Assembly: GCA_031431395.1 (NCBI GenBank)
Contig: JANPDJ010000001.1
Span: forward strand, 1-60,721
Reading direction: 5' to 3'
Origin: Chloroflexota bacterium
GTDB lineage: Bacteria > Chloroflexota > Limnocylindria > Limnocylindrales > CSP1-4
Length of the DNA: 60,721 bases
The notes beneath the pieces are model-generated. The model was not told where the DNA came from, made no database searches, and worked only from the letters and a program-made list of their open reading frames with translations. Numbering within the stretch: position 1 is the first letter of the stretch; each line of letters starts with the position of its first letter. Positions 1 to 60,721 of this stretch are shown one piece after another. A program made the position numbers and the translations under genes.

Positions 1-746
1 ACGGCATCAAGATGATGGCCACCGGCGGCTACATGACCACGACCACCACCCCGGGCGAGGCCGCCTACCCGCGCGAGGTCTTCGAAGCGGCCGTGGAGGA
101 AGCCCACCGTCGCGGCCGGTACATCACGGCGCACGCCCACGGCGTCGAAGGGATGCGCCTGGCATCCGAGGCCGGCATCGACTGCCTCCAGCACGCCTCG
201 ATGATCGGGCCGGACGGGACCTGGCAGTTCTCGGAGGACGTCGCCCGCGGGATGGCTGCCCGGGGCACCCGCGCTGCGATGACGATGGCGCAGGGCATGC
301 GCGTGACGCGCGAATCCGGCGCGGCCGTGGACTGGCGGGCGGCGAAGCGCGGCGACCGCCTCAACATCGGAATGTGGATGGCGGATGCGCGCCAGCTCGC
401 CGATGCCGGGGTGGAGCTGGTCATCGGGACGGACATGTCGAGCGTGGTCGACACGGACCACGGCGAGGAGACCATCCTCGAGATCGAGGCATTCGTGGAA
501 ATCGGCTACACGCCGCTCATGGCGATCCGCGCCGCCACGGGCGCGGCAGCCGCGAATCTCAAGATCGAGGGCGTGACCGGCCGCCTTGTGCCCGGCCTGT
601 CGGCCGATGTGCTCGTGGTGAACGGCCGGCCCGACCGCGACATCCACGACCTCCGGAACGGGCGCCTGGTCCTGCGTGCGGGCCGCCCGGTCCTGCCCAC
701 GCCGCTGGCGCCGCCGCCGCTCCGACTCCCGGTGCAGCCCGCCTGA
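1..746 (+). CDS. Amidohydrolase-superfamily hydrolase, C-terminal part (5' end outside window)
   Basis: Reading frame is open to the window edge (..GIKMMATGG). Motifs ITAHAHG, CLQHAS and VIGTD are typical of metal-dependent amidohydrolases. Confidence 0.7.
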   Translation, partial: GIKMMATGGYMTTTTTPGEAAYPREVFEAAVEEAHRRGRYITAHAHGVEGMRLASEAGIDCLQHASMIGPDGTWQFSEDVARGMAARGTRAAMTMAQGMRVTRESGAAVDWRAAKRGDRLNIGMWMADARQLADAGVELVIGTDMSSVVDTDHGEETILEIEAFVEIGYTPLMAIRAATGAAAANLKIEGVTGRLVPGLSADVLVVNGRPDRDIHDLRNGRLVLRAGRPVLPTPLAPPPLRLPVQPA

Positions 747-855
747 CGTCGCCTGGCCGGGGCGCGGCGACGGCGCGACGGCTTGCGACCGCGGCGACAG
801 CCCGACCGCGGGCCCGGCTGCCCGGCCGTCCTGCCCGACCCGACGCGTTCGCGCG

Positions 856-1803
856 CTACTTCGCGAAGACGTTCCCGGCCGCCTGGCCCCACTTCTGCAG
901 GATCTCCAGGTACGCGCCGTCGTTCACCATGGAGGACAGGGCCCGCTGGACGGCCGCCTTCAGGTCGGGGTGGTCCTTGCCGATGCTGATGCCCTCCTTC
1001 GTGACGCCCAGGGTCAGCCCGGACAGCTCCAGCGCATCGGGATGCAGCACGACGAAGTAGGCCGCCAGCGGCGAGTCCGTGAAGTACGCGTCCACCTGGC
1101 CCCCCTGGAGGGCGACCAGCGCGTCATCGTCCTTCTCGAACGTCTTCAGGCTGATCCTGGCCTTGCCGGCCTTGCTGCACTGCGCCGACAGGCCCTGGCC
1201 GTCGTAGTCGCCGGTTCCGTTGATGAAATCCACTTCGGCCGAAGCAGCCTGGGCGGCGATCACCTTGCCGCACAGGTCCTGCTGGGTCTTGATGTTCTGC
1301 GGGTTGCCCTTGGCGACGAGGAACGACTGGCCGGCCTTGAAGTAGGTGATCATGTCCACCTGCTTCTTGCGGGCGGCCGTGATCCGCTGGGCCGACACGA
1401 TGATGTCGCACTTGCGCGCGTTCAACGCATCCACCAGGTTGTCGAAGAGGGTGTCCACGAAGACCGCCGTCAGGCCCAGGCGCCGGCCGATCTCCGTGGC
1501 GATCTCGACATCGGATCCCGCCGGGTTGCCGCCGGTCTCGTAGTACTCCTGCGGAACGTAGCTGAGGTCCGAACAGATCATGAGCCTGCCCGGGAACAGG
1601 AGTTGATCGGAGGGGACGTTCGCGATCGCCGTTGGGGAGGCCACCTCCGACGGGCTCGCGGACGCCGGGGCGGCGCTGGCAGTCGCGGCGGATCCGCTCG
1701 GGGCGGCGCTCTTGCCGGCGCTTGGACTCGGGCTGGACGATCCGCACGCGGACACGAAGACGATCGCCAGGGCGATGGCGAACCGGGAACGAAGTGCGTG
1801 CAC
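856..1803 (-). CDS. ABC transporter substrate-binding lipoprotein, family 3 (polar amino acid type)
   Basis: GTG start chosen inside ORF 856..1932. It is followed by a signal peptide and lipobox (IVFVSAC) and a Ser/Ala-rich linker. The SBP_bac_3-like body includes DVEIATEIGRRLGL and CDIIVSAQRIT. Confidence 0.75.
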   Translation of the reverse strand: MHALRSRFAIALAIVFVSACGSSSPSPSAGKSAAPSGSAATASAAPASASPSEVASPTAIANVPSDQLLFPGRLMICSDLSYVPQEYYETGGNPAGSDVEIATEIGRRLGLTAVFVDTLFDNLVDALNARKCDIIVSAQRITAARKKQVDMITYFKAGQSFLVAKGNPQNIKTQQDLCGKVIAAQAASAEVDFINGTGDYDGQGLSAQCSKAGKARISLKTFEKDDDALVALQGGQVDAYFTDSPLAAYFVVLHPDALELSGLTLGVTKEGISIGKDHPDLKAAVQRALSSMVNDGAYLEILQKWGQAAGNVFAK

Positions 1804-1955
1804 GGGGACTGACCTCAACGTGGGAGCGCTGCTGGACGGGGAGTCGCGCGGCGGCTGCCGGAGCGCAAGTCCGGGCAGGGTACACCCGACCCGCGGAATA
1901 GGACGCGGCGGTCGTCGCGATTGGTGCGCCATCGAGGCGCCCGGCTCCGGCGCTG

Positions 1956-2378
1956 CTACGGCCCCTGGGGCGACTGGAAGATCTCGAAGGTGGCACGACC
2001 CAGGACCACCAGTCCCACGCCCACGAGCCAGAGGCCAGGCGAGCGGTCGGGCAGCCCAAGGACGCCCCTTCCCCAGAGCTCGAAGGCCCGCAGCAGCACG
2101 CCGATGAGGCCGACAAGGAACAGCACGAGGTACGGCGGCCAGCGGTCGAGTCCCACGGGCCGGTCGCCCGCCGCGTATGGGAGCGTAACGAGCCCAAGCG
2201 TGGCGAGTGCCACGAGGAACACGAGGATGCCACTCGCCTCGAAGGCGTTGCCCGTCACTGCCGGCAGGCCCCCGACCTGCCCCCCGGCCGTGTACCAGGG
2301 AAGCACGCAGCCGGCAAGGAGGATGAGGGCAGACCCGGCGGCCATCCAGCGCCCGCGGCCGACAGGGTAGCGATACAT
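1956..2378 (-). CDS. Small integral membrane protein (about 4 hydrophobic helices), function unknown
   Basis: 140-aa ORF with repeated hydrophobic stretches (ALILLAGCVLPW, ILVFLVALATLGLV, YLVLFLVGLIGVLL, LWLVGVGLVVLG). Same strand as its neighbours. Confidence 0.5.
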   Translation of the reverse strand: MYRYPVGRGRWMAAGSALILLAGCVLPWYTAGGQVGGLPAVTGNAFEASGILVFLVALATLGLVTLPYAAGDRPVGLDRWPPYLVLFLVGLIGVLLRAFELWGRGVLGLPDRSPGLWLVGVGLVVLGRATFEIFQSPQGP

Positions 2379-2394
2379 CTACTGGGCCCCGGAG

Positions 2395-2961
2395 CTACTG
2401 GGTCTCGTAGACGCTGGGCCGCAGCACGCCCACAAAGATAAGGTTGCGGTACAACTCACCGTAGTCGAGGCCGTAGCCGACAACGAACTGGTCGGGAATC
2501 GAGAAGCCCACGTAGTCGATGGGGATGTCCACGAGGCGGCGGGCCGGCTTGTCGAGCAGCGCGCAGATCCGCAGCGATCGCGGGTTCTTGCCCCGCAGGT
2601 AGCGGAGTAGGTAGTTCAGCGTGAGGCCGGTGTCGATGATGTCCTCCACGAGGAGGACATCCGAGCCGTCGATGGACGCACTGAGGTCCTTGAGGATCCG
2701 GACCAGGCCCGAGGATTCGGTGGTCTGGCCCCCGTACGACGAGACCTCCATCAGGTCGATCCGGACCGGGATCGTGATCGCCCGCATCAGGTCGGCCATG
2801 AACGGCAGCGATCCTTTGAGCACGCTCACGAGGGTCAGCTCACGCCCGGCGTACGTCTCGCTGATCTGTGCGCCCAACTCCGATACCCGGGCCGCGATCT
2901 GCTCGGCATCCAGCAGAACCCGCTCGACGTCCGCCTCGAGGTCCGGCTGCTGGGCTGTCAC
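2395..2961 (-). CDS. hpt: Hypoxanthine-guanine phosphoribosyltransferase
   Basis: PRPP-binding loop VLLVEDIIDTGLTL; full-length resemblance to Hpt (LKGSLPFMADL, VVGYGLDY). GTG start overlaps the upstream stop (GTGA). Confidence 0.9.
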   Translation of the reverse strand: MTAQQPDLEADVERVLLDAEQIAARVSELGAQISETYAGRELTLVSVLKGSLPFMADLMRAITIPVRIDLMEVSSYGGQTTESSGLVRILKDLSASIDGSDVLLVEDIIDTGLTLNYLLRYLRGKNPRSLRICALLDKPARRLVDIPIDYVGFSIPDQFVVGYGLDYGELYRNLIFVGVLRPSVYETQ

Positions 2962-3548
2962 GCCTCAGGTCCGCCGGCGCCAACGAGGACCGCCGCGTGC
3001 GAGCGCCGGCGCCGCCGCGGCCGACGCGAGCAGCAGGGGGATGCGGCCTGCACCGTGGCAAGTGTTTCGGGATGTAGTGATCCCGGCGCCGCGATGGCCT
3101 CCGGAAGGCGGTCGGCGACACCCTCCGGCAGCACCTGCCCCTGGGTGCCCGACAGGGCCTCGACAAGAGCGAGCCTGCCGTACTTGAGCATCAGCGCCCG
3201 GAAGTCGCGTGCGTACAGGAGCTTGATGCCGATGTCCGGGTACAACTCCCGCAGGCGGCGCAACTTCCGGTTCTTCTTGCGCACGAGCGGCTGCCGGAGC
3301 GTCGTCAACTCGAGGTAGGTGTCGAAGTCCGGCAGGTAGAAGTCCGGGGAGAAGCTCTCCACCACGGCCCCGTCCATGTTCCACAGGATGGGGAACACGT
3401 GCGGCTCGTACTCCCAGCTGACCGCGTAGAAGTCGAGGATCCGCGCAAACTCGGTTTCGCTGGCATGGGCAAAGGCGGCTCTGCTGGGGGAGCGCTTCGC
3501 GACGGAAGCGGCGGGGCCGGAAGCAGGCGTCGCGGCGTCCCCGTCCAT
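2958..3548 (-). CDS. Conserved-looking hypothetical protein, translationally coupled to hpt
   Basis: 196-aa ORF whose stop overlaps the hpt start by 4 nt. The core SPDFYLPDFDTYLELTT...KKNRK could be a PD-(D/E)xK-like nuclease motif, but this is only a guess. Confidence 0.5.
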   Translation of the reverse strand: MDGDAATPASGPAASVAKRSPSRAAFAHASETEFARILDFYAVSWEYEPHVFPILWNMDGAVVESFSPDFYLPDFDTYLELTTLRQPLVRKKNRKLRRLRELYPDIGIKLLYARDFRALMLKYGRLALVEALSGTQGQVLPEGVADRLPEAIAAPGSLHPETLATVQAASPCCSRRPRRRRRSHAAVLVGAGGPEA

Positions 3549-3660
3549 CAGCGGGCGAACTGCCTCGCCGGGATGAGACGTGCCGTCGTGGGGTCTGCCA
3601 TCGGCCCTGAGTCTACCCGTTCCGTGGTCGCCGGGCGCAACCGTCCATCATCGGGTAGGT

Positions 3661-3679
3661 CATACCCCCGGGGAGTATG
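3661..3679. promoter_or_regulatory. CsoR-type operator-like palindrome CATACCCCCGGGGAGTATG, overlapping a possible -10 (TATGAT, 3676-3681)
   Basis: 19-nt inverted repeat with one mismatched pair, about 60 nt upstream of csoR. Its ATAC-C/G-tract-GTAT shape matches known CsoR operators. Confidence 0.5.
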
Positions 3680-3737
3680 ATGCGCGCGACAGGCTCAGGA
3701 CCCAGGCCGATTCTCGCCGCAGGAGTGCCCCTTCCCG

Positions 3738-4136
3738 ATGGCCGCAGCGGACCGCCCAGTTCCCGCAGCCGCCACGTCGGCGAGCCACGCAGACGGTCAT
3801 GGGCGCACGGCCGGGCCGGCCGCCCCCTCGTTCCGGCATTCCTACAGCAAGGACAAGACGCTGCTCACACGCCGCCTGAGCCGGATCGAGGGGCAGGTGC
3901 GCGGCATCGCCCGGATGATCGAGCGCGAGGAATACTGCGTGGACATCCTCCAGCAGACCTCTGCGCTGCGGGCCGCAGTGGATGCCCTTGCCGTGCTGGT
4001 CCTGGAGGATCATGTCCAGGGTTGCGTGCGCACGGCCGCCGAGCGGGGGGAAGCGGACGCCTACGTCCAGGAGGTGCTGGAGGTCGTGCGCCGTACGCTG
4101 GGCCGGCCCGTCCGCGGGAGCGGCCGCACAACATAG
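3738..4136 (+). CDS. csoR: CsoR/RcnR-family metal-sensing transcriptional repressor
   Basis: LLTRRLSRIEGQVRGIARMIEREEYCVDILQQTSA..LEDHVQGC is the DUF156 fold with the C..H-x3-C ligand pattern. Start uncertain. Confidence 0.85.
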   Translation: MAAADRPVPAAATSASHADGHGRTAGPAAPSFRHSYSKDKTLLTRRLSRIEGQVRGIARMIEREEYCVDILQQTSALRAAVDALAVLVLEDHVQGCVRTAAERGEADAYVQEVLEVVRRTLGRPVRGSGRTT

Positions 4137-4152
4137 CGCGGCGGCCAGGTAC

Positions 4153-4193
4153 TTATCCACGTTGTTCCGCGACGCCGCGCAGTTCGTGGATAA
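4153..4193. repeat. Perfect 9-bp inverted repeat TTATCCACG-N23-CGTGGATAA (DnaA-box-like 9-mers)
   Basis: Read directly from the sequence. Each arm matches the TTATCCACA DnaA box at 8 of 9 positions. It lies just upstream of a TTGACA(4199)-18-TACCGT(4223) promoter-like pair in front of rsmG. Confidence 0.6.
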
Positions 4194-4399
4194 CCACGTT
4201 GACACGGCGAGTTGCCCCCGTCTACCGTCCGGCGACCGCACTCGGGCAGGGCTCGACCGGGTAACGTGGCTGGGACGGGGACCGGGGAGACTCGGCCGTG
4301 AACACCCGACCAGCCAGGGAAAACCGTGATGCCGCAGGGTGCGAGGCGATCGAGGATGGGAGCGGTTCGCGTGGGCTCCACGACGCGAGGAGCGTCGGG

Positions 4400-5311
4400 A
4401 TGAGCCCGGCACGTGAGCCGCTTCCGCCACGCCCCCGGCCCGGCGAATCCGCATCCGGTGCCGGCCCGGTTCGCGGGTCGCCGGTGGATCGCCCTCCGCT
4501 TCCAACAGATCCCGCAGGGCTCCCGCCGCTCCCGGAGCGCTTCCACGACGTCCTGCGGGACGGCCTGGCAACCATGGGACTTGACCTGTCGCGTACCCAA
4601 CTCCACGCCCTCGACGCGTATGTCCGGCTGCTGCTGGCATGGACAGATGCGATCAACCTGACCGCGATCCGCGAACCGGCGGCTGTCGCGCGCGATCATC
4701 TACTTGACAGCCTCTCGGCGGTGGCGCTGCTGCGTGAAACGGGCGCCCGCCGGATCCTGGATCTCGGCAGCGGCGGCGGCCTGCCCGGCATCCCCATCGG
4801 GATTGCGCTCCCCGCGGCTCACGTGCTTCTCGTGGAATCGATCGCCAAGAAGGCAGCGTTCCTGCGGACGGCCGTCCGCGCGATTGGTGCGGATCGCCGC
4901 ATCGAGGTGGCCGCGGAGCGCGCCGAGGCCCTTGCCTCGCCGGGTCGTGGTCGCGATTCGTTCGACGCCGTCACCGTTCGCGGCGTCGCCGGGCTCCCCG
5001 AGTTGATCGAACTGTCGTTCCCGCTCCTGCGGATCGGCGGCCAGGTCATCGCGTGGAAGCGCGAGCCGCAGCAGGCCGACATCGATGCCGGCAGGGAGCC
5101 CCTCCATCGGGAACTGGCGGCGGGACGGAACGCGGCGCGGGTGCTCGGCGGAGAGCTCGATATTGTCCCGGTCACAGTCGAGGGCCTCGAGCACCACCGG
5201 CTGGTCGTCGTCGCGAAGCGGCGTGCGACGCCGGTCCGGTTTCCCCGCTCCCCCGGGGAGCGGCGTGCAGAGCCCCTTGGGGCCCTGCTCCACGGGGCTC
5301 TGCACGGGTAG
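4400..5311 (+). CDS. rsmG: 16S rRNA (guanine527-N7)-methyltransferase RsmG/GidB
   Basis: LLLAWTDAINLTAIREPAAVARDHLLDS and the SAM motif ILDLGSGGGLPGIPIGI. Start set at an internal ATG of ORF 4298..5311 and is uncertain; there is a Pro-rich N-terminal extension. Confidence 0.8.
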   Translation: MSPAREPLPPRPRPGESASGAGPVRGSPVDRPPLPTDPAGLPPLPERFHDVLRDGLATMGLDLSRTQLHALDAYVRLLLAWTDAINLTAIREPAAVARDHLLDSLSAVALLRETGARRILDLGSGGGLPGIPIGIALPAAHVLLVESIAKKAAFLRTAVRAIGADRRIEVAAERAEALASPGRGRDSFDAVTVRGVAGLPELIELSFPLLRIGGQVIAWKREPQQADIDAGREPLHRELAAGRNAARVLGGELDIVPVTVEGLEHHRLVVVAKRRATPVRFPRSPGERRAEPLGALLHGALHG

Positions 5312-5383
5312 GGCCCATCCGTGCTCGCGCGGGCCCACGACCCACCGGCAGCCATCGCGGTGGCCGCGCTACCCTGACCACAC

Positions 5384-6106
5384 ATGCGAATTCTCGTGGT
5401 CTCCGACGTTCATGCGAACCTGCGCGCCCTGGACGCCGTCATCGACGCGGCCGGCAGCGTGGACGCGCTGTGGCACCTGGGCGACGTCGTGGGGTATGGG
5501 CCGGATCCGGACGCCGTGGTCGGGCGGTTGCGCGCGCTCGGCGCCGTCGGCGTTTGCGGCAACCACGACGCGGCAGCGCTGGGCGGCCGGGAGATCGAGC
5601 AGTTCAACGTTGATGCGCGCCGCGCCATGGAGTGGACGAAGGGCACGATCTCGTCCCAGACGCAGGAATGGCTGGCGGCACAGCCGCTCCGGCGAGAGGA
5701 CGGCCCGTACAGCCTGGTCCACGGGAGCCCGCGCGATCCGATCTGGGAGTACATCACCTCCGCGCCTGTCGCGCGAGCCAACCTCGCGATCCTCGGCACC
5801 TCCATTGGGCTCTTCGGCCACACGCACCTCCCGATCGTCTACCGCGACGAGCACGGGATGATCGAGACCATCTCGCCGTCGCACGGCTCGACGATCCGCC
5901 TGGACGATCGCCGGACCCTGCTGAACCCGGGCAGCGTTGGCCAGCCTCGCGACGGCGATCGGCGGGCGGCCTTTTTCGTGCTGGACACGGAACGCAGCGA
6001 GGGGCGTTGGGGGCGCGTGGCGTACGACATCGCCGGCACGCAGGCGGACATGCGCGCGGCAAAGCTGCCGGAGCGGCTGATCGCCCGGCTGGACCATGGG
6101 CTCTGA
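5384..6106 (+). CDS. Metallophosphoesterase (YfcE/MJ0936-like)
   Basis: MRILVVSDVHAN, GDVVGYGPDP, CGNHD and GHTH are the calcineurin-like phosphoesterase signature. Confidence 0.85.
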   Translation: MRILVVSDVHANLRALDAVIDAAGSVDALWHLGDVVGYGPDPDAVVGRLRALGAVGVCGNHDAAALGGREIEQFNVDARRAMEWTKGTISSQTQEWLAAQPLRREDGPYSLVHGSPRDPIWEYITSAPVARANLAILGTSIGLFGHTHLPIVYRDEHGMIETISPSHGSTIRLDDRRTLLNPGSVGQPRDGDRRAAFFVLDTERSEGRWGRVAYDIAGTQADMRAAKLPERLIARLDHGL

Positions 6107-6227
6107 TCGCCCGGCGCCGCGGCTTGGCCGCGTGGTAGCGTCCGCGGCGATGTTCATGTGCCTACGCGGATACGACATGGATGCGCCCGCTGCAGATCGC
6201 GCTGCCCCGAACGTCGGCTGCTGACCC

Positions 6228-8282
6228 GTGCCACGACCGGATGACGCCACGACCGGCCCGGAGGCGGGACCGGGCGGACACGATGCCAACGCCGCCCTGA
6301 AGGGCCGCAAGCTCGGTGACCGCCGCGTACGAGTGGACCGGCCACATAGCCCGTACTTCCGCTACACCCGTGCCGGACTGGAGGCACGCGAGGCGGCCAG
6401 CATCCCCAACACGCCCGCAGGGCGACTCCAGGCCCGGATCCGGCGAACGTTCATCGGCCGGCCGCTGGCGTCGGAAGAGGAGATCGGCGAGCGGCTCTCG
6501 AAGAAGAAGGCCCTGGCCATCTTCAGTTCGGATGCGATCTCGTCGTCGGCGTACGCAACCGAGGAAATCCTGCGGGTCCTGATCCTCGCGGGAGCGGCCG
6601 CGCTCGCCTTCGGGCTCGAGATCAGCATCGCGATTGCCCTGCTCCTGGCGGTCGTCGCGATCAGCTACCGCCAGGTCTGCCGCTCGTACCCCAACGGCGG
6701 CGGCTCCTACTCCGTGTCGCGGGCCAATTTCGGACGGCTCGCGTCCCTGGTCGCCGCGTCGGCCCTGCTGATCGACTACGTGATGACCGTGGCCGTCTCC
6801 ACGTCGTCGGCCGTGGAGCAGATCACGTCCGCCGTCCCGGAGCTGCTCGACGAACGCGTGTTGATCGGCGTGATCGCGATCGTGCTGATCACCCTCGGCA
6901 ACCTCCGGGGTCTGCGCGAGTCGGGCAACATCTTCGCCGTCCCGACGTACCTGTTTCTCGGTTCGGCGCTGCTGATGATCGGGATCGGCGTGTTCCGGAT
7001 CGTCGTCCTTGGCGAGGGAAGCTCGTATGCGGACGGCCTTGCGGCGCAGGCGCCGAAGACGGCCGAGTCGGTCGGCGTGCTGCTCCTCCTGCGGGCCTTT
7101 GCGGCAGGCTCCGTCGCCTTGACGGGGACGGAGGCGATCGCCACCGGCGTTCAGGCGTTCAAGCCGCCCGAATCCAAGAACGCGTCGCAGACGCTGGCGA
7201 TCATGGCCGTCCTCCTGGGGGTGCTGTTCATCGGCATCTCGTTCCTGGCGGTGAATTTCGCGATCGAACCGATCACGTCGCCGGCGACAAAGACGGTGAT
7301 CTCACAGGTGGCAGGTCGGGTCTACGGCGACGGAACGATCCCGTTCTTCCTGTTCCAGGCGTTCACGGCACTGCTCCTGTTCCTTGCCGCGAACACGTCC
7401 TTCGCCGCGTTCCCGCGCCTCGCCGCCATCCTGGCTGAGGACGGGTTCATGCCGCGGCAGTTCAGCTTCCGCGGCGACCGCCTGGCGTTCTCGTGGGGCA
7501 TCGTCGTGCTGGGCCTGGTCGCGGCGTCGCTGGTGGTGATCTTCCACGGCGAGACGCATCTGCTGATCCCGCTGTATGCCATCGGCGTGTTCATCGACTT
7601 CACGATCAGCCAGGCCGGCATGATCCGGCACTGGCTCACGACCCGTGAGCCGGGCTGGCGCCGCCGGCTGGCGATCAACGCGACCGGCTGTGTTCTGACG
7701 TTCACGGTCGGCGTCATCGTCACCATCGCGAAGGCACCGCAGTCGCTCATTGTGCTGATCCTCATCCCGGTACTGGTCAGCCTGATGCTGTTCATCCGGC
7801 GCCAGTACGACGCCCACGAGCGCGAGTTGTTCGTACCTGAACACGCGCTGATCGCCGGCCCGCATCGCGAGCAGCGCGTCGTGATCCCGGTGAACGGCAT
7901 CAACCGCGCCGTCGTCCAAGCCGTCAACTTCGGGCGCACGCTCGCCAAGGATGTCCGCGCCGTCTATGTCACGGACGACACGGAGGAGGCCGACCGGCTG
8001 CGCAGCCGGTGGGAACGCCAGTTGCCGGGGGTGGTGCTGGTCATCGTCGAATCCCCGTACCGCGCCCTCATCGAACCCGTGATCGCCTATCTCGATGTCC
8101 TGGAGAACACGTGGCCGACGGATAAGGAAGCCGCGCTGACGATCGTGGTCCTGCCGGAATACGTGGCGCGGCACTGGTGGGAGCGCCTGCTGTACAACCA
8201 GTCGGCCATGCGACTCAAGGCGGCGCTGGTCGGCCGCGAGCGAACGGTGATTGCCGACGTGCCGTATCGTCGGGAGCGATGA
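6228..8282 (+). CDS. kimA: KimA-like K+/H+ symporter (APC superfamily permease with C-terminal cytoplasmic domain), paralog 1
   Basis: Motif-by-motif resemblance to B. subtilis KimA as I recall it: LSKKKALAIFSSDAISSSAYATEEIL, SYRQVCRSYPNGGGSY, LIDYVMTVAVS, NLRGLRESGNIF, ANTSFAAFPRL, RGDRLAFSWG, LIPLYAIGVF. C-terminal SPYRALIEP and LYNQSA. Confidence 0.7.
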   Translation: MPRPDDATTGPEAGPGGHDANAALKGRKLGDRRVRVDRPHSPYFRYTRAGLEAREAASIPNTPAGRLQARIRRTFIGRPLASEEEIGERLSKKKALAIFSSDAISSSAYATEEILRVLILAGAAALAFGLEISIAIALLLAVVAISYRQVCRSYPNGGGSYSVSRANFGRLASLVAASALLIDYVMTVAVSTSSAVEQITSAVPELLDERVLIGVIAIVLITLGNLRGLRESGNIFAVPTYLFLGSALLMIGIGVFRIVVLGEGSSYADGLAAQAPKTAESVGVLLLLRAFAAGSVALTGTEAIATGVQAFKPPESKNASQTLAIMAVLLGVLFIGISFLAVNFAIEPITSPATKTVISQVAGRVYGDGTIPFFLFQAFTALLLFLAANTSFAAFPRLAAILAEDGFMPRQFSFRGDRLAFSWGIVVLGLVAASLVVIFHGETHLLIPLYAIGVFIDFTISQAGMIRHWLTTREPGWRRRLAINATGCVLTFTVGVIVTIAKAPQSLIVLILIPVLVSLMLFIRRQYDAHERELFVPEHALIAGPHREQRVVIPVNGINRAVVQAVNFGRTLAKDVRAVYVTDDTEEADRLRSRWERQLPGVVLVIVESPYRALIEPVIAYLDVLENTWPTDKEAALTIVVLPEYVARHWWERLLYNQSAMRLKAALVGRERTVIADVPYRRER

Positions 8283-8347
8283 CAGCGCCCAACGCGGGCC
8301 GTCGCCGGGCCGCGCCCGCGGCCAGCCGATATCCAACCTGGTGATGG

Positions 8348-10429
8348 ATGCCACGAACCCCGGAAGACCCTGACGGCGCGCCCGACGCCGATGGTCACCA
8401 GCTCAAGGGGCGCAAGCCCGGCGACCGGAGGGTGCGGATCGAGCGCCCGCACGCACCATTCTTCCGCTACATGGGACCAGGCCAACTGGTCGCAAAGCCT
8501 GCCGCGAGCCGCCCCACGACCGGCCTCGGCCTGGCATTCGCCCGAGTCAGGGCGGCCACGCTGGGACGGCCCCTGGCGAACGAAGAGGAGATCGGCGAGC
8601 GCCTGACGAAGAAGAAGGCGCTGGCGATCTTCAGCTCCGACGCGATCTCGTCCTCCGCCTACGCCACGGAGGAGATCCTGCGCGTCCTGATCCTGGCCGG
8701 GGCCGGGGCGCTGATGGTCTCCATCCACGTCGCGGTCGCGATCGCCATCCTGCTGGCCGTTGTGTCCATCTCGTACCGGCAGGTGTGCCGGGCGTACCCC
8801 GGCGGCGGTGGCGCCTACGTGGTGGCGCGGGAGAACCTGGCCCCGATCTTCGGGCTGATCGCGGCCGCCGCTCTGCTCATCGACTACGTGATGACAGTCG
8901 CCGTGTCCACCTCGTCGGCGCTCGACCAGATCTTCTCGATCGTCCCGGACCTGTCCGATCTGCGCGTCGAGATCGGCCTCCTCTCGATCGGACTCGTCAT
9001 GGTCGCGAACCTGCGCGGGCTGCGTGAGTCCGGCAACATCTTCGCGGTTCCCACGTACCTGTTCATCGGCCTGGCCCTGAGCATCGTCGCATCCGGTATC
9101 TGGCACATCGCGACGGGCAGCGCGCACCCGCTGCCGCGCCAGCCAAATGCGGAGCCACTGGGAACCCAGGCGATCGGCATCGTCCTCATCCTCAAGGCCT
9201 TCGCCAGCGGGTCCGTCGCTCTCACCGGCGTCGAGGCGATCGCCAACGGTGTCCCGGCGTTCAAGCCGCCTGAAGCAAGGAACGCCGCGAACACGATGAC
9301 CGCGATGGCGGTGCTCCTCGCGATCCTCTTCATCGGGATCACGGTGGTCGCTCACGCGTACGACGTTGTGCCATCGGTGGGCGGCGCGCCGTCCGTGGTC
9401 GCGCTCGTGGCGACCACGGCGTTCGGCACGGGCCCGCTCTACTACCTGTTCCAGGTCGCGACGGCACTGATCCTGTTCCTGGCCGCCAACACCAGCTTCA
9501 ACGCGTTCCCGCGCCTCGCGGCGATCCTGGCCGAAGACGGCTACATGCCCCGCCAGTTCAGCTTCCGGGGCGACCGCCTGGCGTACTCGTACGGGATCAT
9601 GGCGCTGGCCGGGATCGCCGCGGTGCTGCTGGTGCTGTTCGGTGGCGTGACGACGCTGCTCATCCCGCTGTACTCGGTGGGCGTGTTCGTCTGTTTCACC
9701 CTGTCGCAGGTCGGCATGGTCCGCCACTGGCGGACGGTTCGCGGGCCGGGGTGGTCGTGGCGGGCGATCGTGAACGGATCCGGCGCGGTGATGACCTTCA
9801 TCGTGCTCGGCATCGTTGTCACAGAGAAGTTCAGCGGCGGGGCGTACCTGGTCGTGATCCTCATCCCGACGATCGTGGGCGTGATGCTCTTCATCAGTCG
9901 CCAGTACCGCTCGACGGGGACGCAGCTCGCGATCCGGCCCGATTTCATTGCGGCTCCCACTAATCGGACGCATCGGGCGATCGTGCCGGTGCCGGGCATC
10001 AACCGGGCGGTGATCCAGGCCGTCAACGTGGCCCGTTCCATCAGCCCGGACACGCTTGCCGTCTTCATCGCGCTGGAGGCCGACGAGGCCGCGATTCTCC
10101 GACGCCAGTGGGAGCGCCAGGTGCCCGGCGTGCCCCTGGTCGTCGTGGAGTCGCCGTACCGCGCCCTGACCGGGCCCTTGCTGGCGTACCTGGATGTCCT
10201 CGATCACGCGCGCAAGGAAGGCCAGCAGGCGCCGATCACCTTCGTTGTGATCCCGGAGTTCGTGGCTCGGACATGGTGGGAGCGGATCCTGTACAACCAG
10301 TCGGTTCGCCGGTTGCGCAGCGCGCTCATCGGCCGGCCGCACACGGTCGTGGTGAACGTCCCCTACCGGCGCGAGGAACCGGAACCGGCCAGTCACGAGC
10401 CGGGACAGCCGAGGACGCACGGGCGGTGA
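8348..10429 (+). CDS. kimA: KimA-like K+/H+ symporter, paralog 2 (tandem duplicate)
   Basis: Same motif set as paralog 1 (LTKKKALAIFSSDAISSSAYATEEIL, SYRQVCRAYPGGGGAY, ANTSFNAFPRL, SPYRALTGP, LYNQSV). The two copies are clearly diverged rather than recent. Confidence 0.7.
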   Translation: MPRTPEDPDGAPDADGHQLKGRKPGDRRVRIERPHAPFFRYMGPGQLVAKPAASRPTTGLGLAFARVRAATLGRPLANEEEIGERLTKKKALAIFSSDAISSSAYATEEILRVLILAGAGALMVSIHVAVAIAILLAVVSISYRQVCRAYPGGGGAYVVARENLAPIFGLIAAAALLIDYVMTVAVSTSSALDQIFSIVPDLSDLRVEIGLLSIGLVMVANLRGLRESGNIFAVPTYLFIGLALSIVASGIWHIATGSAHPLPRQPNAEPLGTQAIGIVLILKAFASGSVALTGVEAIANGVPAFKPPEARNAANTMTAMAVLLAILFIGITVVAHAYDVVPSVGGAPSVVALVATTAFGTGPLYYLFQVATALILFLAANTSFNAFPRLAAILAEDGYMPRQFSFRGDRLAYSYGIMALAGIAAVLLVLFGGVTTLLIPLYSVGVFVCFTLSQVGMVRHWRTVRGPGWSWRAIVNGSGAVMTFIVLGIVVTEKFSGGAYLVVILIPTIVGVMLFISRQYRSTGTQLAIRPDFIAAPTNRTHRAIVPVPGINRAVIQAVNVARSISPDTLAVFIALEADEAAILRRQWERQVPGVPLVVVESPYRALTGPLLAYLDVLDHARKEGQQAPITFVVIPEFVARTWWERILYNQSVRRLRSALIGRPHTVVVNVPYRREEPEPASHEPGQPRTHGR

Positions 10430-10556
10430 TCCCGGTCGGCCCGCCCTGATGACAAGCCGTTGGAGCAGAGTGGTATCGTGACCGCGAATTGTCGAGCCGG
10501 CGCGGGCCTGATCCGGACCCGCCCACAGACCTCACTGCATCAATGGGAGCTGCCGC

Positions 10557-11015
10557 TTGCCCACCCTTCCTGAGCCGGCGTTTCGACGCGCCGTGCTGGG
10601 CCTGACCGGCGGCCCGGGCGACGAGCGGATGGTCCGCATCGCCTGCCAGTTGGCGAAGCCCCACAGGAGCGAGATCATCGGGGTCCATGTCGTCGAGATC
10701 GATTGGACGTTGCCGCTCGACGCGGACATCGCCGGCCGCAGCGAGGATGTCCAGCGGGTGCTCGACGTGGCCGAAGCGGCTGCCGAGGACACCGGCTACG
10801 CGCTGACGCCGGTGCTGCTCCAGGCGCGCGACGTCGGCGCGGCCCTCGTCGACGAGGCCAGCGAGCGCGGCGCCGACCTGTTGATGCTGAGCCTGGCCTA
10901 CCGGACGAGGTTCGGCGGCGACTTCGCGATCGGCCAGACGATTCCGTACGTGCTCAAGAACGCGCCCTGCGCCGTGTGGGTGGTGCGCGAGCCAATGCCC
11001 GGAGGCCAGCCATGA
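10557..11015 (+). CDS. Universal stress protein (UspA family)
   Basis: IIGVHVVEI..., ERGADLLMLSLAYRTRFGG..IGQTIPYVLKNAPCAVWVV. TTG start; stop overlaps the next start (ATGA). Confidence 0.75.
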   Translation: MPTLPEPAFRRAVLGLTGGPGDERMVRIACQLAKPHRSEIIGVHVVEIDWTLPLDADIAGRSEDVQRVLDVAEAAAEDTGYALTPVLLQARDVGAALVDEASERGADLLMLSLAYRTRFGGDFAIGQTIPYVLKNAPCAVWVVREPMPGGQP

Positions 11016-11560
11016 ACGTCGTGATCGTCGGATGCGGCCGTGTGGGTGCCCTGGTGGCGGCAACGATGGACGCGGCGGGTCACGCCGTGACGATCCTCGA
11101 CATTTCCACCCTTGCGTTCGACCGCCTCCCGGATACCTTCAAGGGCACGGCGATCCGCGGCAACGGCACCGATGAGGACATCCTGCGGCGGGCGGGCACC
11201 CAGGACGTGGACCTGTTCCTGGCCCTGACGGAGGGCGACAACCGCAACGTGATGTCCGCACAGATCGCGGCAGAGGTCTTCGACGCCAAGCGCGTCATCG
11301 CGAAGATCAACGATCCGCTTCGGGCGGAAGCGTATGCAGACCTCGGGATCGGGACGATCTGCCGGACGACGATCCTGACGGACGCGATCCTCGGGTATGT
11401 CGGCGTGCCCGGCACAGGCTCCACTGGTGTTCGGGCTCCGGCAGGCGCCCACCCGGGTGCGGACCATCCACCGGTCCTGGGAGCAGTGAGTGCAGCAGCA
11501 GTCAACCCAGCCGCGGGCGCGGCGGCCCCGAACGGCCGCGCCGTAGCTTCGGAGGCCTGA
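11012..11560 (+). CDS. trkA: TrkA/CeoB-like RCK_N (NAD-binding) protein with disordered tail, no RCK_C
   Basis: MNVVIVGCGRVGALVA Rossmann motif, then LTEGDNRNVMSAQIA. Ends in a Gly/Ala/Pro-rich tail. Confidence 0.8.
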   Translation: MNVVIVGCGRVGALVAATMDAAGHAVTILDISTLAFDRLPDTFKGTAIRGNGTDEDILRRAGTQDVDLFLALTEGDNRNVMSAQIAAEVFDAKRVIAKINDPLRAEAYADLGIGTICRTTILTDAILGYVGVPGTGSTGVRAPAGAHPGADHPPVLGAVSAAAVNPAAGAAAPNGRAVASEA

Positions 11561-11562
11561 TC

Positions 11563-12240
11563 GTGTTCGTCCTGGTTGTCGGCGGCGGCAAGGTGGGCTA
11601 CTACCTGACGCGCGAGTTGATCCAGTCCAACCACGAAGTGGTCCTCATGGAGAAGGATCGCGCCCGGGCCGGCCAGATCGCCGATGAGATCGGGTCCGTG
11701 GTGATCGCCCGCGACGGGTGCGAGGGCAAGTACCTCGCGGAGGCGGGTGCCAACCGGGCGGACATCGTCGCGGCGGTCACCGGTGACGACGAGGACAACC
11801 TCGTCATCTGCCAGATGGCGAAGCACCACTTCGCGGTGCCACGCACGATTGCACGCGTCAACAATCCGGCCAACGAGGTGCTCTTCAAGCACCTTGGCGT
11901 GGACGAACTGATCTCGCCGACGCGCATGGTCCTCGCGTCCATCGAGCAGGACATCCCCGTCAACGAGTTGCTGCACCTCGCGGCCCTGGGCAGCGGCGAA
12001 CTGGAGCTGATCGAGGCGCACCTTGCGCCGGGCTCACCGGCGATCGGCCTCGCGACCGGTGACCTCGATATCCCCGATGGGTGCACCCTTTTCGCGGTGA
12101 TCCGCAATGGGCGCGCGACACGCCTGGCGCCGGACACGATCCTGCTGGAGGGCGACAAGGTCCTGGCCATCGGCCAGAGCGAATGCAAGGTCGCGCTTCA
12201 CGCCCAGTTCATCGGGACGTCCGAGCCCCTCATCCCCTGA
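11563..12240 (+). CDS. trkA: TrkA/CeoC-like RCK_N + RCK_C potassium-transport regulatory protein
   Basis: VLVVGGGKVGYYLTREL, VTGDDEDNLVICQMAK. The C-terminal RCK_C-like part includes ELIEAHLAPGSPAIG and LLEGDKVLAIG. Confidence 0.85.
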   Translation: MFVLVVGGGKVGYYLTRELIQSNHEVVLMEKDRARAGQIADEIGSVVIARDGCEGKYLAEAGANRADIVAAVTGDDEDNLVICQMAKHHFAVPRTIARVNNPANEVLFKHLGVDELISPTRMVLASIEQDIPVNELLHLAALGSGELELIEAHLAPGSPAIGLATGDLDIPDGCTLFAVIRNGRATRLAPDTILLEGDKVLAIGQSECKVALHAQFIGTSEPLIP

Positions 12241-13813
12241 CGGCAGCGCCCGCCCGCTTGCGAACGAGGGCTCGCCACGTCATCGCCCAGCGCGCAGGAT
12301 CGTCGGCGGCTTCTTCGTCCAGGATTGCCACCGGGCCGCGGTGCGGTGCCGACCGAACCTCTGCCGGCGCCGTCCGTGCTTCGTCGGCGATGGCCGCAAG
12401 GATGGCTGCCAGCTCGTCCAGGTCGTCTTTCGAGACCATCTCCGTGGGTTCCAGGGTCATCGGCTCCGGCACCAGCATGGGATGGTGGCTCGTGTAGTAG
12501 GGCTGGAGGCCGTAGTCCGTCGTGCGGCGCACGATGTCGTCCGTGGTGACGCCGGTCTCGGCGGTCAATTGCGCCCACGACCAGCGGACCTGGTCGAGGC
12601 GGGGCCCGCTCCCCTCGTACGGCATGGTGAGACCGGGGACCTGGGCGAGGAGGTGCACGAGGTAGTTGTTGTTGAGCACCGCCGTCTCGGCGACCGTTCG
12701 CAACCCGTCCGCTCCCAGCGCAAGGAGCCACGCGTACGCCCGGACCACCACCTGGAAGTTGCCGGCCCACGCGCGAACCCGCCCGACGGACTGCGGCCGG
12801 TCGCGGTCAAGGATGTAGCCGTCGCCGGCGAAGCGCACGACGGGCGACGGCAGGAACGGCGCCAGGTCCGCACGAACACCAACGGCCGACGCGCCGGGGC
12901 CGACCGAGTTGTGGGGCGCCCCGAATGTCTTGTGGAGGTTGAACTGGCCCAGGTCGAAGCCCGCGTCCGCGGCCCGCGCGATGCCCAGCAGCGGGTTGCC
13001 GTTCGCCTGGTCGTAGGCGCACAGCCCCCCGGCCTCGTGGACGAGCCGGACGAACTCCCCGACGTGGGGGTTGAAGATGCCCGTGTCCTCGGGGTTCGTG
13101 AGCATCAGCCCGGCGGTCCGCGGCGAAATCGCGGCGCGTAGCGCATCCACGTCCGGGAATCCGCGTTCACCGGGCATCAGCGAGATGACGCGGAACCCGG
13201 CGGTTGCGGCGCCGGCGGCGTTGGCCGGATGCGAGAAGGTCGTCGTGATGATCTCGTCGCGGCGGTGGCCTTCCCCCCGGGCCTCGTGCCAGGCGCGGAT
13301 GATGAGCGCGCTGGTGTAGATGCCCTGGCTGCCGCCGCCACCCTGGAAGCTGAACGCGCCGAAGCCCGACACGGCCTTCAGCAGCTGCTCGCAGCGCCAG
13401 CTGATCTCCAGCAACCCCTGGACGCTCTCGGGATCCTGGTCCGGGTGCAGGTCGAGAAGCTTGGGGCTGCGGGCGATCAGCTCGCCGACGAGCGGGCTGT
13501 ACTTCATCGTGCAGGTGCCCAGGGTGTCCGCTACGAGGTGGGCGCCCTGGCTCATCTGCGACAACCGCAGGAAATGGCGCAGGACGAGCGGTTGGGCCAG
13601 CTCCGGGAGCCGGGGCGCGACTGCACGCCGGAGCGCGGCCGGGATCGCCGCAAGCGCAGCGTCCTGCCCGGCGGCGACCTCGGGATCCAGGGGCGGCAGG
13701 ATCAGGCCGCGCTGGCCGGGCGTGCCGAGTTCCGTGACGAGCGGCTCGTTCCAGCGGACGCCCTGGTAGTGGCGGCCGGCGGGCTCCCGACCCGGCGCTC
13801 CGGTGGGCGTCAC
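12230..13813 (-). CDS. gcvPB: Glycine dehydrogenase (decarboxylating) subunit 2-like PLP enzyme
   Basis: Full-length GcvPB-like. PLP-lysine motif FNLHKTFGAPHNSVGPG (canonical form is NLHKTF..PHGGGGPG). GTG start overlaps the gcvPA stop. Confidence 0.8.
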   Translation of the reverse strand: MTPTGAPGREPAGRHYQGVRWNEPLVTELGTPGQRGLILPPLDPEVAAGQDAALAAIPAALRRAVAPRLPELAQPLVLRHFLRLSQMSQGAHLVADTLGTCTMKYSPLVGELIARSPKLLDLHPDQDPESVQGLLEISWRCEQLLKAVSGFGAFSFQGGGGSQGIYTSALIIRAWHEARGEGHRRDEIITTTFSHPANAAGAATAGFRVISLMPGERGFPDVDALRAAISPRTAGLMLTNPEDTGIFNPHVGEFVRLVHEAGGLCAYDQANGNPLLGIARAADAGFDLGQFNLHKTFGAPHNSVGPGASAVGVRADLAPFLPSPVVRFAGDGYILDRDRPQSVGRVRAWAGNFQVVVRAYAWLLALGADGLRTVAETAVLNNNYLVHLLAQVPGLTMPYEGSGPRLDQVRWSWAQLTAETGVTTDDIVRRTTDYGLQPYYTSHHPMLVPEPMTLEPTEMVSKDDLDELAAILAAIADEARTAPAEVRSAPHRGPVAILDEEAADDPARWAMTWRALVRKRAGAAVRG

Positions 13814-15195
13814 CGCAGCACCTCGGAGAGGGTGTCCGCAAGGCGGTCGATCTCCGCCTGTCCGTGGGTCTCGGTCACCGCATAGAGGGCCGACTCACCG
13901 AGCCAGGGCAGGTCGGCCGACAGGTCCCGGCCCCCGAAGATGCCGCGCTCCCGCAGCGCCGCGTTGACCCGGGCCACAGAGCGCCCAGTCCCGCCGAAGT
14001 CCACGACCACTTCGCGGATGTGCGCGCGGCCCATTCGCGGGACACGGATCCCCGGGATGGCACCGAGCCGCCGCACCAGGTATGCGGTGCGAGCTGCCAG
14101 TCCCTCGCCGAGTTCCTGGATCCCGGCGGGACCCAGCAGCGAGAGGTACACGGCCGCGGCGATTCCCCACAGCCACTGCGAGGTGCCCGTGTAGTCCTGC
14201 GCGTCGCCGCGCAGGTCGTAGGACGTGGAGCTCAGCATGGACCACGCGAACCCGGTCGCGGATCCGTCCCGGGTGGGCACGGCGCTGATGAGGATCGAGG
14301 GGTTCTCGCGCATGTAGTCCGCGTCGTCACGGTGGGCGATGAAGCCCACCTGGCCGCCGCCGAAGAGCGGATGGACCCCCAGGGGTTGGGCGTCGCCGGC
14401 CACGATGTCCGCCCCGTAGGCGCCTGGCGCCTCGAGGACGCCCAGCGTCGAGGGGTCCACGCTGACGACCAGCAGCGCCCCTGCCGCGTGCGTCGCGTCG
14501 CAGATCTCCGGGACATGCTCCTCGACGAATCCCAGGTACGACGGGTTTTCCACGAGGACGCCGGCCACGTCCGGGCCCATCATCACGGCCAGCGCGTCGA
14601 GATCGACCATCCCGGTCGTGCGGTCGGCCGGCACGATCTCCACCCGGGCCCGGCGGGCGAAGGTGGCCAGGTGCTGGTGCGTGGCAGGGTTGGCGGTCTC
14701 CGGGACGAGAATCCGCGGCCTGCCCGTGAGCCGGGTGGCCATGAGGAGGGCGCTGGACGTCGCGGTGATCCCGTCGTACGTGGGCGCACTGACCACGTCC
14801 ATCCCCACCAGCTCGCCGATGAGGCTCTGGAACTCGAAGATCGCCTGGTACTTGCCCAGGTCCGCGTACGGACCGCCGCCATACGAGGTGACGAACTCCG
14901 CCCGGTTGATGATCTCGTCCACCACGGCGGGCACATTGCCGGCCCAGCATCCGCCGCCCAGAAAGCTCAGCGCCTCGCCCGTGTGCGTGTTCCGTTCGAG
15001 GAGGCCGCCCACATGCCGTCGCAGTGCCACCTCGTCTGTCATGGGCGGCGGAAGATCCAGCGCAGTCCGGAGCCGCAGCGCTTCCGGGACCGAGGCGTAC
15101 AGGGCCTCCACCGAATCGACCCCGATCGCCGCCAGCATCTCCGCGCGGACGCCGGGCGCGGAGTTGGGGATGTACGGGTGTGCCCGCCCGGTCAT
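13810..15195 (-). CDS. gcvPA: Glycine dehydrogenase (decarboxylating) subunit 1-like
   Basis: HPYIPNSAPGVRAEMLAAIGV, FLGGGCW and EFQSLIGELVGMDV are typical of GcvPA. Start set at an internal ATG that forms an ATGA overlap with the upstream ORF. Confidence 0.8.
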   Translation of the reverse strand: MTGRAHPYIPNSAPGVRAEMLAAIGVDSVEALYASVPEALRLRTALDLPPPMTDEVALRRHVGGLLERNTHTGEALSFLGGGCWAGNVPAVVDEIINRAEFVTSYGGGPYADLGKYQAIFEFQSLIGELVGMDVVSAPTYDGITATSSALLMATRLTGRPRILVPETANPATHQHLATFARRARVEIVPADRTTGMVDLDALAVMMGPDVAGVLVENPSYLGFVEEHVPEICDATHAAGALLVVSVDPSTLGVLEAPGAYGADIVAGDAQPLGVHPLFGGGQVGFIAHRDDADYMRENPSILISAVPTRDGSATGFAWSMLSSTSYDLRGDAQDYTGTSQWLWGIAAAVYLSLLGPAGIQELGEGLAARTAYLVRRLGAIPGIRVPRMGRAHIREVVVDFGGTGRSVARVNAALRERGIFGGRDLSADLPWLGESALYAVTETHGQAEIDRLADTLSEVLR

Positions 15196-15920
15196 CCCGC
15201 CAGCCCGTCCCACCACGTGCCGGCCGGCGAGAGGCTGGACTCGCCGAGGGCCACGTGCGTGGACGAGAACGGCCGCCCGAGATGGCGCTCCCACCAGGGG
15301 TCCACCCACGGATCACCGGGTACGAGGTCCCCGTCGATCTGGAGGTCTGCCCCATCGAACCCGGCCAGCATCCCCACGATGTCCCGCTCCGGCGTGAACG
15401 TGCCCGCCATGGCGGCCGTCCAGATGGGCTCTTCCGGCTGCGTCCAGCGTGCCTCGATCGTGGGCCCGCCGGCTGCCCGGATGGTCCAGCCGACGCCGTC
15501 CACCGTCCACGGGTGACGGTGGAAGGTGGCCGCCCCTGCGTTCTGGTCGAGGCTGGTGCCGATGCCGCGCGAGACGTCGCGGGTCGTCGTCAGGTGCCGC
15601 AGGCGAGCCTGCATGCGGGCCGCCATGTCCGCTGAATCCGTGAGGGTGAGGTCAAGCTCGCGACCGCCGGCGTCGCGCGTCCGGAGAAACGCGACGTGGC
15701 CGGTGCCAAGCTCCGGCGAGTACCCCACGGCGTAGACCGTGAAATACGCCGCCGCGCCCGAGGACGCCCGCAGGTCGATCACGAAATGATCGAAGCACTG
15801 CAGGATCCGTCCGGGATGGATCGCCGCCGGCCCATTCGCCACGTCGCGACTGTATACGCTGCAGGTGGGAGATTCCACGGCTGGCTGCAACAGGGGGACC
15901 GCGACGTGGACCAGGTTCAA
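15192..15920 (-). CDS. Hypothetical protein translationally coupled to gcvPA
   Basis: 242-aa ORF with non-repetitive, Trp-rich composition unlike the antisense shadow ORFs. Its stop overlaps the gcvPA ATG. I recognise no family. The 5' end is uncertain because it would overlap the divergent M20 start. Confidence 0.5.
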   Translation of the reverse strand: MNLVHVAVPLLQPAVESPTCSVYSRDVANGPAAIHPGRILQCFDHFVIDLRASSGAAAYFTVYAVGYSPELGTGHVAFLRTRDAGGRELDLTLTDSADMAARMQARLRHLTTTRDVSRGIGTSLDQNAGAATFHRHPWTVDGVGWTIRAAGGPTIEARWTQPEEPIWTAAMAGTFTPERDIVGMLAGFDGADLQIDGDLVPGDPWVDPWWERHLGRPFSSTHVALGESSLSPAGTWWDGLAG

Positions 15921-17231
15921 GCGATTGCCGCCGCCTCCGCGGCCATCGATGCGGCACGAGGCGAGATCATCTCAACGCTGCGCGCGCTCATCGCGGTGCC
16001 CAGCGTCAACCCGAACTACCCGCACTTCGACGGTGTGCCCGCCGGCAGTGGGACGGGCGAGACGGCGGCCCAGGCGGTGCTCAGGAAGGTCTACGAAGCG
16101 GCCGGGTGCGAGATCGACCAGTTCGAAGCGGTCGCCGGGCGGGCGAACCTCGTCGGCGTGCAACGCGGCTCGGGTGCCGTGGATGCCAGGACGCTGATCT
16201 TCAACGGCCACGTGGACACAGTGGCGCCAGGACGGCCGGATGCATGGTCATCCGGGGATCCCTTCGACGGGCGGATCGAGGGGGACCTCCTCTACGGCCT
16301 CGGCGCCTCCGACCAGAAGTCCGGCCTGGTGGCACAGGCCTGGGCGGTCCGGGCCCTGGCGGCGGCCGGCATCCGCCTGCGCGGCGACCTCACCGTGGAG
16401 AGCGTCGTCGGCGAGGAGATGATGGAGCACCACTCCGGCGTGACCGCCACGATCGAACGGGGCCATCGGGCCGACGCGGCGATCGTCTCCGAGCCAACGT
16501 CGTTCTCCGGCGCGCCAACACTCGCGCCGTGCTCCGGCGGAGGCACGACGTTCACGGTCCGCATCGACGGGCTCACCGCCCATTCCTGCGCGCGCGGGAA
16601 CCACATCTGGCCTGGCGGCACGGGCGAGCGGCACGCGGTCAACGCGATCGAGAAGGCGTTCGTGGTGACGCAGGCCTTGCGCCGCCTGGAGGAGGAGTGG
16701 GGCAGGACGCGGGCTCACCCGCTCTTCCCGCCGGGCTACTTCACGATCGGGCCCGACACGTTCATGGGCACCCTCCACGGGCAGACATTCAGCTGGGCGG
16801 TGGCCAACCAGGTGAACCTCGAGTACCTGGTCATGTACGAGCCGACGCGGACGCAGGCCGAGGTGCGTGTGGAAATCGAGGCATACCTTGGGCGTATCTT
16901 CGACACCGATCCCTGGCTGCGCGAGCACCGGCCGGCGATCGAATGGCCGCACAACTGGCCCCCGTACGACACGCCGGTGGCCCATCCGCTCGTCACCACG
17001 ATGCAGTCCGCGCACCAGGCGGCCCTCTCCGCGCCCGTGGAGGTCGCCGGGTTCGCGGCCGTGGACGACGCGACGTTCTTCGAGCGTGCCGGGATCCCCG
17101 CGGTCTCCTACGGCCCAGGCAGCATCCTGACGTGCCATTGTTTCGACGAGCACGTCCCCATCAGCGACGTGATCCGGGCGGCGAAGGTCTACGCGGCGAC
17201 CGCGATCCAGTGGTGTGGAGTCGAACGATGA
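15906..17231 (+). CDS. M20-family metallopeptidase / deacylase (ArgE/DapE-like)
   Basis: LIAVPSVNP, LIFNGHVDTV, YGLGASDQKSG, ESVVGEEM and GPGS...CH are M20 signatures. GTG start chosen inside ORF 15696..17231. Confidence 0.8.
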   Translation: MDQVQAIAAASAAIDAARGEIISTLRALIAVPSVNPNYPHFDGVPAGSGTGETAAQAVLRKVYEAAGCEIDQFEAVAGRANLVGVQRGSGAVDARTLIFNGHVDTVAPGRPDAWSSGDPFDGRIEGDLLYGLGASDQKSGLVAQAWAVRALAAAGIRLRGDLTVESVVGEEMMEHHSGVTATIERGHRADAAIVSEPTSFSGAPTLAPCSGGGTTFTVRIDGLTAHSCARGNHIWPGGTGERHAVNAIEKAFVVTQALRRLEEEWGRTRAHPLFPPGYFTIGPDTFMGTLHGQTFSWAVANQVNLEYLVMYEPTRTQAEVRVEIEAYLGRIFDTDPWLREHRPAIEWPHNWPPYDTPVAHPLVTTMQSAHQAALSAPVEVAGFAAVDDATFFERAGIPAVSYGPGSILTCHCFDEHVPISDVIRAAKVYAATAIQWCGVER

Positions 17232-18946
17232 TGGAAGCCATCTCCGCCGTCCTGGGACATCGCCAGCCGGGCGGCGCCGCCCGGGAACACCTCCGGACGC
17301 TGTTCGAACGACTGGCCGCCGGGGACCTGAGCCTGGAGCAGTTCCTCTGGGCCGCCCGCGACGCCGGCATCGACCGGCGCGACGCGGCCCAGCTCGCGGT
17401 GGCCGCACGGGCGTCGGCAACGCCCGGGTCCGTCAGCACCGGCGGCGGGACGCCCGCGCATCCCGCTGGCGCGGACGGCGTCCTGCGGATCGGACTGTGG
17501 CTGCCCGTTGACGGAATGGACCCCGCGATCTCCACGTACCGCACGTCGCGCCTGCTGACCGAGCAGCTGTACTCGACGCTGATGGCGCTGGGCCCCGACG
17601 GGCGACCGTACCCGGATCTCGCCGAGTGGATCGAGGTGTCCGACGACGGACGCACGTACACGTTCGGGATCGTCCCCGGCGTGCGCTTCCACGACGGGTC
17701 GCCGCTCACGGCGGACGACGTGGCCTTCTCGCTGAACCGCCTCCTCGAGATGGGCGAGGCATACCACTTCGACCCGTGGATGGTCTCGGTGGCCGGCGCG
17801 GACGTCGTGGACCCACTCACCGTGAGGCTGCGGCTGACGCAGGCCACCGGGCCCATCCTCACCTGGCTGGCATTCTGCGGAACGGGCGCCGTGCCCCGCG
17901 CGGCCGTGGAGAGCGGACGCGATCTCAACCGCGAGCCAATCGGCAGCGGTCCGTTCCGCCTGGCCCGGCCGTGGGCCGGCCGGGAATCCGGGGAGCCCAT
18001 CCGGCTGGAGCGCCACGACGCCTCCGCGCGGGGCGGCAGGCCGTTCACGCCGCGTCTTGCCGGCCTGGAGTTCTCGGCAATCACGTCGGCGGACGAGCGG
18101 GTGGCTGCGCTCCTGGCCGGACGCATCGACGTTGACGCGCTGATGGCGCCGGAGGCATTCGGGCCGCTCGCGGCGACACCCGGATTCATCGCGCACGAGA
18201 CGCCGGACAGCCGCTGGCACTGGCTGGTGGTGAACTGCCGCCAGGCTCCCCTGGGCGATGTGCGCGTCCGCCGCGCCATCGCGCTGGCGATCGACCGCCA
18301 CGAGTTGCTGGACCGCGGGTTCCTCGGGCACGGCCTTCCGATCGGGGCCGGAGTGATCGCGCCGTGGTCCTTCGCGGCGGCCCCGGATCTCCAGGGGTTC
18401 GGCCCTCGAGCGGACATCGCGGGTGCGAAGGCACTCCTCGCCGACGCCGGCGTGGCGCCGGGCACGAAGCTCGTGATCACCGCTTCGGATTCGCTGCTGA
18501 TCGCCCTGCGCCAGGCGGAGATGATCGCGGCCCAGCTGCGGGCCGTTGGCCTGGGCGCCGAGGTCCGCGCGGTGGACGCGGCCGCATACGCCGCGTCGGT
18601 GTCGCGTGACGGCGACTTCCAGCTCGCCACCTCGTACTGGGGCAGCCCCATCTGGGACCCGGACGATTTCGTCTACATGGGGTTCCGTTCCGGGGCCCGG
18701 TATGACGCCGGCTCCTGCTCGTCACCCGACCTCGACGCGTTGATGGACCGGGGACGCGGAACCCTCGTCCAGGCGGAACGACGTGCCGCCTACGTGGCCC
18801 TCCAGGCCCAGGCTGTGGAGCAGCTGCCGGTGATCCCCACGATCCAGCCGGGCATGCTCCGGGGGACAACGTCGCGCCTCGCCGGGTATGCCCCCACGCC
18901 GTGCGCCCAGCTGCGGACACTCCGCGACGCCTGGCTGGAGGTCTGA
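17228..18946 (+). CDS. Family-5 (peptide/nickel type) solute-binding-protein homolog with no recognisable signal peptide
   Basis: LRIGLW...MDPA, YSTLMALGPDGRPYPDLAEWIEVSDDGRTYTFGIVPGVRFHDGSPLTADDVAFS. Start ATGATG overlaps the M20 stop. The N-terminal ~85 aa are hydrophilic and helical-looking. Confidence 0.75.
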   Translation: MMEAISAVLGHRQPGGAAREHLRTLFERLAAGDLSLEQFLWAARDAGIDRRDAAQLAVAARASATPGSVSTGGGTPAHPAGADGVLRIGLWLPVDGMDPAISTYRTSRLLTEQLYSTLMALGPDGRPYPDLAEWIEVSDDGRTYTFGIVPGVRFHDGSPLTADDVAFSLNRLLEMGEAYHFDPWMVSVAGADVVDPLTVRLRLTQATGPILTWLAFCGTGAVPRAAVESGRDLNREPIGSGPFRLARPWAGRESGEPIRLERHDASARGGRPFTPRLAGLEFSAITSADERVAALLAGRIDVDALMAPEAFGPLAATPGFIAHETPDSRWHWLVVNCRQAPLGDVRVRRAIALAIDRHELLDRGFLGHGLPIGAGVIAPWSFAAAPDLQGFGPRADIAGAKALLADAGVAPGTKLVITASDSLLIALRQAEMIAAQLRAVGLGAEVRAVDAAAYAASVSRDGDFQLATSYWGSPIWDPDDFVYMGFRSGARYDAGSCSSPDLDALMDRGRGTLVQAERRAAYVALQAQAVEQLPVIPTIQPGMLRGTTSRLAGYAPTPCAQLRTLRDAWLEV

Positions 18947-18993
18947 CCGGCCCAACCCGGCGGTGCCCCCGGACAACGCCGGGAACCGAACTC

Positions 18994-19023
18994 TTGACAA
19001 CGTGATTGGCAGGGTTCTACCAT
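18994..19023 (+). promoter_or_regulatory. Sigma-70-like promoter TTGACA-18-TACCAT, positioned for a leaderless hspR mRNA
   Basis: TTGACA at 18994-18999 and TACCAT at 19018-19023. The hspR ATG at 19030 is 7 nt after the -10, and there is no SD sequence. Confidence 0.55.
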
Positions 19024-19029
19024 CACGTC

Positions 19030-19410
19030 ATGGCAACCCGCCCCCTCGATCGGGATCCACAGCGGCCGGTCTACGTCATCAGTGTGGCTGCCGGGATTCT
19101 CAGCGTGCATCCGCGGACCCTGCGGATCTACGAGGACGAGGGTCTGATCGCACCGGCGCGGACGCCCTCCAACATTCGCCTGTACAGCGAACAGGACATC
19201 CGGCGGGTCCTCTGGATCCGCCACCTCACCCAGGAACGCGGGGTCAATCTCGCGGGCGTCCGAATCCTCTTCGAACTCGAAGAACGGTTGGGTGCGCGAA
19301 TCCTGGAGGTGCTCTTCGACGAAGGAGTCCGGGCACAGGAAGCCATGGACGCAACCCCCGAGGAAGACCGGCCCGTCCGGTCCGGCGCCCGCCGGAATTG
19401 CCAGCCGTGA
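19030..19410 (+). CDS. hspR: MerR-family heat-shock repressor HspR
   Basis: VYVISVAAGILSVHPRTLRIYEDEGLIAPARTPSNIRLYSEQDIRRVLWIRHLTQERGVNLAGVR is HspR/CbpM-like. ATG at 19030 preferred over the TTG at 19006. Confidence 0.8.
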   Translation: MATRPLDRDPQRPVYVISVAAGILSVHPRTLRIYEDEGLIAPARTPSNIRLYSEQDIRRVLWIRHLTQERGVNLAGVRILFELEERLGARILEVLFDEGVRAQEAMDATPEEDRPVRSGARRNCQP

Positions 19411-19507
19411 GGGATCCCGTCACGTCGCGTTCCCAACGTGGAGCACCGTGCTTCGCACAGACCCAGATCGTGGACGGTCCAGCCGCCACGTGCAGCAGGA
19501 GAACCTG

Positions 19508-22075
19508 ATGGCGCCTCGCACGCCGAAGTCCAAGACCACCCCGCAGCCCACGGTGACCACGGGTCAGACCCGCGAGCTGCCGCTCGTCGCTCTCCGGGAG
19601 ACCGTCATCTTCCCCGAGATGATCGTGCCGCTCCAGGTGGGCCGCGAGAAGAGCGTGGCCGCGCTCAACGCGGCTGTTGCCAATGGCGGCCCGATTGCGC
19701 TGGTGACCCAGCGGCAGGCGGACCAGGAGGACATCGGGTCCCCGGGCGAGCTGTATCCCGTCGGCACGCTCGCGAAGATCGCGCAGATCGTCCAGCTCCA
19801 GGACGGCACCGTGCGCGCCATCGTCCAGGGCCAGGGCCGGCTCCGCGTCCACGGCTTCACGCAGACGTCGCCGTACATCATCGCCACGATCGAAGAGCTG
19901 GTGGATGCGACACCGGCGGGCGTCGAGGTCCAGGCGCTCATGCGCACGGTCCAGGGCCAGATCGAGCAGTACGTCGCGAGCGGCGCGCCGGTTCCGCCGG
20001 AGGCCGCGGTCGCTGCGCGGAACATCACGGAGCCCGGCCTCCTCGCGGATATGGTGGCATACAGCCCGGACATGTCCACGGAGCAGCGCCAGGAACTCCT
20101 GGAGACGGTTGACGTCATCGAGCGCCTGAAGCTCGTTTCCAACTTCCTCTCCCGCCAGATCGAGATTCTGGAGCTCAAGGGTCGCATCCAGTCCGAAGTG
20201 AAGTCGGAGATGGACAAGACCCAGCGCGAGTACATCCTGCGCGAGCAGCTGAAGGCCATCCAGCGCGAGCTCGGCGAGGACGATCCGCAGCAGGCCGAGA
20301 TCAACGAGCTTCGCGAGAAGGTGGAGCAGGCCGGCATGCCGGAGGAGATCCGGACACGGGCGATCAAGGAGATCGACCGGATGAGCCGCATCCCGTCCGC
20401 CTCCCCGGAGGTCGGGGTCATCCGGACGTACGTGGACTGGCTCGTGGGGCTGCCGTGGAACGTCGCCACGGAGGACAACCTCGATATCAAGGAAGCCGCC
20501 CGGATCCTGGACGAGGACCACTACGGTCTGGAGAAGATCAAGGAGCGGATCCTGGAATACCTCGCCGTCCGGGCGCTGGCATCCAAGATCCGCAGCCCCA
20601 TCCTCGCGTTCGTCGGACCGCCCGGCGTCGGCAAGACGTCGCTCGGCAAGAGCGTGGCGCGGGCCATGGGCCGCAAGTTCGTGCGAATGAGCCTGGGCGG
20701 CATCCACGACGAGGCGGAGATCCGCGGCCACCGTCGCACCTACATCGGGGCGCTGCCCGGCAGGGTCATCCAGAACGTCAAGACGGCCGGCTCCAACAAC
20801 CCGGTCTTCATGCTCGACGAAGTGGACAAGATCGGCATGGACTTCCGGGGCGACCCATCGTCCGCGCTGCTGGAAGTCCTCGATCCGGAGCAGAACAACA
20901 CGTTCCAGGACAACTACCTGGAGGTTCCGTTCGACCTTAGCAAGGTGCTGTTCATCGCAACGGCCAACCTGCTGGATCCCATCCCGCCCCCCCTCCGCGA
21001 CCGGATGGAGATCGTCTACCTGCCGGGCTACACCCAGCAGGAGAAAATCGAGATCGGGAAGCGGTTCCTCATCCCCAAGCAGATGGAGAACCACGGGCTG
21101 ACCGCAAAGACCATCCAGATCACGGACGAGGCGATGGTCAAGCTCGTCCAGGCCTACACCAAGGAAGCCGGCGTCCGGAACCTGGAGCGCGAGATCGCCA
21201 ACATCATGCGCAAGGTCGCCCGCACCGTGGTCGAAGGGCGAAAGCGCAAAACGATCGTGGACGTCAGGAAGCTGGAGCAGTACCTGGGCCCGCCGCGCTT
21301 CGAATACGGCGAGCTCGAGGCAACAGACCAGACGGGTGCAGCAACCGGCCTCGTGGTCACGGAAGTCGGCGGTGACGTCGTCGCCGTCGAAGTGACCAGG
21401 ATGGAAGGCAAGGAGGACTTCATCCTCACCGGCCAGCTCGGCGAGGTGATGCGCGAGTCTGCTCGGGCGGCCCTGTCCTGGATCCGGGCCAACGCGAACC
21501 AGCTGGGCATCACGCGCGAGCAGTTCGAGAAGAACACCCTCCACATCCACGTCCCGGCCGGCGGGATCCCCAAGGACGGGCCTTCCGCCGGCGTCACCAT
21601 GGCCACCGCGATGGTGAGCGCCTTCACCGGCATCCCGGTCCGCAAGGACGTCGCAATGACCGGCGAAATCACCCTCCGGGGCCGGGTGCTCCCGATCGGT
21701 GGGCTCAAGAGCAAGATCCTGGCCGCGCATCTCGCTGGTGCCAGGATCGTGATCCTGCCAAAGAAGAACGAGAAGGATCTGCGCGACATCCCGGACGAGA
21801 TCCGCAAGCAGATCAAGCTGGTCCTCGCGGACTCCATGGAGCAGGTGCTCGAGGCAGCGCTCCGGCGCATGCCCATGCCGCTCCGGGTGGAGCCCGCGAA
21901 GATCCCGGAGGGCGACCGGACGCACGGCGAGGCGGAGCCGGAGAGCCGGGTCCGACGCCCGAGCTTCCCGCCCACGGACCAGCCCCCGGTGGCGGTCCAG
22001 GGACCGGCACCGCGGCCACCCGAGCCCGGGAGGCGGGCGGCGGCGATCACGCCGCAGCCCCACACTGGACGGTAG
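19508..22075 (+). CDS. lon: ATP-dependent Lon protease (LonA)
   Basis: LPLVALRETVIFPEM (LON N domain), Walker A GPPGVGKTS, PKDGPSAG catalytic Ser motif and MTGEITLRG. AGGAG SD before the ATG. Confidence 0.95.
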   Translation: MAPRTPKSKTTPQPTVTTGQTRELPLVALRETVIFPEMIVPLQVGREKSVAALNAAVANGGPIALVTQRQADQEDIGSPGELYPVGTLAKIAQIVQLQDGTVRAIVQGQGRLRVHGFTQTSPYIIATIEELVDATPAGVEVQALMRTVQGQIEQYVASGAPVPPEAAVAARNITEPGLLADMVAYSPDMSTEQRQELLETVDVIERLKLVSNFLSRQIEILELKGRIQSEVKSEMDKTQREYILREQLKAIQRELGEDDPQQAEINELREKVEQAGMPEEIRTRAIKEIDRMSRIPSASPEVGVIRTYVDWLVGLPWNVATEDNLDIKEAARILDEDHYGLEKIKERILEYLAVRALASKIRSPILAFVGPPGVGKTSLGKSVARAMGRKFVRMSLGGIHDEAEIRGHRRTYIGALPGRVIQNVKTAGSNNPVFMLDEVDKIGMDFRGDPSSALLEVLDPEQNNTFQDNYLEVPFDLSKVLFIATANLLDPIPPPLRDRMEIVYLPGYTQQEKIEIGKRFLIPKQMENHGLTAKTIQITDEAMVKLVQAYTKEAGVRNLEREIANIMRKVARTVVEGRKRKTIVDVRKLEQYLGPPRFEYGELEATDQTGAATGLVVTEVGGDVVAVEVTRMEGKEDFILTGQLGEVMRESARAALSWIRANANQLGITREQFEKNTLHIHVPAGGIPKDGPSAGVTMATAMVSAFTGIPVRKDVAMTGEITLRGRVLPIGGLKSKILAAHLAGARIVILPKKNEKDLRDIPDEIRKQIKLVLADSMEQVLEAALRRMPMPLRVEPAKIPEGDRTHGEAEPESRVRRPSFPPTDQPPVAVQGPAPRPPEPGRRAAAITPQPHTGR

Positions 22076-22092
22076 GACAACCCGAACCACGC

Positions 22093-22124
22093 AGGCCCGG
22101 CCACGCCAACAGCGGGCCGGGCCT
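22093..22124 (+). terminator. Hairpin after lon: 10-bp perfect GC stem, 12-nt loop, weak T tract
   Basis: AGGCCCGGCC (22093-22102) pairs with GGCCGGGCCT (22115-22124), followed by CTTGCACTT. Confidence 0.45.
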
Positions 22125-22179
22125 CTTGCACTTCCGCGGTAGAAGCGGCCGCGCCGCAATCGACCCGAGGACCAGACCA

Positions 22180-23274
22180 GTGGACTACAAGGACTACTAC
22201 AAGACGCTCGGGGTTTCTCGCACCGCGACGCAGGCCGAGATCAAGAAGGCCTTCCGCAAGCTCGCGCGGCAGAGCCATCCGGACGTAAAGCCGGGCGACA
22301 GCACCGCGGAGCTGCGCTTCAAGGACATCAACGAGGCTAACGAGGTCCTCTCCGACCCGGCCAAGCGAACGCAGTACGATGAGCTGGGCGCGAACTGGGA
22401 GGCCTACTCGAGGGCCGGTGCGGGCAGTCCGGGCGGGGGCGGCTCCGGCGGGCCGAGCCCATTCGGGGCAGGCGGACCCTTCCAGGGCTTCGGCGGCCAG
22501 GGCGGCAGCGTCCGCTACGAGTTCCGGGGCCCGGGCGGTGGCGCCGGCGCGGAGCAGTTCAGCGACTTCTTCCGGATGTTCTTCGGCGAGCAGGCGGGCG
22601 GCGCAGGCGGCGCAGGCGGCGGCGCGGGAGCGACGGGCTCACGACGCGGCGGGGGACGAGGTCAGCGCACCCAGGCCCGCAGCGGGCCAACGATCGAAGA
22701 TCTCCTCGCAGGCGCGGGCGGCACTTACGGGACCGAACCCGGCGCGGCGCGGCCGGCGGCTGCAGAGGCCCAGGCGCAGATCACCCTCGAAGAGGCATTC
22801 CACGGCACGACGCGCCTCGTGGACGTGGATGGTCGCCGGCTCGAGGTGAAGGTGCCCGCCGGCGTGGACACCGGCAGCCGGATCCGCCTGCGTGGCAAAG
22901 GGGGCGGAACAGGCGAGGCGGCGCGCGACCTGTACATCGTGCCGAAGGTGGAATCACACCCCGTGTTCACCCGGACCGGGGCGGACCTTGCGCGTGAGAT
23001 CAGGATCACGCTGGGCGAGGCGCTCCTGGGCGGCGAGATCCCCGTGCGGACGCTCAAGGGCCGCGTCCTCCTGACGATCCCACCGGGAACCCAGCACGGG
23101 CGCACCTTCCGGCTCACCGGCCAGGGCATGCCGCGTCTCAAGGGCGAGGGCAGCGGGGACCTGTATGTCCGCGTGAGCATCGCGCTCCCCACGAACCTCT
23201 CCGACGAGGCGAAGGAGGCCGCCGCGCACTTCCTGAGCCTGGTGGATCAGCCGGATCCCCGCCCACCCGCGTGA
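22180..23274 (+). CDS. cbpA: DnaJ-class J-domain co-chaperone without zinc finger (CbpA type)
   Basis: DYYKTLGVSRTATQAEIKKAFRKLARQSHPD, a long Gly-rich region, and a C-terminal substrate-binding domain. No CxxCxGxG repeats. GTG start at 22180. Confidence 0.85.
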   Translation: MDYKDYYKTLGVSRTATQAEIKKAFRKLARQSHPDVKPGDSTAELRFKDINEANEVLSDPAKRTQYDELGANWEAYSRAGAGSPGGGGSGGPSPFGAGGPFQGFGGQGGSVRYEFRGPGGGAGAEQFSDFFRMFFGEQAGGAGGAGGGAGATGSRRGGGRGQRTQARSGPTIEDLLAGAGGTYGTEPGAARPAAAEAQAQITLEEAFHGTTRLVDVDGRRLEVKVPAGVDTGSRIRLRGKGGGTGEAARDLYIVPKVESHPVFTRTGADLAREIRITLGEALLGGEIPVRTLKGRVLLTIPPGTQHGRTFRLTGQGMPRLKGEGSGDLYVRVSIALPTNLSDEAKEAAAHFLSLVDQPDPRPPA

Positions 23275-23328
23275 CCCGCGGCGGCTCGAGGCCTGCCAGG
23301 GACCTGCGGCGGCTCGCCAAGGTGCCCA

Positions 23329-23357
23329 TTGACATTGGTAGCATCCCTGACAATACT
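23329..23357 (+). promoter_or_regulatory. Near-consensus promoter TTGACA-17-AATACT in an AT-rich island upstream of clpB
   Basis: TTGACA at 23329-23334 and AATACT at 23352-23357. This would give a ~55-nt 5' UTR ending in AGGAGG (23401-23406). Confidence 0.6.
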
Positions 23358-23419
23358 ATTGATACGTTTGGACTTGAAGATGGACCTGGGCCCACGCCTC
23401 AGGAGGTAACCACAACACC

Positions 23420-26152
23420 ATGAACCTGGACCGATTCACGCAGAAGGCGCAGGAGGCGATCGTCGCCGCGCAGCGCCTCGCCGAAACCCTGCAGAGCCCG
23501 TTGCTCGACGCGGAGCACATCCTCGCCGCACTCCTGGATCCTGAGGACGGCGTCCCGGCGGAGACCCTCCGCCGATTGGGCGTGGACCTGCCCGGCCTTC
23601 GGGGCGACCTGGCGGCGCTCCTGTCCCGGCGCGCGCGGATCCAGGGCGGCAGCCTCGCCCTGGGGCCAAGGGCCAAGCAGGCGCTTGAGCTGGCCCAGGC
23701 GGAGGCCCGGAGGCTGCAGGACGACTACGTCTCCACGGAACACCTGCTTCTCGGCGTTGCGGAGGTCGGCGGGGAGGGCGCCCAGCTGCTGGAACGGTTC
23801 GGTGCCAGCCGCGAGGCGATTCTCCATGCACTGCAGAGCGTCCGTGGTGGTCAGCGCGTCGCCAGCCAGAACCCCGAAACCACCTACCAGGCGCTGGAGA
23901 AGTACGGCCGCGACCTGACCCAGGAGGCCCGTGCCGGCAGACTTGACCCAGTCATCGGCCGCGACGAGGAGATCCGGCGGACGATCCAGGTTCTCAGCCG
24001 CCGGACCAAGAACAACCCCGTGCTGATCGGCGAACCGGGCGTGGGCAAGACGGCCATCGTGGAGGGCCTGGCCCAGCGCATCGTGCGCGGCGATGTACCG
24101 GAGGGCCTGAAGGACAAGCGCGTGGTGTCGCTGGACCTCGGGGCGCTGATCGCCGGTGCCAAGTTCCGGGGCGAGTTCGAGGAACGCCTCAAGGCCGTCC
24201 TCAAGGAGATCAAGGACGCCGAGGGCCGGGTCATCCTGTTCATCGACGAGTTGCACACCGTGGTGGGAGCCGGCGCGGCCGAAGGGGCGATGGACGCCTC
24301 CAACCTGCTGAAGCCCATGCTGGCCCGCGGCGAGCTGCACACCATCGGCGCCACCACCCTCGACGAGTACCGCAAGCGGATCGAGAAGGACGCAGCCCTG
24401 GAGCGCCGCTTTCAGCCCATCGTCGTGGATCAGCCCACGGTGGACGAGACCATCTCGATCCTGCGCGGCCTCCGCGAGCGGTACGAGGTGCATCACGGCG
24501 TCCGGATCACGGACTCCGCGCTGGTGGCGGCGGCCACGCTCAGCAGCCGCTACATCACAGAGCGGTTCCTGCCCGACAAGGCCATCGACCTCGTCGACGA
24601 GGCCGCCAGCCGGCTGCGGATGGAGATCGATTCCATGCCGGTCGAGCTGGACGAACTCGAGCGGCGCCGGATCCAGCTGGAGATCGAGCGTGAGGCCCTG
24701 CGCAAGGAGAAGGACGACGCGTCGAAGGCGCGGCTCGAGGCGCTGGAGCGGGAGCTGGCCGACATCGAGGAGCAGGCCGGCGCGATGAAGCAGCGCTGGA
24801 CCGCCGAGAAGGACGCGATCCAGGCGATCCGCACCTCGAAGACGGAGCTGGAGCAACTCCAGGTCCGCATCGACCAGGCCCAGCGCGAGACGGACTACGA
24901 GACGGCGGCGAAGCTTCGGTACGGCACGTTGCCGGAGTTGCAGGACCGGCTGCGCGGGCAGGAGGCCGCCCTGGCCGCCCTCCAGGGCCCGGGCTCGATG
25001 CTGAAGGAGGAGGTGACGGCGGACGAGATCGCCCAGATCGTCTCGGCTTGGACGGGCGTGCCCGTGACGAGGATGCTCGAGGGAGAGATCGCGAAGCTGA
25101 TCCATATGGAGGAGCGACTCCACCAGCGCGTCGTCGGCCAGGACGAGGCCATCGAAGCGGTGTCCGACGCCGTCCGCCGCGCACGTGCCGGGCTCAAGGA
25201 TCCGCGCCGGCCCACGGGTTCGTTCCTGTTCCTGGGGCCCACCGGCGTCGGCAAGACCGAACTCGCGCGCGCACTCGCCGAGTTCCTCTTCGACGACGAC
25301 CAGGCGATGGTCCGCATCGACATGAGCGAGTACATGGAGAAGTTCTCCGTGTCGCGGCTGATCGGGGCACCCCCCGGCTACGTGGGCTACGAGGAAGGCG
25401 GCCAGCTGACAGAGGCGGTCCGGCGGCGGCCGTACCAGGTGATCCTGCTCGACGAGATCGAGAAGGCGCATCCGGACGTGTTCAACGTGCTTCTGCAGGT
25501 CCTCGACGACGGCCGGTTGACCGACGGCCAGGGGAGGACCGTGAACTTCAAGGACACCGTCCTGATCATGACCAGCAACGTCGGCAGCCAGGTGATCGCG
25601 CAGTTTGCCGGCCGCCCCGGGGACTCGCAGAGCTACGAGGACATGAAGCGCGAGATCACCGATGCCCTGCGGCTGCAGTTCCGGCCCGAGTTCCTCAACC
25701 GGGTGGACGAGGTGATCGTGTTCCACGCCCTCACGGAGGCCGAACTGGCGGCGATCGTGGACCTGCTGCTGGCAGACCTCCAGAAGCGGCTGGTCGAGCA
25801 CGACCTGGTGCTCGAGATGACGCCGGCAGGACGGGCGCTGATCGCCCGCGAAGGAACGGACCTCGCGTACGGTGCGCGGCCGCTCAAGCGGACCATCCAG
25901 CGTCTCGTGGAGAACCCCCTCGCGCGCGCCCTGCTCCGGGGCCAGTTCCCGCCGGGCTCGCGGATCAAGGTGGACGCCGACACCCTCGGCGGCACGCTTG
26001 TCTTCTCGGCCGATGGGACGACCGTCGTGGCCGAGACCGCCGACCGCCGTGATGCCAGGGCCGGCGGGACCCCCGCACCTGCGCGCGCCGGCGCCGGCGC
26101 CGGCCTCTGGACGCCCCGGTCGGACGAGAAGGGCCCCGAGCGTCTCAACTAG
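23420..26152 (+). CDS. clpB: Chaperone disaggregase ClpB
   Basis: Two AAA+ modules (GEPGVGKT and GPTGVGKTE), a long coiled-coil middle domain ([19 protein letters not shown]...), and a Clp N domain. Confidence 0.95.
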
Positions 26153-26229
26153 CCAGCTTCGGACGCGGAGCCGCGGGCGGCGCTGACGGCTGGACGGCAC
26201 CGACGCAGAATTCCGGCATCCTTCCCGCG

Positions 26230-26865
26230 ATGCAGCTTTCCGTCGTCGTGGCGCAACTCCGCGCCCTCCCTGATCCCCTGCCCGAGGCACCGGCCGCGCT
26301 GATGCCCCTGATCCTTGCCGGGCCAACCCGGCCCGCGGTCCCTCTTGCCGAACTCCGGTCCATTCCGGCAGCGGTCCTCGTCCTCCTGGTAGCCGGCGCC
26401 GACGGCGACGCGCGCGTGATCCTCACGGAACGCGTCATCGGCGGCCGGCACCACAGCGGCGAAGTGAGCTTCCCGGGCGGCCGCGCCGAGCCGGAGGACG
26501 CCGATCCGGCCGCGACGGCCCTCCGCGAGGCAGCGGAGGAAGTGGGGCTGGATGCCACCGCGTCAGGCGTGGAGATCGTCGGTGTGCTCGGCAGTGTCTG
26601 GATCCCCGTCAGCGGTTTCCGGCTGACCCCGGTCCTGGCCGTGGCGTGGCGGCGACCGGCACTGACGGCCGCCCCGGCAGAGGTCGGCCGGATCCTGGAA
26701 GCGCCCCTGACGGCGTTTCTCACCGGCGCGGAGATCCGGCAAGTCGAGGCGCAGGTGGGCGAACGCAGGCTCCGCTACGGAGCCTACCCGGTGGAGGATC
26801 TCCTGGTCTGGGGTGCGACGGCGCGGGTCCTCGGCCAACTGGGGGCGATCCTCGGCGGATCCTGA
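26230..26865 (+). CDS. Nudix hydrolase, CoA-pyrophosphatase-like
   Basis: Nudix box GGRAEPEDADPAATALREAAEEVGL, preceded by VILTERV..HSGEVSFPGG. Confidence 0.8.
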   Translation: MQLSVVVAQLRALPDPLPEAPAALMPLILAGPTRPAVPLAELRSIPAAVLVLLVAGADGDARVILTERVIGGRHHSGEVSFPGGRAEPEDADPAATALREAAEEVGLDATASGVEIVGVLGSVWIPVSGFRLTPVLAVAWRRPALTAAPAEVGRILEAPLTAFLTGAEIRQVEAQVGERRLRYGAYPVEDLLVWGATARVLGQLGAILGGS

Positions 26866-26924
26866 CGCACGCCGCGGCCGGCGCATGGCACGGCCGGCGA
26901 ATGGCGCGTCGAGAACCGTCCGTG

Positions 26925-27386
26925 CTAGAAGGGCTCGCCCTCCTTCGGGTCGTACCGGGGGCTGGATCCCACGGTCAGTCGACCGGGTGATGAGCCGGCG
27001 GCCGGTGACCCGGAGCGCACTTCGCGGCCGGTGCCTTCCACGATCATGCCCGGGGCCGCCTCGCCTGCCCCAAGCTCCACCACGATCGCCCGCATGCGGC
27101 TCTGGTCCGTCCACGCAGCGTGGGGGACCTGCGGCGGCCAGAACACCGCTTCACCGGCCGCCACGAGCCCCTGCTCTTCACCCACCCGCACGAAACCCCC
27201 GCCTTCGATCACCACGAACCACGTGGCGTTGGGGTTTGAATGCGGCTCGATCGCGGCGTTCCGGCCGAAGGCAAGCTCGGAGATGACGCCACCGGGGCCG
27301 GAGACGATCACCTGACCGGCCACGTTGAGGGAGCCGGCGGGCCCTTCCGGCCGGCGATGACCCACACCGAACCGGACGATCTCCAT
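26925..27386 (-). CDS. Cupin-domain protein
   Basis: AIEPHSNPNATWFVVIEGGGFV...GEAVFWPPQVPHA are the two cupin motifs. Confidence 0.7.
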   Translation of the reverse strand: MEIVRFGVGHRRPEGPAGSLNVAGQVIVSGPGGVISELAFGRNAAIEPHSNPNATWFVVIEGGGFVRVGEEQGLVAAGEAVFWPPQVPHAAWTDQSRMRAIVVELGAGEAAPGMIVEGTGREVRSGSPAAGSSPGRLTVGSSPRYDPKEGEPF

Positions 27387-27408
27387 CCGTGCCCTCCGGC
27401 TCCGGCGT

Positions 27409-27855
27409 CTAGCGGCGGCGGCGCTTTGGGCGGTTGGGCCGGGAGCTCTGCTTCGTCCGGATCGTGCTCTCGGGATGCGCGAACTTCAGGCGCGAGAAGT
27501 AGCGCTGGCGCGCGAGCTTGTGCTCATACGCCGCGAGGATGGGCGGGAAGCGGATGAACCGCGTCCACACGAAGACCCCAAGGACAATGGGCAGGGTCAG
27601 CACGACGAACAGAAAGTCGAACACGAAGAGCGCTTCCGTCAGCAGCAGCCCGAAGCCGATGACGCCCGTCCACAGGAGGTACTCGTACATGTCCAGGTAC
27701 GGCGGGTGGTTGCGAAGCTGCCGCGTGCGCACGTTGTAAAGGATCACGACGACGACGAGCAGGATCAGCGCGGCGATCCAGGTGGGATAGAACAGGTCGT
27801 GGAAATTGCGGCTGTTGAACGGAAGGAACAGGTATTCCCAGGGCAGCAGTTTCAC
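27409..27855 (-). CDS. Small membrane protein with basic C-terminal tail
   Basis: GTG start chosen inside ORF 27409..28089. Three hydrophobic helices (WIAALILLVVVVILY, LLWTGVIGFGLLL, FLFVVLTLPIVLGVFVW). Tail KQSSRPNRPKRRRR. Confidence 0.55.
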   Translation of the reverse strand: MKLLPWEYLFLPFNSRNFHDLFYPTWIAALILLVVVVILYNVRTRQLRNHPPYLDMYEYLLWTGVIGFGLLLTEALFVFDFLFVVLTLPIVLGVFVWTRFIRFPPILAAYEHKLARQRYFSRLKFAHPESTIRTKQSSRPNRPKRRRR

Positions 27856-27945
27856 GTGTCGCTCCGGTGGGTATCTGAAGTCCGGCACTGGCGGCCGGCA
27901 CGGTGGGGCGCAGACGGTCCCGCGCCCGCAGGGCCATCGCCTCCT

Positions 27946-27979
27946 CCCGAGTATGCCATGCGCCCGCGGTATACTCGGG
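27946..27979. repeat. Perfect 9-bp inverted repeat CCCGAGTAT-N16-ATACTCGGG in the divergent purH / membrane-protein intergenic region
   Basis: Read directly. The right arm overlaps a TATACT -10-like hexamer (27970-27975). Confidence 0.6.
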
Positions 27980-28111
27980 CGCAGGGAGACACCCCCGGTT
28001 TTGAACGACCGCGGGGCACGGACAGGATCGCAGCGAGCCCAGTGGCGCGCCTGGTGGCGCTCGACAAGGAACCGCCGCGGGTCGATCACCTTGGGACGGG
28101 AGGAAGCCCCG

Positions 28112-29659
28112 GTGCGAGCCCTTCTCTCGGTCGCGAACCGCGATGGGATCTCGGCACTGGCGCGCGATCTGCTGGCGCTCGGCGTCCAGATCTACGCGAC
28201 AGACGGGACGCGCGAACATCTCGCCGCCGACGGGGTCGACGTCGGCTCCGTCTCGACACTCACCCAGGTGCCGGCGCTGGTCGGCGGCCAGGTGAAGACC
28301 TTCCACCCCGCGGTCTACGCCGGGATCCTCGCGCGCCGGGACGACCCGGTCCAGCTCGCCGAGCTCGAGGACCAGGGCATCGGCCTCATCGATATCGTGG
28401 TCGTGAACGTGAAGGCGTTCTCGCCGGCGGTGGTCTCCGGCCAACTGCCCATCCAGGATGCGCTCGAGATCGTGGACGTGGGTGGCGTCGCTCTCCTCGG
28501 TGCCGCTGCACGAAATGCCGCCGGCGTCACCGCGGTGCCGTCTCCGCAGCACTACGCACGTCTGGCGCGCGAGCTGCAGGAACTGGGCACGGTTTCGATC
28601 GAGTTGCGCCAGCAGCTCGCCGCGGAGGCGTTCGGGCTGATCGCCGCCTACCACGCGGAGATCGCCGCCTACCTGCACCAGGCGTCCGGGAACATCTTCC
28701 CGCCGCGACTCGCCCTCGTACTGGAGAAGGTCCGCGACCTGCCCTACGGCGAGAACCCCCAGCAGCGGGCGGCGTTCTATCGCGAGACCACGCACCGGAG
28801 CGGGACGCTGGCGGACGCGAGCTACCTGCAGGGTGGCTCGTCCAGTTTCAACAACCTCCTGGACCTGGATGCGGCGTACCGGATCGCACGGGACTTCACC
28901 GCACCTACGGTCGCGATCGTCAAGCACACGGACCCCGTGGGACTTGCCTCTGACGACGAACTGGTGGAGGCCTACCGCCGGGCACTCGAGACCGATTCCG
29001 TGGCCTCGTTCGGCGGGATCGTGGGCGTGAACCGGCAGATGGACGGGGCGACAGCGCGGGAGATTGCGGCCAATTCCTACGAGGCTGTGGTGGCCCCCTC
29101 GTACAGCGACGCCGCGTTGGGCATCCTGCGCCAGAAATCGGGCCTGGAGATCCTCGCCGTCCCGCCGGATCCCACGGAAGGGCTGCGCGACTACGGCATC
29201 GCGACCCTGGATTTCCGGCGTGTCGCCGGCGGCCTGCTCGTCGAAACCCAGGACGAACTGGGCCTGGATCGCGGCCGCCTGCAGGTCGTCACGAAGCGCC
29301 GGCCCACGCTCGAAGAACTGACCGACCTCCTGTTCGCTTGGCGTGCGGTGCGGCACGTGCGCTCAAACGCGATCGTCCTCGCGAAGAACGCAGCGACCAT
29401 CGGCGTCGGCGCCGGGCAGGCCTCGCGCCAGGTCGCTGTGGAAATCGCCCTGCGACGTGCGGGTGACCGCGCCAAACTGGGCGTGATGGCCAGCGACGCC
29501 TACTTCCCGTTCCCGGATGGCATCCAGGCCGCGGCTCTTGCCGGCGTCACCGCCATCATCCAGCCCGGTGGGTCCACACGCGACCAGATGGCGATCGAGG
29601 TCGCCGATCGGCATCACCTGGCGATGGTCTTCACGGGCCGTCGCCACTTCCGCCAGTAG
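28112..29659 (+). CDS. purH: Bifunctional AICAR transformylase / IMP cyclohydrolase
   Basis: ALLSVANRDGI..YATDGT..LTQVPALVGGQVKTFHPAVYAGIL (MGS-like domain), then KHTDPVG and the IGVGAGQASR motif. GTG start with a GGGAGGAAG SD. Confidence 0.92.
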   Translation: MRALLSVANRDGISALARDLLALGVQIYATDGTREHLAADGVDVGSVSTLTQVPALVGGQVKTFHPAVYAGILARRDDPVQLAELEDQGIGLIDIVVVNVKAFSPAVVSGQLPIQDALEIVDVGGVALLGAAARNAAGVTAVPSPQHYARLARELQELGTVSIELRQQLAAEAFGLIAAYHAEIAAYLHQASGNIFPPRLALVLEKVRDLPYGENPQQRAAFYRETTHRSGTLADASYLQGGSSSFNNLLDLDAAYRIARDFTAPTVAIVKHTDPVGLASDDELVEAYRRALETDSVASFGGIVGVNRQMDGATAREIAANSYEAVVAPSYSDAALGILRQKSGLEILAVPPDPTEGLRDYGIATLDFRRVAGGLLVETQDELGLDRGRLQVVTKRRPTLEELTDLLFAWRAVRHVRSNAIVLAKNAATIGVGAGQASRQVAVEIALRRAGDRAKLGVMASDAYFPFPDGIQAAALAGVTAIIQPGGSTRDQMAIEVADRHHLAMVFTGRRHFRQ

Positions 29660-29682
29660 CAACCCCGCATCCGGAGGCGCCC

Positions 29683-30705
29683 GTGTCCCCCACCCAGCAG
29701 CCCGCGCCGCGCAACACCATGGAGAAGCTGCTCGCCCTCGAGATGGTCCGCGTGACCGAGGCGGCGGCAATCGCGTGCGCGCGCTACATGGGACGCGGCG
29801 ACCGCCACGAAGCCGACCGCGCTGCAACCGAGGCAATGCGCAAGGCGATGGACGAGCTGGACATCGCGGCGACGATCGTGATCGGCGAGGGCGAGCGCGA
29901 CGAGGCCCCCATGCTCTACATCGGCGAGCGCCTGGGCCGCCGCGGGAGCCGGGACGGCGCCGCTGCGCCCGAGGTGGACATCGCCGTGGATCCCCTCGAA
30001 GGCACCAACCTTGTAGCAACGGGCTCCGCCGACGCGATCACCGTGCTGGCCGCCTCGGAGAAGGGCGGTCTCCTGAACGCGCCGGACACCTACTTCGAGA
30101 AGTTGGCAGTGGGTCCCGTCGCGGCCGGCAAGGTGGACATCCGGCTGTCGCCCACGGAGAACCTGCACCGGATCGCCGAGGCCCTCGGACGCGGCGTGAA
30201 CGACATCACGGTGATCATCCTGGACCGGCCGCGCCACGAAGACCTCATCCGCGAAGTGCGGGAGGCCGGGGCCCGGATCAAGCTCATCACGGACGGTGAC
30301 GTCATCGCCGCCATTTCGTGCGCGGTCTCGGGCACGGGCGTCCATGCGGTCATGGGCACGGGCGGGGCGCCGGAGGGTGTCCTGGCGGCCGCGGCGCTGC
30401 GCTGCCTGGGCGGCGAGATCCAGACGCGGTTCAAGTTCCGGAACGAATCGGAGCGGCAGCGCGCCCGGGCCATGGGCCACACGGACGAATCGCACGTCTT
30501 CACGACGGAGGAACTGGCGTCCGGCCAGGACCTTGTCTTCGCGGCCACCGGCGTCACGGACGGCCAGCTGCTGAAGGGCGTCCGGTACTTCGGCGGCGGC
30601 GCTCGCACGCACTCCATCGTGATGGCGTACAGCACCAAGCAGATCCGGTTCGTCGATACGGTCCACATGTTCGACCGGAACCGCCCGCCGTCGGTCCGGA
30701 TCTAG
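29683..30705 (+). CDS. glpX: Class II fructose-1,6-bisphosphatase (GlpX)
   Basis: LEMVRVTEAAAIA, GEGERDEAPMLYIGE, DPLEGTN and GTGGAPEGV. The alternative ATG at 29719 is also possible. Confidence 0.9.
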   Translation: MSPTQQPAPRNTMEKLLALEMVRVTEAAAIACARYMGRGDRHEADRAATEAMRKAMDELDIAATIVIGEGERDEAPMLYIGERLGRRGSRDGAAAPEVDIAVDPLEGTNLVATGSADAITVLAASEKGGLLNAPDTYFEKLAVGPVAAGKVDIRLSPTENLHRIAEALGRGVNDITVIILDRPRHEDLIREVREAGARIKLITDGDVIAAISCAVSGTGVHAVMGTGGAPEGVLAAAALRCLGGEIQTRFKFRNESERQRARAMGHTDESHVFTTEELASGQDLVFAATGVTDGQLLKGVRYFGGGARTHSIVMAYSTKQIRFVDTVHMFDRNRPPSVRI

Positions 30706-31394
30706 GGTCGCGCCCGCCCGGGCCCGGGCCCCGGCCCGTCGGGAGCCCATTCGCCGGTATCGGCGTCCCATCGTCCGATCGCCCGCACGGCATCCGCCGG
30801 CTCCGCCCGAGCCCGGCGATCGCGCGCCTGCACAACCGTCTCGTCCCAGCCGGGAGGCTCCTGGTCCGGTGCGACATCGGCCCACGGCGCGAGGACGAAC
30901 AGGCGCTGCCGCGCCGACTCGTGCGGCACGATCAGCAGGGCACCGCCCGCGACCGCGGATCTCGTGGACATGCCCCGGGGCGGTCGCGGGACTGCGACCG
31001 CGTGTGTCCCGTACGCCTCCAGGTCGAGGTCGATCTCTCGCGGGCCCCATCGTCCGCGCCGGCGCCGCCCGAAACGCCGCTCGATACCTTTCAGCGCCAC
31101 GAGGAGGGCCACCGCGCCCGCTTCCGGGTCCGGCCCGGCAGGCAGGTCCACGAGGGCGACGGCATTGCAGAACTCGGGCTGGTCCGTGACGCCAACGGGA
31201 ACCGTGGCATAGAGACGCGACACGGCGACCACGGTCGCTCCGGGCAGGGCCCCCAGGGCATGGATCGCACGCGCGATGGTCCCCGGCGCATCACCGACGT
31301 TCGCCCCCAACCCGATGACCGCCCGAACCTGCTCGCCCACTGCTCCCTCATGTTCGCCTGATGTGCCGATCATGGCCTGCGACGAGCCCATCAT
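30702..31394 (-). CDS. folK: 2-amino-4-hydroxy-6-hydroxymethyldihydropteridine diphosphokinase (HPPK)
   Basis: AVIGLGANVGD, VSRLYATVPVG..DQPEFCNAV, WGPREIDLDL, LIVPH...RLFVLAPW. Confidence 0.85.
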   Translation of the reverse strand: MMGSSQAMIGTSGEHEGAVGEQVRAVIGLGANVGDAPGTIARAIHALGALPGATVVAVSRLYATVPVGVTDQPEFCNAVALVDLPAGPDPEAGAVALLVALKGIERRFGRRRRGRWGPREIDLDLEAYGTHAVAVPRPPRGMSTRSAVAGGALLIVPHESARQRLFVLAPWADVAPDQEPPGWDETVVQARDRRARAEPADAVRAIGRWDADTGEWAPDGPGPGPGRARP

Positions 31395-31483
31395 CGCCCC
31401 GGCGGCTGCCTCGCGCTCGAATCCGACCGTGATGAGCGGCGGCGGCGCACGTGCGAATTCGCGCGGGGCGTGAGAATGGCGCG

Positions 31484-32638
31484 ATGCGGCCCGTCGTGAC
31501 CCTCATCCTGGTTCCACCGCGTTCGGCGCCCGAACACACGCCGGCCGCCTGGCTCGAGTCGGCACGCGAGGCGGGCGCAGAGCGGCACCGCGCGGCGTTC
31601 AGCCGACTCGGGACGGACGCCCGCGTGGTCCGTGAGCCGCCGGACGGACGCCCGTTCGGGCGGCGACTCCGGGAGTTGGTCGCCCCGATCGCTGCCTCCG
31701 CAGCGCAGCGCCGGGTTGGCCTGATCCTGGTGAGCGGAGGAGCGCTGCCCCTGGCCGACCCCGCGGATCTCGAGGCCTTCGTCGCGACCGCGCGTGCGAC
31801 TGCACGACGGGCGTGCACCAACAGCTTCTACTCGGCCGACGCGATCGCCGTTTCGGACGCGCGCCTCCTCCTCGCCATGCCGGACCTGCCATCCGACAAC
31901 GCCCTGCCACGCTGGCTTGCAGAGGTCGCCGGCATCCCCGTCGCCGGCCTCCGCCACCGGCCCCGGCTGGAGTTCGACATCGACTCGCCGATCGACCTGC
32001 TCCTGCTCGCCCGCGACCAGGGCTGCCCGGCCGAATTCGCGACCCTTGCCGCGGAGATCGCGGCTGCCAACCAGCGGGCTGTCGCCGCGCTCCGGGGAGT
32101 GGCGGCGACCCTCGGCAACCGCCGGGCGGAGGTCGTCGTCTCGGGTCGCACGTCGTCGCGCGCGCTCGCATGGCTGGAGAGCCATGCCAGCTGCCGGGTT
32201 CGCGCTCTCATCGAGGAGCGGGGGCTGAAGGCGAGCACTTCGCTCGCCTTCAGCGGCGACGCCGCGCAGGACCCGACCGACGGTCGCCGGCGTCCGCCGC
32301 GATCCGCGCTGGGCCTGATCCTGGATGCGCGCGGACCGGGTGCCCTGGGCGCAGTCCTAGCTGAGTTGGGCGATGCTGCGGTCATTGACACGCGGGTCCT
32401 GCTGGCCCACCGGCTGGGAGCCGGGGAAGCACGCTGGCCCTCGCTCGCCGACCGCCTGGCGTCCGACCTGCTCCTGCCGGAGGAGATCGCGGACGGCTGG
32501 CTCCGAGAACTCACCCTGGCGGCCCTGGAGGCGCCCATCCCGGTGCTCCTCGGCGGGCACACCCTCGTGGGACCGGGTCTGCCGCTGATCGCAGGCCACG
32601 CCGCCACCTCCGCCCTCGACGCCGCGGACAGAGGCTGA
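31484..32638 (+). CDS. Hypothetical protein; stop overlaps the MidA start (TGATG)
   Basis: Ala/Arg-rich but non-repetitive ORF (LILVSGGALPLADPADLEAFV, NSFYSADAIAVSD). I recognise no family. Start uncertain (ORF begins at 31451). Confidence 0.5.
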   Translation: MRPVVTLILVPPRSAPEHTPAAWLESAREAGAERHRAAFSRLGTDARVVREPPDGRPFGRRLRELVAPIAASAAQRRVGLILVSGGALPLADPADLEAFVATARATARRACTNSFYSADAIAVSDARLLLAMPDLPSDNALPRWLAEVAGIPVAGLRHRPRLEFDIDSPIDLLLLARDQGCPAEFATLAAEIAAANQRAVAALRGVAATLGNRRAEVVVSGRTSSRALAWLESHASCRVRALIEERGLKASTSLAFSGDAAQDPTDGRRRPPRSALGLILDARGPGALGAVLAELGDAAVIDTRVLLAHRLGAGEARWPSLADRLASDLLLPEEIADGWLRELTLAALEAPIPVLLGGHTLVGPGLPLIAGHAATSALDAADRG

Positions 32639-33834
32639 TGGACGGTGGCCTGCGCCGCGATCCGAGGCCGGGTGGCCCGACGCTCCATTCGGATCCGGAC
32701 GTGGTCGCGCTGATCCGGGACGAGATCGCCCGCACTGGCCCGATCACGTTCGCCCGCTTCATGGATCTCGCGCTGTACGCACCGGCCCTGGGCTACTACA
32801 CCTCGCCGCCGACGAGAATCGGGCGGCGAGGCGACTTCCTCACGGCACCCGAAACGCACCCGATCTTCGGCGCAGCGCTCGCCCGGCAGGTCGCCGACGC
32901 CTGGCATCGACTCGGCAGACCGCCGGAGTTCACGGTCCGCGAATACGGGGCTGGTCGGGGCGCTCTCGCCGAGGCGATCATCCGGACCCTCGCGGCCGAC
33001 GAACCGGAACTGGCCCACGCTCTGCGGTACGAGGCCGTGGAGATCAATCCCCATCGCCGGGACGAACTCGTCCGACGCCTCGCCGATGCGCTGCCGGGTG
33101 CGGCCTTCTCAGCCCTTGGTCCCGCGACGGCAGCCGGATCGGCACCGGCGCCCGCCGGGCTCGTCCTCGCAAACGAGTTTCTCGATGCGTTCCCGGTCCA
33201 TCGCGTGGAGCAGACGGCTGGCGGCCTGCGCGAGCTCTACGTGGACTGGCGGGACGAGGCCCTCGTCGACGTGCCGGGGCCGGCCTCGACGCCCCTCCTG
33301 GCCGAGCGGCTGGAAGCCGAAGGGATCCGGTTGGAAGCAGGGCAGCGGGCCGAGATCGCCCTGGGCCTGGACGGCTGGCTGGCCGAGGTGGCCCGCTGGC
33401 TCCGGCGCGGCTTCGTCATCGTCATCGACTACGGCTACCCGGCGGACGACCTGTACGCGCGCCGGCGGCGCGCCGGCACCCTCATGGGCTACGTGGATCA
33501 CCACCCCGTGGACGATCCGCTTGTCGCTGTGGGCCGCCAGGACCTGACAACCCACGTGGACTTCACTGCCGTCGAGCGCGCCGCGACGGCAGCGGGGCTC
33601 ACGACCATCGGGTCCACGACGCAGGCCTCGTTCCTCGTCTCGCTCGGGCTCGAGGACCTGCTGGAGCGGGCCCGGTCAAGCCCGGACCTGCGGCTGGAGG
33701 AATACCTCGAACTGCGGTCGGGCATCGTGCGCCTGCTCGATCCGCGTCACACGGGTGGATTTCGCGTGCTGGTACTGGGCCACGACGCGGACGCCGGGCA
33801 GCCGCTGCTGGGCTTGCACCGAGTTTCGCGGTGA
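32638..33834 (+). CDS. MidA/NDUFAF7-family (DUF185) SAM-dependent methyltransferase
   Basis: ITFARFMDLALYAPALGYY, GDFLTAPETHPIFG, EYGAGRGALA and ANEFLDAFPVHRV are hallmark MidA motifs. Confidence 0.85.
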   Translation: MDGGLRRDPRPGGPTLHSDPDVVALIRDEIARTGPITFARFMDLALYAPALGYYTSPPTRIGRRGDFLTAPETHPIFGAALARQVADAWHRLGRPPEFTVREYGAGRGALAEAIIRTLAADEPELAHALRYEAVEINPHRRDELVRRLADALPGAAFSALGPATAAGSAPAPAGLVLANEFLDAFPVHRVEQTAGGLRELYVDWRDEALVDVPGPASTPLLAERLEAEGIRLEAGQRAEIALGLDGWLAEVARWLRRGFVIVIDYGYPADDLYARRRRAGTLMGYVDHHPVDDPLVAVGRQDLTTHVDFTAVERAATAAGLTTIGSTTQASFLVSLGLEDLLERARSSPDLRLEEYLELRSGIVRLLDPRHTGGFRVLVLGHDADAGQPLLGLHRVSR

Positions 33835-33967
33835 CGCGCTGCTAGAATTGCGGCACGCGCAGGCCCTGCGTGGCCCGGTTTCACCTGCCCGCATGCAGGC
33901 CTCCGGACAGGCCGGGTCGGAGCGGCACCTCTTCTCGTGACTGCGCGCAACGTGTCGTGAGGATCGC

Positions 33968-34324
33968 GTGACCGGGATCTGGTACATCCTTGGGTTTGCC
34001 TTCGCCGGCCTGTCGTTCGTGTTCCTCACGATCGGCGCGGCATGGCTGATCTCCCATCGGAATCGCGGCGATGTCCACAAGGGCCTGCCGTACGAGAGCG
34101 GGATCGACACGTACGGCGATCCCCACGGGCGGTTCGGCCTGTCCTTCTACATCTATGCGTTGCTGTTCGTCGCGTTCGACATCGAGGTGATCTTCATCTA
34201 CCTCTGGGCGATCGTGTTCCGCGACCTCCTGATGAGCGGCTTCGTGAGCATGCTGATCTTCGTCGCCATCCTCCTGCTCGGCCTCGCCTACGCCTGGCGA
34301 AAGGGCGTCCTCACATGGCGCTGA
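33968..34324 (+). CDS. nuoA: NADH-quinone oxidoreductase subunit A
   Basis: 118 aa, 3 TM helices. [28 protein letters not shown]. Confidence 0.92.
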
Positions 34325-35088
34325 GCGGTCCGGGGGAAGGTGCCACGGGTGATTCGGGCGGGACTCCAGAGAGCGGCGGCGGCATGACGGCCCGTGAGTC
34401 GAGCCGATCCTCCAGCCTGCCGGCCGTCATCGAGACGGGCGACTCGGCCGTCATGGAACCCATCGTGGTCCCGAACACCCTCTGGCAGTCCACCAATCCG
34501 GCCGCGTACAGCGGCGGCACGCCCACCGACATCACGCACCTCCGCGAGCTTGGGCTCACGGAGGCCATGCGCCACAACGATGCCCGCTGGGGCGCCCTCG
34601 AGGTGATCCCCACCAAGGCGGACTACGTCCTGGACCTTCTCCGCGCAAACAGCCTGTGGCCGCTCTTGTCGGGCCTGGCCTGCTGCGCCATCGAGATGAT
34701 GTCGGCGGCCACCAGCAAGAACGACATGGACCGCTGGGGCATGTTCCCGTTCCGCGCCAGCCCGCGCCAGGCGGACGTGCTGATCGTCGCCGGGACGCTC
34801 ACCACCAAGATGGCCGGGCCGCTTGTGCGGCTCTGGGAGCAGATGCCAGAGCCAAAGTGGTGCGTGGCCATGGGCGATTGCACGATCTCCGGCGGCCGGT
34901 ACAAGCGGTCCTACTCCACGGTGGAAGGCATCGACCGCGTGATGCCCGTGGACGTCTATGTCCCCGGCTGCCCGCCCCGCCCGGAGGGCCTCATCTACGG
35001 GATGATGCGGCTCCAGCAGTTGATCAAAGACCGCCGGGGTCACTGGCCCGAGCGGGCGGTCGGCCCAACCGTTCCGGATCGTGTCTAG
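34315..35088 (+). CDS. nuoB: NADH-quinone oxidoreductase subunit B (N2 cluster) with a long N-terminal extension
   Basis: [43 protein letters not shown]. Start uncertain; ATG at 34315 overlaps the nuoA end. Confidence 0.88.
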
Positions 35089-35097
35089 GCCAGCCTG

Positions 35098-35649
35098 ATG
35101 GATCGTGCGCTCAAGCTGCGCCTGGAAGCGCGCTTCACGGATCGGCTGACCGGGCCGGTGCGCCAGCGCCATGACGCGACGGAGATCCGTATCGGGGCCG
35201 GCGACGTGCCGGACACGCTGCGCACCCTCCACGACGACCCGTCGTTCCGGTTCGAGTTCCTGTCGGACCTGGCCGGCGTCGACACGGGGCTCGTCATGCA
35301 GGTCGTGTACCACCTGTGGAGCGAGACCACCTCGGACTGGCTGAGGGTCATCGCGGACGGGCTGTCGCGCGAGGATCCGCGCGTCCCTTCCATCACGTTC
35401 CTCTGGCAGGGCGCGGAGTGGATGGAACGCGAGGCCTACGACATGTTCGGCATCACGTTCGAGGGGAACCGGGACCTGCGGCGGATCTACATGCCCCCGG
35501 ACTACACGAGTTTCCCTCTCCGCAAGGACTTCTTCCTGGCCGACGATGCCGCCCGCTCGCCGGGCGCCGGCGTGCGCCACCAGGAGCAGACCCACACGCC
35601 CCGCAACGCGCCCCCGGGACGCGCCATCCGCGTGGCTAAGGAGGCCTGA
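35098..35649 (+). CDS. nuoC: NADH-quinone oxidoreductase subunit C
   Basis: FEFLSDLAGVD, PSITFLWQGAEWMEREAYDMFGITFEGN.DLRRI. Confidence 0.9.
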   Translation: MDRALKLRLEARFTDRLTGPVRQRHDATEIRIGAGDVPDTLRTLHDDPSFRFEFLSDLAGVDTGLVMQVVYHLWSETTSDWLRVIADGLSREDPRVPSITFLWQGAEWMEREAYDMFGITFEGNRDLRRIYMPPDYTSFPLRKDFFLADDAARSPGAGVRHQEQTHTPRNAPPGRAIRVAKEA

Positions 35650-36882
35650 GTGACCGCTCAACCAGGCTCCGGGACCCGCCGCGCATCCAGCGACGATCCG
35701 CGCGTGATGCTCGACATCGACGCCGGGGCGTACGAGCCGGTGCCGCCGTACCCGCCCCGCACGGAGCGTGAAGCCGAGTTCTACACGCTCGCCGACGGCG
35801 AGATGTTCGTGAACATGGGCCCGCAGCACCCCTCCACGCACGGCGTTCTGCGGGTCGTGCTGAAGCTCCGCGGCGAGCAGGTCGTGGACCTGGACCCCGT
35901 CCTCGGCTACCTCCATCGCGGCGTGGAGAAACTGGCGGAGAACGCGGACTACCACCACACCATCGCCTACATGGACCCGCTCGAGTACATCTCCTCGCTG
36001 TTCTGCGAGTGGCCGGCAGTGATGGCCTTCGAGAAGCTGCTCGACGTGGAGGTGCCCCGTCGCGCGGAGTACATCCGTGTCCTGTCCACGGAGCTGAACC
36101 GGGTCGCCAGCCATGCCCTGTTCATGGGCTGGTTCGCGCTTGACCTGGGCGGCCTGACGCCGGTCCTCTGGAGCTTCATCGAACGCGACGAGATCGTGGA
36201 GATGCTGGGCGCGCTGACCGGGGCGCGGATGCTCTTCAACTACATGCGGATCGGCGGCGTCAACGGAGATCTGAACCACGAGTTCATGAGCCGCCTGGGA
36301 GCGTGGATGAGCCGCGCCGGCACGCATATCGACTCGAACACGAAGCTGCTCAACGAGAACGAGATCTTCGTCCGCCGCTCGCGAGGTCTCGGTGTCGTGG
36401 ACCGCGAGACGGCGGTCCGGATGTGCATGACGGGACCCAACCTGCGCGCAACGGGCGTGCCATTCGACGTCCGCCGCGCACACCCCTACAGCGTGTTTCC
36501 GGAGCTGGACTTCGACATCCCCACACGGACGGAGGGCGATTCGCTCGCACGCTACCTCCTCCGCGTGGACGAGATCAAGCAGAGCCTGCGAATCATCGAC
36601 CAGTGCCTCCACCAGATGCCTGACGGCCCGATCATGGCGAAACTGCCGCGCAGGCTGACACCCCGACCCGGCCGTGCCTACGCTGCCGTGGAGAGCCCCC
36701 GGGGGCAGTACGCCGTGTACGCGATGAGCGACGGCACGGACCAGCCGTTCCGGCTGCGCATCCACGATCCCTCGTTCGTCCATCTCCAGAGCGTCGGCCT
36801 CCTGATGCCGGGCAATCTCGTCGCGGACACGATGGCGATCATGGCCTCGCTGGACCCGGTCATGGGGGGCGTGGACAAGTGA
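35650..36882 (+). CDS. nuoD: NADH-quinone oxidoreductase subunit D
   Basis: NMGPQHPSTHGVLRVVL, GYLHRGVEKL, YMRIGGV, ESPRGQYAVY, DPVMGGVDK. Confidence 0.95.
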   Translation: MTAQPGSGTRRASSDDPRVMLDIDAGAYEPVPPYPPRTEREAEFYTLADGEMFVNMGPQHPSTHGVLRVVLKLRGEQVVDLDPVLGYLHRGVEKLAENADYHHTIAYMDPLEYISSLFCEWPAVMAFEKLLDVEVPRRAEYIRVLSTELNRVASHALFMGWFALDLGGLTPVLWSFIERDEIVEMLGALTGARMLFNYMRIGGVNGDLNHEFMSRLGAWMSRAGTHIDSNTKLLNENEIFVRRSRGLGVVDRETAVRMCMTGPNLRATGVPFDVRRAHPYSVFPELDFDIPTRTEGDSLARYLLRVDEIKQSLRIIDQCLHQMPDGPIMAKLPRRLTPRPGRAYAAVESPRGQYAVYAMSDGTDQPFRLRIHDPSFVHLQSVGLLMPGNLVADTMAIMASLDPVMGGVDK

Positions 36883-36913
36883 TCGCGCGACGTTCCGGCC
36901 GGAGCCGGGCTCG

Positions 36914-38254
36914 ATGACGTCCGTTTCGCGCGCCTGGGGCCGGCTGACCCTGCCGGGCAAGATCATCTTCACCCTGGTGCCGCTCCTGCTGGCGATGACG
37001 GTCGGCCTGCTCGTCGCGGTGGTGCTCGTCGGGCCCTACGTCCTGCAGTTCCTGGGCGACAACCTGCCCCTCGTGCGCTTCGTCGTCGCGGCCACGGCCG
37101 TGCTCCTGATGTCGATCCCCACGGCCTTCATCATCATCTACATGGAGATGAAGGTCATCGCGCTGATGAACCTTCGCATCGGACCGGACCGCGTTGGACC
37201 CTACGGGTCGCTCCTGTCGGTGGTCCACGGGCTCAAGGTCCTCATGAAGGAGGACTTCACCCCAACCGGGGCGGATGCGCCCGTGTTCACCCTCGCGCCC
37301 GCCGTGGTCTACCTGGGCGCGGTGATGTCGCTGCTCGTGATTCCGTTCGCCCCGGGGCTCTTCGGGCAGGACTTCAACATCGGCCTGCTGTATTTCTTCG
37401 CGGTGAGCGGCCTCAGTGTCGTCGGCCTGATGATGGCCGGCTGGTCCAGCTACAACAAGTACTCGCTGCTGGGCGGCCTGCGGTCCGCGGCCCAGGTGAT
37501 CAGCTACGAGATCCCGCTCACCCTTTCGGTGGTGGGCCTGCTCCTGCTGGCCGGCACGATGAGCCTCAACACGATCGTCCTCAACCAGTCCGGCACTGCG
37601 CTCGACTGGTACATCTTCCGCCAGCCGCTGGGGTTCCTGATCTTCTTCATCGCCGCGACCGCGGAGGCCAACCGCACGCCGTTCGACCTCACGGAGGCCG
37701 ACTCGGAGATCGTCGCGGGCTTCGCCACGGAGTACTCGGGGATGCGCTTCGGGTTCCTCTTCTTCGCCGAGTACGTCGGGGTGTTCGTCGTTTCTGCGAT
37801 GACGGTGACCCTGTTCTTCGGCGGCTGGAACGCCCCCTTCAACTGGCCGTGGCCGGTCACCGCCAGTCTCGACCCGGGCAGCCTGGGCATCCTGCTACTC
37901 ATCCTGGTCGCCATCGTCCCGGTCCTTGGGACCCTGCTGTTCGCCGCGCCGTTCTGGCTGCTCCGCTCGTCGATGCCGGGCTGGCAGGCGCTGATCATCG
38001 GCTTCCTGATCTTCAATTTCGTGGCCGTGGGAGCTGTCCTCGGGTGGGCATTCATCAGCTTTGACTGGGTCGTGGGTCTGCTCTGGTTTATGCTGAAGAC
38101 CTACGGTTTCGTGTTCACCTTCGTCTGGATGCGGGGGACGTTGCCGCGCGTCCGGATCGACCAGCTGATGGGATTCGCCTGGAAATGGCTGCTGCCCGCC
38201 TCCCTGCTGAACCTGTTCGTGACGGCCGGTGCGCTCATCGTGCTGAACCGCTGA
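36914..38254 (+). CDS. nuoH: NADH-quinone oxidoreductase subunit H (long form)
   Basis: MEMKVIALMNLRIGPDRVGPYG..LKVLMKEDF, AEANRTPFDLTEADSEIVAGFATEYSGMRF. Confidence 0.92.
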   Translation: MTSVSRAWGRLTLPGKIIFTLVPLLLAMTVGLLVAVVLVGPYVLQFLGDNLPLVRFVVAATAVLLMSIPTAFIIIYMEMKVIALMNLRIGPDRVGPYGSLLSVVHGLKVLMKEDFTPTGADAPVFTLAPAVVYLGAVMSLLVIPFAPGLFGQDFNIGLLYFFAVSGLSVVGLMMAGWSSYNKYSLLGGLRSAAQVISYEIPLTLSVVGLLLLAGTMSLNTIVLNQSGTALDWYIFRQPLGFLIFFIAATAEANRTPFDLTEADSEIVAGFATEYSGMRFGFLFFAEYVGVFVVSAMTVTLFFGGWNAPFNWPWPVTASLDPGSLGILLLILVAIVPVLGTLLFAAPFWLLRSSMPGWQALIIGFLIFNFVAVGAVLGWAFISFDWVVGLLWFMLKTYGFVFTFVWMRGTLPRVRIDQLMGFAWKWLLPASLLNLFVTAGALIVLNR

Positions 38255-38312
38255 GCCGCGTTCAAATGAGCTGTCCGTCGACCCGCTCCCGCGTGTCCAT
38301 CGAGGCCGTGCG

Positions 38313-39140
38313 ATGAGCTTCATCCCCGGGATCGGGATCGCAAAGGGCATGGCCCTGACGCTGCTCCGATTCTTCCAGCCCAAGGTGACCATCCGCTACC
38401 CGGAAGTCGCCGCGGATGTCTCCCCGAAGTTCCGGGGCCGCCTGCAGCTCCTCTACGACGAGTGGGGCACGCTCAAGTGCGAGACCTGCTTCCAGTGCGC
38501 GCAGGCCTGCCCCATCGAGTGCATCGACATGGGCGGGACGGACACCAAGGGCCGGTATCACGTCCACTGGGGCGCGGCGGAAACGTACGGCGAGCGGCGC
38601 GATGAATCCGCGCTGCGGCGTTCGGGCAGGCCGGTCCCGGACGAGGCCTACAGCCACGATCAGCCCATGAATCTCGAGGCCGTGGACGCGATCCTCGCGG
38701 CGTATGACCACGATCCAGGGTCGATGCTCCAGATCCTGGGCGACGTGCAGGACACCTACGGCTACCTGCCCGTGGCGGCGCTGAAGCGGATCAGCACGTC
38801 CACCGGTGCCTGGTACGCGATGATCTACGGTACTGCGTCGTACTACCGCCATCTGCGATTCGATCCGCCGGGCCAGTCCGTCGGCATCTGCCGCTGCACG
38901 AGCTGCCTGATCAGCGGGGGTGGTCGGATCCAGGAGGCGCTGGAACGCGGGCTCCGGGCCAGCCTCGGCAAGACTCCGTTGAGCGGCGGGATCCGGCTGG
39001 AACAGCTGCCCAACCATGTCGCGGGCGCGTCATCGCCTCTCGTGATGGTCGCCGGCGAGCCCGTCGCACTGACGCCGGAAACGGCGGAGCCCTGGGCTCG
39101 TGGCCTGGCGCCACAGTCCGGCACCCGGGCACAGGCCTGA
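38313..39140 (+). CDS. Fusion protein: NuoI N-terminal half (one 4Fe-4S motif) + NuoE-like thioredoxin-fold domain
   Basis: Residues 1-88: PKVTIRYPE, KFRGRL, and C56-x2-C59-x2-C62-x3-C66-P (38478-38513). A second ferredoxin motif is absent in all frames. Residues ~118-250: YDHDPGSMLQILGDVQDTYGYLP..IYGTASYYRHLRFDPPGQSVGICRCTSCLISGG (NuoE-like). Confidence 0.8.
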   Translation: MSFIPGIGIAKGMALTLLRFFQPKVTIRYPEVAADVSPKFRGRLQLLYDEWGTLKCETCFQCAQACPIECIDMGGTDTKGRYHVHWGAAETYGERRDESALRRSGRPVPDEAYSHDQPMNLEAVDAILAAYDHDPGSMLQILGDVQDTYGYLPVAALKRISTSTGAWYAMIYGTASYYRHLRFDPPGQSVGICRCTSCLISGGGRIQEALERGLRASLGKTPLSGGIRLEQLPNHVAGASSPLVMVAGEPVALTPETAEPWARGLAPQSGTRAQA

Positions 39141-39144
39141 GGTC

Positions 39145-40476
39145 ATGACAACGCTGCTCGCCACACCGGCCGGCTGGCCGCAGATCCTGCTGGCACGAGC
39201 CAGGAAAGCCGCGCCCGTCGGCAGCCCCGGCTCGGCGACGGCGACCGGCCCGTTCGCAGGACTCCGGATCGCGATCGAGCGGCTCGGCCCGGAAGGCACG
39301 ATCAGAGCGATCGAGCAGTCGGGCCTGCGCGGCCGAGGTGGGGCAGGCTTTCCCACCGGCACGAAATGGCGCAAGGCCGCCGCCACCGAGGCATCGCGCC
39401 GGTACGTCGTCGCCAACGGATACGGCGCCGATCCGGCCGTCTCCATCGACCAGGTCCTCATGGAGCGGGACCCGTTCGGGCTGCTTGAGGGCGTCGCCAT
39501 CGCCGCGTACGCAATCGGCGCGTCCGAGGCCGTCATCGCGGTGCGCGCGGAATACGCGGAGGCCGCCCGCGGACTGGAGGCCGCCATCCTGGCGGCAGAG
39601 GCAGCCGGGTTCCTGGGCGCGGACATCCTGAGCTCGGGCGTCGATCTGACCGTCACGGTCCGGACCGTGCAGGGCGCCTACATGCTGGGCGAGGAGACGG
39701 TCCTCCTGAAGGCCCTCGAAGGCAAGCGCGGGCAGCCGGAACAGCGGCCGCCGCACCCGGCGGAGCGGGGGATGTTCGGGCAGCCCACGGTCGTCCAGAA
39801 CATCGCCACCCTGATCGCCGTCCCGTGGATCCTCGTGAACGGCGCGGAGGCGTGGCGGGCCATCGGCACGCCGGACGCACCCGGAACCGTGCTCGTCCAG
39901 GTCAGCGGCGCGGCCGCGAACGGGATCGCGGAGGTGCCCACGGGCACCACCTTGGCGCAGATCATCGACCTTGCGGGCGGCGTGGTGCCGGGCCGTCGGG
40001 TGAAGGCAGTCCTCGTCGGCGGGCCATCCGGCGGGCTCCTGCCGGCGACGGCACTGGACACCCCGTATGACTTCGGGCCGTTGCGCGCCGCGGGCGCCCA
40101 CGTGGGCTCTGGCTCCATCGTGGTCGCCGACGAGCGGACGTGCGTGGTGGACCTGGCTCGCCTCCTGACGGCGTTCTGCGCCGACGAGGCATGCGGCAAG
40201 ACCATCCCGTGCCGGATCGGGACACGCCGGATCGCCGAGATCGGGGACCGCGTGACGAGCGGTCGGCCGCGCCCCACGGACCTGCAGCTCCTGGCGGACC
40301 TCAGCCATGATGTGGTCGCGTCCGCGCTATGCGATCACGAGCGCCTGGCGACCCTTCCGTACGCCAGCGCGATGCGATACTTCCGCTCCGAGCTCGACGA
40401 CCACGTTCTCCGCAGCTCCTGCCCGGCCGGTGTCTGCCGCCCCATCGCGGTGGCCGGCGTTGCGGCGGGCTACTGA
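39145..40476 (+). CDS. nuoF: NuoF-like subunit with divergent FMN/NADH and N3-cluster signatures
   Basis: GLRGRGGAGFPTGTKW, QGAYMLGEETVLLKALEGKRGQPEQRPPHP, PTVVQNIAT. However, it has ANGYGADPAVS in place of CNADESEPGT, and C350-GK-T353-IP-C356...C396 in place of CxxCxxC...C. Confidence 0.85.
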   Translation: MTTLLATPAGWPQILLARARKAAPVGSPGSATATGPFAGLRIAIERLGPEGTIRAIEQSGLRGRGGAGFPTGTKWRKAAATEASRRYVVANGYGADPAVSIDQVLMERDPFGLLEGVAIAAYAIGASEAVIAVRAEYAEAARGLEAAILAAEAAGFLGADILSSGVDLTVTVRTVQGAYMLGEETVLLKALEGKRGQPEQRPPHPAERGMFGQPTVVQNIATLIAVPWILVNGAEAWRAIGTPDAPGTVLVQVSGAAANGIAEVPTGTTLAQIIDLAGGVVPGRRVKAVLVGGPSGGLLPATALDTPYDFGPLRAAGAHVGSGSIVVADERTCVVDLARLLTAFCADEACGKTIPCRIGTRRIAEIGDRVTSGRPRPTDLQLLADLSHDVVASALCDHERLATLPYASAMRYFRSELDDHVLRSSCPAGVCRPIAVAGVAAGY

Positions 40477-40485
40477 GGCCTTCCG

Positions 40486-43080
40486 ATGACCGATCTCGCC
40501 ATCCGACCCAGAGCCACGCTCGATCCCCTCGCGCATGCCGAGACGCTGCTGGACACCCAGGCGCCGCAGCGGCCGACGGCCACGCCCCGGATCCGGATCG
40601 AGGTGGACGGGCGCGTCGTGGAAGGCCTGGAGGGCCAGACCATCCTCGAGGTCTGTCGCGACAACGGCATCGAGATCCCCACGCTCTGCTACGAGCCCAA
40701 GCTGCCGGGCTTCGGGGCATGCCGGATGTGCGTCGTCGAGGTGGAGGGCGAGGAGCATCCGCCCATCTCCTGCTCGCGCGCCTGCGAAGACGGCATGAAG
40801 GTCCAGACGCAGACGGAAGAGGTGCGGCGCCTCCGCCGGACCAACCTCGAGCTGATCTTCAGCGACCACAACGCGTACTGCCTGCCGCCGTGCCAGAACA
40901 AGTGCCCCAGCCACATCGACATCCCGGGCTTCCTGAAGCAGAACGCGGAGGCGAACTGGCGCGAGTCCGTGCGGATCTTCAAGCGGACCATCCCGTTCCC
41001 TTCGGTCCTGGGGCGGGTCTGTCCAGCCCCGTGCGAGGAGCACTGCCGTCGCGACGAGGTGGACGAGGCGATCGCGATCCGCGACTCGCACCGATATGCC
41101 GGCGACCAGGTGATCAGGGCGATGCTCAACGAGAACGTGGACCCGCCGGTCCCGTTCGAGGTCCAGCCCCGGAGCGGACGCCGGATCGCCGTGATCGGAT
41201 CCGGGCCGGCGGGCGCCACCGCTGCGTACTACCTCCTGATCGCCGGCCACGACGTGACCATCTTCGAACGGGACCCCATGCCGGGCGGGATGCTCCGCTA
41301 CGGCATCCCGCAGTACCGGCTTCCCAAGGTGGAGGTCCTCGAGGCGGAGTACGAGGGCATCGTGCGGCTCGGCGGCCGGTTCGTGACGAACCAGGGCCTC
41401 GGGCGCGATTTCACGCTGGACGACCTGCAGAACCAGGGGTTCGACGCGGTCTGCGTCGCCATCGGCTGCTACGACACGAACAAGCTGGGGATCCCCGGCG
41501 AAGACGGCACCGGCGTCATCGACGGCCTGGACTACCTGCGCACGGCCACCCTGGGCCTCGAATACCCGGGCCACGCCGGGAGCCGCGTCGTGGTCATCGG
41601 CGGCGGCTTCACCTCGATGGACTGCACCCGCACGTCCGTCCGGCTGGGCGCGGCGGAGGTCACGCTGGTCTACCGGCGCGACATGAAGGACATGCCCGCC
41701 TCCGACGAGGTGCACGAGGCCATCGAGGAAGGCGCCACGGCGATCTTCCAGGCGGGCCCGGTCCGGATCGTGACCGACGCCACCAACACGGTCACGGGCG
41801 TGGAGTTCATCCGGATGAAGCTTGGCGAGCCGGATGCGTCCGGTCGCCGCCGCCCGGAGCCTGCCCCCGGTACCGAGTTCACGATCCCGTGCGACCGCGT
41901 CCTCCTGGCCATCGGCCAGGGCCCGGACCTGACATGGATCGGCCCCGGCTCCGATGGACCGAAGGCCAGCAAGCAGCGCCGCCTCGTTGCCGACGCGGTC
42001 ACCTTCGAGACCGGACGGCCGGGTGTCTTCGGCACAGGTGACGTGCGCATCGGCGCGGCGACCGTCGTGCAGGCCATCGCGGAGGGCCGCCGGGCCGCCT
42101 ATGCCGTGGATGCGTACGTCAAGGGCCTGGACCTGGCCGCCATCCGGACCCGCCAGACGCTGGCCGAGCCCCAGCCCGAGTTCCTGTCCATCGTGCCGTT
42201 CACCAGCGAGATCAAGGAGCCCCGCATCCGCCTGAAGAAGATGGAGGCGGAGGCCAGGAATCGCAGTTACATCGAGTACGAGATCCCCTACACGCGGGCC
42301 GAGGCGGTCGCGGAGTCCACGCGCTGCCTCCAGTGCACCTGCGAGGCGATCGGCTTCTGCGACCTGCGGCGGCTGGGGATCGAGTACGGCACAACCCTTG
42401 CGACGCTCGAGCCGCACCACAACTCCGGTGCAGGCTACCGCTCCGTGACCGAGAACCGGTTCACCGGCTACAACCACGACTACATCCGCGATGACTCACA
42501 CGCGTTCATCCTGCGCGAGCCGTCCCGCTGCATCGACTGCGGCCGTTGCGCGCAGGTCTGCTCGGAAGTGGTGGGCGCGGCCTGCTACGACTTCATGCGG
42601 ATCGGCTTCGACACCCTGGTGACGACGCCGCTGGATATGAGCCTCAACGACACGCCGTGCGTCTCGTGCGGCCGCTGCGCCGAGACCTGCCCCACGGGCG
42701 CGCTCATGCCCAAACCGCGGGTGCTGCAGAAGTACGAGGTCGACGAAAGCCGCTGCATCCTGTGCGGCATCTGCGTGGACGCCTGCCCGTATGACGCGCT
42801 CCGCGACAGCACGGAATTCGAGCTGTCCCACGAGTCGCGGGCAGAACCCATGATCGACCTGCTGTCCTACTCCGCCGTCAACCAGGAGACGGAAGTCACG
42901 TACATCCGGCGCGAGCGCGACTGGGCGGAGCGCGCCATGGCGGACGGCCGGCTGCTGGACACCGGACGCCTGCTGCCGATGCTGCCGGCGTCCATCGCGA
43001 ACGGCAACGGGAATGGACATGGCAACGGCCACGCGCACGACCACGGAGGCGCGGGCGCCACCGCGGGGCGGCACAAGTAA
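40486..43080 (+). CDS. Chimeric Fe-S flavoprotein: NuoG-type 2Fe-2S N-terminus + GltD-like FAD/NAD(P)H domain + 2x[4Fe-4S] region + NuoI C-terminal half
   Basis: - 2Fe-2S: TLCYEPKLPGFGACRMCVVEV...SC.
- GltD part: SDHNAYCLPPCQNKCPSHIDIPGFL, GRVCPAPCEEHC, IAVIGSGPAGATAAYYL, GGMLRYGIPQYRLPK, VVVIGGGFTSMDC, VFGTGDV.
- 2x[4Fe-4S]: RCIDCGRCAQVC and CVSCGRCAETCPTGAL.
- NuoI-like end: KYEVDESRCILCGICVDACPYDAL..FEL...DLL.
- No molybdopterin-like NuoG body. Confidence 0.85.
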   Translation: MTDLAIRPRATLDPLAHAETLLDTQAPQRPTATPRIRIEVDGRVVEGLEGQTILEVCRDNGIEIPTLCYEPKLPGFGACRMCVVEVEGEEHPPISCSRACEDGMKVQTQTEEVRRLRRTNLELIFSDHNAYCLPPCQNKCPSHIDIPGFLKQNAEANWRESVRIFKRTIPFPSVLGRVCPAPCEEHCRRDEVDEAIAIRDSHRYAGDQVIRAMLNENVDPPVPFEVQPRSGRRIAVIGSGPAGATAAYYLLIAGHDVTIFERDPMPGGMLRYGIPQYRLPKVEVLEAEYEGIVRLGGRFVTNQGLGRDFTLDDLQNQGFDAVCVAIGCYDTNKLGIPGEDGTGVIDGLDYLRTATLGLEYPGHAGSRVVVIGGGFTSMDCTRTSVRLGAAEVTLVYRRDMKDMPASDEVHEAIEEGATAIFQAGPVRIVTDATNTVTGVEFIRMKLGEPDASGRRRPEPAPGTEFTIPCDRVLLAIGQGPDLTWIGPGSDGPKASKQRRLVADAVTFETGRPGVFGTGDVRIGAATVVQAIAEGRRAAYAVDAYVKGLDLAAIRTRQTLAEPQPEFLSIVPFTSEIKEPRIRLKKMEAEARNRSYIEYEIPYTRAEAVAESTRCLQCTCEAIGFCDLRRLGIEYGTTLATLEPHHNSGAGYRSVTENRFTGYNHDYIRDDSHAFILREPSRCIDCGRCAQVCSEVVGAACYDFMRIGFDTLVTTPLDMSLNDTPCVSCGRCAETCPTGALMPKPRVLQKYEVDESRCILCGICVDACPYDALRDSTEFELSHESRAEPMIDLLSYSAVNQETEVTYIRRERDWAERAMADGRLLDTGRLLPMLPASIANGNGNGHGNGHAHDHGGAGATAGRHK

Positions 43081-43154
43081 CGGGCAAGAAGCGCCCGGGC
43101 GGAGGCAGCGCCCGGGGTGCAACCACAACACGAAGAAGAGGAGAGGCGTAGGCG

Positions 43155-43691
43155 TTGGCGATCCCGTCAACCGTGCCGTTCATCGGGCTGAGCTGGGACG
43201 ACGTGCTGTTCCTGCTCTTTGCGACCACGATGATCGGGACGGCTCTGCTTGTCGTGTCGATGCGCGACATCATTCGCTGCGGCCTGGCGATGATGGCGTC
43301 ATTCGGCGCACTCGCCGGCATCTACGTCCTGCTGGGCGCCCCGCTCGTGGCTGCAGCCCAGGTACTGATCTACATCGGCGCCATCGCGGTTCTCATCCTG
43401 TTCGCCATCATGCTCACCCAGTCGAAGGCCGCGCCCGCCCGCCTCGTGTTCCAGACGCAGGCAGTTCCGGCCGGCATCGCCGCCGTGATCCTCGCCGTGG
43501 TCATCGCATTGACGGTCACGGCCACGGACTGGGGCGCGGTCACGAGCCGCCTCGGCACCGCGACGGACGAACTTGCGAGGCTGCTCTTCCGTGACTACGT
43601 GCTGCCGTTCGAGATCGTCAGCGTCCTGCTGCTGGCCGCGGTCATCGGCGGGGTATTCCTCGCGAAGCGCGAGGAAGGCGGGCCGCAATGA
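43155..43691 (+). CDS. nuoJ: NADH-quinone oxidoreductase subunit J
   Basis: TTG start after a purine-rich SD. AAAQVLIYIGAIAVLILFAIML, FEIVSVLLLAAVIG. Confidence 0.88.
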   Translation: MAIPSTVPFIGLSWDDVLFLLFATTMIGTALLVVSMRDIIRCGLAMMASFGALAGIYVLLGAPLVAAAQVLIYIGAIAVLILFAIMLTQSKAAPARLVFQTQAVPAGIAAVILAVVIALTVTATDWGAVTSRLGTATDELARLLFRDYVLPFEIVSVLLLAAVIGGVFLAKREEGGPQ

Positions 43692-43999
43692 GCAACTCGC
43701 TCGACGCCTACCTCGTGCTGTCCGGGATCATCTTTGCCATCGGCACATTCGGCTTCCTGGCGCGCCGGAACGCCATCAGCATGCTCATGTCCATCGAACT
43801 CATGCTGAATGCCGTCAACCTCGCGATCGTCGCGTTCGGGTCGTTCGTGGAGGCGCTCAGGACGGCGTCCTCCGTCATCGCACTGATCGTGATGGCCGTC
43901 GCGGCGGCGGAAGCCACCGTGGGCCTCGCGATCGTGATCGCCATCTACCGCAACCGCCGCACGCCGCTGGTCGATGAGTACGACACGCTGCGCCAGTAA
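43688..43999 (+). CDS. nuoK: NADH-quinone oxidoreductase subunit K
   Basis: 103 aa. MLMSIELMLNAVNLA, AAAEATVGLAIVIAIYR. ATGA overlap with nuoJ. Confidence 0.92.
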   Translation: MSNSLDAYLVLSGIIFAIGTFGFLARRNAISMLMSIELMLNAVNLAIVAFGSFVEALRTASSVIALIVMAVAAAEATVGLAIVIAIYRNRRTPLVDEYDTLRQ

Positions 44000-44014
44000 C
44001 CCGATCGAGGCCTG

Positions 44015-45964
44015 ATGGAGACCCTGATCCCGCTCATTCCGGCCCTGCCCCTGGCCGGGTTCGTCTTCACCGGGCTGTTCGGCCGGCGGCTGGGCAAGCG
44101 CGCCTCACTCGTGCCCGTGCTTGCGGTCGTGGCCTCCTGGATGATCGCCATGGTGGTCGTCTACAACGCGCTCACCGGCTCGGGCGCCTTCGCGGGCGGC
44201 CAGGGCGTGGAGGTCCACCTCTGGAACTGGATCCCGGCGGGCGCGTTCCAGGTCCAGTTCGGCTTCTACGCGGACAACCTCACGGCCTGCCTCCTGATCG
44301 TGGTCACCACGATCGGCATGCTCGTGCACGTCTACTCGCTCGGATACATGAGCCACGACCCCGGGTACTGGCGCTTCTTCGCCTACCTGAACCTGTTCAT
44401 GTTCTCGATGCTGCTCCTGGTCCTCGCGGACAACTTCCTGCTCGTATTCGCGGGCTGGGAGCTGGTGGGCCTGTCCAGCTACCTGCTCATCGGGTTCTGG
44501 TACCGCAGGCGGTCGGCCGCCCTTGCCGCCAAGAAGGCCTTCATCGTGAACCGCGTCGGAGACGTGGGGTTCGCCCTGGGGATCATGGCGATCTTCGTGT
44601 CGCTGGGCACGCTCAACATCCGCGAAGTCATCGAGCGGATCGGCACCCTCGACCACACTCAGATCACGGTGATCGCCCTGCTGCTCTTCGCGGGCGCCAT
44701 GGGCAAGAGCGCCCAGTTCCCGCTCCACGTGTGGCTCCCGGACGCGATGGAGGGCCCCACGCCCGTGTCCGCCCTGATCCACGCGGCGACGATGGTCAAC
44801 GCGGGCGTCTACCTGGTGGCCCGGGCGAACCCGATCTTCGCCCACGCGCCGGAGGCGATGGTGGTGGTCGCGGCCGTCGGCATCTTCACCGCAATCCTGG
44901 CCGCGTCCATCGCGTTCACCCAGACCGACATCAAGCGTGTGCTCGCGTACTCCACGCTGAGCCAGCTGGGCTACATGTTCGCCGCGCTCGGCGTGGGAGC
45001 ATGGACGGCGGCCATCTTCCATCTCATGTCGCACGGCTTCTTCAAGGGCCTGCTGTTCCTTGATTCGGGCTCGGTGATCCACGCCGTGGACGGGGAACAG
45101 GACATGCGCCGGATGGGTGGACTGCGCCGCCGGATCCCCATCACGTACGCGACGATGTTCATCGGGTCCGTGGCCATCTCCGGCATCCCACCCCTCGCCG
45201 GTTTCTTCAGCAAGGACGAGATCCTGGGCGAGGCCTTCAAGAACGGCTTCCTGTGGGTCTGGGCCATCGGCCTCCTCGTGGCTGGCATGACGGCGTTCTA
45301 CATGTTCCGGCTCATGGGCCTCACGTTCTGGGGCAAGAGCCGCGTGGACCCGGCCGTCGAGCCGCACATTCATGAGTCACCGCGATCCATGACCCTGCCG
45401 CTGCTCGTCCTGGCCGTCCCGAGCGTCCTCCTCGGCCTGGCGATCGGCTGGCCCCTCGGGAGCGGCCAGCTCCGCACCTGGCTCGAGCCCGTGTTCCACG
45501 AAGCGGTGGAGCTCGCGGCGCGCCCGGAAGCCGCGTATGCCTTCTTCGGGGTTGACGGCGCCCTCCTGATCACGAGCGTCGCCGTGGCCACCCTGGGAAT
45601 CATCGGCGCGTGGGCGCTCTTCGGACTCGAGCTCCCGGGCATCCGGCGCGCCGGCAACCCGGATCGCGTCCGCAGCCTCGCGGGCCGGATGCCGTTCCTG
45701 TACCGCGCGTCGCTCAACAAATGGTGGTTCGACGAGCTCTACGACCTCCTGTTCATCCGCATCGGCGGCCGGATCGCGGCCTTCCTCTGGTGGTTCGACC
45801 GGGCGGTGGTGGACGGAACGGTGAACGGCGTGGGGGCGCTCACCGCGGACGCCGGGCGCGGCCTGCGGCGCTTCCAGACCGGCCACGTGCAGAACTACGC
45901 CCTCGGCATCGCGATCGGCCTGATCGTCATGGCGGGCGGCTATCTCGTGATTGCGGGGCGGTAG
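44015..45964 (+). CDS. nuoL: NADH-quinone oxidoreductase subunit L
   Basis: FAGWELVGLSSYLLIGFW, GKSAQFPLHVWLPDAMEGPTPVSALIHAATMV, and a C-terminal lateral-helix region. Confidence 0.95.
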   Translation: METLIPLIPALPLAGFVFTGLFGRRLGKRASLVPVLAVVASWMIAMVVVYNALTGSGAFAGGQGVEVHLWNWIPAGAFQVQFGFYADNLTACLLIVVTTIGMLVHVYSLGYMSHDPGYWRFFAYLNLFMFSMLLLVLADNFLLVFAGWELVGLSSYLLIGFWYRRRSAALAAKKAFIVNRVGDVGFALGIMAIFVSLGTLNIREVIERIGTLDHTQITVIALLLFAGAMGKSAQFPLHVWLPDAMEGPTPVSALIHAATMVNAGVYLVARANPIFAHAPEAMVVVAAVGIFTAILAASIAFTQTDIKRVLAYSTLSQLGYMFAALGVGAWTAAIFHLMSHGFFKGLLFLDSGSVIHAVDGEQDMRRMGGLRRRIPITYATMFIGSVAISGIPPLAGFFSKDEILGEAFKNGFLWVWAIGLLVAGMTAFYMFRLMGLTFWGKSRVDPAVEPHIHESPRSMTLPLLVLAVPSVLLGLAIGWPLGSGQLRTWLEPVFHEAVELAARPEAAYAFFGVDGALLITSVAVATLGIIGAWALFGLELPGIRRAGNPDRVRSLAGRMPFLYRASLNKWWFDELYDLLFIRIGGRIAAFLWWFDRAVVDGTVNGVGALTADAGRGLRRFQTGHVQNYALGIAIGLIVMAGGYLVIAGR

Positions 45965-45967
45965 GCA

Positions 45968-47506
45968 ATGGACATCACCGGCCTGCCGATCCTGACGCTG
46001 ATCACCTTCGCGCCGCTGGTGGGGGCGATCCTCATCGCGTTCATCCCGCGAAGCAGCGCCGGCCTGGTCCGGGCAACGGCACTGGGGACGAGCCTTGTGT
46101 CGTGGGCGCTGTCGCTGTTCCTGCTCGTTGGTTTCCTGCCCTCGCACCCGAACTTCCAGTTCGTGGAGCGGGCGGACTGGATCTCCGCATTCGGGATCCA
46201 GTACAAGCTTGGCGTTGACGGCCTCTCGCTCGTCATGGTGGTTCTGACCACCACGCTCACGTGGATCTCGATCCTCGCCAGCTTCGGGCCGATCAAGGAA
46301 CGGGTGAAGGAGTACATGATCTCCTTCCTCATCCTCGAGGTCGGCATGCTCGGCGTGTTCGTTGCCCTCGACCTGTTCCTCTTCTACATCTTCTTCGAGA
46401 TCGTTCTCGTGCCGATGTACCTGATCATCGGCATCTGGGGCGGGGCAAACCGCATCTACGCGACGATCAAGTTCGTCCTGTACACGCTGGTGGGCTCTCT
46501 GCTGATGCTGGTGGGCATCCTGGCCACCGCATTCGCCTTCCAGGCGGCGCACGGGGGCAACTGGGCGGGAGCCTTCGACTACGAGACGCTGCGCCAGTTC
46601 AGCTTCGACAGCACCCTGCAGTTGTTCGCATTCCTCGCCTTCTTCCTGGCGTTTGCGATCAAGATCCCGATGTTCCCGTTCCACACGTGGCTGCCCGACG
46701 CCCACGTGGAGGCTCCCACCGCCGGCTCCGTGATCCTGGCGGGGGTTCTCCTCAAGCTGGGTGGATACGGGTTCATCCGTTTCGCGGTTCCGCTCTTCCC
46801 CGAGGCCGCCCATACCTACGCGCCGGCGATCATCCTGCTGAGCGTCATCGCGATCATCTACGGGGCCATCGTGGCTCTCGTCCAACCAGACCTGAAGAAG
46901 CTGGTGGCCTATTCATCGGTCAGCCACATGGGCTTCGTGACGCTGGGCATCTTCGTGTTCCAGGAGCAGGGACTCCAGGGCGCGATCCTGCAGATGGTCA
47001 ACCACGGGCTGATCACGGGCGCGCTGTTCCTCCTCGTCGGGGTGCTCTACGAGCGGACCCACGACCGGACGATTGCGAAGATGGGCGGGCTTTCGGCGCA
47101 GATGCCCGTCTATGCCGTCGCCTTCGGGTTCTTCATGCTGGCCTCGGCCGGGTTGCCCGGGCTCTCCGGCTTCATCGGCGAGTTCCTCGTCTTCGTGGGC
47201 TCCTTCGCGTATTCCCCGGCCGTCGCGGCAGCGTCAACGATCGTGATGGTCTTTGCCGCCGGGTACCTGCTCTGGATGTTCCAGCGGATGTTCTTCGGCG
47301 AACTGTCTGACTTCTTCAAGAACGCCATCGGCCACCTCGACGACCTGCGGCCGACGGAAGTGCTGACGCTGGTCCCGCTCGGCGTGCTGGTTGTCGTCTT
47401 CGGCCTGTTCCCGGGCCTCCTTCTCACGCTTGTCCAGGGCACGGTCACGGAGGTGCTCCACGGCGCCGCACAGGCGAGCGCCATCAACCTGGCGTTCTGG
47501 CAGTAG
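45968..47506 (+). CDS. nuoM: NADH-quinone oxidoreductase subunit M
   Basis: FYIFFEIVLVPMYLIIGIWGG, KIPMFPFHTWLPDAHVEAPTAGSVILAGVLLK. Confidence 0.95.
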   Translation: MDITGLPILTLITFAPLVGAILIAFIPRSSAGLVRATALGTSLVSWALSLFLLVGFLPSHPNFQFVERADWISAFGIQYKLGVDGLSLVMVVLTTTLTWISILASFGPIKERVKEYMISFLILEVGMLGVFVALDLFLFYIFFEIVLVPMYLIIGIWGGANRIYATIKFVLYTLVGSLLMLVGILATAFAFQAAHGGNWAGAFDYETLRQFSFDSTLQLFAFLAFFLAFAIKIPMFPFHTWLPDAHVEAPTAGSVILAGVLLKLGGYGFIRFAVPLFPEAAHTYAPAIILLSVIAIIYGAIVALVQPDLKKLVAYSSVSHMGFVTLGIFVFQEQGLQGAILQMVNHGLITGALFLLVGVLYERTHDRTIAKMGGLSAQMPVYAVAFGFFMLASAGLPGLSGFIGEFLVFVGSFAYSPAVAAASTIVMVFAAGYLLWMFQRMFFGELSDFFKNAIGHLDDLRPTEVLTLVPLGVLVVVFGLFPGLLLTLVQGTVTEVLHGAAQASAINLAFWQ

Positions 47507-47514
47507 GGGCGGGC

Positions 47515-48978
47515 GTGAGCGCGGCTGATTTCTCCACCATTTCGCCCGTCGTCGCGGCCGTTCTTGTCGCGGCCGCGATTCTTCTCGTCGACATCGTGCG
47601 GCCGGGTTCGCGCACCCTGGCCATCGCCACGTCGCTCCTGGGTCTCGCGATCGTCGCGGCGGTCGTCCTCTGGGCGGGCCAGTCCACGGCCGACGCGTTC
47701 GACGGGGCCTACCGGCAGGACGCGCTGACCACCTTCCTCGACCTGCTGTTCGTGGCGATCGTGGCGTTCACGATCGTCTTCGCCCCGGACTACCTGGAGT
47801 CGCGCGATCTGCCCTTCGCGGAGTTCGCGGCGGTCCTCGTGTTCGCCATGACGGGCGCGATGCTCCTCGCGGCAGCGTCCGACCTCCTGGTGCTCTTCCT
47901 GGGCCTCGAGTTGATGGTCATCCCGGGCTATCTCCTTGCCGGATTCGCCAAGCGGGACGCACTCTCGACTGAAGGCGCCATCAAGTACTTCCTCCTCGGG
48001 TCGTTCTCGTCGGCCATCTTCCTGTTCGGCCTTGTGTTCACCTGGGGGCTGACGGGCTCCACCCGGATCGATGACGTTGCCCGGCATCTCACGGACATGC
48101 TCTCGGGCGGAGCCTCGATGTCGGCCGGGCTCGCGATGGGCCTGGCGTTCATGACCACGGGCGTCGCCTTCAAGATCGCGGCCGTGCCGTTCCACTACTG
48201 GACGCCGGACGCGTACCAGGGCTCACCGACACCCATCACCGGCTACCTCTCCGTGGGCCCGAAAGTGGGCGCATTCGCCCTCATCCTGCGGCTGTTCATC
48301 GGGGCGCTGGATCCGCTGAAGACCGACTGGTTGCCGGTCATGGAGATCCTCGCCGCGCTCACGATGACCATGGGCAACCTGGTCGCCCTGACACAGAGCA
48401 ACGTCAAGCGGATGCTGGCGTACTCGTCGATCGCGCACACCGGCTACATCCTCGTCGGTCTGGCTGCGTATGCCGCCGGCCGGATCGAGGGCCTGGAGGG
48501 CGTGCTGTTCTACGCCGCGGCCTACACGTTCATGAACCTGGGGGCGTTCGCCGTTGTCGCGGCGCTGCAGCGGCGGCCCGGCGTCACGTCGCACCTGGAC
48601 ACGTTCGCAGGACTCGGCCGCCGCGAGCCCATCCTCGGCGTTCTGATGACGCTGTTCCTGCTGTCACTCACGGGGATACCGCCGCTGGCCGGCTTCTTCG
48701 GCAAGGCCTACGTCATCCTGGCGGCTGTCCAGGCGGGCGGCACGCTGACGATCCTTGCGGTCATCGCCGTCCTCAACGCGGCGGCGGCGGCCTTCTACTA
48801 CCTGCGCGTCGTCGTCTACATGTACATGCGCGAGCCCACGTCGGAAGCCGAGCCGCCGAAGCACGGATCCCTCGTCTGGGCGGGCCTCTGGGCGGCCAGC
48901 GCGCTGACGATCGCGATCGGTGTGTTCCCGGGACCGCTGCTCGACGCCGTCCACCACGCGGCACTCGCCCTGCCGTAG
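47515..48978 (+). CDS. nuoN: NADH-quinone oxidoreductase subunit N
   Basis: FLGLELMVIPGY, FKIAAVPFHYWTPDAYQGSPTPITGYLS, KRMLAYSSIAHTGY. GTG start. Confidence 0.93.
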   Translation: MSAADFSTISPVVAAVLVAAAILLVDIVRPGSRTLAIATSLLGLAIVAAVVLWAGQSTADAFDGAYRQDALTTFLDLLFVAIVAFTIVFAPDYLESRDLPFAEFAAVLVFAMTGAMLLAAASDLLVLFLGLELMVIPGYLLAGFAKRDALSTEGAIKYFLLGSFSSAIFLFGLVFTWGLTGSTRIDDVARHLTDMLSGGASMSAGLAMGLAFMTTGVAFKIAAVPFHYWTPDAYQGSPTPITGYLSVGPKVGAFALILRLFIGALDPLKTDWLPVMEILAALTMTMGNLVALTQSNVKRMLAYSSIAHTGYILVGLAAYAAGRIEGLEGVLFYAAAYTFMNLGAFAVVAALQRRPGVTSHLDTFAGLGRREPILGVLMTLFLLSLTGIPPLAGFFGKAYVILAAVQAGGTLTILAVIAVLNAAAAAFYYLRVVVYMYMREPTSEAEPPKHGSLVWAGLWAASALTIAIGVFPGPLLDAVHHAALALP

Positions 48979-48983
48979 GGCGC

Positions 48984-49050
48984 GGCCGACTCGCACGCGG
49001 CCGGCTGTCAGGCCGACTCGCACGCGGCCCGCTCGCACGCGGCCCGCTCG
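48984..49050. repeat. Short degenerate direct repeats (GGCCGACTCGCACGCGGCC twice; CGCTCGCACGCGGCC-like units)
   Basis: Identical 19-mers at 48984-49002 and 49011-49029, followed by two shorter related units. Located in the convergent intergenic region after nuoN. Confidence 0.7.
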
Positions 49051-49051
49051 C

Positions 49052-49075
49052 GGCCCGGGCCGCGCCGCCCGGGCC
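49052..49075. terminator. GC hairpin (9-bp perfect stem, 6-nt loop) between the convergent genes nuoN and the TlpA-like gene
   Basis: GGCCCGGGC-CGCGCC-GCCCGGGCC, followed by ATTTC. Confidence 0.45.
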
Positions 49076-49091
49076 ATTTCGCCCGGCGAGT

Positions 49092-49832
49092 TCAGGGCGT
49101 GACGGTCACGCCGGGCAGGATGAGCGCAAGGCTCTGCGCCATCTGATCGGGCCCGATGCCTCCCAGGGCCCCATCCCGGACGATCCCCGTGGCGTCGATC
49201 CAGAAATGGACCGGCAGGGCGACCGCACCCCAGGTCTTCTGCGCGGAACCATCGGTGTCGAGCGCGACCGCGAACGTTGCCCCTGTCTCCCCCACGAAGG
49301 ACTGGACGACCTGGGTGTCCTCACGGATATCCACGGCCAGGACCACCAGGCCGGTCTCCGCGTAGCGCGCCTGGAAGCCGCTCATGACCGGGAACTCGTC
49401 ACGGCAGGGCGGGCAGTAGGTGCCCATGAAGGTGACCCAGACGGGCCTGCCCTTGAGCTTGGCGAGGTCGATCGTGTCGCCGCCGAGAAGCGGCAGCACC
49501 AGCCGGGGCGCGGGCTCGCCGACATGAAACCTGCCGGGGATCGGGGAGCGCGGGGGGAGTGTCGGCCGGGGCGCAGGCGAGGCATCCGAGGGGGCCGCTT
49601 CTGACGGGACGGCCGACCCAGAGGGTGGCGGCGTGGACGACGCCGAACGGGCCGGCGAGGCGGACGGCGCGGCCGAGGCAGACGCACGGGGCGCCGTCGG
49701 CGAGACACGCGCCGTGTCAGTTCCCAGCGGCGGCACCAGATCCGGCCCGTACATGAACAGTGCGACCAGGAGGATCGCCGCGGTCAGGATCCCGCCGAGG
49801 AGGCCGATCACGACAGCGAATCTCGACGACAT
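49092..49832 (-). CDS. Membrane-anchored TlpA/ResA-like thiol:disulfide oxidoreductase
   Basis: N-terminal TM helix (FAVVIGLLGGILTAAILLVALF) and a Pro/Ser/Ala linker. The redoxin domain carries active site TYCPPCRDEFP. Start at an internal ATG of ORF 49092..49889. Confidence 0.8.
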   Translation of the reverse strand: MSSRFAVVIGLLGGILTAAILLVALFMYGPDLVPPLGTDTARVSPTAPRASASAAPSASPARSASSTPPPSGSAVPSEAAPSDASPAPRPTLPPRSPIPGRFHVGEPAPRLVLPLLGGDTIDLAKLKGRPVWVTFMGTYCPPCRDEFPVMSGFQARYAETGLVVLAVDIREDTQVVQSFVGETGATFAVALDTDGSAQKTWGAVALPVHFWIDATGIVRDGALGGIGPDQMAQSLALILPGVTVTP

Positions 49833-50000
49833 GCCCGGGAGCGTAGCAGTGCAGCCCGGCGGGCGATCGCAACCGAGAGGCGATCGCAACCGGCCGGCGA
49901 TGAACGTGGCGCCGTCGACGACCGTGACGCAACCAGGAAGAAACTGGCCCCTGTCGGCGAACGCGACCCTCGAACCCTGCTGGTAGCATGGCGCCGCCTC

Positions 50001-50861
50001 ATGGGATCCCTCGCCAGAATGATCCGCTCTCGGGTGCTCCCCGCGATCCTCGCGGCGCTCGGGGTGTCCTTCATCGCCATCGGCCTGCTCGTCTACACGA
50101 TGGGTCCGGGCGGGGATCTCTTCCCCTACTCGGGAGAGGTCGCCGCCCGTTCGTCTCCCACCGGCGCCGCCGACCCCACCGGCGGCGGGCCCGCGGGCAG
50201 CCCGTCACCTGTTGTCCCGGGGACGGGCGGTCCGTTCCCAACGGTGACGTCCACACCCGGCCCCAGCCCGTCCGCCGCGTCACCCAGTCCCATCCTCTCG
50301 CCGGGTGGTTCCGCGGGTCCGACTGCCGGTGCGACGGGCCCGGCGGCCAGTCCATCCGTAACGGCGAAGCCGGCGAGTGCCCGAGTCGCCACACGGGTCG
50401 TGGTCGCAGCCCTGGGCATCGACCTGCCCGTCGTCCGCCAGCCGGGGGCCACGTCGTACCCGTTGTGCAACGTGGCGATGTACCTCGAGGACCTGCCGCC
50501 ACCGGGTGGCAAGGGCGCGACGTACCTGTACGCCCATGCCCGCGCGGGCATGTTCCTGCCACTCCTCGACCAGAGCGGGATCGACAACGGCCGGGGCATG
50601 CTCGGTATGCTGGTGCAGGTCTACACGAACGACAACCGGTACTTCCTGTACGAGATCACGGAGGTCCGCCGGCACCAGACCGACTCGGCAGACGCGCTGG
50701 CAGACGCGTTCGCCGCGAAGACTCCGCAACTCTGGCTTCAGACATCAGAGGGTCCGCGCGGCACCCCGGGCAAGCTCCAGGTGGTCGCGATGCCTCTGAG
50801 CAGCGGCCCAGCTTCGCCGGCGGATGCCCACCCGACGGCTGCGCCGGTGGTGTGCGGCTGA
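50001..50861 (+). CDS. Sortase-fold protein with TM anchor and P/S/G linker; Ser in place of the catalytic Cys
   Basis: VVVAALGIDLPVV, TYLYAHAR, VQVYTNDNRYFLYEI, and LWLQTSEGP...GKLQVVAMPL where sortases have TLxTC...R.VV. Confidence 0.55.
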   Translation: MGSLARMIRSRVLPAILAALGVSFIAIGLLVYTMGPGGDLFPYSGEVAARSSPTGAADPTGGGPAGSPSPVVPGTGGPFPTVTSTPGPSPSAASPSPILSPGGSAGPTAGATGPAASPSVTAKPASARVATRVVVAALGIDLPVVRQPGATSYPLCNVAMYLEDLPPPGGKGATYLYAHARAGMFLPLLDQSGIDNGRGMLGMLVQVYTNDNRYFLYEITEVRRHQTDSADALADAFAAKTPQLWLQTSEGPRGTPGKLQVVAMPLSSGPASPADAHPTAAPVVCG

Positions 50862-50943
50862 GCCGATCGTGGGCGGGTGACCAGCGGCCGCTGATCCGCG
50901 TTCGGTTTGCCCCTCCGGCGAATTGCTCCTCCGTTGTCCGGCG

Positions 50944-51987
50944 TCAGGTCCAGCCGAGCCGGCGGAAGAACGTGTACAGGCCGGTGGCCGCCGCGACGGT
51001 GATCGCAGCAACAATCCAGAAGCCGGCCGATTCCGCGCCGGCGAACGCGGTGCCCGCCTCGCTCATGCCGAAGATCCCGGCGATCGCGCCGATACCGGCA
51101 AGAATCACGGTGATCCCCGTGAGCCGTTTCATGATGAGCGACAAGTTGTTGTTGACCGTGGAGAGGTAGACCTCCAGGGCGCTGCTCACCAGCTCACGGT
51201 AGCTGTCCAATTCGTCGGTCAGCCGGATGAGGTGGTCATAGACGTCGCGGAAATAGACGATCTCCTCGCGGTCGATGAGCGCGAGGTCGCGGTTTGTCAG
51301 CTGGTTGAAGATCTCGCGGACGGGCGCGACGGCGCGCCGGGCCGTGAGGAGATCCTTCTTCAGCTGGAACAGGCGGGCAAGCACACGCGAATCCGCGTGT
51401 GTGACCACCTCGTCCTCGATCGTGTCGATCTCGTCTCCCATCAGGTCGATGAACGGGAAATAGCTGTCCACGACCGAGTCCACGAGGGCCCAGAGAAGGT
51501 GGTCCGGGCCGTGGCGCATGATGGGCCCGAGTCCCTCGCGAAGGTGGATCGTGGCACGCGGATCCCAGCGCGCCTCGTGGACGGTCAGGAGAACGTTCGG
51601 CCCCAGGACGAGGTCGATTTCGCTGCGGAGCATCTCGCCGCGGTACTCAAGGGCGAACAGGACGATGTGGCACAGCTCGTCCGTGACTTCGATCTTGGCG
51701 CGCTGGTTGCCCTCGAGGATGTCCTCCGCGATCAGGTGATGCAGGTTCAGGAGCCGGGCCACCTCGCTGACCTGATCGGGGGACGGGTCGGTCAGGTCCA
51801 CCCACAGCGTGGTGGCGGGGTCCTGCAACGAAGCCCGGATGTCGCCGAAACCCTGCCACTCCCGGACCTCGTCGTCCTTCCATGCGGCGACGCGGACGAA
51901 CGAAGGCACGGGGGCAGCGACGTGCTGCGGCCGCGCGTCGCGCGTCGTGCGCTCAGTGCCCGAAGGTGAGCCCGGACTCATCGCCAT
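50944..51987 (-). CDS. corA: CorA-family divalent cation channel with GMS in place of GMN
   Basis: LWVDLTDP, LHHLIAEDIL, LTGITVILAGIGAIAGIFGMSE, and two C-terminal TM helices. Start uncertain; ATG 51987 or 51981 would overlap the MFS 3' end. Confidence 0.75.
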   Translation of the reverse strand: MAMSPGSPSGTERTTRDARPQHVAAPVPSFVRVAAWKDDEVREWQGFGDIRASLQDPATTLWVDLTDPSPDQVSEVARLLNLHHLIAEDILEGNQRAKIEVTDELCHIVLFALEYRGEMLRSEIDLVLGPNVLLTVHEARWDPRATIHLREGLGPIMRHGPDHLLWALVDSVVDSYFPFIDLMGDEIDTIEDEVVTHADSRVLARLFQLKKDLLTARRAVAPVREIFNQLTNRDLALIDREEIVYFRDVYDHLIRLTDELDSYRELVSSALEVYLSTVNNNLSLIMKRLTGITVILAGIGAIAGIFGMSEAGTAFAGAESAGFWIVAAITVAAATGLYTFFRRLGWT

Positions 51988-53623
51988 CGCGTCCTCCACG
52001 AACCTGTGCCGCACTACTGTCGCGGCCCTGGACGTTTCCCCCGGCCTGGACGTTTCCCCCGGCATTCCGTCGAGTTCGGAGTGTCAGGGCCGGCGGGATC
52101 GCCACGAGCGTCAGAGCGCCTGCAACCAGGGACAACCCCACCATGATGCGCGCCGCCTCGCCCGCCGCCCACTGTTCGAGCGCATCCACCACGAGGCCGT
52201 CCTTCAGCGACCGATCGCGCAGGGAGGGTGCCACGAACTGGCGGTACGCGTCCGGTGTCGCGTACACCTGGGCCGTGAGGCGCTCGATCGTGGTGGAGCC
52301 GTACGCGACCAGCACGGACAGTCCCACGGCCATGCCGATCATCCGCGCGACCGTGACGGTTGCAGACGCCATCCCGAAGAACTTCGGGCCCACGGCCGCA
52401 ACAGCCGCCGCCGACCGAGGGGTCACCGTCAGACCGAAACCCAGCCCGAACCCTGCGAGACCCACGGCCACCTCATCGATCCGCGTCGCCGGCGACCAGC
52501 CGCCCATCTGCCAGAGCGATGCGGCACTCAGGAGGAGACCGGCGAGCGTGACGATGCGCAGCGAGAGGTGGCGCACGGCGAAGCCCGACGCGAGCGCGCC
52601 CAGGGCCGTGGCACCGGCCAGGGCGCCCAGGGCAATCCGCTGCTGGTCGGGGCCCCCGTACATGACGCGGTCCACGAAGACCGCGCCGCCCACGATCGCC
52701 GTCGCGAAGGCGTACCCCGTCAGCAGCGAGACGAGGGCCGCGGAGCTGAACGTGCCGCTGCGGAACAGCCGCAGGTCCAGGAACGGATCCGGCCGCCGGA
52801 TGCCGGCGACGATCGCGAGCGCGCCGAATGCCACTCCGATGAGCAGCAGCGGAACCGGCGGATACGAGAGATCAAGGATTCGCTTGACGAACTGGTCGTC
52901 GAGAACGGTCAGGCCGCCCAGGAGCGCGGCCAGGGCGCCGCTGAACAGCAGTGCGCCCGGCAGGTCCAGGCCGCCCTTCCGGCGAGGCGTCTCCCAGCCA
53001 CTGCTGGCCGCCCATCCAACGACCAGTGCGATGATGCCGATGGGAACGTTTACGTAGAACACCCAGCGCCAAGCGGGGGTGAGCGTGTCGGCCAGCAGAC
53101 CTGCGGTAATGCCCCGCTGGGCAAGGGCCGTCTCGGCGTGGATGCCCTGCAGCACGGCGGCGCCCACGAACGGCCCAGCGGCCATGCCGAGGAACGTCAG
53201 GGCCCCGATGATCCCCAGGGCCGCCGGGCGGCCGAATCCTTCGAAGAGATGCGAAGCGGCCGCCGTGGCGACCGGCACGATGATCCCGCCGCCCAGCGCC
53301 TGGACAAGACGCGCGGCGATCAGCTCGTCAAGCGACTGCGCCCGGCCGGCCAGCAGCGATCCGACCGTGAACGCGACGAGCGCGAACAGGAAGAGCCGCC
53401 GGGCTCCCCACACGTCCGCGATCCGCCCTGAAAGTGGCATCGCGACCACGTAAACCAGGAGATACCCGTTGATGATCCAGGAGGCGTGCCGCAGCTGCGT
53501 CCAGTCTGCGAGATCGGCGAGGATGGACGGCAAGGCAACCGCCGTGATCATCAACTCCAGGCCGGCCAGGAAGGCCCCCGCGCCGAGCATCGCGAGCAGA
53601 GCGATGGAGTTCCGGCGATCCAC
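51953..53623 (-). CDS. MFS transporter, DHA2 (EmrB/QacA, 14-TM) type
   Basis: FLAGLELMITAVALPSI, MPLSGRIADVWGARR, many TM helices. GTG start chosen inside ORF 51953..53806. Confidence 0.8.
   Translation of the reverse strand: MDRRNSIALLAMLGAGAFLAGLELMITAVALPSILADLADWTQLRHASWIINGYLLVYVVAMPLSGRIADVWGARRLFLFALVAFTVGSLLAGRAQSLDELIAARLVQALGGGIIVPVATAAASHLFEGFGRPAALGIIGALTFLGMAAGPFVGAAVLQGIHAETALAQRGITAGLLADTLTPAWRWVFYVNVPIGIIALVVGWAASSGWETPRRKGGLDLPGALLFSGALAALLGGLTVLDDQFVKRILDLSYPPVPLLLIGVAFGALAIVAGIRRPDPFLDLRLFRSGTFSSAALVSLLTGYAFATAIVGGAVFVDRVMYGGPDQQRIALGALAGATALGALASGFAVRHLSLRIVTLAGLLLSAASLWQMGGWSPATRIDEVAVGLAGFGLGFGLTVTPRSAAAVAAVGPKFFGMASATVTVARMIGMAVGLSVLVAYGSTTIERLTAQVYATPDAYRQFVAPSLRDRSLKDGLVVDALEQWAAGEAARIMVGLSLVAGALTLVAIPPALTLRTRRNAGGNVQAGGNVQGRDSSAAQVRGGRDGDESGLTFGH
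52028..52063. repeat. Perfect 18-bp tandem duplication (CTGGACGTTTCCCCCGGC x2) in the MFS C-terminal tail
   Basis: Read directly. It encodes GGNVQA-GGNVQG in the MFS frame. Confidence 0.9.
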
Positions 53624-53669
53624 GGCCCGAGTGTAGCGCCGGGTCGGGAGTGAACCGCGCGACCGGAGG

Positions 53670-54338
53670 GTGCTTCCCCGAGCTTCGACTACTCTGCCAG
53701 CATGCGCAACAGCTCCCTGCAGCCCGCCGCCGGAGCCCGGTGACGTGCTGGACTTCCACGCGGTCCACCAGCGAACCCTCACCCTCCAGCAGCTTGCCGT
53801 TGGCATGACGAAGGCCGATCTGGCCGCCGCGATGAACGCCCTCTACGACGACGTGCTGGCGCGGATCCGCGAGGCATCGGACGCCGACATCACGTTCCCA
53901 CCCGTGGATCCGCAGGCCAACGACGAGTTCGCGTCCGAGACGGTCGAGGTGGACCTTGCCTGGACGCTCGGACACGTGATCGTGCACCTCACCGCGAGCG
54001 CAGAAGAGGCCGCCTTCATCGCCGCGGAGCTGGCGCGTGGAGTGGCCCGCGAGGGTCGTTCGCGGTGGGAGACGCCGTGGACCTCGGTCGAGACGGCGGA
54101 CGCAGCCCGCGGCCGGATCGAGGACAGCCGGCGGATGATCCTCGCGACGCTCGACGTCTGGCCGGACCCACCGCACCTGGACGTGACGCTCCCCGGATCG
54201 ACCGGGCCGCGCAACGCGATCGTCCGGTTCCTCTCAGGCCTGAATCACGCGGACTCGCACGCGGAGCAGGTATCCGAGATCGTGCGTCAGGCGCGCGCCG
54301 CGACGCAGTCGTCACGGGCGGACGCCGGCCCCGGCTGA
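53670..54338 (+). CDS. DinB-superfamily protein
   Basis: LAWTLGHVIVHLTASAEEAAF and GLNHADSHAEQV are the His-rich four-helix DinB pattern. Start uncertain. Confidence 0.6.
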   Translation: MLPRASTTLPACATAPCSPPPEPGDVLDFHAVHQRTLTLQQLAVGMTKADLAAAMNALYDDVLARIREASDADITFPPVDPQANDEFASETVEVDLAWTLGHVIVHLTASAEEAAFIAAELARGVAREGRSRWETPWTSVETADAARGRIEDSRRMILATLDVWPDPPHLDVTLPGSTGPRNAIVRFLSGLNHADSHAEQVSEIVRQARAATQSSRADAGPG

Positions 54339-54415
54339 CGCCCCCGGGCCCTCGGCTGACGCGCAGCCGGCCCCGAGGCAGCGGTCGTCCGCCGCCCCCC
54401 CCGCCCCGCGAACCC

Positions 54416-56128
54416 TCAGTGCGCCCCGAACGTCGACAGTCGCGTGGTCTCCTTCGTGATCACGTCCACCAGCGCGGGCTGGCCTCCCTGGACGACGCGC
54501 AGTGCGCGCTGGAACGCCGCCCGCAGCTCGCCGGGCTCCTCCACGCGCTCCGAGTACCAGCCGAGTGCCTTCGCGAGGGCCGCGTAGTCTCCGCCCTGCC
54601 GGATGGCGTGGTACCGCCGGTCGGACTCGGGGAAGTTCGGCGGGTAGCCGCTGAACACGGAGTCGTGCTTGATGACGGTGAGGATCGGGATGTTCTCGCG
54701 CGATGCAGTCTCGAGGTCCATCCCGGTCATGCCGATTGCGCCGTCGCCCATGACATTGACCACGGTCCGGTCCGGGTTCGCCAGCTTGGCGCCCATGGCC
54801 AGGCCCAAGGAGAAGCCGAGCTGCGTGGAGTGGCCCCAGCCCAGGTACGACCGCGGCGTCGTGGACTCGTAGAACACGCACTGGATGTCGCGCGACGCAC
54901 CGGACTCATGGGTGAGCATGGTCGTGTCGGGGTCCAGGACGCCCCACAGTTCCCGGAACATCCGGTAGCCGTTGATGGGCGTCCCCGAGTCGGCGAACTC
55001 GCTCTCGTACTCCGCGCGCCACTTGGCCTTGATGGACGCGATCGTGCGCGCCACGTGCGGCCGCCGATCACGCTCTGCTGCCCCGACGCGCCCGCGCAAC
55101 TCCTCGAGGAGCTGGGCGAGGAACAGCTTCGCGTCGGCGTTGATCGCCACATCTGTCGCGTAGACCTTGTTGAGGTCGCGCGGATCGTTGGTGGCGTGAA
55201 TGAGCACCTTGCCCGGCGGGATGGACGGCGCGAACGCGCTCTGCGACAGGCTGGACCCCACCGCGAGGACGAGGTCGCTCTCCTTGAGGTAGTGAACCGC
55301 CATGGCCGTCTTGGCGTGCCCGCCTGTTCCGGCGGACAGCTCGTGGCGCTCGTTGAAGGCGCTCTTGCCCATGAGGGTGTTCATCACGGGTGCGCCAAGC
55401 AGTTCCGCCAGCTCCTGCAGTTCCGCGGTGGCCCCGGCGTAGAGGACGCCGTTGCCCGCCCAGATGAGCGGCATCCTGGCCCGAAGGAGAAGATCCGCGG
55501 CCTCGCGGACCGCCCCGGGATCCGCCGCCGACCGGACTCGAGCCACCGGCCGATAGGAGAGGGCGCCGGGGAACGCGGCATCCGCCACGTCCTCCGTCAT
55601 GTCCACCATGGCGGGCGCGGGACGGCCGGACCGCAGTGCCTGGAAGGCCTGGCGGAGGCGGTAGGGAACCTCTCCCGCGGAGCCCGGCGACGCCGAGTAC
55701 TTCGTGACGAGCTTGTAGTGCGGCTCGTTCTGAAACGTGGGGTGCTCGCCGAACTTCGTGCGCGGGGGCGAGCCGGGGATGTACAGGATGGGCGTGGAAT
55801 CGGTGAACGAGTGGACGATGCCGGGAAAGGCGTTCTCGGAGCCGGCCAGCTCCTGCACGGCACACACGCCGATCTGCGCGCCGTTGGTCGAACGCGATAC
55901 GCCGTCCGCCATGTTCCCGGCCACGCGTTCCTGGCGGGTGAGGATCAGGCGGATCCCGGACCGGGAGATCGCCTCCGCGATCGGGCTCGCCGGAAAGAAG
56001 AAGACCTGCTCCACGCCTTCGCGCTTGAGCACCTCGGCCAGGGCGTCGGCCCCCGTCATCGTCCCGGCAGCATGGCCGCCGCCTGACGACGCATCCGGGC
56101 TCGCGCTGCGCTGTGCATCGGTTGTCAT
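54416..56128 (-). CDS. Thiamine-diphosphate-dependent enzyme (acetolactate synthase / sulfoacetaldehyde acetyltransferase-like)
   Basis: GADALAEVLKREGVEQVFFFP, RQERVAGNMADG, and the TPP motif GDGAIGMTGMDLETA..NIPILTVIKHD. Confidence 0.85.
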   Translation of the reverse strand: MTTDAQRSASPDASSGGGHAAGTMTGADALAEVLKREGVEQVFFFPASPIAEAISRSGIRLILTRQERVAGNMADGVSRSTNGAQIGVCAVQELAGSENAFPGIVHSFTDSTPILYIPGSPPRTKFGEHPTFQNEPHYKLVTKYSASPGSAGEVPYRLRQAFQALRSGRPAPAMVDMTEDVADAAFPGALSYRPVARVRSAADPGAVREAADLLLRARMPLIWAGNGVLYAGATAELQELAELLGAPVMNTLMGKSAFNERHELSAGTGGHAKTAMAVHYLKESDLVLAVGSSLSQSAFAPSIPPGKVLIHATNDPRDLNKVYATDVAINADAKLFLAQLLEELRGRVGAAERDRRPHVARTIASIKAKWRAEYESEFADSGTPINGYRMFRELWGVLDPDTTMLTHESGASRDIQCVFYESTTPRSYLGWGHSTQLGFSLGLAMGAKLANPDRTVVNVMGDGAIGMTGMDLETASRENIPILTVIKHDSVFSGYPPNFPESDRRYHAIRQGGDYAALAKALGWYSERVEEPGELRAAFQRALRVVQGGQPALVDVITKETTRLSTFGAH

Positions 56129-56970
56129 GCCCCATGTCCTCCCGTCGCGACCGGAAGCCGGACGCGTCGCTGCTGTGCTTCACCCTGTGGTGGGAACGTG
56201 TAGAGATCCGCCCGGACCCCGTCGATCCGGATCGGCTGCGCGTAGTGATAGACCTCGATGCCGGGCGCGAGACTGGTCCTGGTTCGCACGATGAAGTCCG
56301 CCCAGTCCGGCGCGTTCAGCGCCACGTAGGCAAGCTCCAGGCCGGTGAGCAGGTCTCCGGGCTCCCGCGCCAGGTCCGGGAAGAGCACGGGGCCCGTGTC
56401 GGTCTGGTAGACCCAGTCGCGCTCGTTCCCGTTCATCGTCTTGACCGGGAACTCCAGGTTCGCGACGTAGCGATCGCTCTCCAGGCGGATGACGGCCACC
56501 AGCGGCCGGTTCGCCACGGTGGCCTCCACGATCTCGTGCGCCCCGGGGAGCGGGACGCCCTCGTACTCGACGAGGTCCAGGTGGACCCGATCGAACGTGG
56601 TGTCGATGGGCACGCGCAACCGATCGCTCTGCTCGCCGGATCCCGGGGGATACGCCTGGGCGACCGTCCCGGCCTGGGCGAACGTCTTGATCTGCATGAA
56701 ATCCGCGTCGCTGAAGATGGGCTTGAAATCGGCATTGGGCAGCAGCCACAGGTCGGCGTCCGCGCCTACCCGCTCCGTCTTGCAGCTGACGCCAAGCACG
56801 AACGCGTGGACCTTGCCGCTGCTGCGCTCGGTGATCCGCAGCCGGCAGTCCAGCAGCACCCGGGCGTTGTTCATGGGATAGGGCGGCTTGTGGCTCAGGG
56901 TCCGGGGCGGCATCCTGTCAAGGTCGATCCGGAACATGACCGACGAACGCCCGAAATCGAGCACCTTCAA
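56125..56970 (-). CDS. Hypothetical protein translationally coupled to the TPP enzyme
   Basis: TTG start with GGAGG 7 nt upstream (alternative ATG at 56937). Its stop overlaps the TPP-enzyme ATG (ATGA). Balanced composition. I recognise no family. Confidence 0.5.
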   Translation of the reverse strand: MKVLDFGRSSVMFRIDLDRMPPRTLSHKPPYPMNNARVLLDCRLRITERSSGKVHAFVLGVSCKTERVGADADLWLLPNADFKPIFSDADFMQIKTFAQAGTVAQAYPPGSGEQSDRLRVPIDTTFDRVHLDLVEYEGVPLPGAHEIVEATVANRPLVAVIRLESDRYVANLEFPVKTMNGNERDWVYQTDTGPVLFPDLAREPGDLLTGLELAYVALNAPDWADFIVRTRTSLAPGIEVYHYAQPIRIDGVRADLYTFPPQGEAQQRRVRLPVATGGHGA

Positions 56971-57066
56971 CGCGTGACCTCCGCGGCAACCAGGTGAGAG
57001 CGCGCACGACGCAAGGTACACGGACGACGGGCTCAAGATGGGCCGCGCACGCGGCCGGAGAAGCAG

Positions 57067-58185
57067 ATGACGACGAACGAAGCCGACGTGCCGCGCAGAA
57101 CCGGCCAGCCCCCGGACGGACGGGCCTGGGCCCCGGGGCACATGGACGCGGGTGCGCTGCACCGCGACGCGATCGTGATCGACGCGCTCGACGTGAGCGT
57201 GATGGATCGCACCCACCTCGAGCACATGCGCGCCGGCGGGGTGACCGCGGCGAACCACACGATCACGCTGGGTGACGGCCATGACTTCCGCGAGGCGGTG
57301 GACCGGATTCTCGTCGTGGACGACTTCCTGGACGCCAACGCCGACCTCGCCCGGAAAGTGACCTCGGCCGCCGGGATCCGCGCAGCGAAGGCGGACGGCG
57401 TCGTGGGCCTTGCCTACGGGTTCCAGAACGCGACCCCGTTCGAGGGCGACGAACGCCTGATCCGCGTCTTTGCCGCGCTGGGTGTGCGGATCGTCCAGCT
57501 CGCCTACATGACGGCCAACCTGCTCGCGGACGGTTGCCTGGAGCCACGGAATGCCGGCCTGACCGAATTCGGGCGGGCCGTGACGCGGGAGCTCAACCGG
57601 GCGCGCTTGCTGATCGATCTCTCGCATGTCGGCGACCGGTCCACCCTCGAGGCGATCGACGCGTCGGAAGCCCCGGTGGCCTTTACGCACGCCAACGCCC
57701 GGGCGCTCTCACCGTCGCCGCGGAACAAGACCGACGAGGCGATCCGGGCGCTCGCCGCGCGCGGCGGCGTCATCGGGTTCTCCTCGCTGCCGTCGTTCGT
57801 CAGCGAGGACCCGCGGGACGCCACCCTGGAGCGGTACCTCGACCACATCGACCACGTGGTGCAGCTGGTCGGCGTGAGCCACGTGGGACTCGGGCTCGAC
57901 TTCATCGAGGGCCACGTTCCCGGTTCGCTGCAACCGCGGGCGCCGAGGTGGGGCGGCGCGAACCTGCCGGCAGGCTCAACCGGTCTCTCGAAGATGCTCC
58001 CCGAGCGGCTCCGCGCCGACGCGGCGGCGCTCCTGTATCTGCCGTATGCGCCCGGAATCGCCGGCTCCGTCGAACTGCCGAACGTCACCGCGGGGCTGGC
58101 CCGCCGCGGCTACGGCGAGGCCGACATCCGGGCAATCCTCGGGGGCAACTGGCTTCGCCTGTTCGAGCTGGTCTGGGGCAGGTAG
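57067..58185 (+). CDS. Membrane (renal-type) dipeptidase, peptidase family M19
   Basis: VIDALD, VQLAYMTANLLADG, LIDLSHVGDRS, FTHANARAL..PRNKTDE, GVSHVGLGLDF. Confidence 0.85.
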   Translation: MTTNEADVPRRTGQPPDGRAWAPGHMDAGALHRDAIVIDALDVSVMDRTHLEHMRAGGVTAANHTITLGDGHDFREAVDRILVVDDFLDANADLARKVTSAAGIRAAKADGVVGLAYGFQNATPFEGDERLIRVFAALGVRIVQLAYMTANLLADGCLEPRNAGLTEFGRAVTRELNRARLLIDLSHVGDRSTLEAIDASEAPVAFTHANARALSPSPRNKTDEAIRALAARGGVIGFSSLPSFVSEDPRDATLERYLDHIDHVVQLVGVSHVGLGLDFIEGHVPGSLQPRAPRWGGANLPAGSTGLSKMLPERLRADAAALLYLPYAPGIAGSVELPNVTAGLARRGYGEADIRAILGGNWLRLFELVWGR

Positions 58186-58199
58186 CCCGGCGACCGGTC

Positions 58200-58955
58200 T
58201 CAGGTGGCGCGCGCCACCTTCAGCTCGTTCTCGAACCCGCTCATGATCAGGCCCAGGTCCGTGGCGACGTTGATGAACTGGAAGCCCAGGTCCAGGTGCC
58301 GGCGCGCCGTGGCTCCGTCGCCCAGCACGATCCCCGAAGCGATCCCGCGCGCGCGGCAGACGTCGGCGATGTGCTTCACGGCCTTGGCATGCACGGGCCC
58401 CCGGTCGGTGGGCGCGAGGCCCAGCCCAATCGCGAGGTCCGACGGGCCGATGAGGATGGCGTCAACGCCAGGGGTAGCGGCGATCGCGTCAACGTTCGCC
58501 AGGCCCGTCGCCGTCTCGACCATCACGATGCAGGCAACCTCGCCGAGCTTCTTCGGGTCGTAGCCCTCCATCACGATGCCGATGCGATTGGGCCCGAAGG
58601 ACCGCTCGCCGTCCGGCGGGTAGCGGCAGGCGCGCGCGGCGGCCAGGGCTTCGGCCGCGGTGTTCACGAGCGGGACGACGACGCCGTACGCGCCCGCATC
58701 GAGCGCCCGGCCGATGAGCGTCAGGTCGTTCGCGGCGACCCGTGCAACGGGTGCGACGTCGCGCCCGATGAGCGCGCGGAAGCACTGGGCCAGGTCGGCG
58801 TCGGTCACGAGACCGTGCTGCTGGTCCCACAGGATGAAGTCGGAATCGACCGTTGCCGCGTATTCGGCGAGGGCCGGGTTCGCGGTGGAGCACCACAGGC
58901 CGAGCGTCGGCTTGCCTGCGCGCCACTTGGCCAGGAGCGGGTTCTGGAACGCCAT
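58200..58955 (-). CDS. HpcH/HpaI-family aldolase
   Basis: GLWCSTANPALAEYAA.. DFILWDQQHG, VVPLVNTA, MVETATGLANVDAIAATPGVDAILIGPSDL. Confidence 0.85.
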   Translation of the reverse strand: MAFQNPLLAKWRAGKPTLGLWCSTANPALAEYAATVDSDFILWDQQHGLVTDADLAQCFRALIGRDVAPVARVAANDLTLIGRALDAGAYGVVVPLVNTAAEALAAARACRYPPDGERSFGPNRIGIVMEGYDPKKLGEVACIVMVETATGLANVDAIAATPGVDAILIGPSDLAIGLGLAPTDRGPVHAKAVKHIADVCRARGIASGIVLGDGATARRHLDLGFQFINVATDLGLIMSGFENELKVARAT

Positions 58956-58976
58956 CTCGTGCTCCTCCTGTTTCCT

Positions 58977-60125
58977 TCAGCCTGCTGGTGCAGGCGCAAA
59001 GCGGTCGACGCGAAAGCGGTCGATCGGGTGGGGCGTGGTTCCCTTCGTGGCGAGGTCGGCGAGGATCCGCCCGATGACCGGAGCGAACTTGAACGCATGG
59101 CTCAGTCCCACGACAATCGAGACGCGCCCGTCGGTCCCGGGCGCATGGCCGAGCAGGAAGTCCTCGTCCGGCGTCAGGGTATAGAGGCACCTCCCGGAGC
59201 TGTCGAAGGCGAGGTTGGACGAGGGGAACCGGTCACGAAGGTATTCTGTCAGCCCGCGTTGCTCCTCCTCTCCGGGGCCCCGCCCGATCGCAGCCGGCTC
59301 CGCCTCCGGCCCCGGTGTGTCGTCGGCAATCTTGAGGCCGGGACCGTGGTCCGGAAAGCCGTAGTACATCGTGTCGTAATCCGCCCAGACGGGGATCCGG
59401 GACGGCGCCACTGCCAGCTGGTCGGCGGGCCGCATCGTGAACCAGGTCTGCCGGGTCACGCGGATCGGCAGGCGAAGATCCGGAAGCAGCGCGCCGGTCC
59501 AGGCGCCAGCGGCGATGACGGCGTGGCGGGCCGTGATGTCCCCGGACGGCGTTCGCAGGCGGATGCCTCCGCCCTCGACGTCGAGCGCCAGCACGTGGGT
59601 GTCCTCCCGGATCCGGGCCCCGGCCGCCCGGGCCCCCTCGGCGAACGCGGTCACGGCGGCGTCGGCGTCGATCATTCCGCCATCCGGGCTGAACACGCCC
59701 ACGGCCCCGGGCGTCATGGCGAACGCCGGGAACCGGCGCCGCGCGTCACCTTCGTCGAGGATCTCGCAGGCCATGCCGGCATCGGCCATGACGGCGAGGT
59801 TCCGCTGCATCCTGGCATTGCCGGGGCGGGCGAAGAACAACGTGCCGCAGTTCCAGAAGATCCGGCGGCCCGACTCGGCCTCTAGTGCCCGCCACCCATC
59901 GACAGCCGGTCGGAGCAGGGCGAGGTATTCGGGCGCGTGGTAGAGGAAGCGCAGGGCCCGCGAGCGTCCGTGGGAGGAGCCGCCGGCATGGCCGGGACGG
60001 AACCGCTCGATCCCGACGGCGTTCACGCCGTCGCCGGCCAGGGCCCGCAGCGCCGAAGCGCCCAGGACACCCAGCCCGACGACCGCGACATCGACGTCGT
60101 CAAGAACGGGCAACGGGTCCACCAC
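58977..60125 (-). CDS. FAD-dependent amine oxidase, monomeric sarcosine oxidase / N-methyltryptophan oxidase family
   Basis: DVAVVGLGVLGASA dinucleotide motif, GGSSHGRSRALR, GRCLYTLTPDEDF (flavinylation-Cys context) and SHAFKF. GTG start with a GGGAG SD. Confidence 0.8.
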   Translation of the reverse strand: MVDPLPVLDDVDVAVVGLGVLGASALRALAGDGVNAVGIERFRPGHAGGSSHGRSRALRFLYHAPEYLALLRPAVDGWRALEAESGRRIFWNCGTLFFARPGNARMQRNLAVMADAGMACEILDEGDARRRFPAFAMTPGAVGVFSPDGGMIDADAAVTAFAEGARAAGARIREDTHVLALDVEGGGIRLRTPSGDITARHAVIAAGAWTGALLPDLRLPIRVTRQTWFTMRPADQLAVAPSRIPVWADYDTMYYGFPDHGPGLKIADDTPGPEAEPAAIGRGPGEEEQRGLTEYLRDRFPSSNLAFDSSGRCLYTLTPDEDFLLGHAPGTDGRVSIVVGLSHAFKFAPVIGRILADLATKGTTPHPIDRFRVDRFAPAPAG

Positions 60126-60484
60126 GCACTCCCGCCATCATCGTCCAAATTGACACGCAGGATTCGCAGTCGCGCCGGACAGCCGGCCCGACGATGCGAG
60201 GATGTCCCGATCTTCACCCGGTATTCGCCCGGGGACTGATAGGCGCCCGACCGCCGCGCTCGACGACGGTCGGCGAGAGATCTTCCGCACGAAGCGTTCT
60301 AACGCCGGTGACTCCTGGGGCAATCCGCGCACCTTGCAGTCGTCCCACGCATGTCTGGGGCTCCACGGTTGCACGGTCGCTGTACCAGTCATGGCACGAA
60401 TGGCTGGGGCTCCGGGGCGTCGCGAGGAGCTCGGCCGTGCGATTCGCACCCGCCTGCCGGCCTCGACGCACCCGCTGGACCACC

Positions 60485-60512
60485 TTGACACGGTCTTCGC
60501 CCGTGGTAGCAT
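60485..60512 (+). promoter_or_regulatory. Promoter TTGACA-16-(TGg)TAGCAT upstream of the ArsR-family gene
   Basis: TTGACA at 60485-60490 and an extended -10 TGGTAGCAT at 60504-60512. The ATG at 60527 would leave a 5' UTR of only about 7 nt. Confidence 0.55.
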
Positions 60513-60526
60513 CAACGCCGCTTTAT

Positions 60527-60721
60527 ATGAATGGCCGTTTGTACGACGTCCGCTCATCCTCGGCCGTTCGGCCGGCACGTCCAGCCTGGAGCACCCCCCT
60601 GACCGTGGCCTCACCCGCACGGATCCGCGCCACGATCGCGAGCGTGGTTGACCAGCCGGAAGACCTGCGCGAGCTGCGGCTGTTTCACAAGGCCCTCTCG
60701 GACGTGAACCGGCTCCGGATC
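60527..60721 (+). CDS. ArsR/SmtB-family transcriptional regulator, N-terminal part (runs off the window)
   Basis: My own translation of this frame: MNGRLYDVRSSS...DQPEDLRELRLFHKALSDVNRLRI. It matches the ArsR helix-1 signature (F.ALSD.NRLRIL). Not in the supplied ORF track because it has no stop in the window. Confidence 0.6.
   Translation, partial: MNGRLYDVRSSSAVRPARPAWSTPLTVASPARIRATIASVVDQPEDLRELRLFHKALSDVNRLRI

What the first reader, a model, noticed from the sequence alone, without database searches (positions are those of the whole stretch)
38313..38576. NuoI N-half carries only one 4Fe-4S motif; the second is absent in every frame
Residues 1-88 align with the NuoI N-terminus up to ...CETCFQCAQACPIECIDMGGTDTKGRYHVHW. 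A normal NuoI would continue a few residues later with the second CxxCxxCxxxCP. Here the ORF runs instead into a hydrophilic linker and a NuoE-like domain. The other two forward frames of 38570-38700 encode no Cys motif, so a simple sequencing frameshift does not explain it.
Basis: seen in the sequence. Interest (0 to 1): 0.8.

Follow-up and report, generated by a model that had tools for sequence, protein, structure and literature searches.

The report
Split NuoI clamps an Stn-like module
The complex I iron-sulfur subunit NuoI is split in this genome: its first half is fused to a NuoE-like protein and its second half lies 4.2 kb downstream on the end of a NuoG/GltD-like protein, so a three-gene NAD(P)H-oxidising module sits inside nuoI, and hundreds of Chloroflexota species share the layout.

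Summary
ORF 38313-39140 starts with a NuoI N-half carrying one CxxCxxCxxxCP motif, then runs into a NuoE-like domain. No frame nearby encodes a second motif.

The second half is not lost. It is the C-terminal segment of ORF 40486-43080, just before nuoJ. That ORF carries three ferredoxin motifs: two pair with each other and the third is NuoI-like. Joined in silico, the two halves align end to end with NuoI profiles and with solved TYKY/NuoI chains.

The gene order is nuoA-B-C-D-H-[I(N)::E]-F-[G'::GltD::I(C)]-J-K-L-M-N. The inserted E-F-G' genes are closest to the StnABC/NfnABC (Bfu-family) transhydrogenases.

The layout recurs in at least 512 species genomes (Ca. Limnocylindria). It also recurs in four more divergent lineages, one of which has the cassette in a pyruvate-oxidoreductase operon instead. 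That rules out a frameshift or assembly artefact.

Most likely the two halves reassemble into one two-cluster ferredoxin domain. This would wire the module to the quinone module and hold it there.

I found no description of it in the literature. Annotation pipelines call these proteins "subunit E" and, probably, "glutamate synthase small subunit", so NuoI appears missing.

This is a new variant of a known kind.

The parts
38313..39140 (+). Fusion gene: NuoI N-half, conserved linker, then NuoE-like domain (275 aa)
   Evidence: ORF. Pfam and NCBIfam domain hits. 2858 homologues of similar length and full coverage.
38313..38576 (+). NuoI N-half (residues 1-88), including the N-terminal NuoI-specific region (..KGM..TL..FF.PKVT..YPE...FRGR..L)
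   Evidence: Residues 9-84 align to NuoI models at positions 13-89 of 180, E=1.7e-14 (E=2.9e-15 for the N-half alone). They also align to TYKY/NuoI PDB chains.
38478..38513 (+). The single ferredoxin motif CETCFQCAQACP (C56, C59, C62, C66, P67)
   Evidence: Motif scan. These residues are invariant in 70 of 70 aligned homologues from two deep clades.
38577..38684 (+). Conserved linker (residues 89-124, consensus ..AxExYxERREESALRRSGRPVPD..)
   Evidence: E90, Y92, E94, R95, A100, R102, R103, S104, G105, P107 and P109 are invariant in alignment A2. AlphaFold2 confidence is low here.
38685..39065 (+). NuoE-like thioredoxin-type [2Fe-2S] domain with changed ligands (C193, C195, C198, H235 instead of C-x4-C...C-x3-C)
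   Evidence: PF01257 at 69 bits. Best PDB matches are NfnC 9n5u_C, 9bov_C and StnA 8oh5_A. Ligand-column counts. AlphaFold2 pLDDT is mostly 75-95, with blocks of 69 and 74 at residues 161-180.
39145..40476 (+). NuoF-like flavoprotein (443 aa) of the Bfu (StnB/HydB/NfnB) lineage. It lacks their N- and C-terminal extra cluster domains. Its N3 motif is CGKTIPC.
   Evidence: Pfam Complex1_51K and NADH_4Fe-4S. Best PDB hits are 8oh5_B at 359 bits and HydB at 355 bits, against 292 bits for the M. smegmatis NuoF of 8e9g. Motif survey.
40486..43080 (+). NuoG'/GltD/NuoI-C fusion gene (864 aa): [2Fe-2S] Fer2_4 domain, GltD-like FAD/NAD(P)H domain, 2x[4Fe-4S] NuoG-type ferredoxin domain, NuoI C-half, then a low-complexity tail
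   Evidence: Pfam and NCBIfam hits. Residues 36-767 align to residues 4-699 of the StnC-like chain 9bov_A at 541 bits, and the protein scores 486 bits against StnC 8oh5_C.
40588..40815 (+). N-terminal [2Fe-2S] domain (Fer2_4, residues 35-110)
   Evidence: PF13510, E=4.6e-21.
40879..42123 (+). GltD/NfnB-like domain (residues 132-546): two [4Fe-4S] sites, an FAD site and a NAD(P)H site
   Evidence: PF14691 and PF07992. PDB hits NfnI 5jca_L and GltD 2vdc_G. GxGxxG motifs are visible in the translation.
42508..42705 (+). NuoG/HydA-type 2x[4Fe-4S] domain holding motifs 1 and 2 (42529 and 42658)
   Evidence: PF22117 Fer4_Nqo3 at residues 675-740. Motifs located. 85-100% identical in 54 of the 55 related loci that cover it (92% over a cut fragment in L027).
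42715..42939 (+). NuoI C-half (residues 744-818): ..[45 protein letters not shown]..
   Evidence: TIGR01971 positions 71-114 of 121 and NF004537 positions 100-147 of 204 map to this segment rather than to motifs 1 or 2. Searched alone, its top hits are NuoI models, E=1.6e-11. It aligns to TYKY residues 152-197. The core KY[ED][22 protein letters not shown] recurs almost unchanged (KF in two) in the 53 loci of the window's clade.
42988..43077 (+). Asn/Gly/His-rich C-terminal tail (..NGNGNGHGNGHAHDHGG..)
   Evidence: Seen in the translation. Its conservation was not examined.
36914..38254 (+). nuoH, immediately upstream of the N-half
   Evidence: PF00146 at 345.6 bits.
43155..43691 (+). nuoJ, immediately downstream of the C-half
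   Evidence: PF00499.
33968..36882 (+). nuoA (33968-34324), nuoB (34315-35088, start inferred), nuoC (35098-35649), nuoD (35650-36882)
   Evidence: Pfam hits. The nuoB start comes from comparison with L001.
43688..48978 (+). nuoK (43688-43999), nuoL (44015-45964), nuoM (45968-47506), nuoN (47515-48978)
   Evidence: Pfam hits.

Best explanation
nuoI has been split in the loop between its two cluster-binding halves. A three-gene cassette (NuoE-like, NuoF-like, and a NuoG-N-terminus/GltD-like gene) sits in the gap.

The N-half is translated as the N-terminus of the NuoE-like protein. The C-half is translated as the C-terminal segment of the NuoG'/GltD protein.

In every 2x[4Fe-4S] ferredoxin fold, each cluster takes three Cys from one motif and the fourth from the other motif. 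That is established knowledge for clostridial-type ferredoxins and for Nqo9/TYKY. So neither half can bind a complete cluster alone.

The inference is that the two halves associate as a heterodimeric NuoI domain, and that clusters N6a and N6b lie at the interface between the two polypeptides.

This would have two effects.
1. It continues an electron wire from the module's NuoG-type 2x[4Fe-4S] domain into N6a, N6b, N2 and quinone. In StnC the equivalent branch is a dead end that leads into an inactive formate-dehydrogenase-like domain; here it is replaced by the NuoI C-half.
2. It holds the whole input module on the quinone module like a clasp.

The input module is of the Stn/Nfn (Bfu-family) type. 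It has a GltD-like FAD/NAD(P)H site in addition to the NuoF-like FMN/NADH site. The enzyme is therefore probably a proton-pumping NAD(P)H:quinone oxidoreductase.

In the window's clade the features linked to electron bifurcation are reduced, so simple non-bifurcating oxidation is more likely.

What is shown: the split, the fusions, the gene order, their conservation, and the homologies. What is inferred: reassembly of the halves, the electron path, and the substrates.
For: 1. Complementary halves. The N-half matches NuoI model positions 1-66 of 121, and the C-half matches positions 71-114 of 121. Spliced in silico, they align in one stretch to TIGR01971 positions 1-114 of 121 (94.4 bits, E=3.5e-27). 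They also align to residues 23-144 of TYKY chain 7ar7_I (E=2.3e-22).
2. Motif arithmetic. The window holds only four ferredoxin motifs: one in the E-fusion and three in the G' protein. The same 1+3 pattern holds in five divergent lineages and in all 55 loci where the large ORF was recovered.
3. Position. The N-half follows nuoH and the C-half precedes nuoJ, which is exactly where nuoI belongs.
4. Conservation.
   - There are 2858 homologues of the E-fusion.
   - At least 512 species genomes encode a relative of the E-fusion, and the 80 listed are almost all Chloroflexota / Ca. Limnocylindria.
   - The order H-IN::E-F-Gn-GltD-Gfd-IC-J is kept in every locus long enough to show it.
   - The Cys and Pro of the N-half motif are invariant in 70 of 70 sequences, and the C-half core recurs almost unchanged (KF for KY in two) in the 53 loci of the window's clade.
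5. A second deep clade, only 26-30% identical, has the same split at the same place and a very NuoI-like C-half, [32 protein letters not shown].
6. Module identity. The best solved relatives are StnABC (8oh5), 9bov, NfnABC (9n5u) and HydABC. Published StnC and NfnA architectures are in PMC10482914 and PMC12018979.
7. AlphaFold2 with a 70-sequence alignment models the NuoE domain confidently. The N-half gets pLDDT 36-72. This is weak evidence, but it fits a segment that needs a partner and clusters to fold.
Against: - There is no direct structural or biochemical evidence that the halves pair. The single-sequence model of the spliced protein was uninformative, with mean pLDDT 40.7.
- The spliced protein stays below the curated TIGR01971 cut-off: 94.4 bits against 113.05.
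- I could not search the rest of any of these genomes for an intact nuoI, so a conventional NuoI elsewhere is not excluded.
- In the window's clade the NuoF-like protein has lost the second Cys of the N3 cluster motif, and the NuoE domain has changed or lost its ligands. Whether the FMN site still feeds electrons into the chain is therefore uncertain.
Confidence: 0.8

Rival explanations
1. This is a sequencing or assembly error or a pseudogene: a frameshift or rearrangement broke a normal nuoI in this one assembly.
For: The high G+C content (about 69%) produces many long spurious ORFs.
Against: The same fusion ORF and gene order appear in at least 512 independently assembled species genomes and in thousands of metagenome proteins. 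All cluster ligands are invariant. No frame near the break encodes a motif. Each gene has a GAGG-type ribosome-binding site ahead of its start.
Confidence: 0.01
2. The N-half is a relic anchor and the third motif of the G' protein is just one more cluster. The working NuoI is a separate, intact protein encoded elsewhere in the genome.
For: I could not scan the rest of the genome. Many Chloroflexota carry more than one nuo-type operon (my own knowledge, not tested here).
Against: A relic would not keep all four Cys and the Pro invariant across clades that are only 26-30% identical. Nor would it keep the strict 1+3 motif count. The operon has no other gene between nuoH and nuoJ that could supply NuoI. 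A half motif cannot hold a full cluster on its own.
Confidence: 0.07
3. Each half pairs with itself or with something else, for example two N-halves forming a symmetric ferredoxin domain in a dimeric complex, rather than N-half with C-half.
For: The two halves of ferredoxins are pseudo-symmetric, and designed symmetric half-ferredoxin dimers exist (my own knowledge).
Against: Both orphan halves always occur together in one operon, in five divergent lineages, including the cassette found in a por operon. Each resembles the corresponding half of NuoI, not the same half.
Confidence: 0.05
4. The E-F-G' genes encode a soluble Stn/Nfn transhydrogenase that merely sits inside the nuo operon and does not deliver electrons to quinone.
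For: The closest solved relatives are soluble transhydrogenases and hydrogenases.
Against: The two NuoI halves are covalently part of the first and last proteins of the module. The formate-dehydrogenase-like domain of StnC is replaced by the NuoI C-half. The operon has no other N-module or NuoI.
Confidence: 0.05

Closest known systems
Canonical NuoI / Nqo9 / TYKY (NDUFS8), the 2x[4Fe-4S] subunit of complex I carrying clusters N6a and N6b
   Same: The N-terminal NuoI-specific region and both CxxCxxCxxxCP motifs are present, as is the C-terminal ..EFEL.. segment. The locus lies between nuoH and nuoJ. The spliced sequence aligns end to end with solved NuoI/TYKY chains.
   Different: The two halves lie on two polypeptides, separated by 4.2 kb and three protein domains' worth of genes. 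Each half is fused to an N-module subunit. Neither ORF, nor the spliced sequence, reaches the curated NuoI cut-off.
StnABC / NfnABC electron-bifurcating transhydrogenases (Bfu family; PDB 8oh5, 9n5u; PMC10482914, PMC12018979)
   Same: The three-gene order (NuoE-like, NuoF-like, then Fer2 + GltD insertion + NuoG-type ferredoxin domain) and the best sequence matches are the same. The GltD-like FAD/NAD(P)H domain is inserted at the same place.
   Different: The inactive formate-dehydrogenase-like C-terminal domain of StnC is replaced by a NuoI C-half, and the NuoE-like subunit carries a NuoI N-half. In the window's clade the NuoF-like subunit lacks the N-terminal [2Fe-2S] domain and the C-terminal 2x[4Fe-4S] domain. 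The NuoE and N3 ligands are also altered. The enzyme is membrane-linked through Nuo subunits.
Predicted 'Nuo-Bfu' complexes, i.e. complex I with a BfuABC module in place of NuoEFG (Geobacter, Planctomycetes, Nitrospirae; PMC9304861)
   Same: The idea is the same: a Bfu-type input module encoded in the middle of a nuo operon and feeding a proton-pumping quinone reductase.
   Different: Those are described as 14-subunit A-N operons. The paper's text never mentions NuoI or a fusion. Here the module is the Nfn/Stn (GltD-containing) type, it sits inside nuoI, and the hosts are Chloroflexota (Ca. Limnocylindria) and a clade with one member labelled Thermoleophilia.
Predicted 'Por-Bfu' gene clusters of Chloroflexi (PMC9304861)
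   Same: Loci L086 and L088 carry the same cassette, bracketed by the same two half-ferredoxin segments, inside a por operon. The PorB TPP domain is fused after the C-half.
   Different: The partner is pyruvate:ferredoxin oxidoreductase rather than complex I. The N-half there has lost the NuoI N-terminal region.

Membership tests
NuoI (TIGR01971 / PRK05888) | Two CxxCxxCxxxCP motifs in one polypeptide | tested here: not met
   ORF 38313-39140 has one motif. The second lies in ORF 40486-43080.
NuoI (TIGR01971 / PRK05888) | Score at or above the curated cut-off (113.05 bits for TIGR01971) | tested here: not met
   49.9 bits for the ORF, 43.2 bits for the C-half alone, and 94.4 bits for the in-silico spliced protein.
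NuoI (TIGR01971 / PRK05888) | Full-length collinear alignment to the family profile and to solved NuoI chains | tested here: met
   This holds only for the spliced N-half plus C-half: model positions 1-114 of 121 in one stretch, and 7ar7_I residues 23-144 at E=2.3e-22.
NuoI (TIGR01971 / PRK05888) | Gene lies between nuoH and nuoJ | tested here: met
   The N-half follows nuoH and the C-half precedes nuoJ. The same holds in every related locus long enough to show it, and in L083-L085.
NuoI (TIGR01971 / PRK05888) | Binds two [4Fe-4S] clusters (N6a, N6b) within complex I | not testable with these tools
   This needs EPR or a structure of the native complex.
NuoE / thioredoxin-like [2Fe-2S] ferredoxin (PF01257) | Pfam gathering score | tested here: met
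   69 bits against a cut-off of 24.8.
NuoE / thioredoxin-like [2Fe-2S] ferredoxin (PF01257) | Four Cys ligands in the pattern C-x4-C ... C-x3-C | tested here: not met
   The first pair is kept (C193, C198). The second pair is replaced. C195 and H235 are invariant in 41 of 41 sequences of the window's clade, while the other clade keeps C234 and C238 in 29 of 29.
Bfu family (HydABC / NfnABC / StnABC) | BfuA of the Nfn/Stn type: Fer2 domain, GltD-like insertion, NuoG-type ferredoxin domain | tested here: met
   541 bits to 9bov_A residues 4-699, 486 bits to StnC 8oh5_C, and 479 bits to NfnA 9n5u_A.
Bfu family (HydABC / NfnABC / StnABC) | BfuB with extra cluster domains (an N-terminal [2Fe-2S]/Zn domain and a C-terminal 2x[4Fe-4S] domain), which PMC9304861 says non-bifurcating homologues lack | tested here: not met
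   The window protein aligns only to the core, residues 125-527 of the 584-residue StnB, and Pfam finds no extra domains. The feature is met in the second clade, where L083 and L084 encode 636-643 aa proteins with PF01257 and Fer4 domains.
Bfu family (HydABC / NfnABC / StnABC) | Electron bifurcation between NAD(H), ferredoxin and a third substrate | not testable with these tools
   This needs enzymology.
Nuo-Bfu (predicted in PMC9304861) | BfuABC genes inside a nuo operon, replacing nuoEFG | tested here: met
   Gene order. The module sits inside nuoI rather than between nuoD and nuoH, and it is the GltD-containing type.

The most novel reading that the evidence does not exclude
A cassette (half-ferredoxin::NuoE - NuoF - NuoG'/GltD::half-ferredoxin) uses a naturally split 2x[4Fe-4S] domain as a self-assembling electrical plug. 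This plug connects an Stn/Nfn-type NAD(P)H module (and a ferredoxin site, in the clade with a full BfuB) to different partner enzymes. In Limnocylindria and the second clade it would create a complex I that oxidises NADPH as well as NADH. In the full-BfuB clade it might confurcate NAD(P)H and ferredoxin electrons onto quinone while pumping protons. In other Chloroflexota the same plug joins the module to pyruvate:ferredoxin oxidoreductase.
Probability: 0.3. Interest if true: 0.85.

Novelty: new variant of a known kind. Interest (0 to 1): 0.68.

Why it matters
1. NuoI is one of the 14 core subunits of complex I and is normally one small protein. I know of no other case where a core iron-sulfur subunit is naturally split, so that its two shared clusters would sit between two polypeptides. 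It offers a natural test of how 2x[4Fe-4S] domains assemble from halves.

2. It shows a new way of attaching an electron-input module to the quinone module: covalent fusion to both halves of NuoI. It ties the soluble Stn/Nfn transhydrogenases directly to respiratory complex I, which bears on how the N-module was acquired.

3. The GltD-like domain suggests a respiratory entry point for NADPH in an abundant freshwater and soil class.

4. There is a practical consequence. NCBI and JGI name the fusion 'NAD(P)H-dependent oxidoreductase subunit E', 'NADH:ubiquinone oxidoreductase subunit E' or 'formate dehydrogenase subunit gamma'. The best NCBIfam match for the big ORF is 'glutamate synthase small subunit'. 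Metabolic reconstructions of these lineages will therefore score NuoI, and probably NuoG, as missing and call complex I incomplete.

Tried and rejected
- **AlphaFold2 on the spliced NuoI, no alignment.** Mean pLDDT was 40.7, which is uninformative.
- **Ten-sequence alignment across all lineages (A1).** It was too diverse to seed the genome scan. I used the five-sequence alignment A2 instead, so the genome scan covers only the window's clade.
- **Literature searches.** These turned up nothing on this arrangement: Limnocylindria with complex I or nuo; split or fused NuoI/NuoE; NuoI with glutamate synthase; Dehalococcoides NuoI/E/F.
- **'NuoE has simply lost its cluster'.** I first read the NuoE domain this way and rejected it for the window's clade, because C195 and H235 are invariant replacements. 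A sub-clade has truly lost the cluster-binding half.
- **A duplicated 'RY.V/ID' strand at both sides of the break** (GRYHVHW in the N-half, KYEVD in the C-half) as a mark of the insertion. The other lineages do not show it consistently, so I make no claim.
- **Frameshift or pseudogene.** Rejected on conservation grounds.
Full report
**Observation.** The window (about 69% G+C) carries a complete nuo operon on the + strand:

| Gene | Coordinates |
|---|---|
| nuoA | 33968-34324 |
| nuoB | 34315-35088 |
| nuoC | 35098-35649 |
| nuoD | 35650-36882 |
| nuoH | 36914-38254 |
| flagged ORF | 38313-39140 |
| nuoF-like gene | 39145-40476 |
| 864-aa ORF | 40486-43080 |
| nuoJ | 43155-43691 |
| nuoK, nuoL, nuoM, nuoN | 43688-48978 |

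- Residues 9-84 match only the N-terminal half of NuoI models: NF004536 positions 13-89 of 180, E=1.7e-14; TIGR01971 positions 1-66 of 121.
- There is one CxxCxxCxxxCP motif, C56-P67, at 38478-38513.
- Residues 125-251 are a NuoE-type thioredoxin-like domain (PF01257, 69 bits).
- No frame of 38560-38760 has a Cys motif.

**Where the second half is.** A six-frame scan of the whole window finds only four CxxCxxCxxxC motifs. One is in the flagged ORF. The other three are in ORF 40486-43080.

In that ORF the first two motifs (42529 and 42658) lie in a NuoG/HydA-type 2x[4Fe-4S] domain, PF22117 at residues 675-740. They form a complete pair.

The third motif (42754) is an orphan. The NuoI profiles map to it and its flanks, not to the other two motifs: TIGR01971 positions 71-114 of 121 and NF004537 positions 100-147 of 204. 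Searched alone, this segment's best hits are NuoI models, E=1.6e-11. It aligns to residues 152-197 of TYKY, including the EFEL region after the motif.

I joined residues 1-81 of the flagged ORF to 'YEVDESRC...' of the big ORF. The result aligns in one stretch to TIGR01971 positions 1-114 of 121 (94.4 bits, E=3.5e-27) and to solved TYKY/NuoI chains over their whole conserved core (7ar7_I residues 23-144, E=2.3e-22).

So nuoI is split in the loop between its two halves, and the E-F-G' genes lie in the gap. The N-half is fused to the first inserted protein and the C-half to the last.

**It is real and conserved.** The E-fusion has 2858 homologues. Those listed are 270-310 aa long and cover 88-100% of the query.

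A scan of one genome per species found at least 512 genomes that encode a relative of the E-fusion. Almost all of the 80 listed are MAGs labelled Chloroflexota or Ca. Limnocylindria/Limnocylindrales.

In every fetched locus long enough to show it, the order is nuoH - N-half::E - F - Fer2 - GltD - ferredoxin domain - C-half - nuoJ. One example lies on a 3.68-Mb contig.

The motif residues of the N-half are invariant in 70 of 70 sequences. The C-half core KY[ED][22 protein letters not shown] recurs almost unchanged (KF for KY in two) in the 53 loci of the window's clade, and all 55 recovered large ORFs have exactly three motifs.

This excludes a frameshift, a misassembly or a pseudogene.

**Deeper distribution.** A search of 50%-identity cluster representatives found full-length relatives down to 26-30% identity. 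Their loci fall into four further types.

1. A large second clade has more than 1200 proteins, one of which NCBI labels Thermoleophilia. Its order is nuoABCDH - [N-half::E with four canonical Cys] - [full StnB/HydB-like F, 636-643 aa, with an N-terminal [2Fe-2S]-type domain and a C-terminal 2x[4Fe-4S] domain] - [Fer2::GltD::ferredoxin::C-half, 824 aa] - nuoJKLMN. Its C-half reads [32 protein letters not shown].
2. In L085 the GltD domain is fused to F (1048 aa). A 265-aa HoxU-like protein ends in the C-half and is followed by nuoJ.
3. L087 has the same layout as the window.
4. In L086 and L088 the same cassette sits in a por operon: porG, porD, porA, [half::E], F, [A::GltD::ferredoxin::half::PorB TPP domain].

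In all five lineages the count is one motif in the E-fusion plus three in the A-type protein.

**What the inserted module is.** The NuoE-like domain's best solved relatives are NfnC (9n5u_C), 9bov_C and StnA (8oh5_A).

The NuoF-like protein's best relatives are StnB (8oh5_B, 359 bits), HydB and NfnB. These score above the best true NuoF, 292 bits for M. smegmatis NuoF (8e9g_F).

Residues 36-767 of the big ORF align to residues 4-699 of the StnC-like chain 9bov_A (541 bits). It also matches StnC (486 bits) and NfnA (479 bits).

According to the StnABC structure paper (PMC10482914), StnC is a Fer2 domain, a GltD-like NADPH/FAD insertion and a NuoG-like part. It ends in an inactive FdhF-like domain whose clusters C1 and C2 form a dead-end branch. 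In the window protein the alignment to the StnC-like chain ends where that domain begins, and the NuoI C-half takes its place.

PMC9304861 predicts 'Nuo-Bfu', 'Mbh-Bfu' and 'Por-Bfu' gene clusters. Its text never mentions NuoI or a fusion. I found no other paper describing this arrangement.

**Mechanism (inferred).** In 2x[4Fe-4S] ferredoxin folds each cluster is ligated by three Cys of one motif and the last Cys of the other. This is established for clostridial ferredoxins and for Nqo9/TYKY. So each half can only contribute to clusters shared with a partner half.

The two orphan halves always co-occur, and each resembles its own half of NuoI. The simplest reading is that they reassemble into one NuoI domain whose clusters N6a and N6b bridge the two polypeptides.

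That would continue the wire from the module's motif-1 and motif-2 clusters into N6a, N6b, N2 and quinone. It would also clamp the E-F-G' module onto the quinone module from both ends.

Electron entry is likely at the GltD-like FAD site. The FAD and NAD(P)H Rossmann motifs are intact, and 'LVYRRD' fits NADPH (my inference). Entry may also occur at the NuoF-like FMN site, where GRGGAGFPTG and GAYMLGEET are kept.

In the window's clade the features tied to bifurcation are reduced.
- F lacks both extra cluster domains.
- The N3 motif is CGK[T/S]IPC with a conserved LCDHER.
- The NuoE ligands have changed.

I therefore favour a plain NAD(P)H:quinone oxidoreductase here. The second clade keeps the full Bfu-type set and could do more.

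AlphaFold2 with 70 sequences models the NuoE domain well (pLDDT mostly 75-95, lowest block 69), but the N-half poorly (36-72). This fits, weakly, a segment that needs its partner.

**Limits.** Pairing of the halves is not shown. I could not check whole genomes for an intact nuoI. Substrates and pumping are untested.

**Verdict.** This is a new variant of a known kind: a split NuoI that brackets an Stn/Nfn-type input module. It is widespread in Ca. Limnocylindria and beyond, and current annotation does not recognise it.

Noticed in passing
window 38889-39017 (residues 193-235 of ORF 38313-39140): The NuoE-like domain shows a ligand swap. C193, C195, C198 and H235 are invariant in 41 of 41 sequences of the window's clade. 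The second clade has C193, G195, C198, C234 and C238 in 29 of 29. This suggests a 3Cys-1His metal site instead of the canonical four-Cys [2Fe-2S] site.
   Followed up: partly
L054, L067, L068, L070, L076, L079-L082 (match at about 7001-7570 in each): A Limnocylindria sub-clade has a shorter E-fusion of 218-227 aa. It keeps the NuoI N-half, the linker and the helical part of NuoE. The whole cluster-binding half is replaced by a Cys-free tail of about 35 residues.
   Followed up: partly
window 39145-40476 (nuoF-like gene): The N3 cluster motif is CGKTIPC, so the second Cys is replaced by Thr or Ser in all 41 Limnocylindria-type sequences where the motif was recovered. The fourth Cys sits in a conserved LC[DAE]HE motif, usually LCDHER. 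The second clade keeps CGKCVPC. This protein is also the least conserved part of the module, at 31-49% identity, against 74-92% (two outliers at 57% and 66%) for GltD and 85-100% for the ferredoxin domain.
   Followed up: partly
L086 1804-7726 and L088 6819-14933: The same half-ferredoxin-bracketed E-F-A(GltD) cassette lies in a pyruvate:ferredoxin oxidoreductase operon. A PorB TPP domain is fused directly after the NuoI-C-like half, and the intact PorD lies upstream. This is probably the 'Por-Bfu' of PMC9304861.
   Followed up: partly
L085 2076-6023: This is another arrangement of the same parts. The GltD domain is fused to the NuoF/StnB-like protein (1048 aa). A small 265-aa HoxU-like protein carries the Fer2 domain, the His-type cluster motif, two ferredoxin motifs and the NuoI C-half, and nuoJ follows.
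   Followed up: partly
window 32638-33834: A PF02636 (Methyltransf_28) gene lies directly upstream of nuoA, and also in L001 at 4321-5517. From my own knowledge, this is the NDUFAF7/MidA family that methylates the NuoD homologue during mitochondrial complex I assembly. I did not test this link.
   Followed up: no
window 42988-43077: The 864-aa protein ends in an Asn/Gly/His-rich low-complexity tail (NGNGNGHGNGHAHDHGG...). I did not check its conservation or role.
   Followed up: no
window 34315-35088 (nuoB): NuoB appears to have an N-terminal extension of roughly 90 residues, rich in Gly, Ser and Pro, ahead of the conserved core. L001 has a similar one. The start codon is inferred, not verified.
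   Followed up: no
window 38577-38657: The 'linker' after the NuoI N-half is conserved within the Limnocylindria clade (consensus AxExYxERREESALRRSGRPVPD). The second clade lacks it and has a short, unrelated connector. It may be a contact surface.
   Followed up: no

Follow-up and report, generated by a model that had tools for sequence, protein, structure and literature searches.

The window, by which we mean the whole 60,721-nucleotide stretch of Chloroflexota DNA analyzed here, carries a nuo operon on its plus strand. The upstream block (33968 to 38254) comprises nuoA (33968 to 34324; assigned from its position and from an Oxidored_q4 gene at the same place in locus L001), nuoB (34315 to 35088, with a predicted start), nuoC (35098 to 35649), nuoD (35650 to 36882), and nuoH (36914 to 38254), the last four identified by Pfam, and this gene order is conserved in relatives. 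The downstream block (43155 to 48978) comprises nuoJ (43155 to 43691) and nuoK (43688 to 43999), both identified by Pfam, and nuoL (44015 to 45964), nuoM (45968 to 47506), and nuoN (47515 to 48978), whose identities come from position and homology (tblastn and the annotation of L001). Between the blocks, on the same strand, lie a fusion gene (38313 to 39140), the gene for a NuoF-like, or NfnB/StnB-like, flavoprotein subunit of 443 aa (39145 to 40476, recognized from Pfam, PDB, and Foldseek matches), and the gene for a large subunit of 864 aa (40486 to 43080).

A split NuoI and its fused partners

The fusion protein joins the N-terminal half of NuoI (residues 9 to 93, with the motif C56xxC59xxC62xxxC66P) to a NuoE/NfnC-like domain (residues 116 to 263). 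Its PDB matches are NfnC (9n5u_C, 1.1e-16, over residues 129 to 263) and residues 18 to 81 of NuoI (8qby_I, over residues 10 to 73), and its NCBIfam matches to NuoI and NuoE are sub-threshold. Only the C-x4-C pair is retained in the NuoE-like domain; canonical Cys3 and Cys4 are lost and align to Asn/Ala, and C193, C195, C198, and H235 are invariant instead. The domain lacks the four-cysteine C1 [2Fe-2S] site of BfuC, and in wider relatives it is deleted altogether.

The GltD domain that the earlier note had placed next door to the NuoF-like gene proves to be a complete FAD/NADPH domain of the GltD/NfnL type. It contains two [4Fe-4S] clusters and sits in the large subunit together with a [2Fe-2S] domain (NuoG N1b/NfnA A1), further 4Fe-4S motifs, and the C-terminal half of NuoI (residues ~745 to 800), the Pfam domains being Fer2_4, Fer4_20, Pyr_redox_2, Fer4_Nqo3, and Fer4. 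Residues 36 to 767 are collinear with residues 4 to 699 of NfnA (9bov_A, E = 4e-161), StnC matches at E = 2e-144 (8oh5_C), and the domain order is that of NfnA/StnC. There is no C-terminal Fdh/molybdopterin-like domain; the protein ends ~100 residues past the last shared Fer4, in a tail that matches residues 93 to 145 of NuoI (8qby_I). Across five lineages, GxGxxG, YRR, and all cysteine motifs are invariant, including the four cysteines of the [2Fe-2S] cluster that would link the NuoF-like subunit to the chain. This complete GltD-type subunit is very likely a real nucleotide entry site, and probably the main one.

The two CxxCxxCxxxCP motifs that NuoI carries on one polypeptide are thus divided, with motif 1 within 38313 to 39140 and motif 2 at the end of 40486 to 43080, and both NCBIfam NuoI matches are half-length and sub-threshold. 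No intact nuoI was found in the 60.7-kb window, where only four CxxCxxCxxxC motifs are present. The order nuoABCDH-[IN+E]-F-[G'-GltD-IC]-JKLMN is common to the window and L001, to virtually every one of 80 genome loci when truncation is taken into account, and to a sister lineage; respiratory complex I, in contrast, has ABCDEFGHIJKLMN where this operon has ABCDH-I'/E-F-G'/I''-JKLMN. Because the operon reads nuoABCDH-[NuoI N-half+NuoE-like]-F-[2Fe2S+GltD+Fer4+NuoI C-half]-JKLMN, an Nfn-type module is spliced into NuoI.

Ancestry of the NuoF-like subunit

The NuoF-like gene starts at ATG 39145, after an upstream stop codon (39138 to 39140) and GAGG, and is an intact ORF of 443 codons with a GC3 of 0.89, similar to that of the neighboring genes. 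Its product has Complex1_51K (2.6e-40, 138 bits) and NADH_4Fe-4S (1.2e-19, 70 bits) domains and a sub-threshold SLBB match (19 bits against a 27-bit cut-off), which is the architecture of a respiratory NuoF of ~430 to 450 aa. It resembles NuoF/Nqo1/NDUFV1 in these Pfam domains, in its ~440 aa without added domains, in its place in a nuo operon beside NuoE-like and NuoG-N-terminal-like proteins, and in Tyr179 (GAY..GEE), as in non-bifurcating enzymes. However, it falls below the NuoF equivalog cut-off (TIGR01959, 364.7 bits against 558.65; also NF010120, 269 against 389, and NF008436, 269 against 749), is nearer to the Bfu clade, has one N3 cysteine fewer, and reads ANGYGADPA in place of CNADE(S/G)EPG.

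The best PDB matches are StnB (8oh5_B, 3.5e-106) and HydB; respiratory NuoF reaches 8e-86, and the top Foldseek matches of an AF2 model are NfnB (9n5u_B and 9bov_B, TMq 0.85); BfuB is the closest core homologue in both sequence and fold. The model was of moderate quality (pLDDT 75), with low confidence at residues 91 to 100, 387 to 399 (pLDDT <50), and 425 to 443, and was used for the fold search alone. The likeness to NfnB/StnB, the BfuB subunit of the electron-bifurcating NADPH:NAD+/ferredoxin transhydrogenase (NfnABC = StnABC; PDB 8oh5, 9bov, 9n5u), takes in the Rossmann, ubiquitin-like, and four-helix-bundle core; the GGPSG loop, the Glu that selects for NADH, the Asp preceding Pro (StnB D186), and the ligands of the 3Cys+His zinc site; and the partner proteins, one of them homologous to NfnC/StnA and the other to NfnA/StnC, which carries GltD. 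Only the core is shared (query ~35 to 435, StnB 125 to 527). No Fer4 or 2Fe-2S_thioredx Pfam domain was found in the NuoF-like protein, which has neither the C-terminal 2x[4Fe-4S] (B3/B4) nor the N-terminal thioredoxin-like (B5) domain of BfuB and stops at residue 443, without the ferredoxin domain that follows the Zn linker in BfuB. It also differs from NfnB/StnB in that AFM and F281 are not retained, the Asp195 equivalent is Tyr, a Glu is replaced by Gly, and the B1 cluster has three cysteines. Unlike in NfnABC, the partner has lost the C1 ligands, and the NfnA-like subunit has no Fdh/molybdopterin-like domain and ends in half a NuoI; whereas NfnABC is soluble, the module here is predicted to be membrane bound, being encoded in the nuo operon.

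Another parallel is Nuo-Bfu/NUO-2 (Geobacter, Kuenenia, Nitrospina NuoF2), a complex I with NuoEFG swapped for a Bfu-type module, and NuoF2 has been described as being without a canonical FMN site. Nuo-Bfu, however, has a BfuB with extra [2Fe-2S] and 2x[4Fe-4S] domains, a NuoG/Fdh-like BfuA without GltD, an intact, separate NuoI, and ferredoxin as proposed co-substrate, none of which applies here.

Flavin pocket and cluster ligands

Residue alignments were made by HMMER to StnB (8oh5_B) and HydB (8a6t_B and 7q4w_B). In these, VCNADEGDPGAFMDR pairs with VANGYGADPAVSIDQ and ESCGKCxxCRxG with EACGKTIPCRIG. All motifs are placed gap-free, and therefore shifting gaps cannot bring back the canonical FMN and N3 residues, a possibility for which the earlier note had left room.

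Translation confirms that GLRGRGGAGFPTG, GAYMLGEE, and QPEQRPPHP are retained, as had been noted earlier. The first of these, the Gly-rich FMN/NADH loop (residues 60 to 72; 39322 to 39360), is identical at residues 60 to 70 (GLRGRGGAGFP) to loop 1 of Csac NfnB (150-GLRGRGGAGFP-160); in the 120 closest homologues L61, R62, G63, G65, G66, and G68 are invariant, and K74, which follows the loop (39364 to 39366), is K in 119. By conservation and Tsi NfnB equivalence, YMLGEE (39679 to 39696) contains the flavin-stacking Y179, present in 119 of 120, and the adenosine-ribose glutamates E183 and E184, both invariant; E184 is the equivalent of Tsi NfnB E286, which binds adenosine O2'/O3' and confers NADH-over-NADPH selectivity (archaeal Nfn paper). 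RPPHP (39745 to 39759) supplies R201 (R in 117, K in 3) and H204 (H, Y, or F), contacts to NADH phosphate and adenine by equivalence to Tsi R303, Aae K202 and Y205, and Csac F294. The GGPSG loop of the FMN/NAD pocket (residues 292 to 296; 40018 to 40032) corresponds to Tsi NfnB GGPSG 396 to 400, with G292, G293, P294, and G296 invariant. The NAD(H)-specific contacts that are retained are E184, R201, K74, the aromatic residue at 69/204, GGPSG, and the GSGS loop, and D96 and D102 are also among the invariant or near-invariant positions that contact FMN and NAD(H) in solved NfnB/NuoF structures; these contacts have no obvious purely structural role. Nucleotide contacts are largely retained even in lineages only ~45% identical.

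The acidic flavin/nicotinamide loop (residues 90 to 103; 39412 to 39453) is remodeled. The raw bases GCC AAC GGA TAC GGC GCC GAT CCG GCC GTC TCC ATC GAC CAG read ANGYGADPAVSIDQ, at the place and in the form that the earlier note gave, and align to CNADEGDPGAFMDR of relatives. Compared with CNADE(S/G)(E/D)PG(T/A)xKDR, the gap-free alignment keeps only N91, D96, P97, and D102, which are invariant in the family, as is A95; the acidic loop of respiratory NuoF is absent. D96 is the equivalent of StnB D186 and Nqo1 E97, and Y93 that of Tsi NfnB D195, described as a negative charge beside FMN (archaeal Nfn paper). Two flavin-side negative charges are lost (D to Y93 and E to G94), and the Tsi D195 equivalent is Tyr, Phe, Ile, or Met over the entire clade. 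The Aquifex NuoEF papers, searched for a contact role of Asp94, give roles for Glu95 and Asp103 only. Residues 99 to 101 read V-S/F-I/T and position 179 is Tyr, in place of the bifurcation signatures AFM and the Phe of GAF.CGEE; NNVET is altered to QNVQT, and the AFM segment is altered as well.

At the N3/B1 site (C350-G-K-T353-I-P-C356; 40192 to 40212), conservation over 120 homologues shows the second cysteine to be replaced. The raw bases TGC GGC AAG ACC ATC CCG TGC read CGKTIPC, and Thr353 is encoded by ACC (40201 to 40203), two base changes away from any Cys codon. In place of the four cysteines of CxxCxxC...C there are C350, T353, C356, and C396 (40330 to 40332), so three of the four ligands are left and C345 lies nearby, just as the earlier note had it. 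Position 353 is Thr in 109 homologues, Ser in 11, and Cys in none of the 120. The sister lineage, with the same operon, has an invariant Ala at 353 (CGKAVPC), Ser or Ala at 345, and the three other cysteines. The closest four-Cys outgroup, P0241, has 53% identity and reads ANGIEADPGAFVDR.

A CxxXxxC...C pattern with a non-Cys second position, as found in the NuoF-like protein, is the sequence signature of a [3Fe-4S] site: all characterized examples of single-cluster ferredoxins with CXX(A/G/T/S/H/N/Y/F)XXC(X)nCP motifs, M. marinum Fdx1-11 plus the classical 7Fe/3Fe proteins, were isolated as [3Fe-4S], those with the CXX(A/G/T/S)XXC form included (PMC6237146). The likeness to single-cluster [3Fe-4S] ferredoxins lies in this second Cys, replaced by Thr/Ser here and by Ala in the sister lineage; unlike in those proteins, the fold here is the NuoF four-helix bundle, the fourth Cys lies outside a CP motif, and the cluster type is a prediction.

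C345 (40177 to 40179), five residues before C350, is an extra cysteine invariant in 120 of 120 homologues. It is absent from the Ala353 sister lineage, and a Cys occupies the position in some Bfu-type homologues with four-Cys N3 sites. The fourth N3 ligand opens C396-D-H-E-R-L (40330 to 40347), a family-specific flank where the canonical reading is CGLGQT; all six residues occur in 120 of 120, and the region is of low confidence in the AF2 model. H398 was rejected as a special ligand, as C-A-H is also found in E. coli-type NuoF. By sequence, H420...C426...C431 (40402 to 40437) with C333 (40141 to 40143) is the equivalent of the 3Cys+His Zn site, or "B2," of Bfu enzymes, and all four BfuB ligands are invariant. 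The Zn ligands of Tsi NfnB are C437, H524, C529, and C534, and their mapping uses an offset of ~104, drawn from ligand positions rather than from a printed alignment. C345 was rejected as a Zn or B2-site ligand, since the offsets put C476 of NiFe-HydB (B2) at T371/S372 and the Zn Cys at C333.

Conservation and the role of the subunit

All 120 closest homologues (62 to 99% pairwise identity) keep N-G-Y-G-A-D-P (with G92, Y93, and G94 in 117 to 119 of them), Thr/Ser353, C345, and C396-DHERL, and the patterns CGK[TS]IPCRI and S[AG]LCDHERL built from them match at least 584 loci in species-representative genomes. We gauged selection by column conservation and permutation, synonymous sites being saturated at these divergences. 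The 13 changed positions have a mean conservation of 0.96 against a protein average of 0.81 (permutation P = 0.003), so the signature that the earlier note called eroded is better described as remodeled and fixed. The 30 FMN/NAD(H) contact positions average 0.92, compared with 0.81 at all other positions (P = 0.0015). The motif differences, fixed in 120 of 120 closest homologues, are not due to chance or sequencing error. By subunit, identity is 84% for the GltD subunit, 84% for NuoB, and 82% for NuoD, compared with 68% for the NuoF-like subunit and 67 to 74% for the fusion; the last two are the least conserved hydrophilic subunits, and within the module conservation is highest in the GltD subunit. 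Ordinary complex I has the opposite pattern, with the 51-kDa subunit among the best conserved. The low conservation relative to its neighbors suggests that the NuoF-like subunit may have a less critical role.

We read the NuoF-like subunit, with about an even chance of being right, as a conserved, lineage-specific, re-tuned derivative of NfnB/StnB (BfuB) that serves as a second, NADH entry beside a main NADPH-FAD entry in a non-bifurcating complex I module. The homology, architecture, conservation, and loss of bifurcation parts are established by the comparisons above; from them we infer cofactor occupancy, cluster type, and how electrons flow at the two entries, in direction and in relative amount. 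The protein would be a BfuB stripped to its NuoF-like core and built into a proton-pumping complex I in Limnocylindria and their relatives among the Chloroflexota, and the input module (NuoE-like, NuoF-like, and [2Fe-2S]/GltD-FAD/4Fe-4S subunits) would be a domesticated, no-longer-bifurcating Nfn/Stn-type transhydrogenase. Its genes would have been inserted in nuoI, leaving the N-half joined to the NuoE-like domain and the C-half to the GltD subunit, and the module would thereby be tethered to clusters N6a/N6b. The main entry is most likely NADPH at the GltD FAD, with electrons passing through the 4Fe-4S chain to NuoI, N2, and menaquinone, and the NuoF-like subunit would join this chain via the conserved [2Fe-2S] cluster. 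Binding of FMN and NAD(H) is most likely retained in that subunit, as a second, NADH-specific entry. With two negative charges gone from beside the isoalloxazine (Asp replaced by Tyr93, Glu by Gly94), the flavin should have a higher potential, and the N3/B1 cluster on three cysteines would most likely be a [3Fe-4S] of higher potential; together, these changes would favor NADH oxidation and disfavor back-reduction of NAD+ by NADPH-derived electrons. The whole combination, of a domesticated Nfn/Stn module in a split NuoI, NADPH as primary donor via the GltD FAD, and NADH entering through a de-charged FMN pocket with a [3Fe-4S] for N3, is possible, though less likely than not.

Against this reading, wider relatives carry Phe in place of Tyr180 and Gly/Ala in place of Asp103. 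In addition, a connection between two nucleotide sites would amount to an uncoupled transhydrogenase, and one site might therefore have been silenced. The earlier note had suggested a structural or electron-relay remnant rather than the NADH site, and it is possible, though less likely than an active site, that the NuoF-like subunit no longer oxidizes NADH and is a scaffold, passive relay, or dead end, inherited from the Nfn/Stn ancestor, in an NADPH-only complex I fed via the GltD FAD. Both flavin/nicotinamide-side acids and one N3 Cys are gone, the [2Fe-2S] ligands of the NuoE-like domain are lost or the domain is deleted, and both proteins have changed more quickly than the GltD subunit, NuoB, and NuoD; the StnC C1/C2 branch, called a non-functional evolutionary remnant, offers an off-path precedent in the enzyme class, and a silenced site would avoid an NADPH-to-NAD+ short circuit. 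Those losses stand, but K74, E184, R201, the aromatic residue at 69/204, the Gly loop, GGPSG, and D96 are solvent exposed with no evident structural role, yet invariant or nearly so over 62 to 99% pairwise identity, the changed residues are fixed instead of drifting, and the linking [2Fe-2S] is fully conserved. A pure structural remnant would be the less likely reading because the contacts are near-invariant, the changed loop is fixed by selection, and the linking [2Fe-2S] cysteines are conserved. In NqrA of Na+-NQR, the precedent for a remnant, the NuoF/RnfC-like fold survives as a cofactor-less structural subunit without the Gly-rich loop and nucleotide contacts; this true remnant lost the motifs that are invariant or near-invariant in the NuoF-like subunit here.

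It is also possible, though less likely than not, that N3/B1 stays a [4Fe-4S] cluster with C345, the Thr/Ser353 hydroxyl, or Asp397 as replacement ligand, an arrangement that would be compatible with the flavin site being functional or not. C345, D397, and H398 are present in 120 of 120, position 353 always has a hydroxyl residue in the family, and non-Cys-ligated 4Fe clusters have precedents in P. furiosus ferredoxin (Asp) and NfnA/NfnL (Lys or Glu). However, the sister lineage has Ala353 and Ser/Ala345 with the same operon and the other three cysteines, and therefore neither C345 nor a hydroxyl is required; Cys at 345 also occurs in Bfu homologues with all four N3 cysteines, so C345 does not have to ligate the cluster; E. 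coli-type NuoF likewise has His at 398; and ferredoxins with the Thr or Ser motif contained 3Fe when isolated. A pocket re-specified for another ligand (flavin/deazaflavin or nucleotide), or NAD(H) acting as a regulatory redox sensor, is improbable: the flavin-side Asp is aromatic or hydrophobic clade-wide, NNVET (to QNVQT) and the AFM segment are changed, and the nucleotide contacts persist in the absence of the catalytic acids, yet the Gly loop for the FMN phosphate/ribityl and the NADH-selective Glu are canonical, and there is no positive sign of another cofactor. Still more remote is a working, electron-bifurcating BfuB on NADH and reduced ferredoxin, as proposed for Nuo-Bfu of Geobacter, Kuenenia, and Nitrospina. 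Bifurcating BfuB are indeed the closest relatives, the Zn "B2" linker ligands are retained, and Nuo-Bfu operons exist, but B3/B4 and B5 are missing (in T. kivui HydABC, deleting the B3/B4 ferredoxin domain abolishes bifurcation), the C1 ligands and the AFM and F281 signatures are not retained, and the FMN would have one electron exit only. Non-canonical motifs alone might suggest a pseudogene, recent decay, or a sequencing artifact; this is refuted by conservation, as all 120 homologues and at least 584 genome loci share the same fixed states, and in addition the ORF is intact with a GC3 like that of its neighbors and ACC lies two positions off any Cys codon.

The input modules usually recognized for complex I are NuoEFG (NADH), FpoF (F420H2), the ferredoxin-binding subunits of NDH-1, and the proposed Bfu. 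A complex I of Limnocylindria-type Chloroflexota with an Nfn-derived input in NuoI is apparently undescribed: neither a split NuoI nor a complex I bearing an Nfn/GltD module was found in the open-access papers searched, which is not proof of novelty. The nearest mentions are two: Spero 2015 reported Chloroflexi with 13 of 14 complex I subunits, NuoG missing, and Schut 2022 describes Nuo-Bfu.

A large, abundant, and uncultured lineage of soil and freshwater (at least 584 loci in species-representative genomes) carries genes for a different input, an Nfn/Stn-type NADPH-FAD plus NuoF-like module tethered through a split NuoI. If the whole combination described above holds, no earlier complex I would have had FAD or a 3Fe cluster, or been specific for both NADPH and NADH. 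The subunit would be a natural experiment in how the acids beside FMN and the ligation of N3 affect flavin potential and reversibility, and in turning a bifurcating enzyme into a simple dehydrogenase. If NADPH directly feeds a proton-pumping complex I, annotation pipelines that call "complex I lacking NuoG" would change, and so would models of energy and redox balance in these organisms.

A complex I input module of Nfn ancestry joined to a split NuoI

The nuo operon begins with nuoA (33968-34324), nuoB (34315-35088), nuoC (35098-35649), nuoD (35650-36882), and nuoH (36914-38254), continues with genes for a 275-aa protein (IN-E; 38313-39140), the NuoF-like protein (here F; 39145-40476, + strand), and an 864-aa protein (the GltD subunit; 40486-43080), and ends with nuoJ to nuoN (43155-48978). 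IN-E is a fusion of the NuoI N-terminal half (residues 9 to 93, matching 8qby_I 18 to 81, with the first CxxCxxCxxxCP) and a domain that resembles NfnC, StnA, HydC, and NuoE (residues 116 to 263). The 864-aa protein opens with a [2Fe-2S] domain, is collinear over residues 36 to 767 with NfnA (9bov_A, 4e-161) and StnC (8oh5_C, 2e-144), and carries a GltD/NfnL FAD-NADPH domain with two predicted 4Fe-4S clusters as well as ferredoxin-like 4Fe-4S motifs. Its tail is the C-terminal half of NuoI (8qby_I 93 to 145), which replaces the Fdh/molybdopterin-like domain and has the second CxxCxxCxxxCP motif and FEL segment at 42718-42885. No intact nuoI was found in the whole 60.7-kb window, which holds only four CxxCxxCxxxC motifs. 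Because the halves lie on two proteins and no intact nuoI is present, we conclude that a three-gene Nfn/Stn-type module was inserted into nuoI; the host operon is of the 11-subunit type (ABCDH-I-JKLMN). The core of complex I thus carries a module of Nfn origin in which each NuoI half is part of a different polypeptide, and the two must come together to reassemble the predicted N6a/N6b.

The same gene order occurs in a relative's 3.68-Mb chromosome, in essentially all of 80 genome loci (the exceptions being contigs or flanks that end early and L/M/N cross-hits), and in a sister lineage from soil metagenomes. More distant Chloroflexota have nuoABCDH, a protein in which the NuoI N-half is joined to the helical part of NuoE alone, then F and the large subunit; JKLMN is not adjacent. 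In the sister lineage, ~2.4 kb of extra sequence lies between the GltD subunit and nuoJ, and in one of its loci (L113) a second match to the NuoI-C/Fer4 region occurs at 12445-12666; this lineage may have gained a ferredoxin-like gene there. Beyond the NuoI C-half, the 864-aa protein ends in an Asn/Gly/His-rich tail (~42997-43077; NGNGNGHGNGHAHDHG...) that is longer in the relative's chromosome, missing from wider relatives, and may be metal binding or of low complexity. The nuoB start overlaps the end of nuoA, and its 257-aa product has a long Gly/Ser/Thr-rich N-terminal extension, with Oxidored_q6 (Pfam) starting ~120 residues in. NuoH (446 aa) exceeds the 298-position Pfam model by extra sequence.

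A Methyltransf_28 (PF02636) gene (32638-33834, + strand) immediately precedes nuoA, and this synteny recurs in the relative's chromosome. We take it to belong to the NDUFAF7/MidA family, arginine methyltransferases that act in complex I assembly, and its product may play such a part in bacteria, encoded beside the operon that it serves. Between it and the glpX FBPase gene lies an open reading frame of 395 aa (31451-32638, + strand) that, like another of 521 aa (56125-57690, - strand), is long, has high GC3, and had no Pfam match at an E value of ≤1e-6. The remaining genes of the window are ordinary housekeeping genes: tandem AA_permease_2 paralogues (6228-8282 and 8348-10429), a two-gene (split) gcvP glycine dehydrogenase (12230-15309), and a Lon-DnaJ-ClpB chaperone/protease cluster (19292-26152).

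Ancestry and conservation of the NuoF-like subunit

F (443 aa) starts at an ATG (39145) preceded by GAGG, 4 bases past the upstream gene's stop, and contains Complex1_51K (2.6e-40) and NADH_4Fe-4S (1.2e-19) domains, with SLBB below threshold. Among solved structures, it is nearest to StnB from the StnABC transhydrogenase of Sporomusa (8oh5_B, 3.5e-106), bifurcating HydB proteins, and NfnB; the top respiratory NuoF match is that of Mycobacterium smegmatis (8e-86). An AF2 model (pLDDT 75, pTM 0.80) has NfnB chains 9n5u_B and 9bov_B as nearest folds (TMq 0.85), and F scores 364.7 bits against the NCBIfam NuoF equivalog, below the cutoff of 558.65. It spans only the core of BfuB, the bifurcating HydB/NfnB/StnB type.

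The earlier note had reported a noncanonical acidic loop and a missing N3 cysteine, and both stand. The raw bases translate as A-N-G-Y-G-A-D-P-A-V-S-I-D-Q (39412-39453) and C-G-K-T-I-P-C (40192-40212, with the Thr codon ACC at 40201-40203). HMMER aligned both regions without gaps to StnB and HydB chains of known structure, the loop VANGYGADPAVSIDQ to VCNADEGDPGAFMDR and the N3 region EACGKTIPCRIG to ESCGKC..CR.G; no alternative gap placement restores the canonical residues.

What these departures amount to was assessed in the 120 closest homologues in the database (62 to 99% pairwise identity; mean, 74%), all of which share the remodeled loop. N91, A95, D96, P97, and D102 are present in 120/120, as are C345, C350, C356, C396, and the ensuing D-H-E-R-L; G92, Y93, and G94 occur in 117 to 119; and position 353 is Thr in 109, Ser in 11, and Cys in none. 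Conservation at the 13 changed positions (0.96) exceeds that of the remaining protein (0.81; permutation P = 0.003), and the family-specific motif patterns match at least 584 loci in a collection with one genome per species. The 80 retrieved loci all come from uncultured genomes, nearly all labeled Chloroflexota, Chloroflexia, or “Candidatus Limnocylindrales/Limnocylindria.” With motif states fixed across homologues and loci and a GC3 (0.89) similar to that of adjacent genes, a pseudogene or artifact is excluded. The signature had also been called eroded, a word that does not suit positions with above-average conservation. The right frame, as these comparisons suggest, is a remodeled NfnB-derived subunit in a new variant of complex I, not a decaying NuoF.

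Clusters and flavin pocket

Three N3 cysteines, C350, C356, and C396, are invariant. The second N3 cysteine is replaced by Thr or Ser in Limnocylindria and by an invariant Ala at 353 (EACGKAVPCRIG) in the sister lineage, which has no Cys at 345. All four N3 cysteines are present in wider relatives, so the loss took place within this operon type, and the replacement was not the same in both lineages. CXX(A/G)XXC ferredoxins are classical [3Fe-4S] proteins, and characterized ferredoxins with Thr, Ser, His, Asn, Tyr, or Phe at this position were all isolated as [3Fe-4S] (PMC6237146). We put the chance that the N3/B1 cluster of F is likewise [3Fe-4S] at about even. A 4Fe cluster with a noncanonical ligand seems rather unlikely; C345, invariant in the family, could take the vacant place, but the Ala353 lineage dispenses with it and Bfu homologues with four N3 cysteines also have it, so that such a swap is possible but not favored.

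The NuoE-like domain of IN-E retains C193-x4-C198, with Asn and Ala aligned to canonical Cys3 and Cys4. C193, C195, C198, and H235 (38889-38906 and 39015-39017) are invariant in 121 orthologues and could bind Zn or a modified cluster; Zn is bound at the B2 and B5 sites of Nfn. In wider Chloroflexota relatives (L082 to L084), the whole thioredoxin-like part of this domain is deleted. With C1 lost or altered and B3, B4, and B5 absent, the FMN would have one electron exit, so bifurcation is not expected. F itself has a candidate B2 zinc-site linker, its ligands C333, H420, C426, and C431, all invariant, apparently corresponding to C437, H524, C529, and C534 of Tsi NfnB (inferred offset, ~104).

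Most published contacts of the flavin and nucleotide pocket are kept. Loop 1 (GLRGRGGAGFP, residues 60 to 70) is identical, four of five GGPSG residues (292 to 296) are invariant, and loop 3 (G317 to S324) is conserved. K74 (Csac K164, Aquifex K76) and Y179 (Aquifex Y180) are each found in 119/120 homologues, R201 (Tsi R303, Aquifex K202) is Arg in 117 and Lys in 3, and the aromatic adenine sandwich is retained (F69 and H/Y/F204). D96 (StnB D186, Nqo1 E97), D102 (Aquifex D103), and E184 are invariant, the last equivalent to Tsi E286, which contacts the adenosine 2′/3′-OH and sets NADH over NADPH. Conservation averages 0.92 over 30 FMN/NAD(H) contact positions versus 0.81 elsewhere (P = 0.0015), and these are largely retained in lineages at just ~45% identity. 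Tsi D195 (Thermus D94), described as a negative charge beside FMN, is Tyr93 in F and Tyr, Phe, Ile, or Met clade-wide; Aquifex E95 (StnB E184), whose backbone packs against nicotinamide, is Gly94. F and its aligned homologues lack the “AFM” and Phe281 signatures that mark bifurcating enzymes. We infer that FMN and NAD(H) still bind here, but that the isoalloxazine has less negatively charged surroundings. Less negative charge near a flavin should raise its potential and disfavor NAD+ reduction, and E. coli NuoF E95 mutants reportedly behave in this way; the same should hold for F.

Proposed electron path and comparison with known systems

In the path we propose, the FAD of GltD would take electrons from NADPH and hand them on to the two 4Fe-4S clusters of that domain, then to the ferredoxin-like clusters, and from there to N6a/N6b, built from the two NuoI halves; N2 and finally menaquinone would follow. 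A [2Fe-2S] cluster near the N terminus of the GltD subunit, with four cysteines invariant across five lineages, would connect the FMN and three-Cys cluster of F to this chain. Most likely, F would serve as an NADH-specific second entry, retuned for one-way work.

The earlier note had suggested, in view of the adjacent GltD domain, that F may be a structural or electron-relay remnant and not the NADH site. Across the 80 loci, identity to the window protein is lowest, among the hydrophilic subunits, for F (68%) and IN-E (67 to 74%) and highest for the GltD subunit (84%), NuoB (84%), and NuoD (82%). The 51-kDa subunit of ordinary complex I ranks among the best conserved; this reversal indicates that the F/E pair is more weakly constrained than the NADPH branch, which fits GltD as the main site. 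Nucleotide contacts that are invariant despite solvent exposure and a conserved linking [2Fe-2S] cluster speak against a remnant, and we consider that reading doubtful.

The module shares its ancestry with NfnABC/StnABC but lacks the bifurcation parts and is membrane bound. F resembles respiratory NuoF in domains and operon role yet differs in equivalog score, acidic loop, and the four cysteines. The Nuo-Bfu complexes of Geobacter, Kuenenia, and Nitrospina also place a Bfu module on complex I but combine a complete BfuB with an unsplit NuoI and have no GltD. In the open-access literature, we found no description of a split NuoI or an Nfn/GltD-type module on complex I. Spero et al. reported that many Chloroflexi have all but one of the 14 nuo genes (13, “missing only NuoG”), a count that the split-NuoI/Nfn architecture of the window explains.

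Follow-up and report, generated by a model that had tools for sequence, protein, structure and literature searches.

Respiratory complex I is usually seen as NADH-specific, or as ferredoxin-dependent in its 11-subunit forms, and we know of no use of NADPH by complex I other than that obtained by engineering. NADPH sites embedded among Fe-S clusters are found in NfnA and StnC, the large subunits of the electron-bifurcating Nfn-Bfu transhydrogenases (Caldicellulosiruptor NfnABC, 9BOV/9BP5; Sporomusa StnABC, 8OH5; Thermococcus NfnABC, 9N5U), and the structure of StnC has been solved with NADPH bound (PMC10482914). In NfnABC, electrons follow the path FAD-A7-A6-A3-A2-A1-B1, and A2-A4-A5, which branches off to the side, functions in FdsABG (PMC11829005; PMC10482914). 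The fourth ligand of the flavin-proximal cluster A7/C7 is reported to be a Lys in all characterized NfnABC enzymes (PMC12018979, PMC10482914), and the minimal bifurcation site is the B1-FMN-C1 flavobicluster (PMC11829005). A combination of both systems was predicted by Schut et al. 2022 as "Nuo-Bfu", a complex I with Bfu-type NuoEFG in Geobacter, Deferribacteres, Planctomycetes, and Nitrospirae, described as a 14-gene A-N operon in which BfuABC replaces nuoEFG mid-operon (PMC9304861).

The window analyzed here, i.e., the whole 60-kb stretch of DNA, harbors a complex I operon with the gene order nuoA-B-C-D-H-[I(N)::E]-F-[G*::I(C)]-J-K-L-M-N, in which G* designates an 864-aa protein (Table 1). 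All 10 of NuoA, B, C, D, H, J, K, L, M, and N pass their Pfam thresholds. In NuoB, the tandem-Cys motif CCAIEMM is accompanied by GDC and GCPP, as expected of the N2 ligands, and the quinone site of NuoD is marked by GPQHPSTHG and GYLHRG. Neither an Rfam nor a tRNA scan of the window returned a match.

Table 1. Features of the variant complex I operon, with positions counted from the first nucleotide of the window.
Feature	Coordinates	Strand	Basis or remark
nuoA	33968..34324	+	Pfam Oxidored_q4, E 2e-31
nuoB, uncertain start codon	34333..35088	+	Pfam Oxidored_q6, E 8e-27
nuoC	35098..35649	+	Pfam Complex1_30kDa, E 2e-36
nuoD	35650..36882	+	Pfam Complex1_49kDa, E 5e-85
nuoH	36914..38254	+	Pfam NADHdh, E 3e-103
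NuoI N-terminal half, aa 1-75 of 275-aa protein	38313..38537	+	TIGR01971 positions 1-66/121
Linker/insert between NuoI N-half and NuoE-like part, aa 76-112	38538..38648	+	Clade-conserved
NuoE-like part, aa 113-275 of NuoI(N)::NuoE protein	38649..39140	+	Pfam 2Fe-2S_thioredx, E 5e-19
NuoF-like flavoprotein	39145..40476	+	Pfam Complex1_51K and NADH_4Fe-4S; likely start ATG 39145, ORF open from 39100
G*, assigned as NfnA/StnC-like subunit fused to NuoI C-half, 864 aa	40486..43080	+	Carries the finding
[2Fe-2S] HydA/NuoG-type N-terminal domain of G*, aa 35-127	40588..40866	+	Pfam Fer2_4, E 5e-21
His-ligated [4Fe-4S] motif, first half, H128-x3-C132	40867..40881	+	Both residues invariant
Circularly permuted GltD/NfnL-like module, aa 134-617	40885..42336	+	GltD profiles, fold matches
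Flavin/nucleotide core, aa 228-548	41167..42129	+	Pfam Pyr_redox_2, E 3e-27; pLDDT >90 throughout in the AF2 model of G*
His-ligated motif, second half, C619-x5-C625	42340..42360	+	Both Cys invariant
Ferredoxin-like 2x[4Fe-4S] domain, aa 676-745	42511..42720	+	Pfam Fer4_Nqo3 and Fer4_7
NuoI C-terminal half, aa 746-795 of G*	42721..42870	+	TIGR01971 positions 71-114/121
G* C-terminal tail, one predicted helix and Gly/Asn/His-rich end	42871..43080	+	Low pLDDT
nuoJ	43155..43691	+	Pfam Oxidored_q3
nuoK	43688..43999	+	Pfam Oxidored_q2
nuoL	44015..45964	+	Pfam Proton_antipo_N/M/C
nuoM	45968..47506	+	Pfam Proton_antipo_M
nuoN	47515..48978	+	Pfam Proton_antipo_M

A first-pass annotation, made from the sequence, had proposed a GltD-type FAD/NAD(P)H module at 40864-42129 (aa 127-548) nested in a NuoG/HydA-type Fe-S subunit, and this proposal held: a single intact ORF contains every motif that was quoted, namely LIFSDH (aa 123-128), CLPPCQNKCPSHIDIPGFL (aa 132-150), GRVCPAPCEEHC (aa 176-187), IAVIGSGPAGATAAYYL (aa 234-250), GGMLRYGIPQYRLPK (aa 267-281), VVVIGGGFTSMDC (aa 368-380), VFGTGDV (aa 514-520), AIAEGRRAA (aa 530-538), and YTRAEAVAESTRCLQC (aa 602-617). 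The domain maps and structure prediction that it had suggested as a check, here Pfam and NCBIfam profiles together with AF2 and Foldseek, bear out the architecture, in which the nested module spans aa 134-617. Pfam matches along the protein comprise Fer2_4 (aa 35-110, E 5e-21), a partial match to NADH-G_4Fe-4S_3 (aa 117-133), Fer4_20 (aa 132-209), Pyr_redox_2 (aa 233-534, E 3e-27), Fer4_Nqo3 (aa 675-740), and Fer4 (aa 750-773). With a top PDB sequence match of 4e-161 and a top Foldseek match of E 2e-67, similarity to known folds is far above chance.

The N-terminal [2Fe-2S] domain, with a median identity of 92.5% within the clade, retains Cys 68, 79, 82, and 96 in every sequence of a 30-sequence alignment and is assigned to cluster A1/N1b. 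It is followed by the His-ligated motif (H128, C132, C619, and C625), assigned by alignment to cluster A3/N5, which the GltD module interrupts between the second and the third ligand. Removing aa 134-617 in silico regenerates HxxxCxxCxxxxxC (HNAYCLTCEAIGFC) and raises the PF10588 score from 20.1 to 40.4 bits, across the cut-off of 27.

Within the module, the order is a helical domain for two [4Fe-4S] clusters, the two dinucleotide folds (FAD, then NADPH), a linker, and, last, the 40 residues that form its own N-terminus and end in RCLQC. When aa 578-617 are placed ahead of aa 133-548, the construct matches TIGR01318 from end to end (positions 7-464 of 467, 329 bits), and the de-permuted module also spans TIGR01316 (positions 3-449 of 449). 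The stretch after the flavin domain (aa 602-617), which the first-pass annotation had correctly picked out but described as a second GltD-N-terminus-like one, is therefore recognized as part of the module's sole N-terminus, permuted to its end, and a duplicated GltD N-terminus was rejected. Foldseek matches the module to NfnL, GltD, and DPD (target-normalised TM 0.78-0.81). The flavin core displays GSGPAG...FERD in the FAD fold, GGGFTS...VYRR in the NADPH fold, and GTGD; GSGPAG...FE, GGGFTS...VYRR, and the GD motif do not vary within the clade and match NADPH-bound StnC. This upholds the earlier claim that the subunit has a nucleotide site of its own, and the FAD/NAD(P)H-binding residues, whose lack had been named as counter-evidence, are present. 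The YRR is common to G* and the NADPH-binding StnC and NfnA; its conservation together with the homology to StnC suggests specificity for NADPH over NADH. At the fourth-ligand position of A7, both the window's clade and the Thermoleophilia clade have a His (His202) and not a Lys, while Lys occupies it in 13 of 13 aligned relatives that either have an Fdh domain or are short, lacking a NuoI half.

Downstream, the ferredoxin-like domain (CIDCGRCAQVC and CVSCGRCAETCP) aligns to HydA, FdsA, and NuoG, has a clade median identity of 98.6%, and is assigned to clusters A2 and A4. From aa 746 to the end of the NuoI half, the sequence (YEVDESRCILCGICVDACPYDALRDSTEFELSHESR) is NuoI-like, with no molybdopterin-like domain before the chain ends at aa 864; it aligns to TYKY residues 99-144 and takes the place, in sequence, that the A5/Fdh cluster motif has in NfnA. 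The label "NuoG-type" is thus apt for the HydA/NuoG-type N-terminus but overstated for the whole subunit, since it lacks the C-terminal domain of NuoG and terminates in half a NuoI, and G* also missed the curated NuoG cut-off. We assign G* as an NfnA/StnC-type (BfuA) subunit in which the NuoI C-half replaces the Fdh-like C-terminal domain. The N-half includes the N-terminal helix as well as the first of the cluster motifs, CETCFQCAQACP; it is colinear with the C-half (TYKY residues 23-88), and its "LKCETCFQCAQACPIECIDMGG" is invariant in 47 of 51 relatives. The two CxxCxxCxxxCP motifs of NuoI consequently lie on separate proteins (38313-39140 and 40486-43080), with no other NuoI copy within the window and no intact nuoI between nuoH and nuoJ. 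The AF2 model of G* alone is unconfident beyond aa 745, and AlphaFold2 applied to the two NuoI halves joined in one chain, as a single sequence, gave an uninformative model with a pLDDT of 37. Relatives of G* show a similar low-complexity, His-rich tail. The split nuoI with the E-F-G* trio inside it is the surprising part of the locus, and it had escaped the first-pass annotation.

The partner proteins have lost several cofactor sites. Behind the linker (GRYHVHWG...ETYGERR...RRSGRPVPD, median identity 84% across the clade), the NuoE-like part retains the helical N-domain, and in its thioredoxin-like half the second Cys pair for the [2Fe-2S] cluster is gone, with LPNHVAGASSP where ECLGAC is expected; in most relatives (219-253 aa) this half is entirely absent. 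By sequence, the NuoE cluster (C1/N1a) is judged lost in the window's clade, whereas Thermoleophilia versions retain CHGTAC...CVGAC. The NuoF-like protein is placed as a relative of Bfu-B (StnB/HydB), with StnB (8oh5_B, E 4e-106) and HydB as top PDB matches ahead of complex I NuoF (9e-86). It covers only StnB residues 124-527 of 584; the thioredoxin-like domain at the N-terminus and the 2x[4Fe-4S] domain at the C-terminus are both missing. It retains GLRGRGGAG, its NADEGDPGAFMDR loop is remodelled to NGYGADP..., and its N3 motif is FCAxEACGKTIPC across the entire clade.

Relatives of G* are encoded in at least 492 species-level genomes of Limnocylindria, and all genomes with the arrangement are uncultured MAGs. 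The order A-B-C-D-H-IE-F-G-J-K-L-M-N was held in all 83 loci compared (20 kb each) wherever the contig reaches. In the window's clade, G* is among the most conserved subunits of the operon (median identity 83.8%), with all Cys, FAD, and YRR motifs invariant, and the NuoF-like subunit has the lowest median identity in the operon (65.5%). Thermoleophilia loci share the nuoI split and the order but encode a full Bfu-B-type NuoF and retain every Bfu cofactor site; two of these relatives, L002 and L084, combine a full BfuB with a C1-bearing BfuC. We regard Thermoleophilia as an independent second lineage with a split nuoI, the arrangement being fixed in two phyla. Limnocylindria and Thermoleophilia are two abundant, mostly uncultured lineages of soil and freshwater.

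Taken together, G* is probably the subunit through which electrons enter a variant of respiratory complex I. This complex would most likely act as a NAD(P)H:quinone oxidoreductase that pumps protons and has an entry dedicated to NADPH. The two NuoI halves would re-form the two-cluster NuoI fold and bolt the E-F-G* module onto the quinone module. Electrons would then pass from NADPH via FAD, A7, A6, the His-ligated A3, A2, and A4 to N6a/N6b in the split NuoI, and on to N2 (NuoB) and quinone, with this flow driving proton pumping by NuoH/L/M/N. Along such a path, the outlet would therefore be the A2-A4 branch, a dead end in soluble NfnABC, whereas canonical complex I uses the His-ligated cluster. 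The NuoF-like FMN site may provide a second, NADH input via B1 and A1, or, within the window's clade, may serve a mostly structural purpose. The enzyme of the window should not bifurcate electrons, because the NuoE [2Fe-2S] cluster (C1) and the NuoF ferredoxin-binding domain are missing; with C1 and B3/B4 absent, the published minimal site likewise rules out a bifurcating Bfu enzyme in the window itself.

Several other explanations were weighed against this function. That assembly or annotation had merged two adjacent genes, a concern already raised by the first-pass annotation, has the unusual domain order as its sole point in favor. The full-length ORF is kept in >120 independent protein clusters (855-930 aa, 81-91% identity, 95-100% coverage) and recurs with the same neighbors in 83 of 83 loci from different projects, and solved structures show the same nested order; we rejected a merge or frameshift and consider the probability of such an artefact negligible. 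The similarity in sequence and fold to soluble NfnABC/StnABC would also fit a soluble Stn/Nfn-like enzyme that is encoded inside the nuo operon yet physically separate from complex I. This is very improbable, given that the operon's only NuoI sequence is divided between these genes into exactly complementary halves, that the arrangement is found in both phyla, and that the Fdh-like domain mediating NfnA oligomerisation is absent.

A further reading takes the GltD module as a structural or regulatory relic in an ordinary NADH:quinone oxidoreductase working through the NuoF-like FMN site. In favor of it, the GLRGRGGAGF loop and GAYxxGEET of the NuoF-like protein persist, an N3-type cluster has its four Cys there, and the 2Fe-2S domain that would connect this protein to the chain is well conserved. 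However, few parts of the operon are as well conserved as the GltD module, with every FAD, NADPH, and cluster ligand invariant, and decay affects the NuoF-like and NuoE-like proteins instead, the N1a site being lost or deleted; we find a relic improbable. Less easily dismissed, albeit still unlikely, is that the same assembly serves mainly NADPH synthesis, either through reverse electron flow from quinol to NADP+ driven by the proton motive force or as a membrane-anchored transhydrogenase passing electrons from NADH/FMN through the cluster chain to FAD/NADP+. Among characterized enzymes, the nearest are StnABC and NfnABC, transhydrogenases that work in both directions along a chain between FMN and FAD, one complex holds both nucleotide sites, and the Thermoleophilia version is complete in its Bfu cofactor sites. 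Against this stand the poor conservation of the NuoF-like subunit and its remodelled loop in the window's clade, the absence of C1 and B3/B4, which Stn-type coupling requires, and the description of the Limnocylindria lineage as mostly respiring heterotrophs, which need a quinone-reducing complex I. The direction cannot be read from the sequence, because complex I is reversible in principle.

Returning to a quinone-reducing enzyme with NADPH input, we tentatively propose, as a quite possible but more specific scenario, a natural proton-pumping NADPH:menaquinone oxidoreductase that acquired its head independently of NuoEFG, with an Nfn-Bfu module inserted in the NuoI hairpin loop and an outlet via the dead-end branch of NfnABC. 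If true, this would represent a natural complex I with a dedicated NADPH/FAD entry and would revise the link between reducing power and respiration in Limnocylindria and Thermoleophilia. It would furthermore exemplify modular evolution, in which a membrane pump captured a soluble bifurcating enzyme via a split two-cluster ferredoxin subunit and the captured module then lost cofactors stepwise, with intermediate stages still alive for comparison; moreover, the proposed function of the A2-A4 "dead-end" branch of NfnA would become directly testable. In this scenario, the Thermoleophilia version retains the bifurcating Bfu core in full and could be a single machine that links NADH, NADPH, and ferredoxin to quinone and to the proton gradient.

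Among known systems, the canonical 14-subunit complex I (NuoA-N/Nqo1-14) shares all quinone-module and membrane subunits, the N2 and quinone-site motifs, and NuoE-, NuoF-, and NuoG-related proteins in the same operon. In contrast to it, the window encodes NuoI as two pieces on two polypeptides, places the E-F-G genes inside nuoI and not between nuoD and nuoH, lacks the NuoG C-terminal domain and the N1a site, and has an extra FAD/NADPH site; moreover, its predicted outlet to NuoI is an A4-type cluster absent from NuoG, whereas the canonical outlet is N5. The first-pass annotation had named NfnB, GltD, and Bfu large subunits as comparators, and these proved the right ones. GltD, NfnB/NfnL, and the N-terminal module of DPD share the fold and all cofactor motifs with the module of G*, which differs in being circularly permuted and embedded in another domain, in having no GltB or NfnS partner encoded nearby, and in the His ligand of the flavin-proximal cluster, as opposed to Glu, Gln, or Lys. 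GltD itself is a stand-alone protein of ~470 aa that scores above its family cut-off and has GltB as partner; this assignment was rejected (TIGR01317, 222 bits, or 237 de-permuted, versus a cut-off of 447.7; no adjacent gltB). PRK12814 (NCBIfam NF009454), "putative NADPH-dependent glutamate synthase small subunit", resembles G* in its 2Fe-2S domain followed by a nested GltD (model positions 4-631), but members of this PRK12814/SfrB-like family have ~650 aa and no NuoI half, and the assignment failed at 559.4 bits against the curated NCBIfam cut-off of 916.

The nested architecture of G* is already known from NfnA/StnC, its best sequence and fold matches (36-41% identity over ~715-730 residues; 9bov_A NfnA 4e-161 and 8oh5_C StnC 2e-144 over aa 36-767; Foldseek TM 0.66). 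They share with G* the N-terminal [2Fe-2S] domain, a GltD/NfnL-like module nested at the same position of the His-ligated motif, the sequence motifs for FAD and NADPH (YRR), and a ferredoxin-like domain for two clusters. G* differs in having a NuoI half instead of the Fdh/NuoG-like pterin-fold domain and A5 cluster and a His instead of the Lys at A7, and the window differs from NfnABC/StnABC in partner subunits without the C1, B2, and B3/B4 sites and in genes embedded in a nuo operon. No description of the split-nuoI arrangement was found in the literature searched on Limnocylindria complex I, Nuo-Bfu, and Thermoleophilia/Chloroflexota nuoEFG/nuoI, the coverage of which was incomplete. Nuo-Bfu follows the same idea of a Bfu-derived module feeding a proton-pumping Nuo core, and L002 and L084 resemble it in their full Bfu-B subunit, but its description concerns other phyla and mentions neither a GltD/NADPH module nor a split NuoI (PMC9304861). 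The operon context of G*, with the E-F-G* trio placed within a split nuoI, hence appears new.

The nested domain lies entirely within one open reading frame, which encodes an 864-aa subunit (hereafter G*). The first-pass annotation had reported a GltD-type flavin module inside a NuoG-type Fe-S subunit at 40864-42129, corresponding to aa 127-548, and the motifs that it quoted were all found at their reported positions within this frame. The observation is confirmed, and its interpretation is supported. Among solved structures, G* matched best the large subunits of Nfn-Bfu transhydrogenases: NfnA from Caldicellulosiruptor (9bov_A, E 4e-161, over aa 36-767), StnC from Sporomusa (8oh5_C, E 2e-144) and NfnA from Thermococcus (9n5u_A). 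The same three proteins led a fold search with the AlphaFold2 model (mean pLDDT 73.8, and >90 throughout the flavin core) at TM 0.65-0.66, followed by NfnL, GltD and DPD. An erroneous merger of two neighbouring genes, considered in the same annotation, was ruled out as the origin of the frame, since proteins of 855-930 aa in more than 120 clusters are 81-91% identical to G* across 95-100% of its length. According to published structures, StnC and NfnA are fusions of GltD-like and NuoG-like parts that bind NADPH at the non-bifurcating FAD (PMC10482914, PMC12018979, PMC11829005); the nested GltD-in-NuoG/HydA architecture itself is already known from Nfn-Bfu transhydrogenases.

Positions of the features discussed. 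Residues are those of the 864-aa protein G* unless another protein is named; nucleotides are those of the window or of the locus named.
Feature	Residues	Nucleotides	Basis
G*	864 aa	40486-43080 (+)	single ORF
Fer2_4	35-110		Pfam
NuoG His-cluster profile, first 17 positions	117-133		Pfam
Fer4_20	132-209		Pfam
Pyr_redox_2	233-534		Pfam
Fer4_Nqo3	675-740		Pfam
Additional Fer4 motif	750-773		Pfam
NuoI, C-terminal half, profile match	742-789		NCBIfam
NuoI, C-terminal half	746-795	42721-42870	
[2Fe-2S] site	Cys 68, 79, 82, 96		predicted
His-ligated cluster	H128, C132, C619, C625		predicted
Two GltD clusters	C614, C617, C136, C140, C179, C183, C187 and His202		predicted
Two ferredoxin-type clusters	Cys 682-692 and Cys 725-735		predicted
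FAD site and NADPH fold			predicted
A7 fourth-ligand position	His202	41089-41091	
Low-complexity tail		42970-43077	
NuoI(N)::NuoE	275 aa	38313-39140 (+)	
NuoI, N-terminal half	9-84 of the 275-aa protein		NCBIfam
NuoE part		38649-39140	
NuoF-like protein		39145-40476	
N3-type motif of NuoF-like protein	356-377, numbered from 39100		
NuoH	446 aa	36914-38254	
Positive AT skew		19292-26152	
Thermoleophilia split-nuoI locus, full Bfu-B NuoF and intact NuoE cluster site		L002, 7330-10004	
Thermoleophilia split-nuoI locus, full Bfu-B NuoF and intact NuoE cluster site		L084, 7311-9994	

The anatomy of the nesting was resolved by two rearrangements in silico. When aa 578-617 (ending RCLQC) were moved ahead of aa 133-548 and rescored on GltD-family profiles, the match to TIGR01318 was extended from positions 48-464 to 7-464 of 467 and that to TIGR01316 from 36-449 to 3-449 of 449, both with higher scores. 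The stretch that had been described as a second GltD N-terminus is therefore present, but it is not a second copy: since the de-permuted module matches end to end, it is the module's sole N-terminus, shifted to the end. Conversely, deletion of aa 134-617 left HNAYCLTCEAIGFC, an exact HxxxCxxCxxxxxC, and the NuoG His-cluster profile, at 20.1 bits on the intact protein, then scored 40.4 bits (cut-off 27). The excised remainder aligned in one stretch with HydA, NiFe-BfuA, FdsA, Aquifex NuoG and the mitochondrial 75-kDa subunit. As judged from both rearrangements together, the GltD module is circularly permuted and interrupts the predicted His-ligated cluster motif between its ligands 2 and 3.

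The cofactor-site residues of G* are invariant or nearly so in an alignment of 30 sequences that includes distant relatives. It is worth noting that the fourth-ligand position of the flavin-proximal [4Fe-4S] cluster A7 is a His in the two lineages whose module is embedded in complex I, and also in P0250, a Por/TPP-fused relative of 1049 aa. NfnABC/StnABC have Lys at this position, conserved among the characterised NfnABC enzymes, while NfnL has Glu and DPD has Gln. Furthermore, G* closes with a Gly/Asn/His-rich low-complexity tail (NGNGNGHGNGHAHDHGG...), and similar but variable His-rich tails occur in its relatives; metal binding is one possibility for this tail.

G* also carries the C-terminal half of NuoI, and the complementary N-terminal half precedes a NuoE-like domain in the 275-aa protein NuoI(N)::NuoE, encoded approximately 3.6 kb upstream. 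Joined in silico, the two pieces cover positions 1-66 and 71-114 of the NuoI profile and are colinear with TYKY residues 23-88 and 99-144, the break falling in the loop that separates NuoI's two cluster motifs. The operon reads nuoA-B-C-D-H-[NuoI(N)::NuoE]-NuoF-[G*::NuoI(C)]-J-K-L-M-N, so that the E-F-G* trio is enclosed by a split nuoI, and no further copies of NuoI, E, F, G, D or H were found within the 60-kb window. NuoH is long: the 298 positions of its Pfam profile are stretched across residues 62-438, so that it must carry insertions that a typical NuoH lacks; its length in Thermoleophilia is 371-375 aa. The remaining genes of the window have ordinary housekeeping functions (PurH, amino-acid permeases, a peptide-binding protein), a strongly positive AT skew of +0.15 to +0.21 lies over Lon protease and ClpB-type chaperone genes, and tRNA and Rfam scans of the 60-kb window gave no match.

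The NuoF-like protein is closer to StnB/HydB (E 4e-106) than to complex I NuoF (9e-86) and spans StnB residues 124-527 only. GLRGRGGAG and GAYxLGEET are preserved throughout the clade. The NADEGDPGAFMDR loop is altered and reads NGYGADPxxxxD(R/Q). The N3-type motif reads FCAxEACGKTIPC clade-wide, with one ligand shifted; in the window it is FCADEACGKTIPC rather than SCGKCxPC, with Thr for the middle Cys and a new Cys five residues upstream, a clade-wide change that looks like a ligand swap. In the NuoE part, the second Cys pair is gone in the window and in one relative (L001), with the thioredoxin-like half still there, and this half is wholly deleted in most Limnocylindria relatives (219-253 aa; e.g., L056, L070, L039 and L008 among the loci listed for loss of the NuoE part). 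Across the clade, the NuoE-like part is lost stepwise. In L025 and four more loci, no stop codon separates NuoI(N)::NuoE from the NuoF-like gene, and the two share one open frame (676-725 aa), which suggests a three-part fusion protein, a sequencing error being possible as well. Compared with the window, G* of the relatives has a median identity of 83.8%, its domains ranging from 98.6% (ferredoxin domain) through 93.2% (GltD cluster domain) and 92.5% (2Fe-2S domain) to 82.6% (flavin core). The median for NuoD is 82.4%, and no subunit of the operon falls below the NuoF-like protein at 65.5%.

At least 492 genomes encode a relative of the junction region (one genome scanned per species), and the best 80 of these are all Limnocylindrales/Chloroflexota MAGs. 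The operon order is unchanged in 83/83 loci, as far as each contig extends, and clustering at 50% left the family as a single cluster. Beyond it, at ≤46% identity, come proteins of the Fdh or SfrB type, with the exception of P0151 (42% identity), which bears the same NuoI tail and whose family comprises more than 120 clusters from Thermoleophilia (Actinomycetota) MAGs. Three Thermoleophilia loci (L002, L003 and L084) have the operon order of the window, and between the two phyla each of the 13 subunits shows 28-55% identity. Here, the NuoE part retains its [2Fe-2S] cysteines, and NuoF is a full Bfu-B protein of 636-638 aa, whose additional 2Fe-2S and 2x[4Fe-4S] domains are a thioredoxin-like one at the N-terminus and a two-cluster one at the C-terminus; this version possibly represents a bifurcating-type head on complex I. 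The YRR NADPH motif is absent from P0151 (L002) and kept in L084. All carriers of the split-nuoI arrangement are MAGs.

In NfnABC, electrons follow the path FAD-A7-A6-A3-A2-A1-B1-FMN, and a side branch, A2-A4-A5, enters the Fdh-like domain, where it is a dead end, while it is functional in FdsABG (PMC11829005). In the alignment, the NuoI C-half of G* occupies the position of the A5 motif and pterin domain of NfnA, from which we propose an exit via A2-A4 into NuoI. Electrons from NADPH would pass through FAD, A7, A6 and A3 to A2 and A4, then to N6a/N6b of the two-piece NuoI, and finally via N2 to quinone, with the NuoF-like site as an optional NADH entry via B1 and A1. From the YRR motif common to G* and NADPH-bound StnC, we infer NADPH specificity of the G* flavin site. 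As a possible rationale for NADPH input, both phyla use menaquinone, and in the cell NADPH is kept more reducing than NADH, so that the driving force would be larger. The absence of the C1 and B3/B4 cluster sites argues against electron bifurcation in the clade of the window.

While the architecture of G* per se is known, its split-nuoI context appears to be a new form of both complex I and the Bfu family, of high interest for bioenergetics. A literature search of incomplete coverage found no published description of the split-nuoI/E-F-G* arrangement. GltD-like proteins in place of NuoI have been described in mbx-like operons (Degli Esposti 2015). Moreover, 'Nuo-Bfu' complexes were predicted in other phyla by Schut et al. 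2022 (PMC9304861); in these 14-gene operons, BfuABC replaces nuoEFG in mid-operon, but in contrast to the arrangement described here, they include, as described, neither a GltD module nor a split NuoI.
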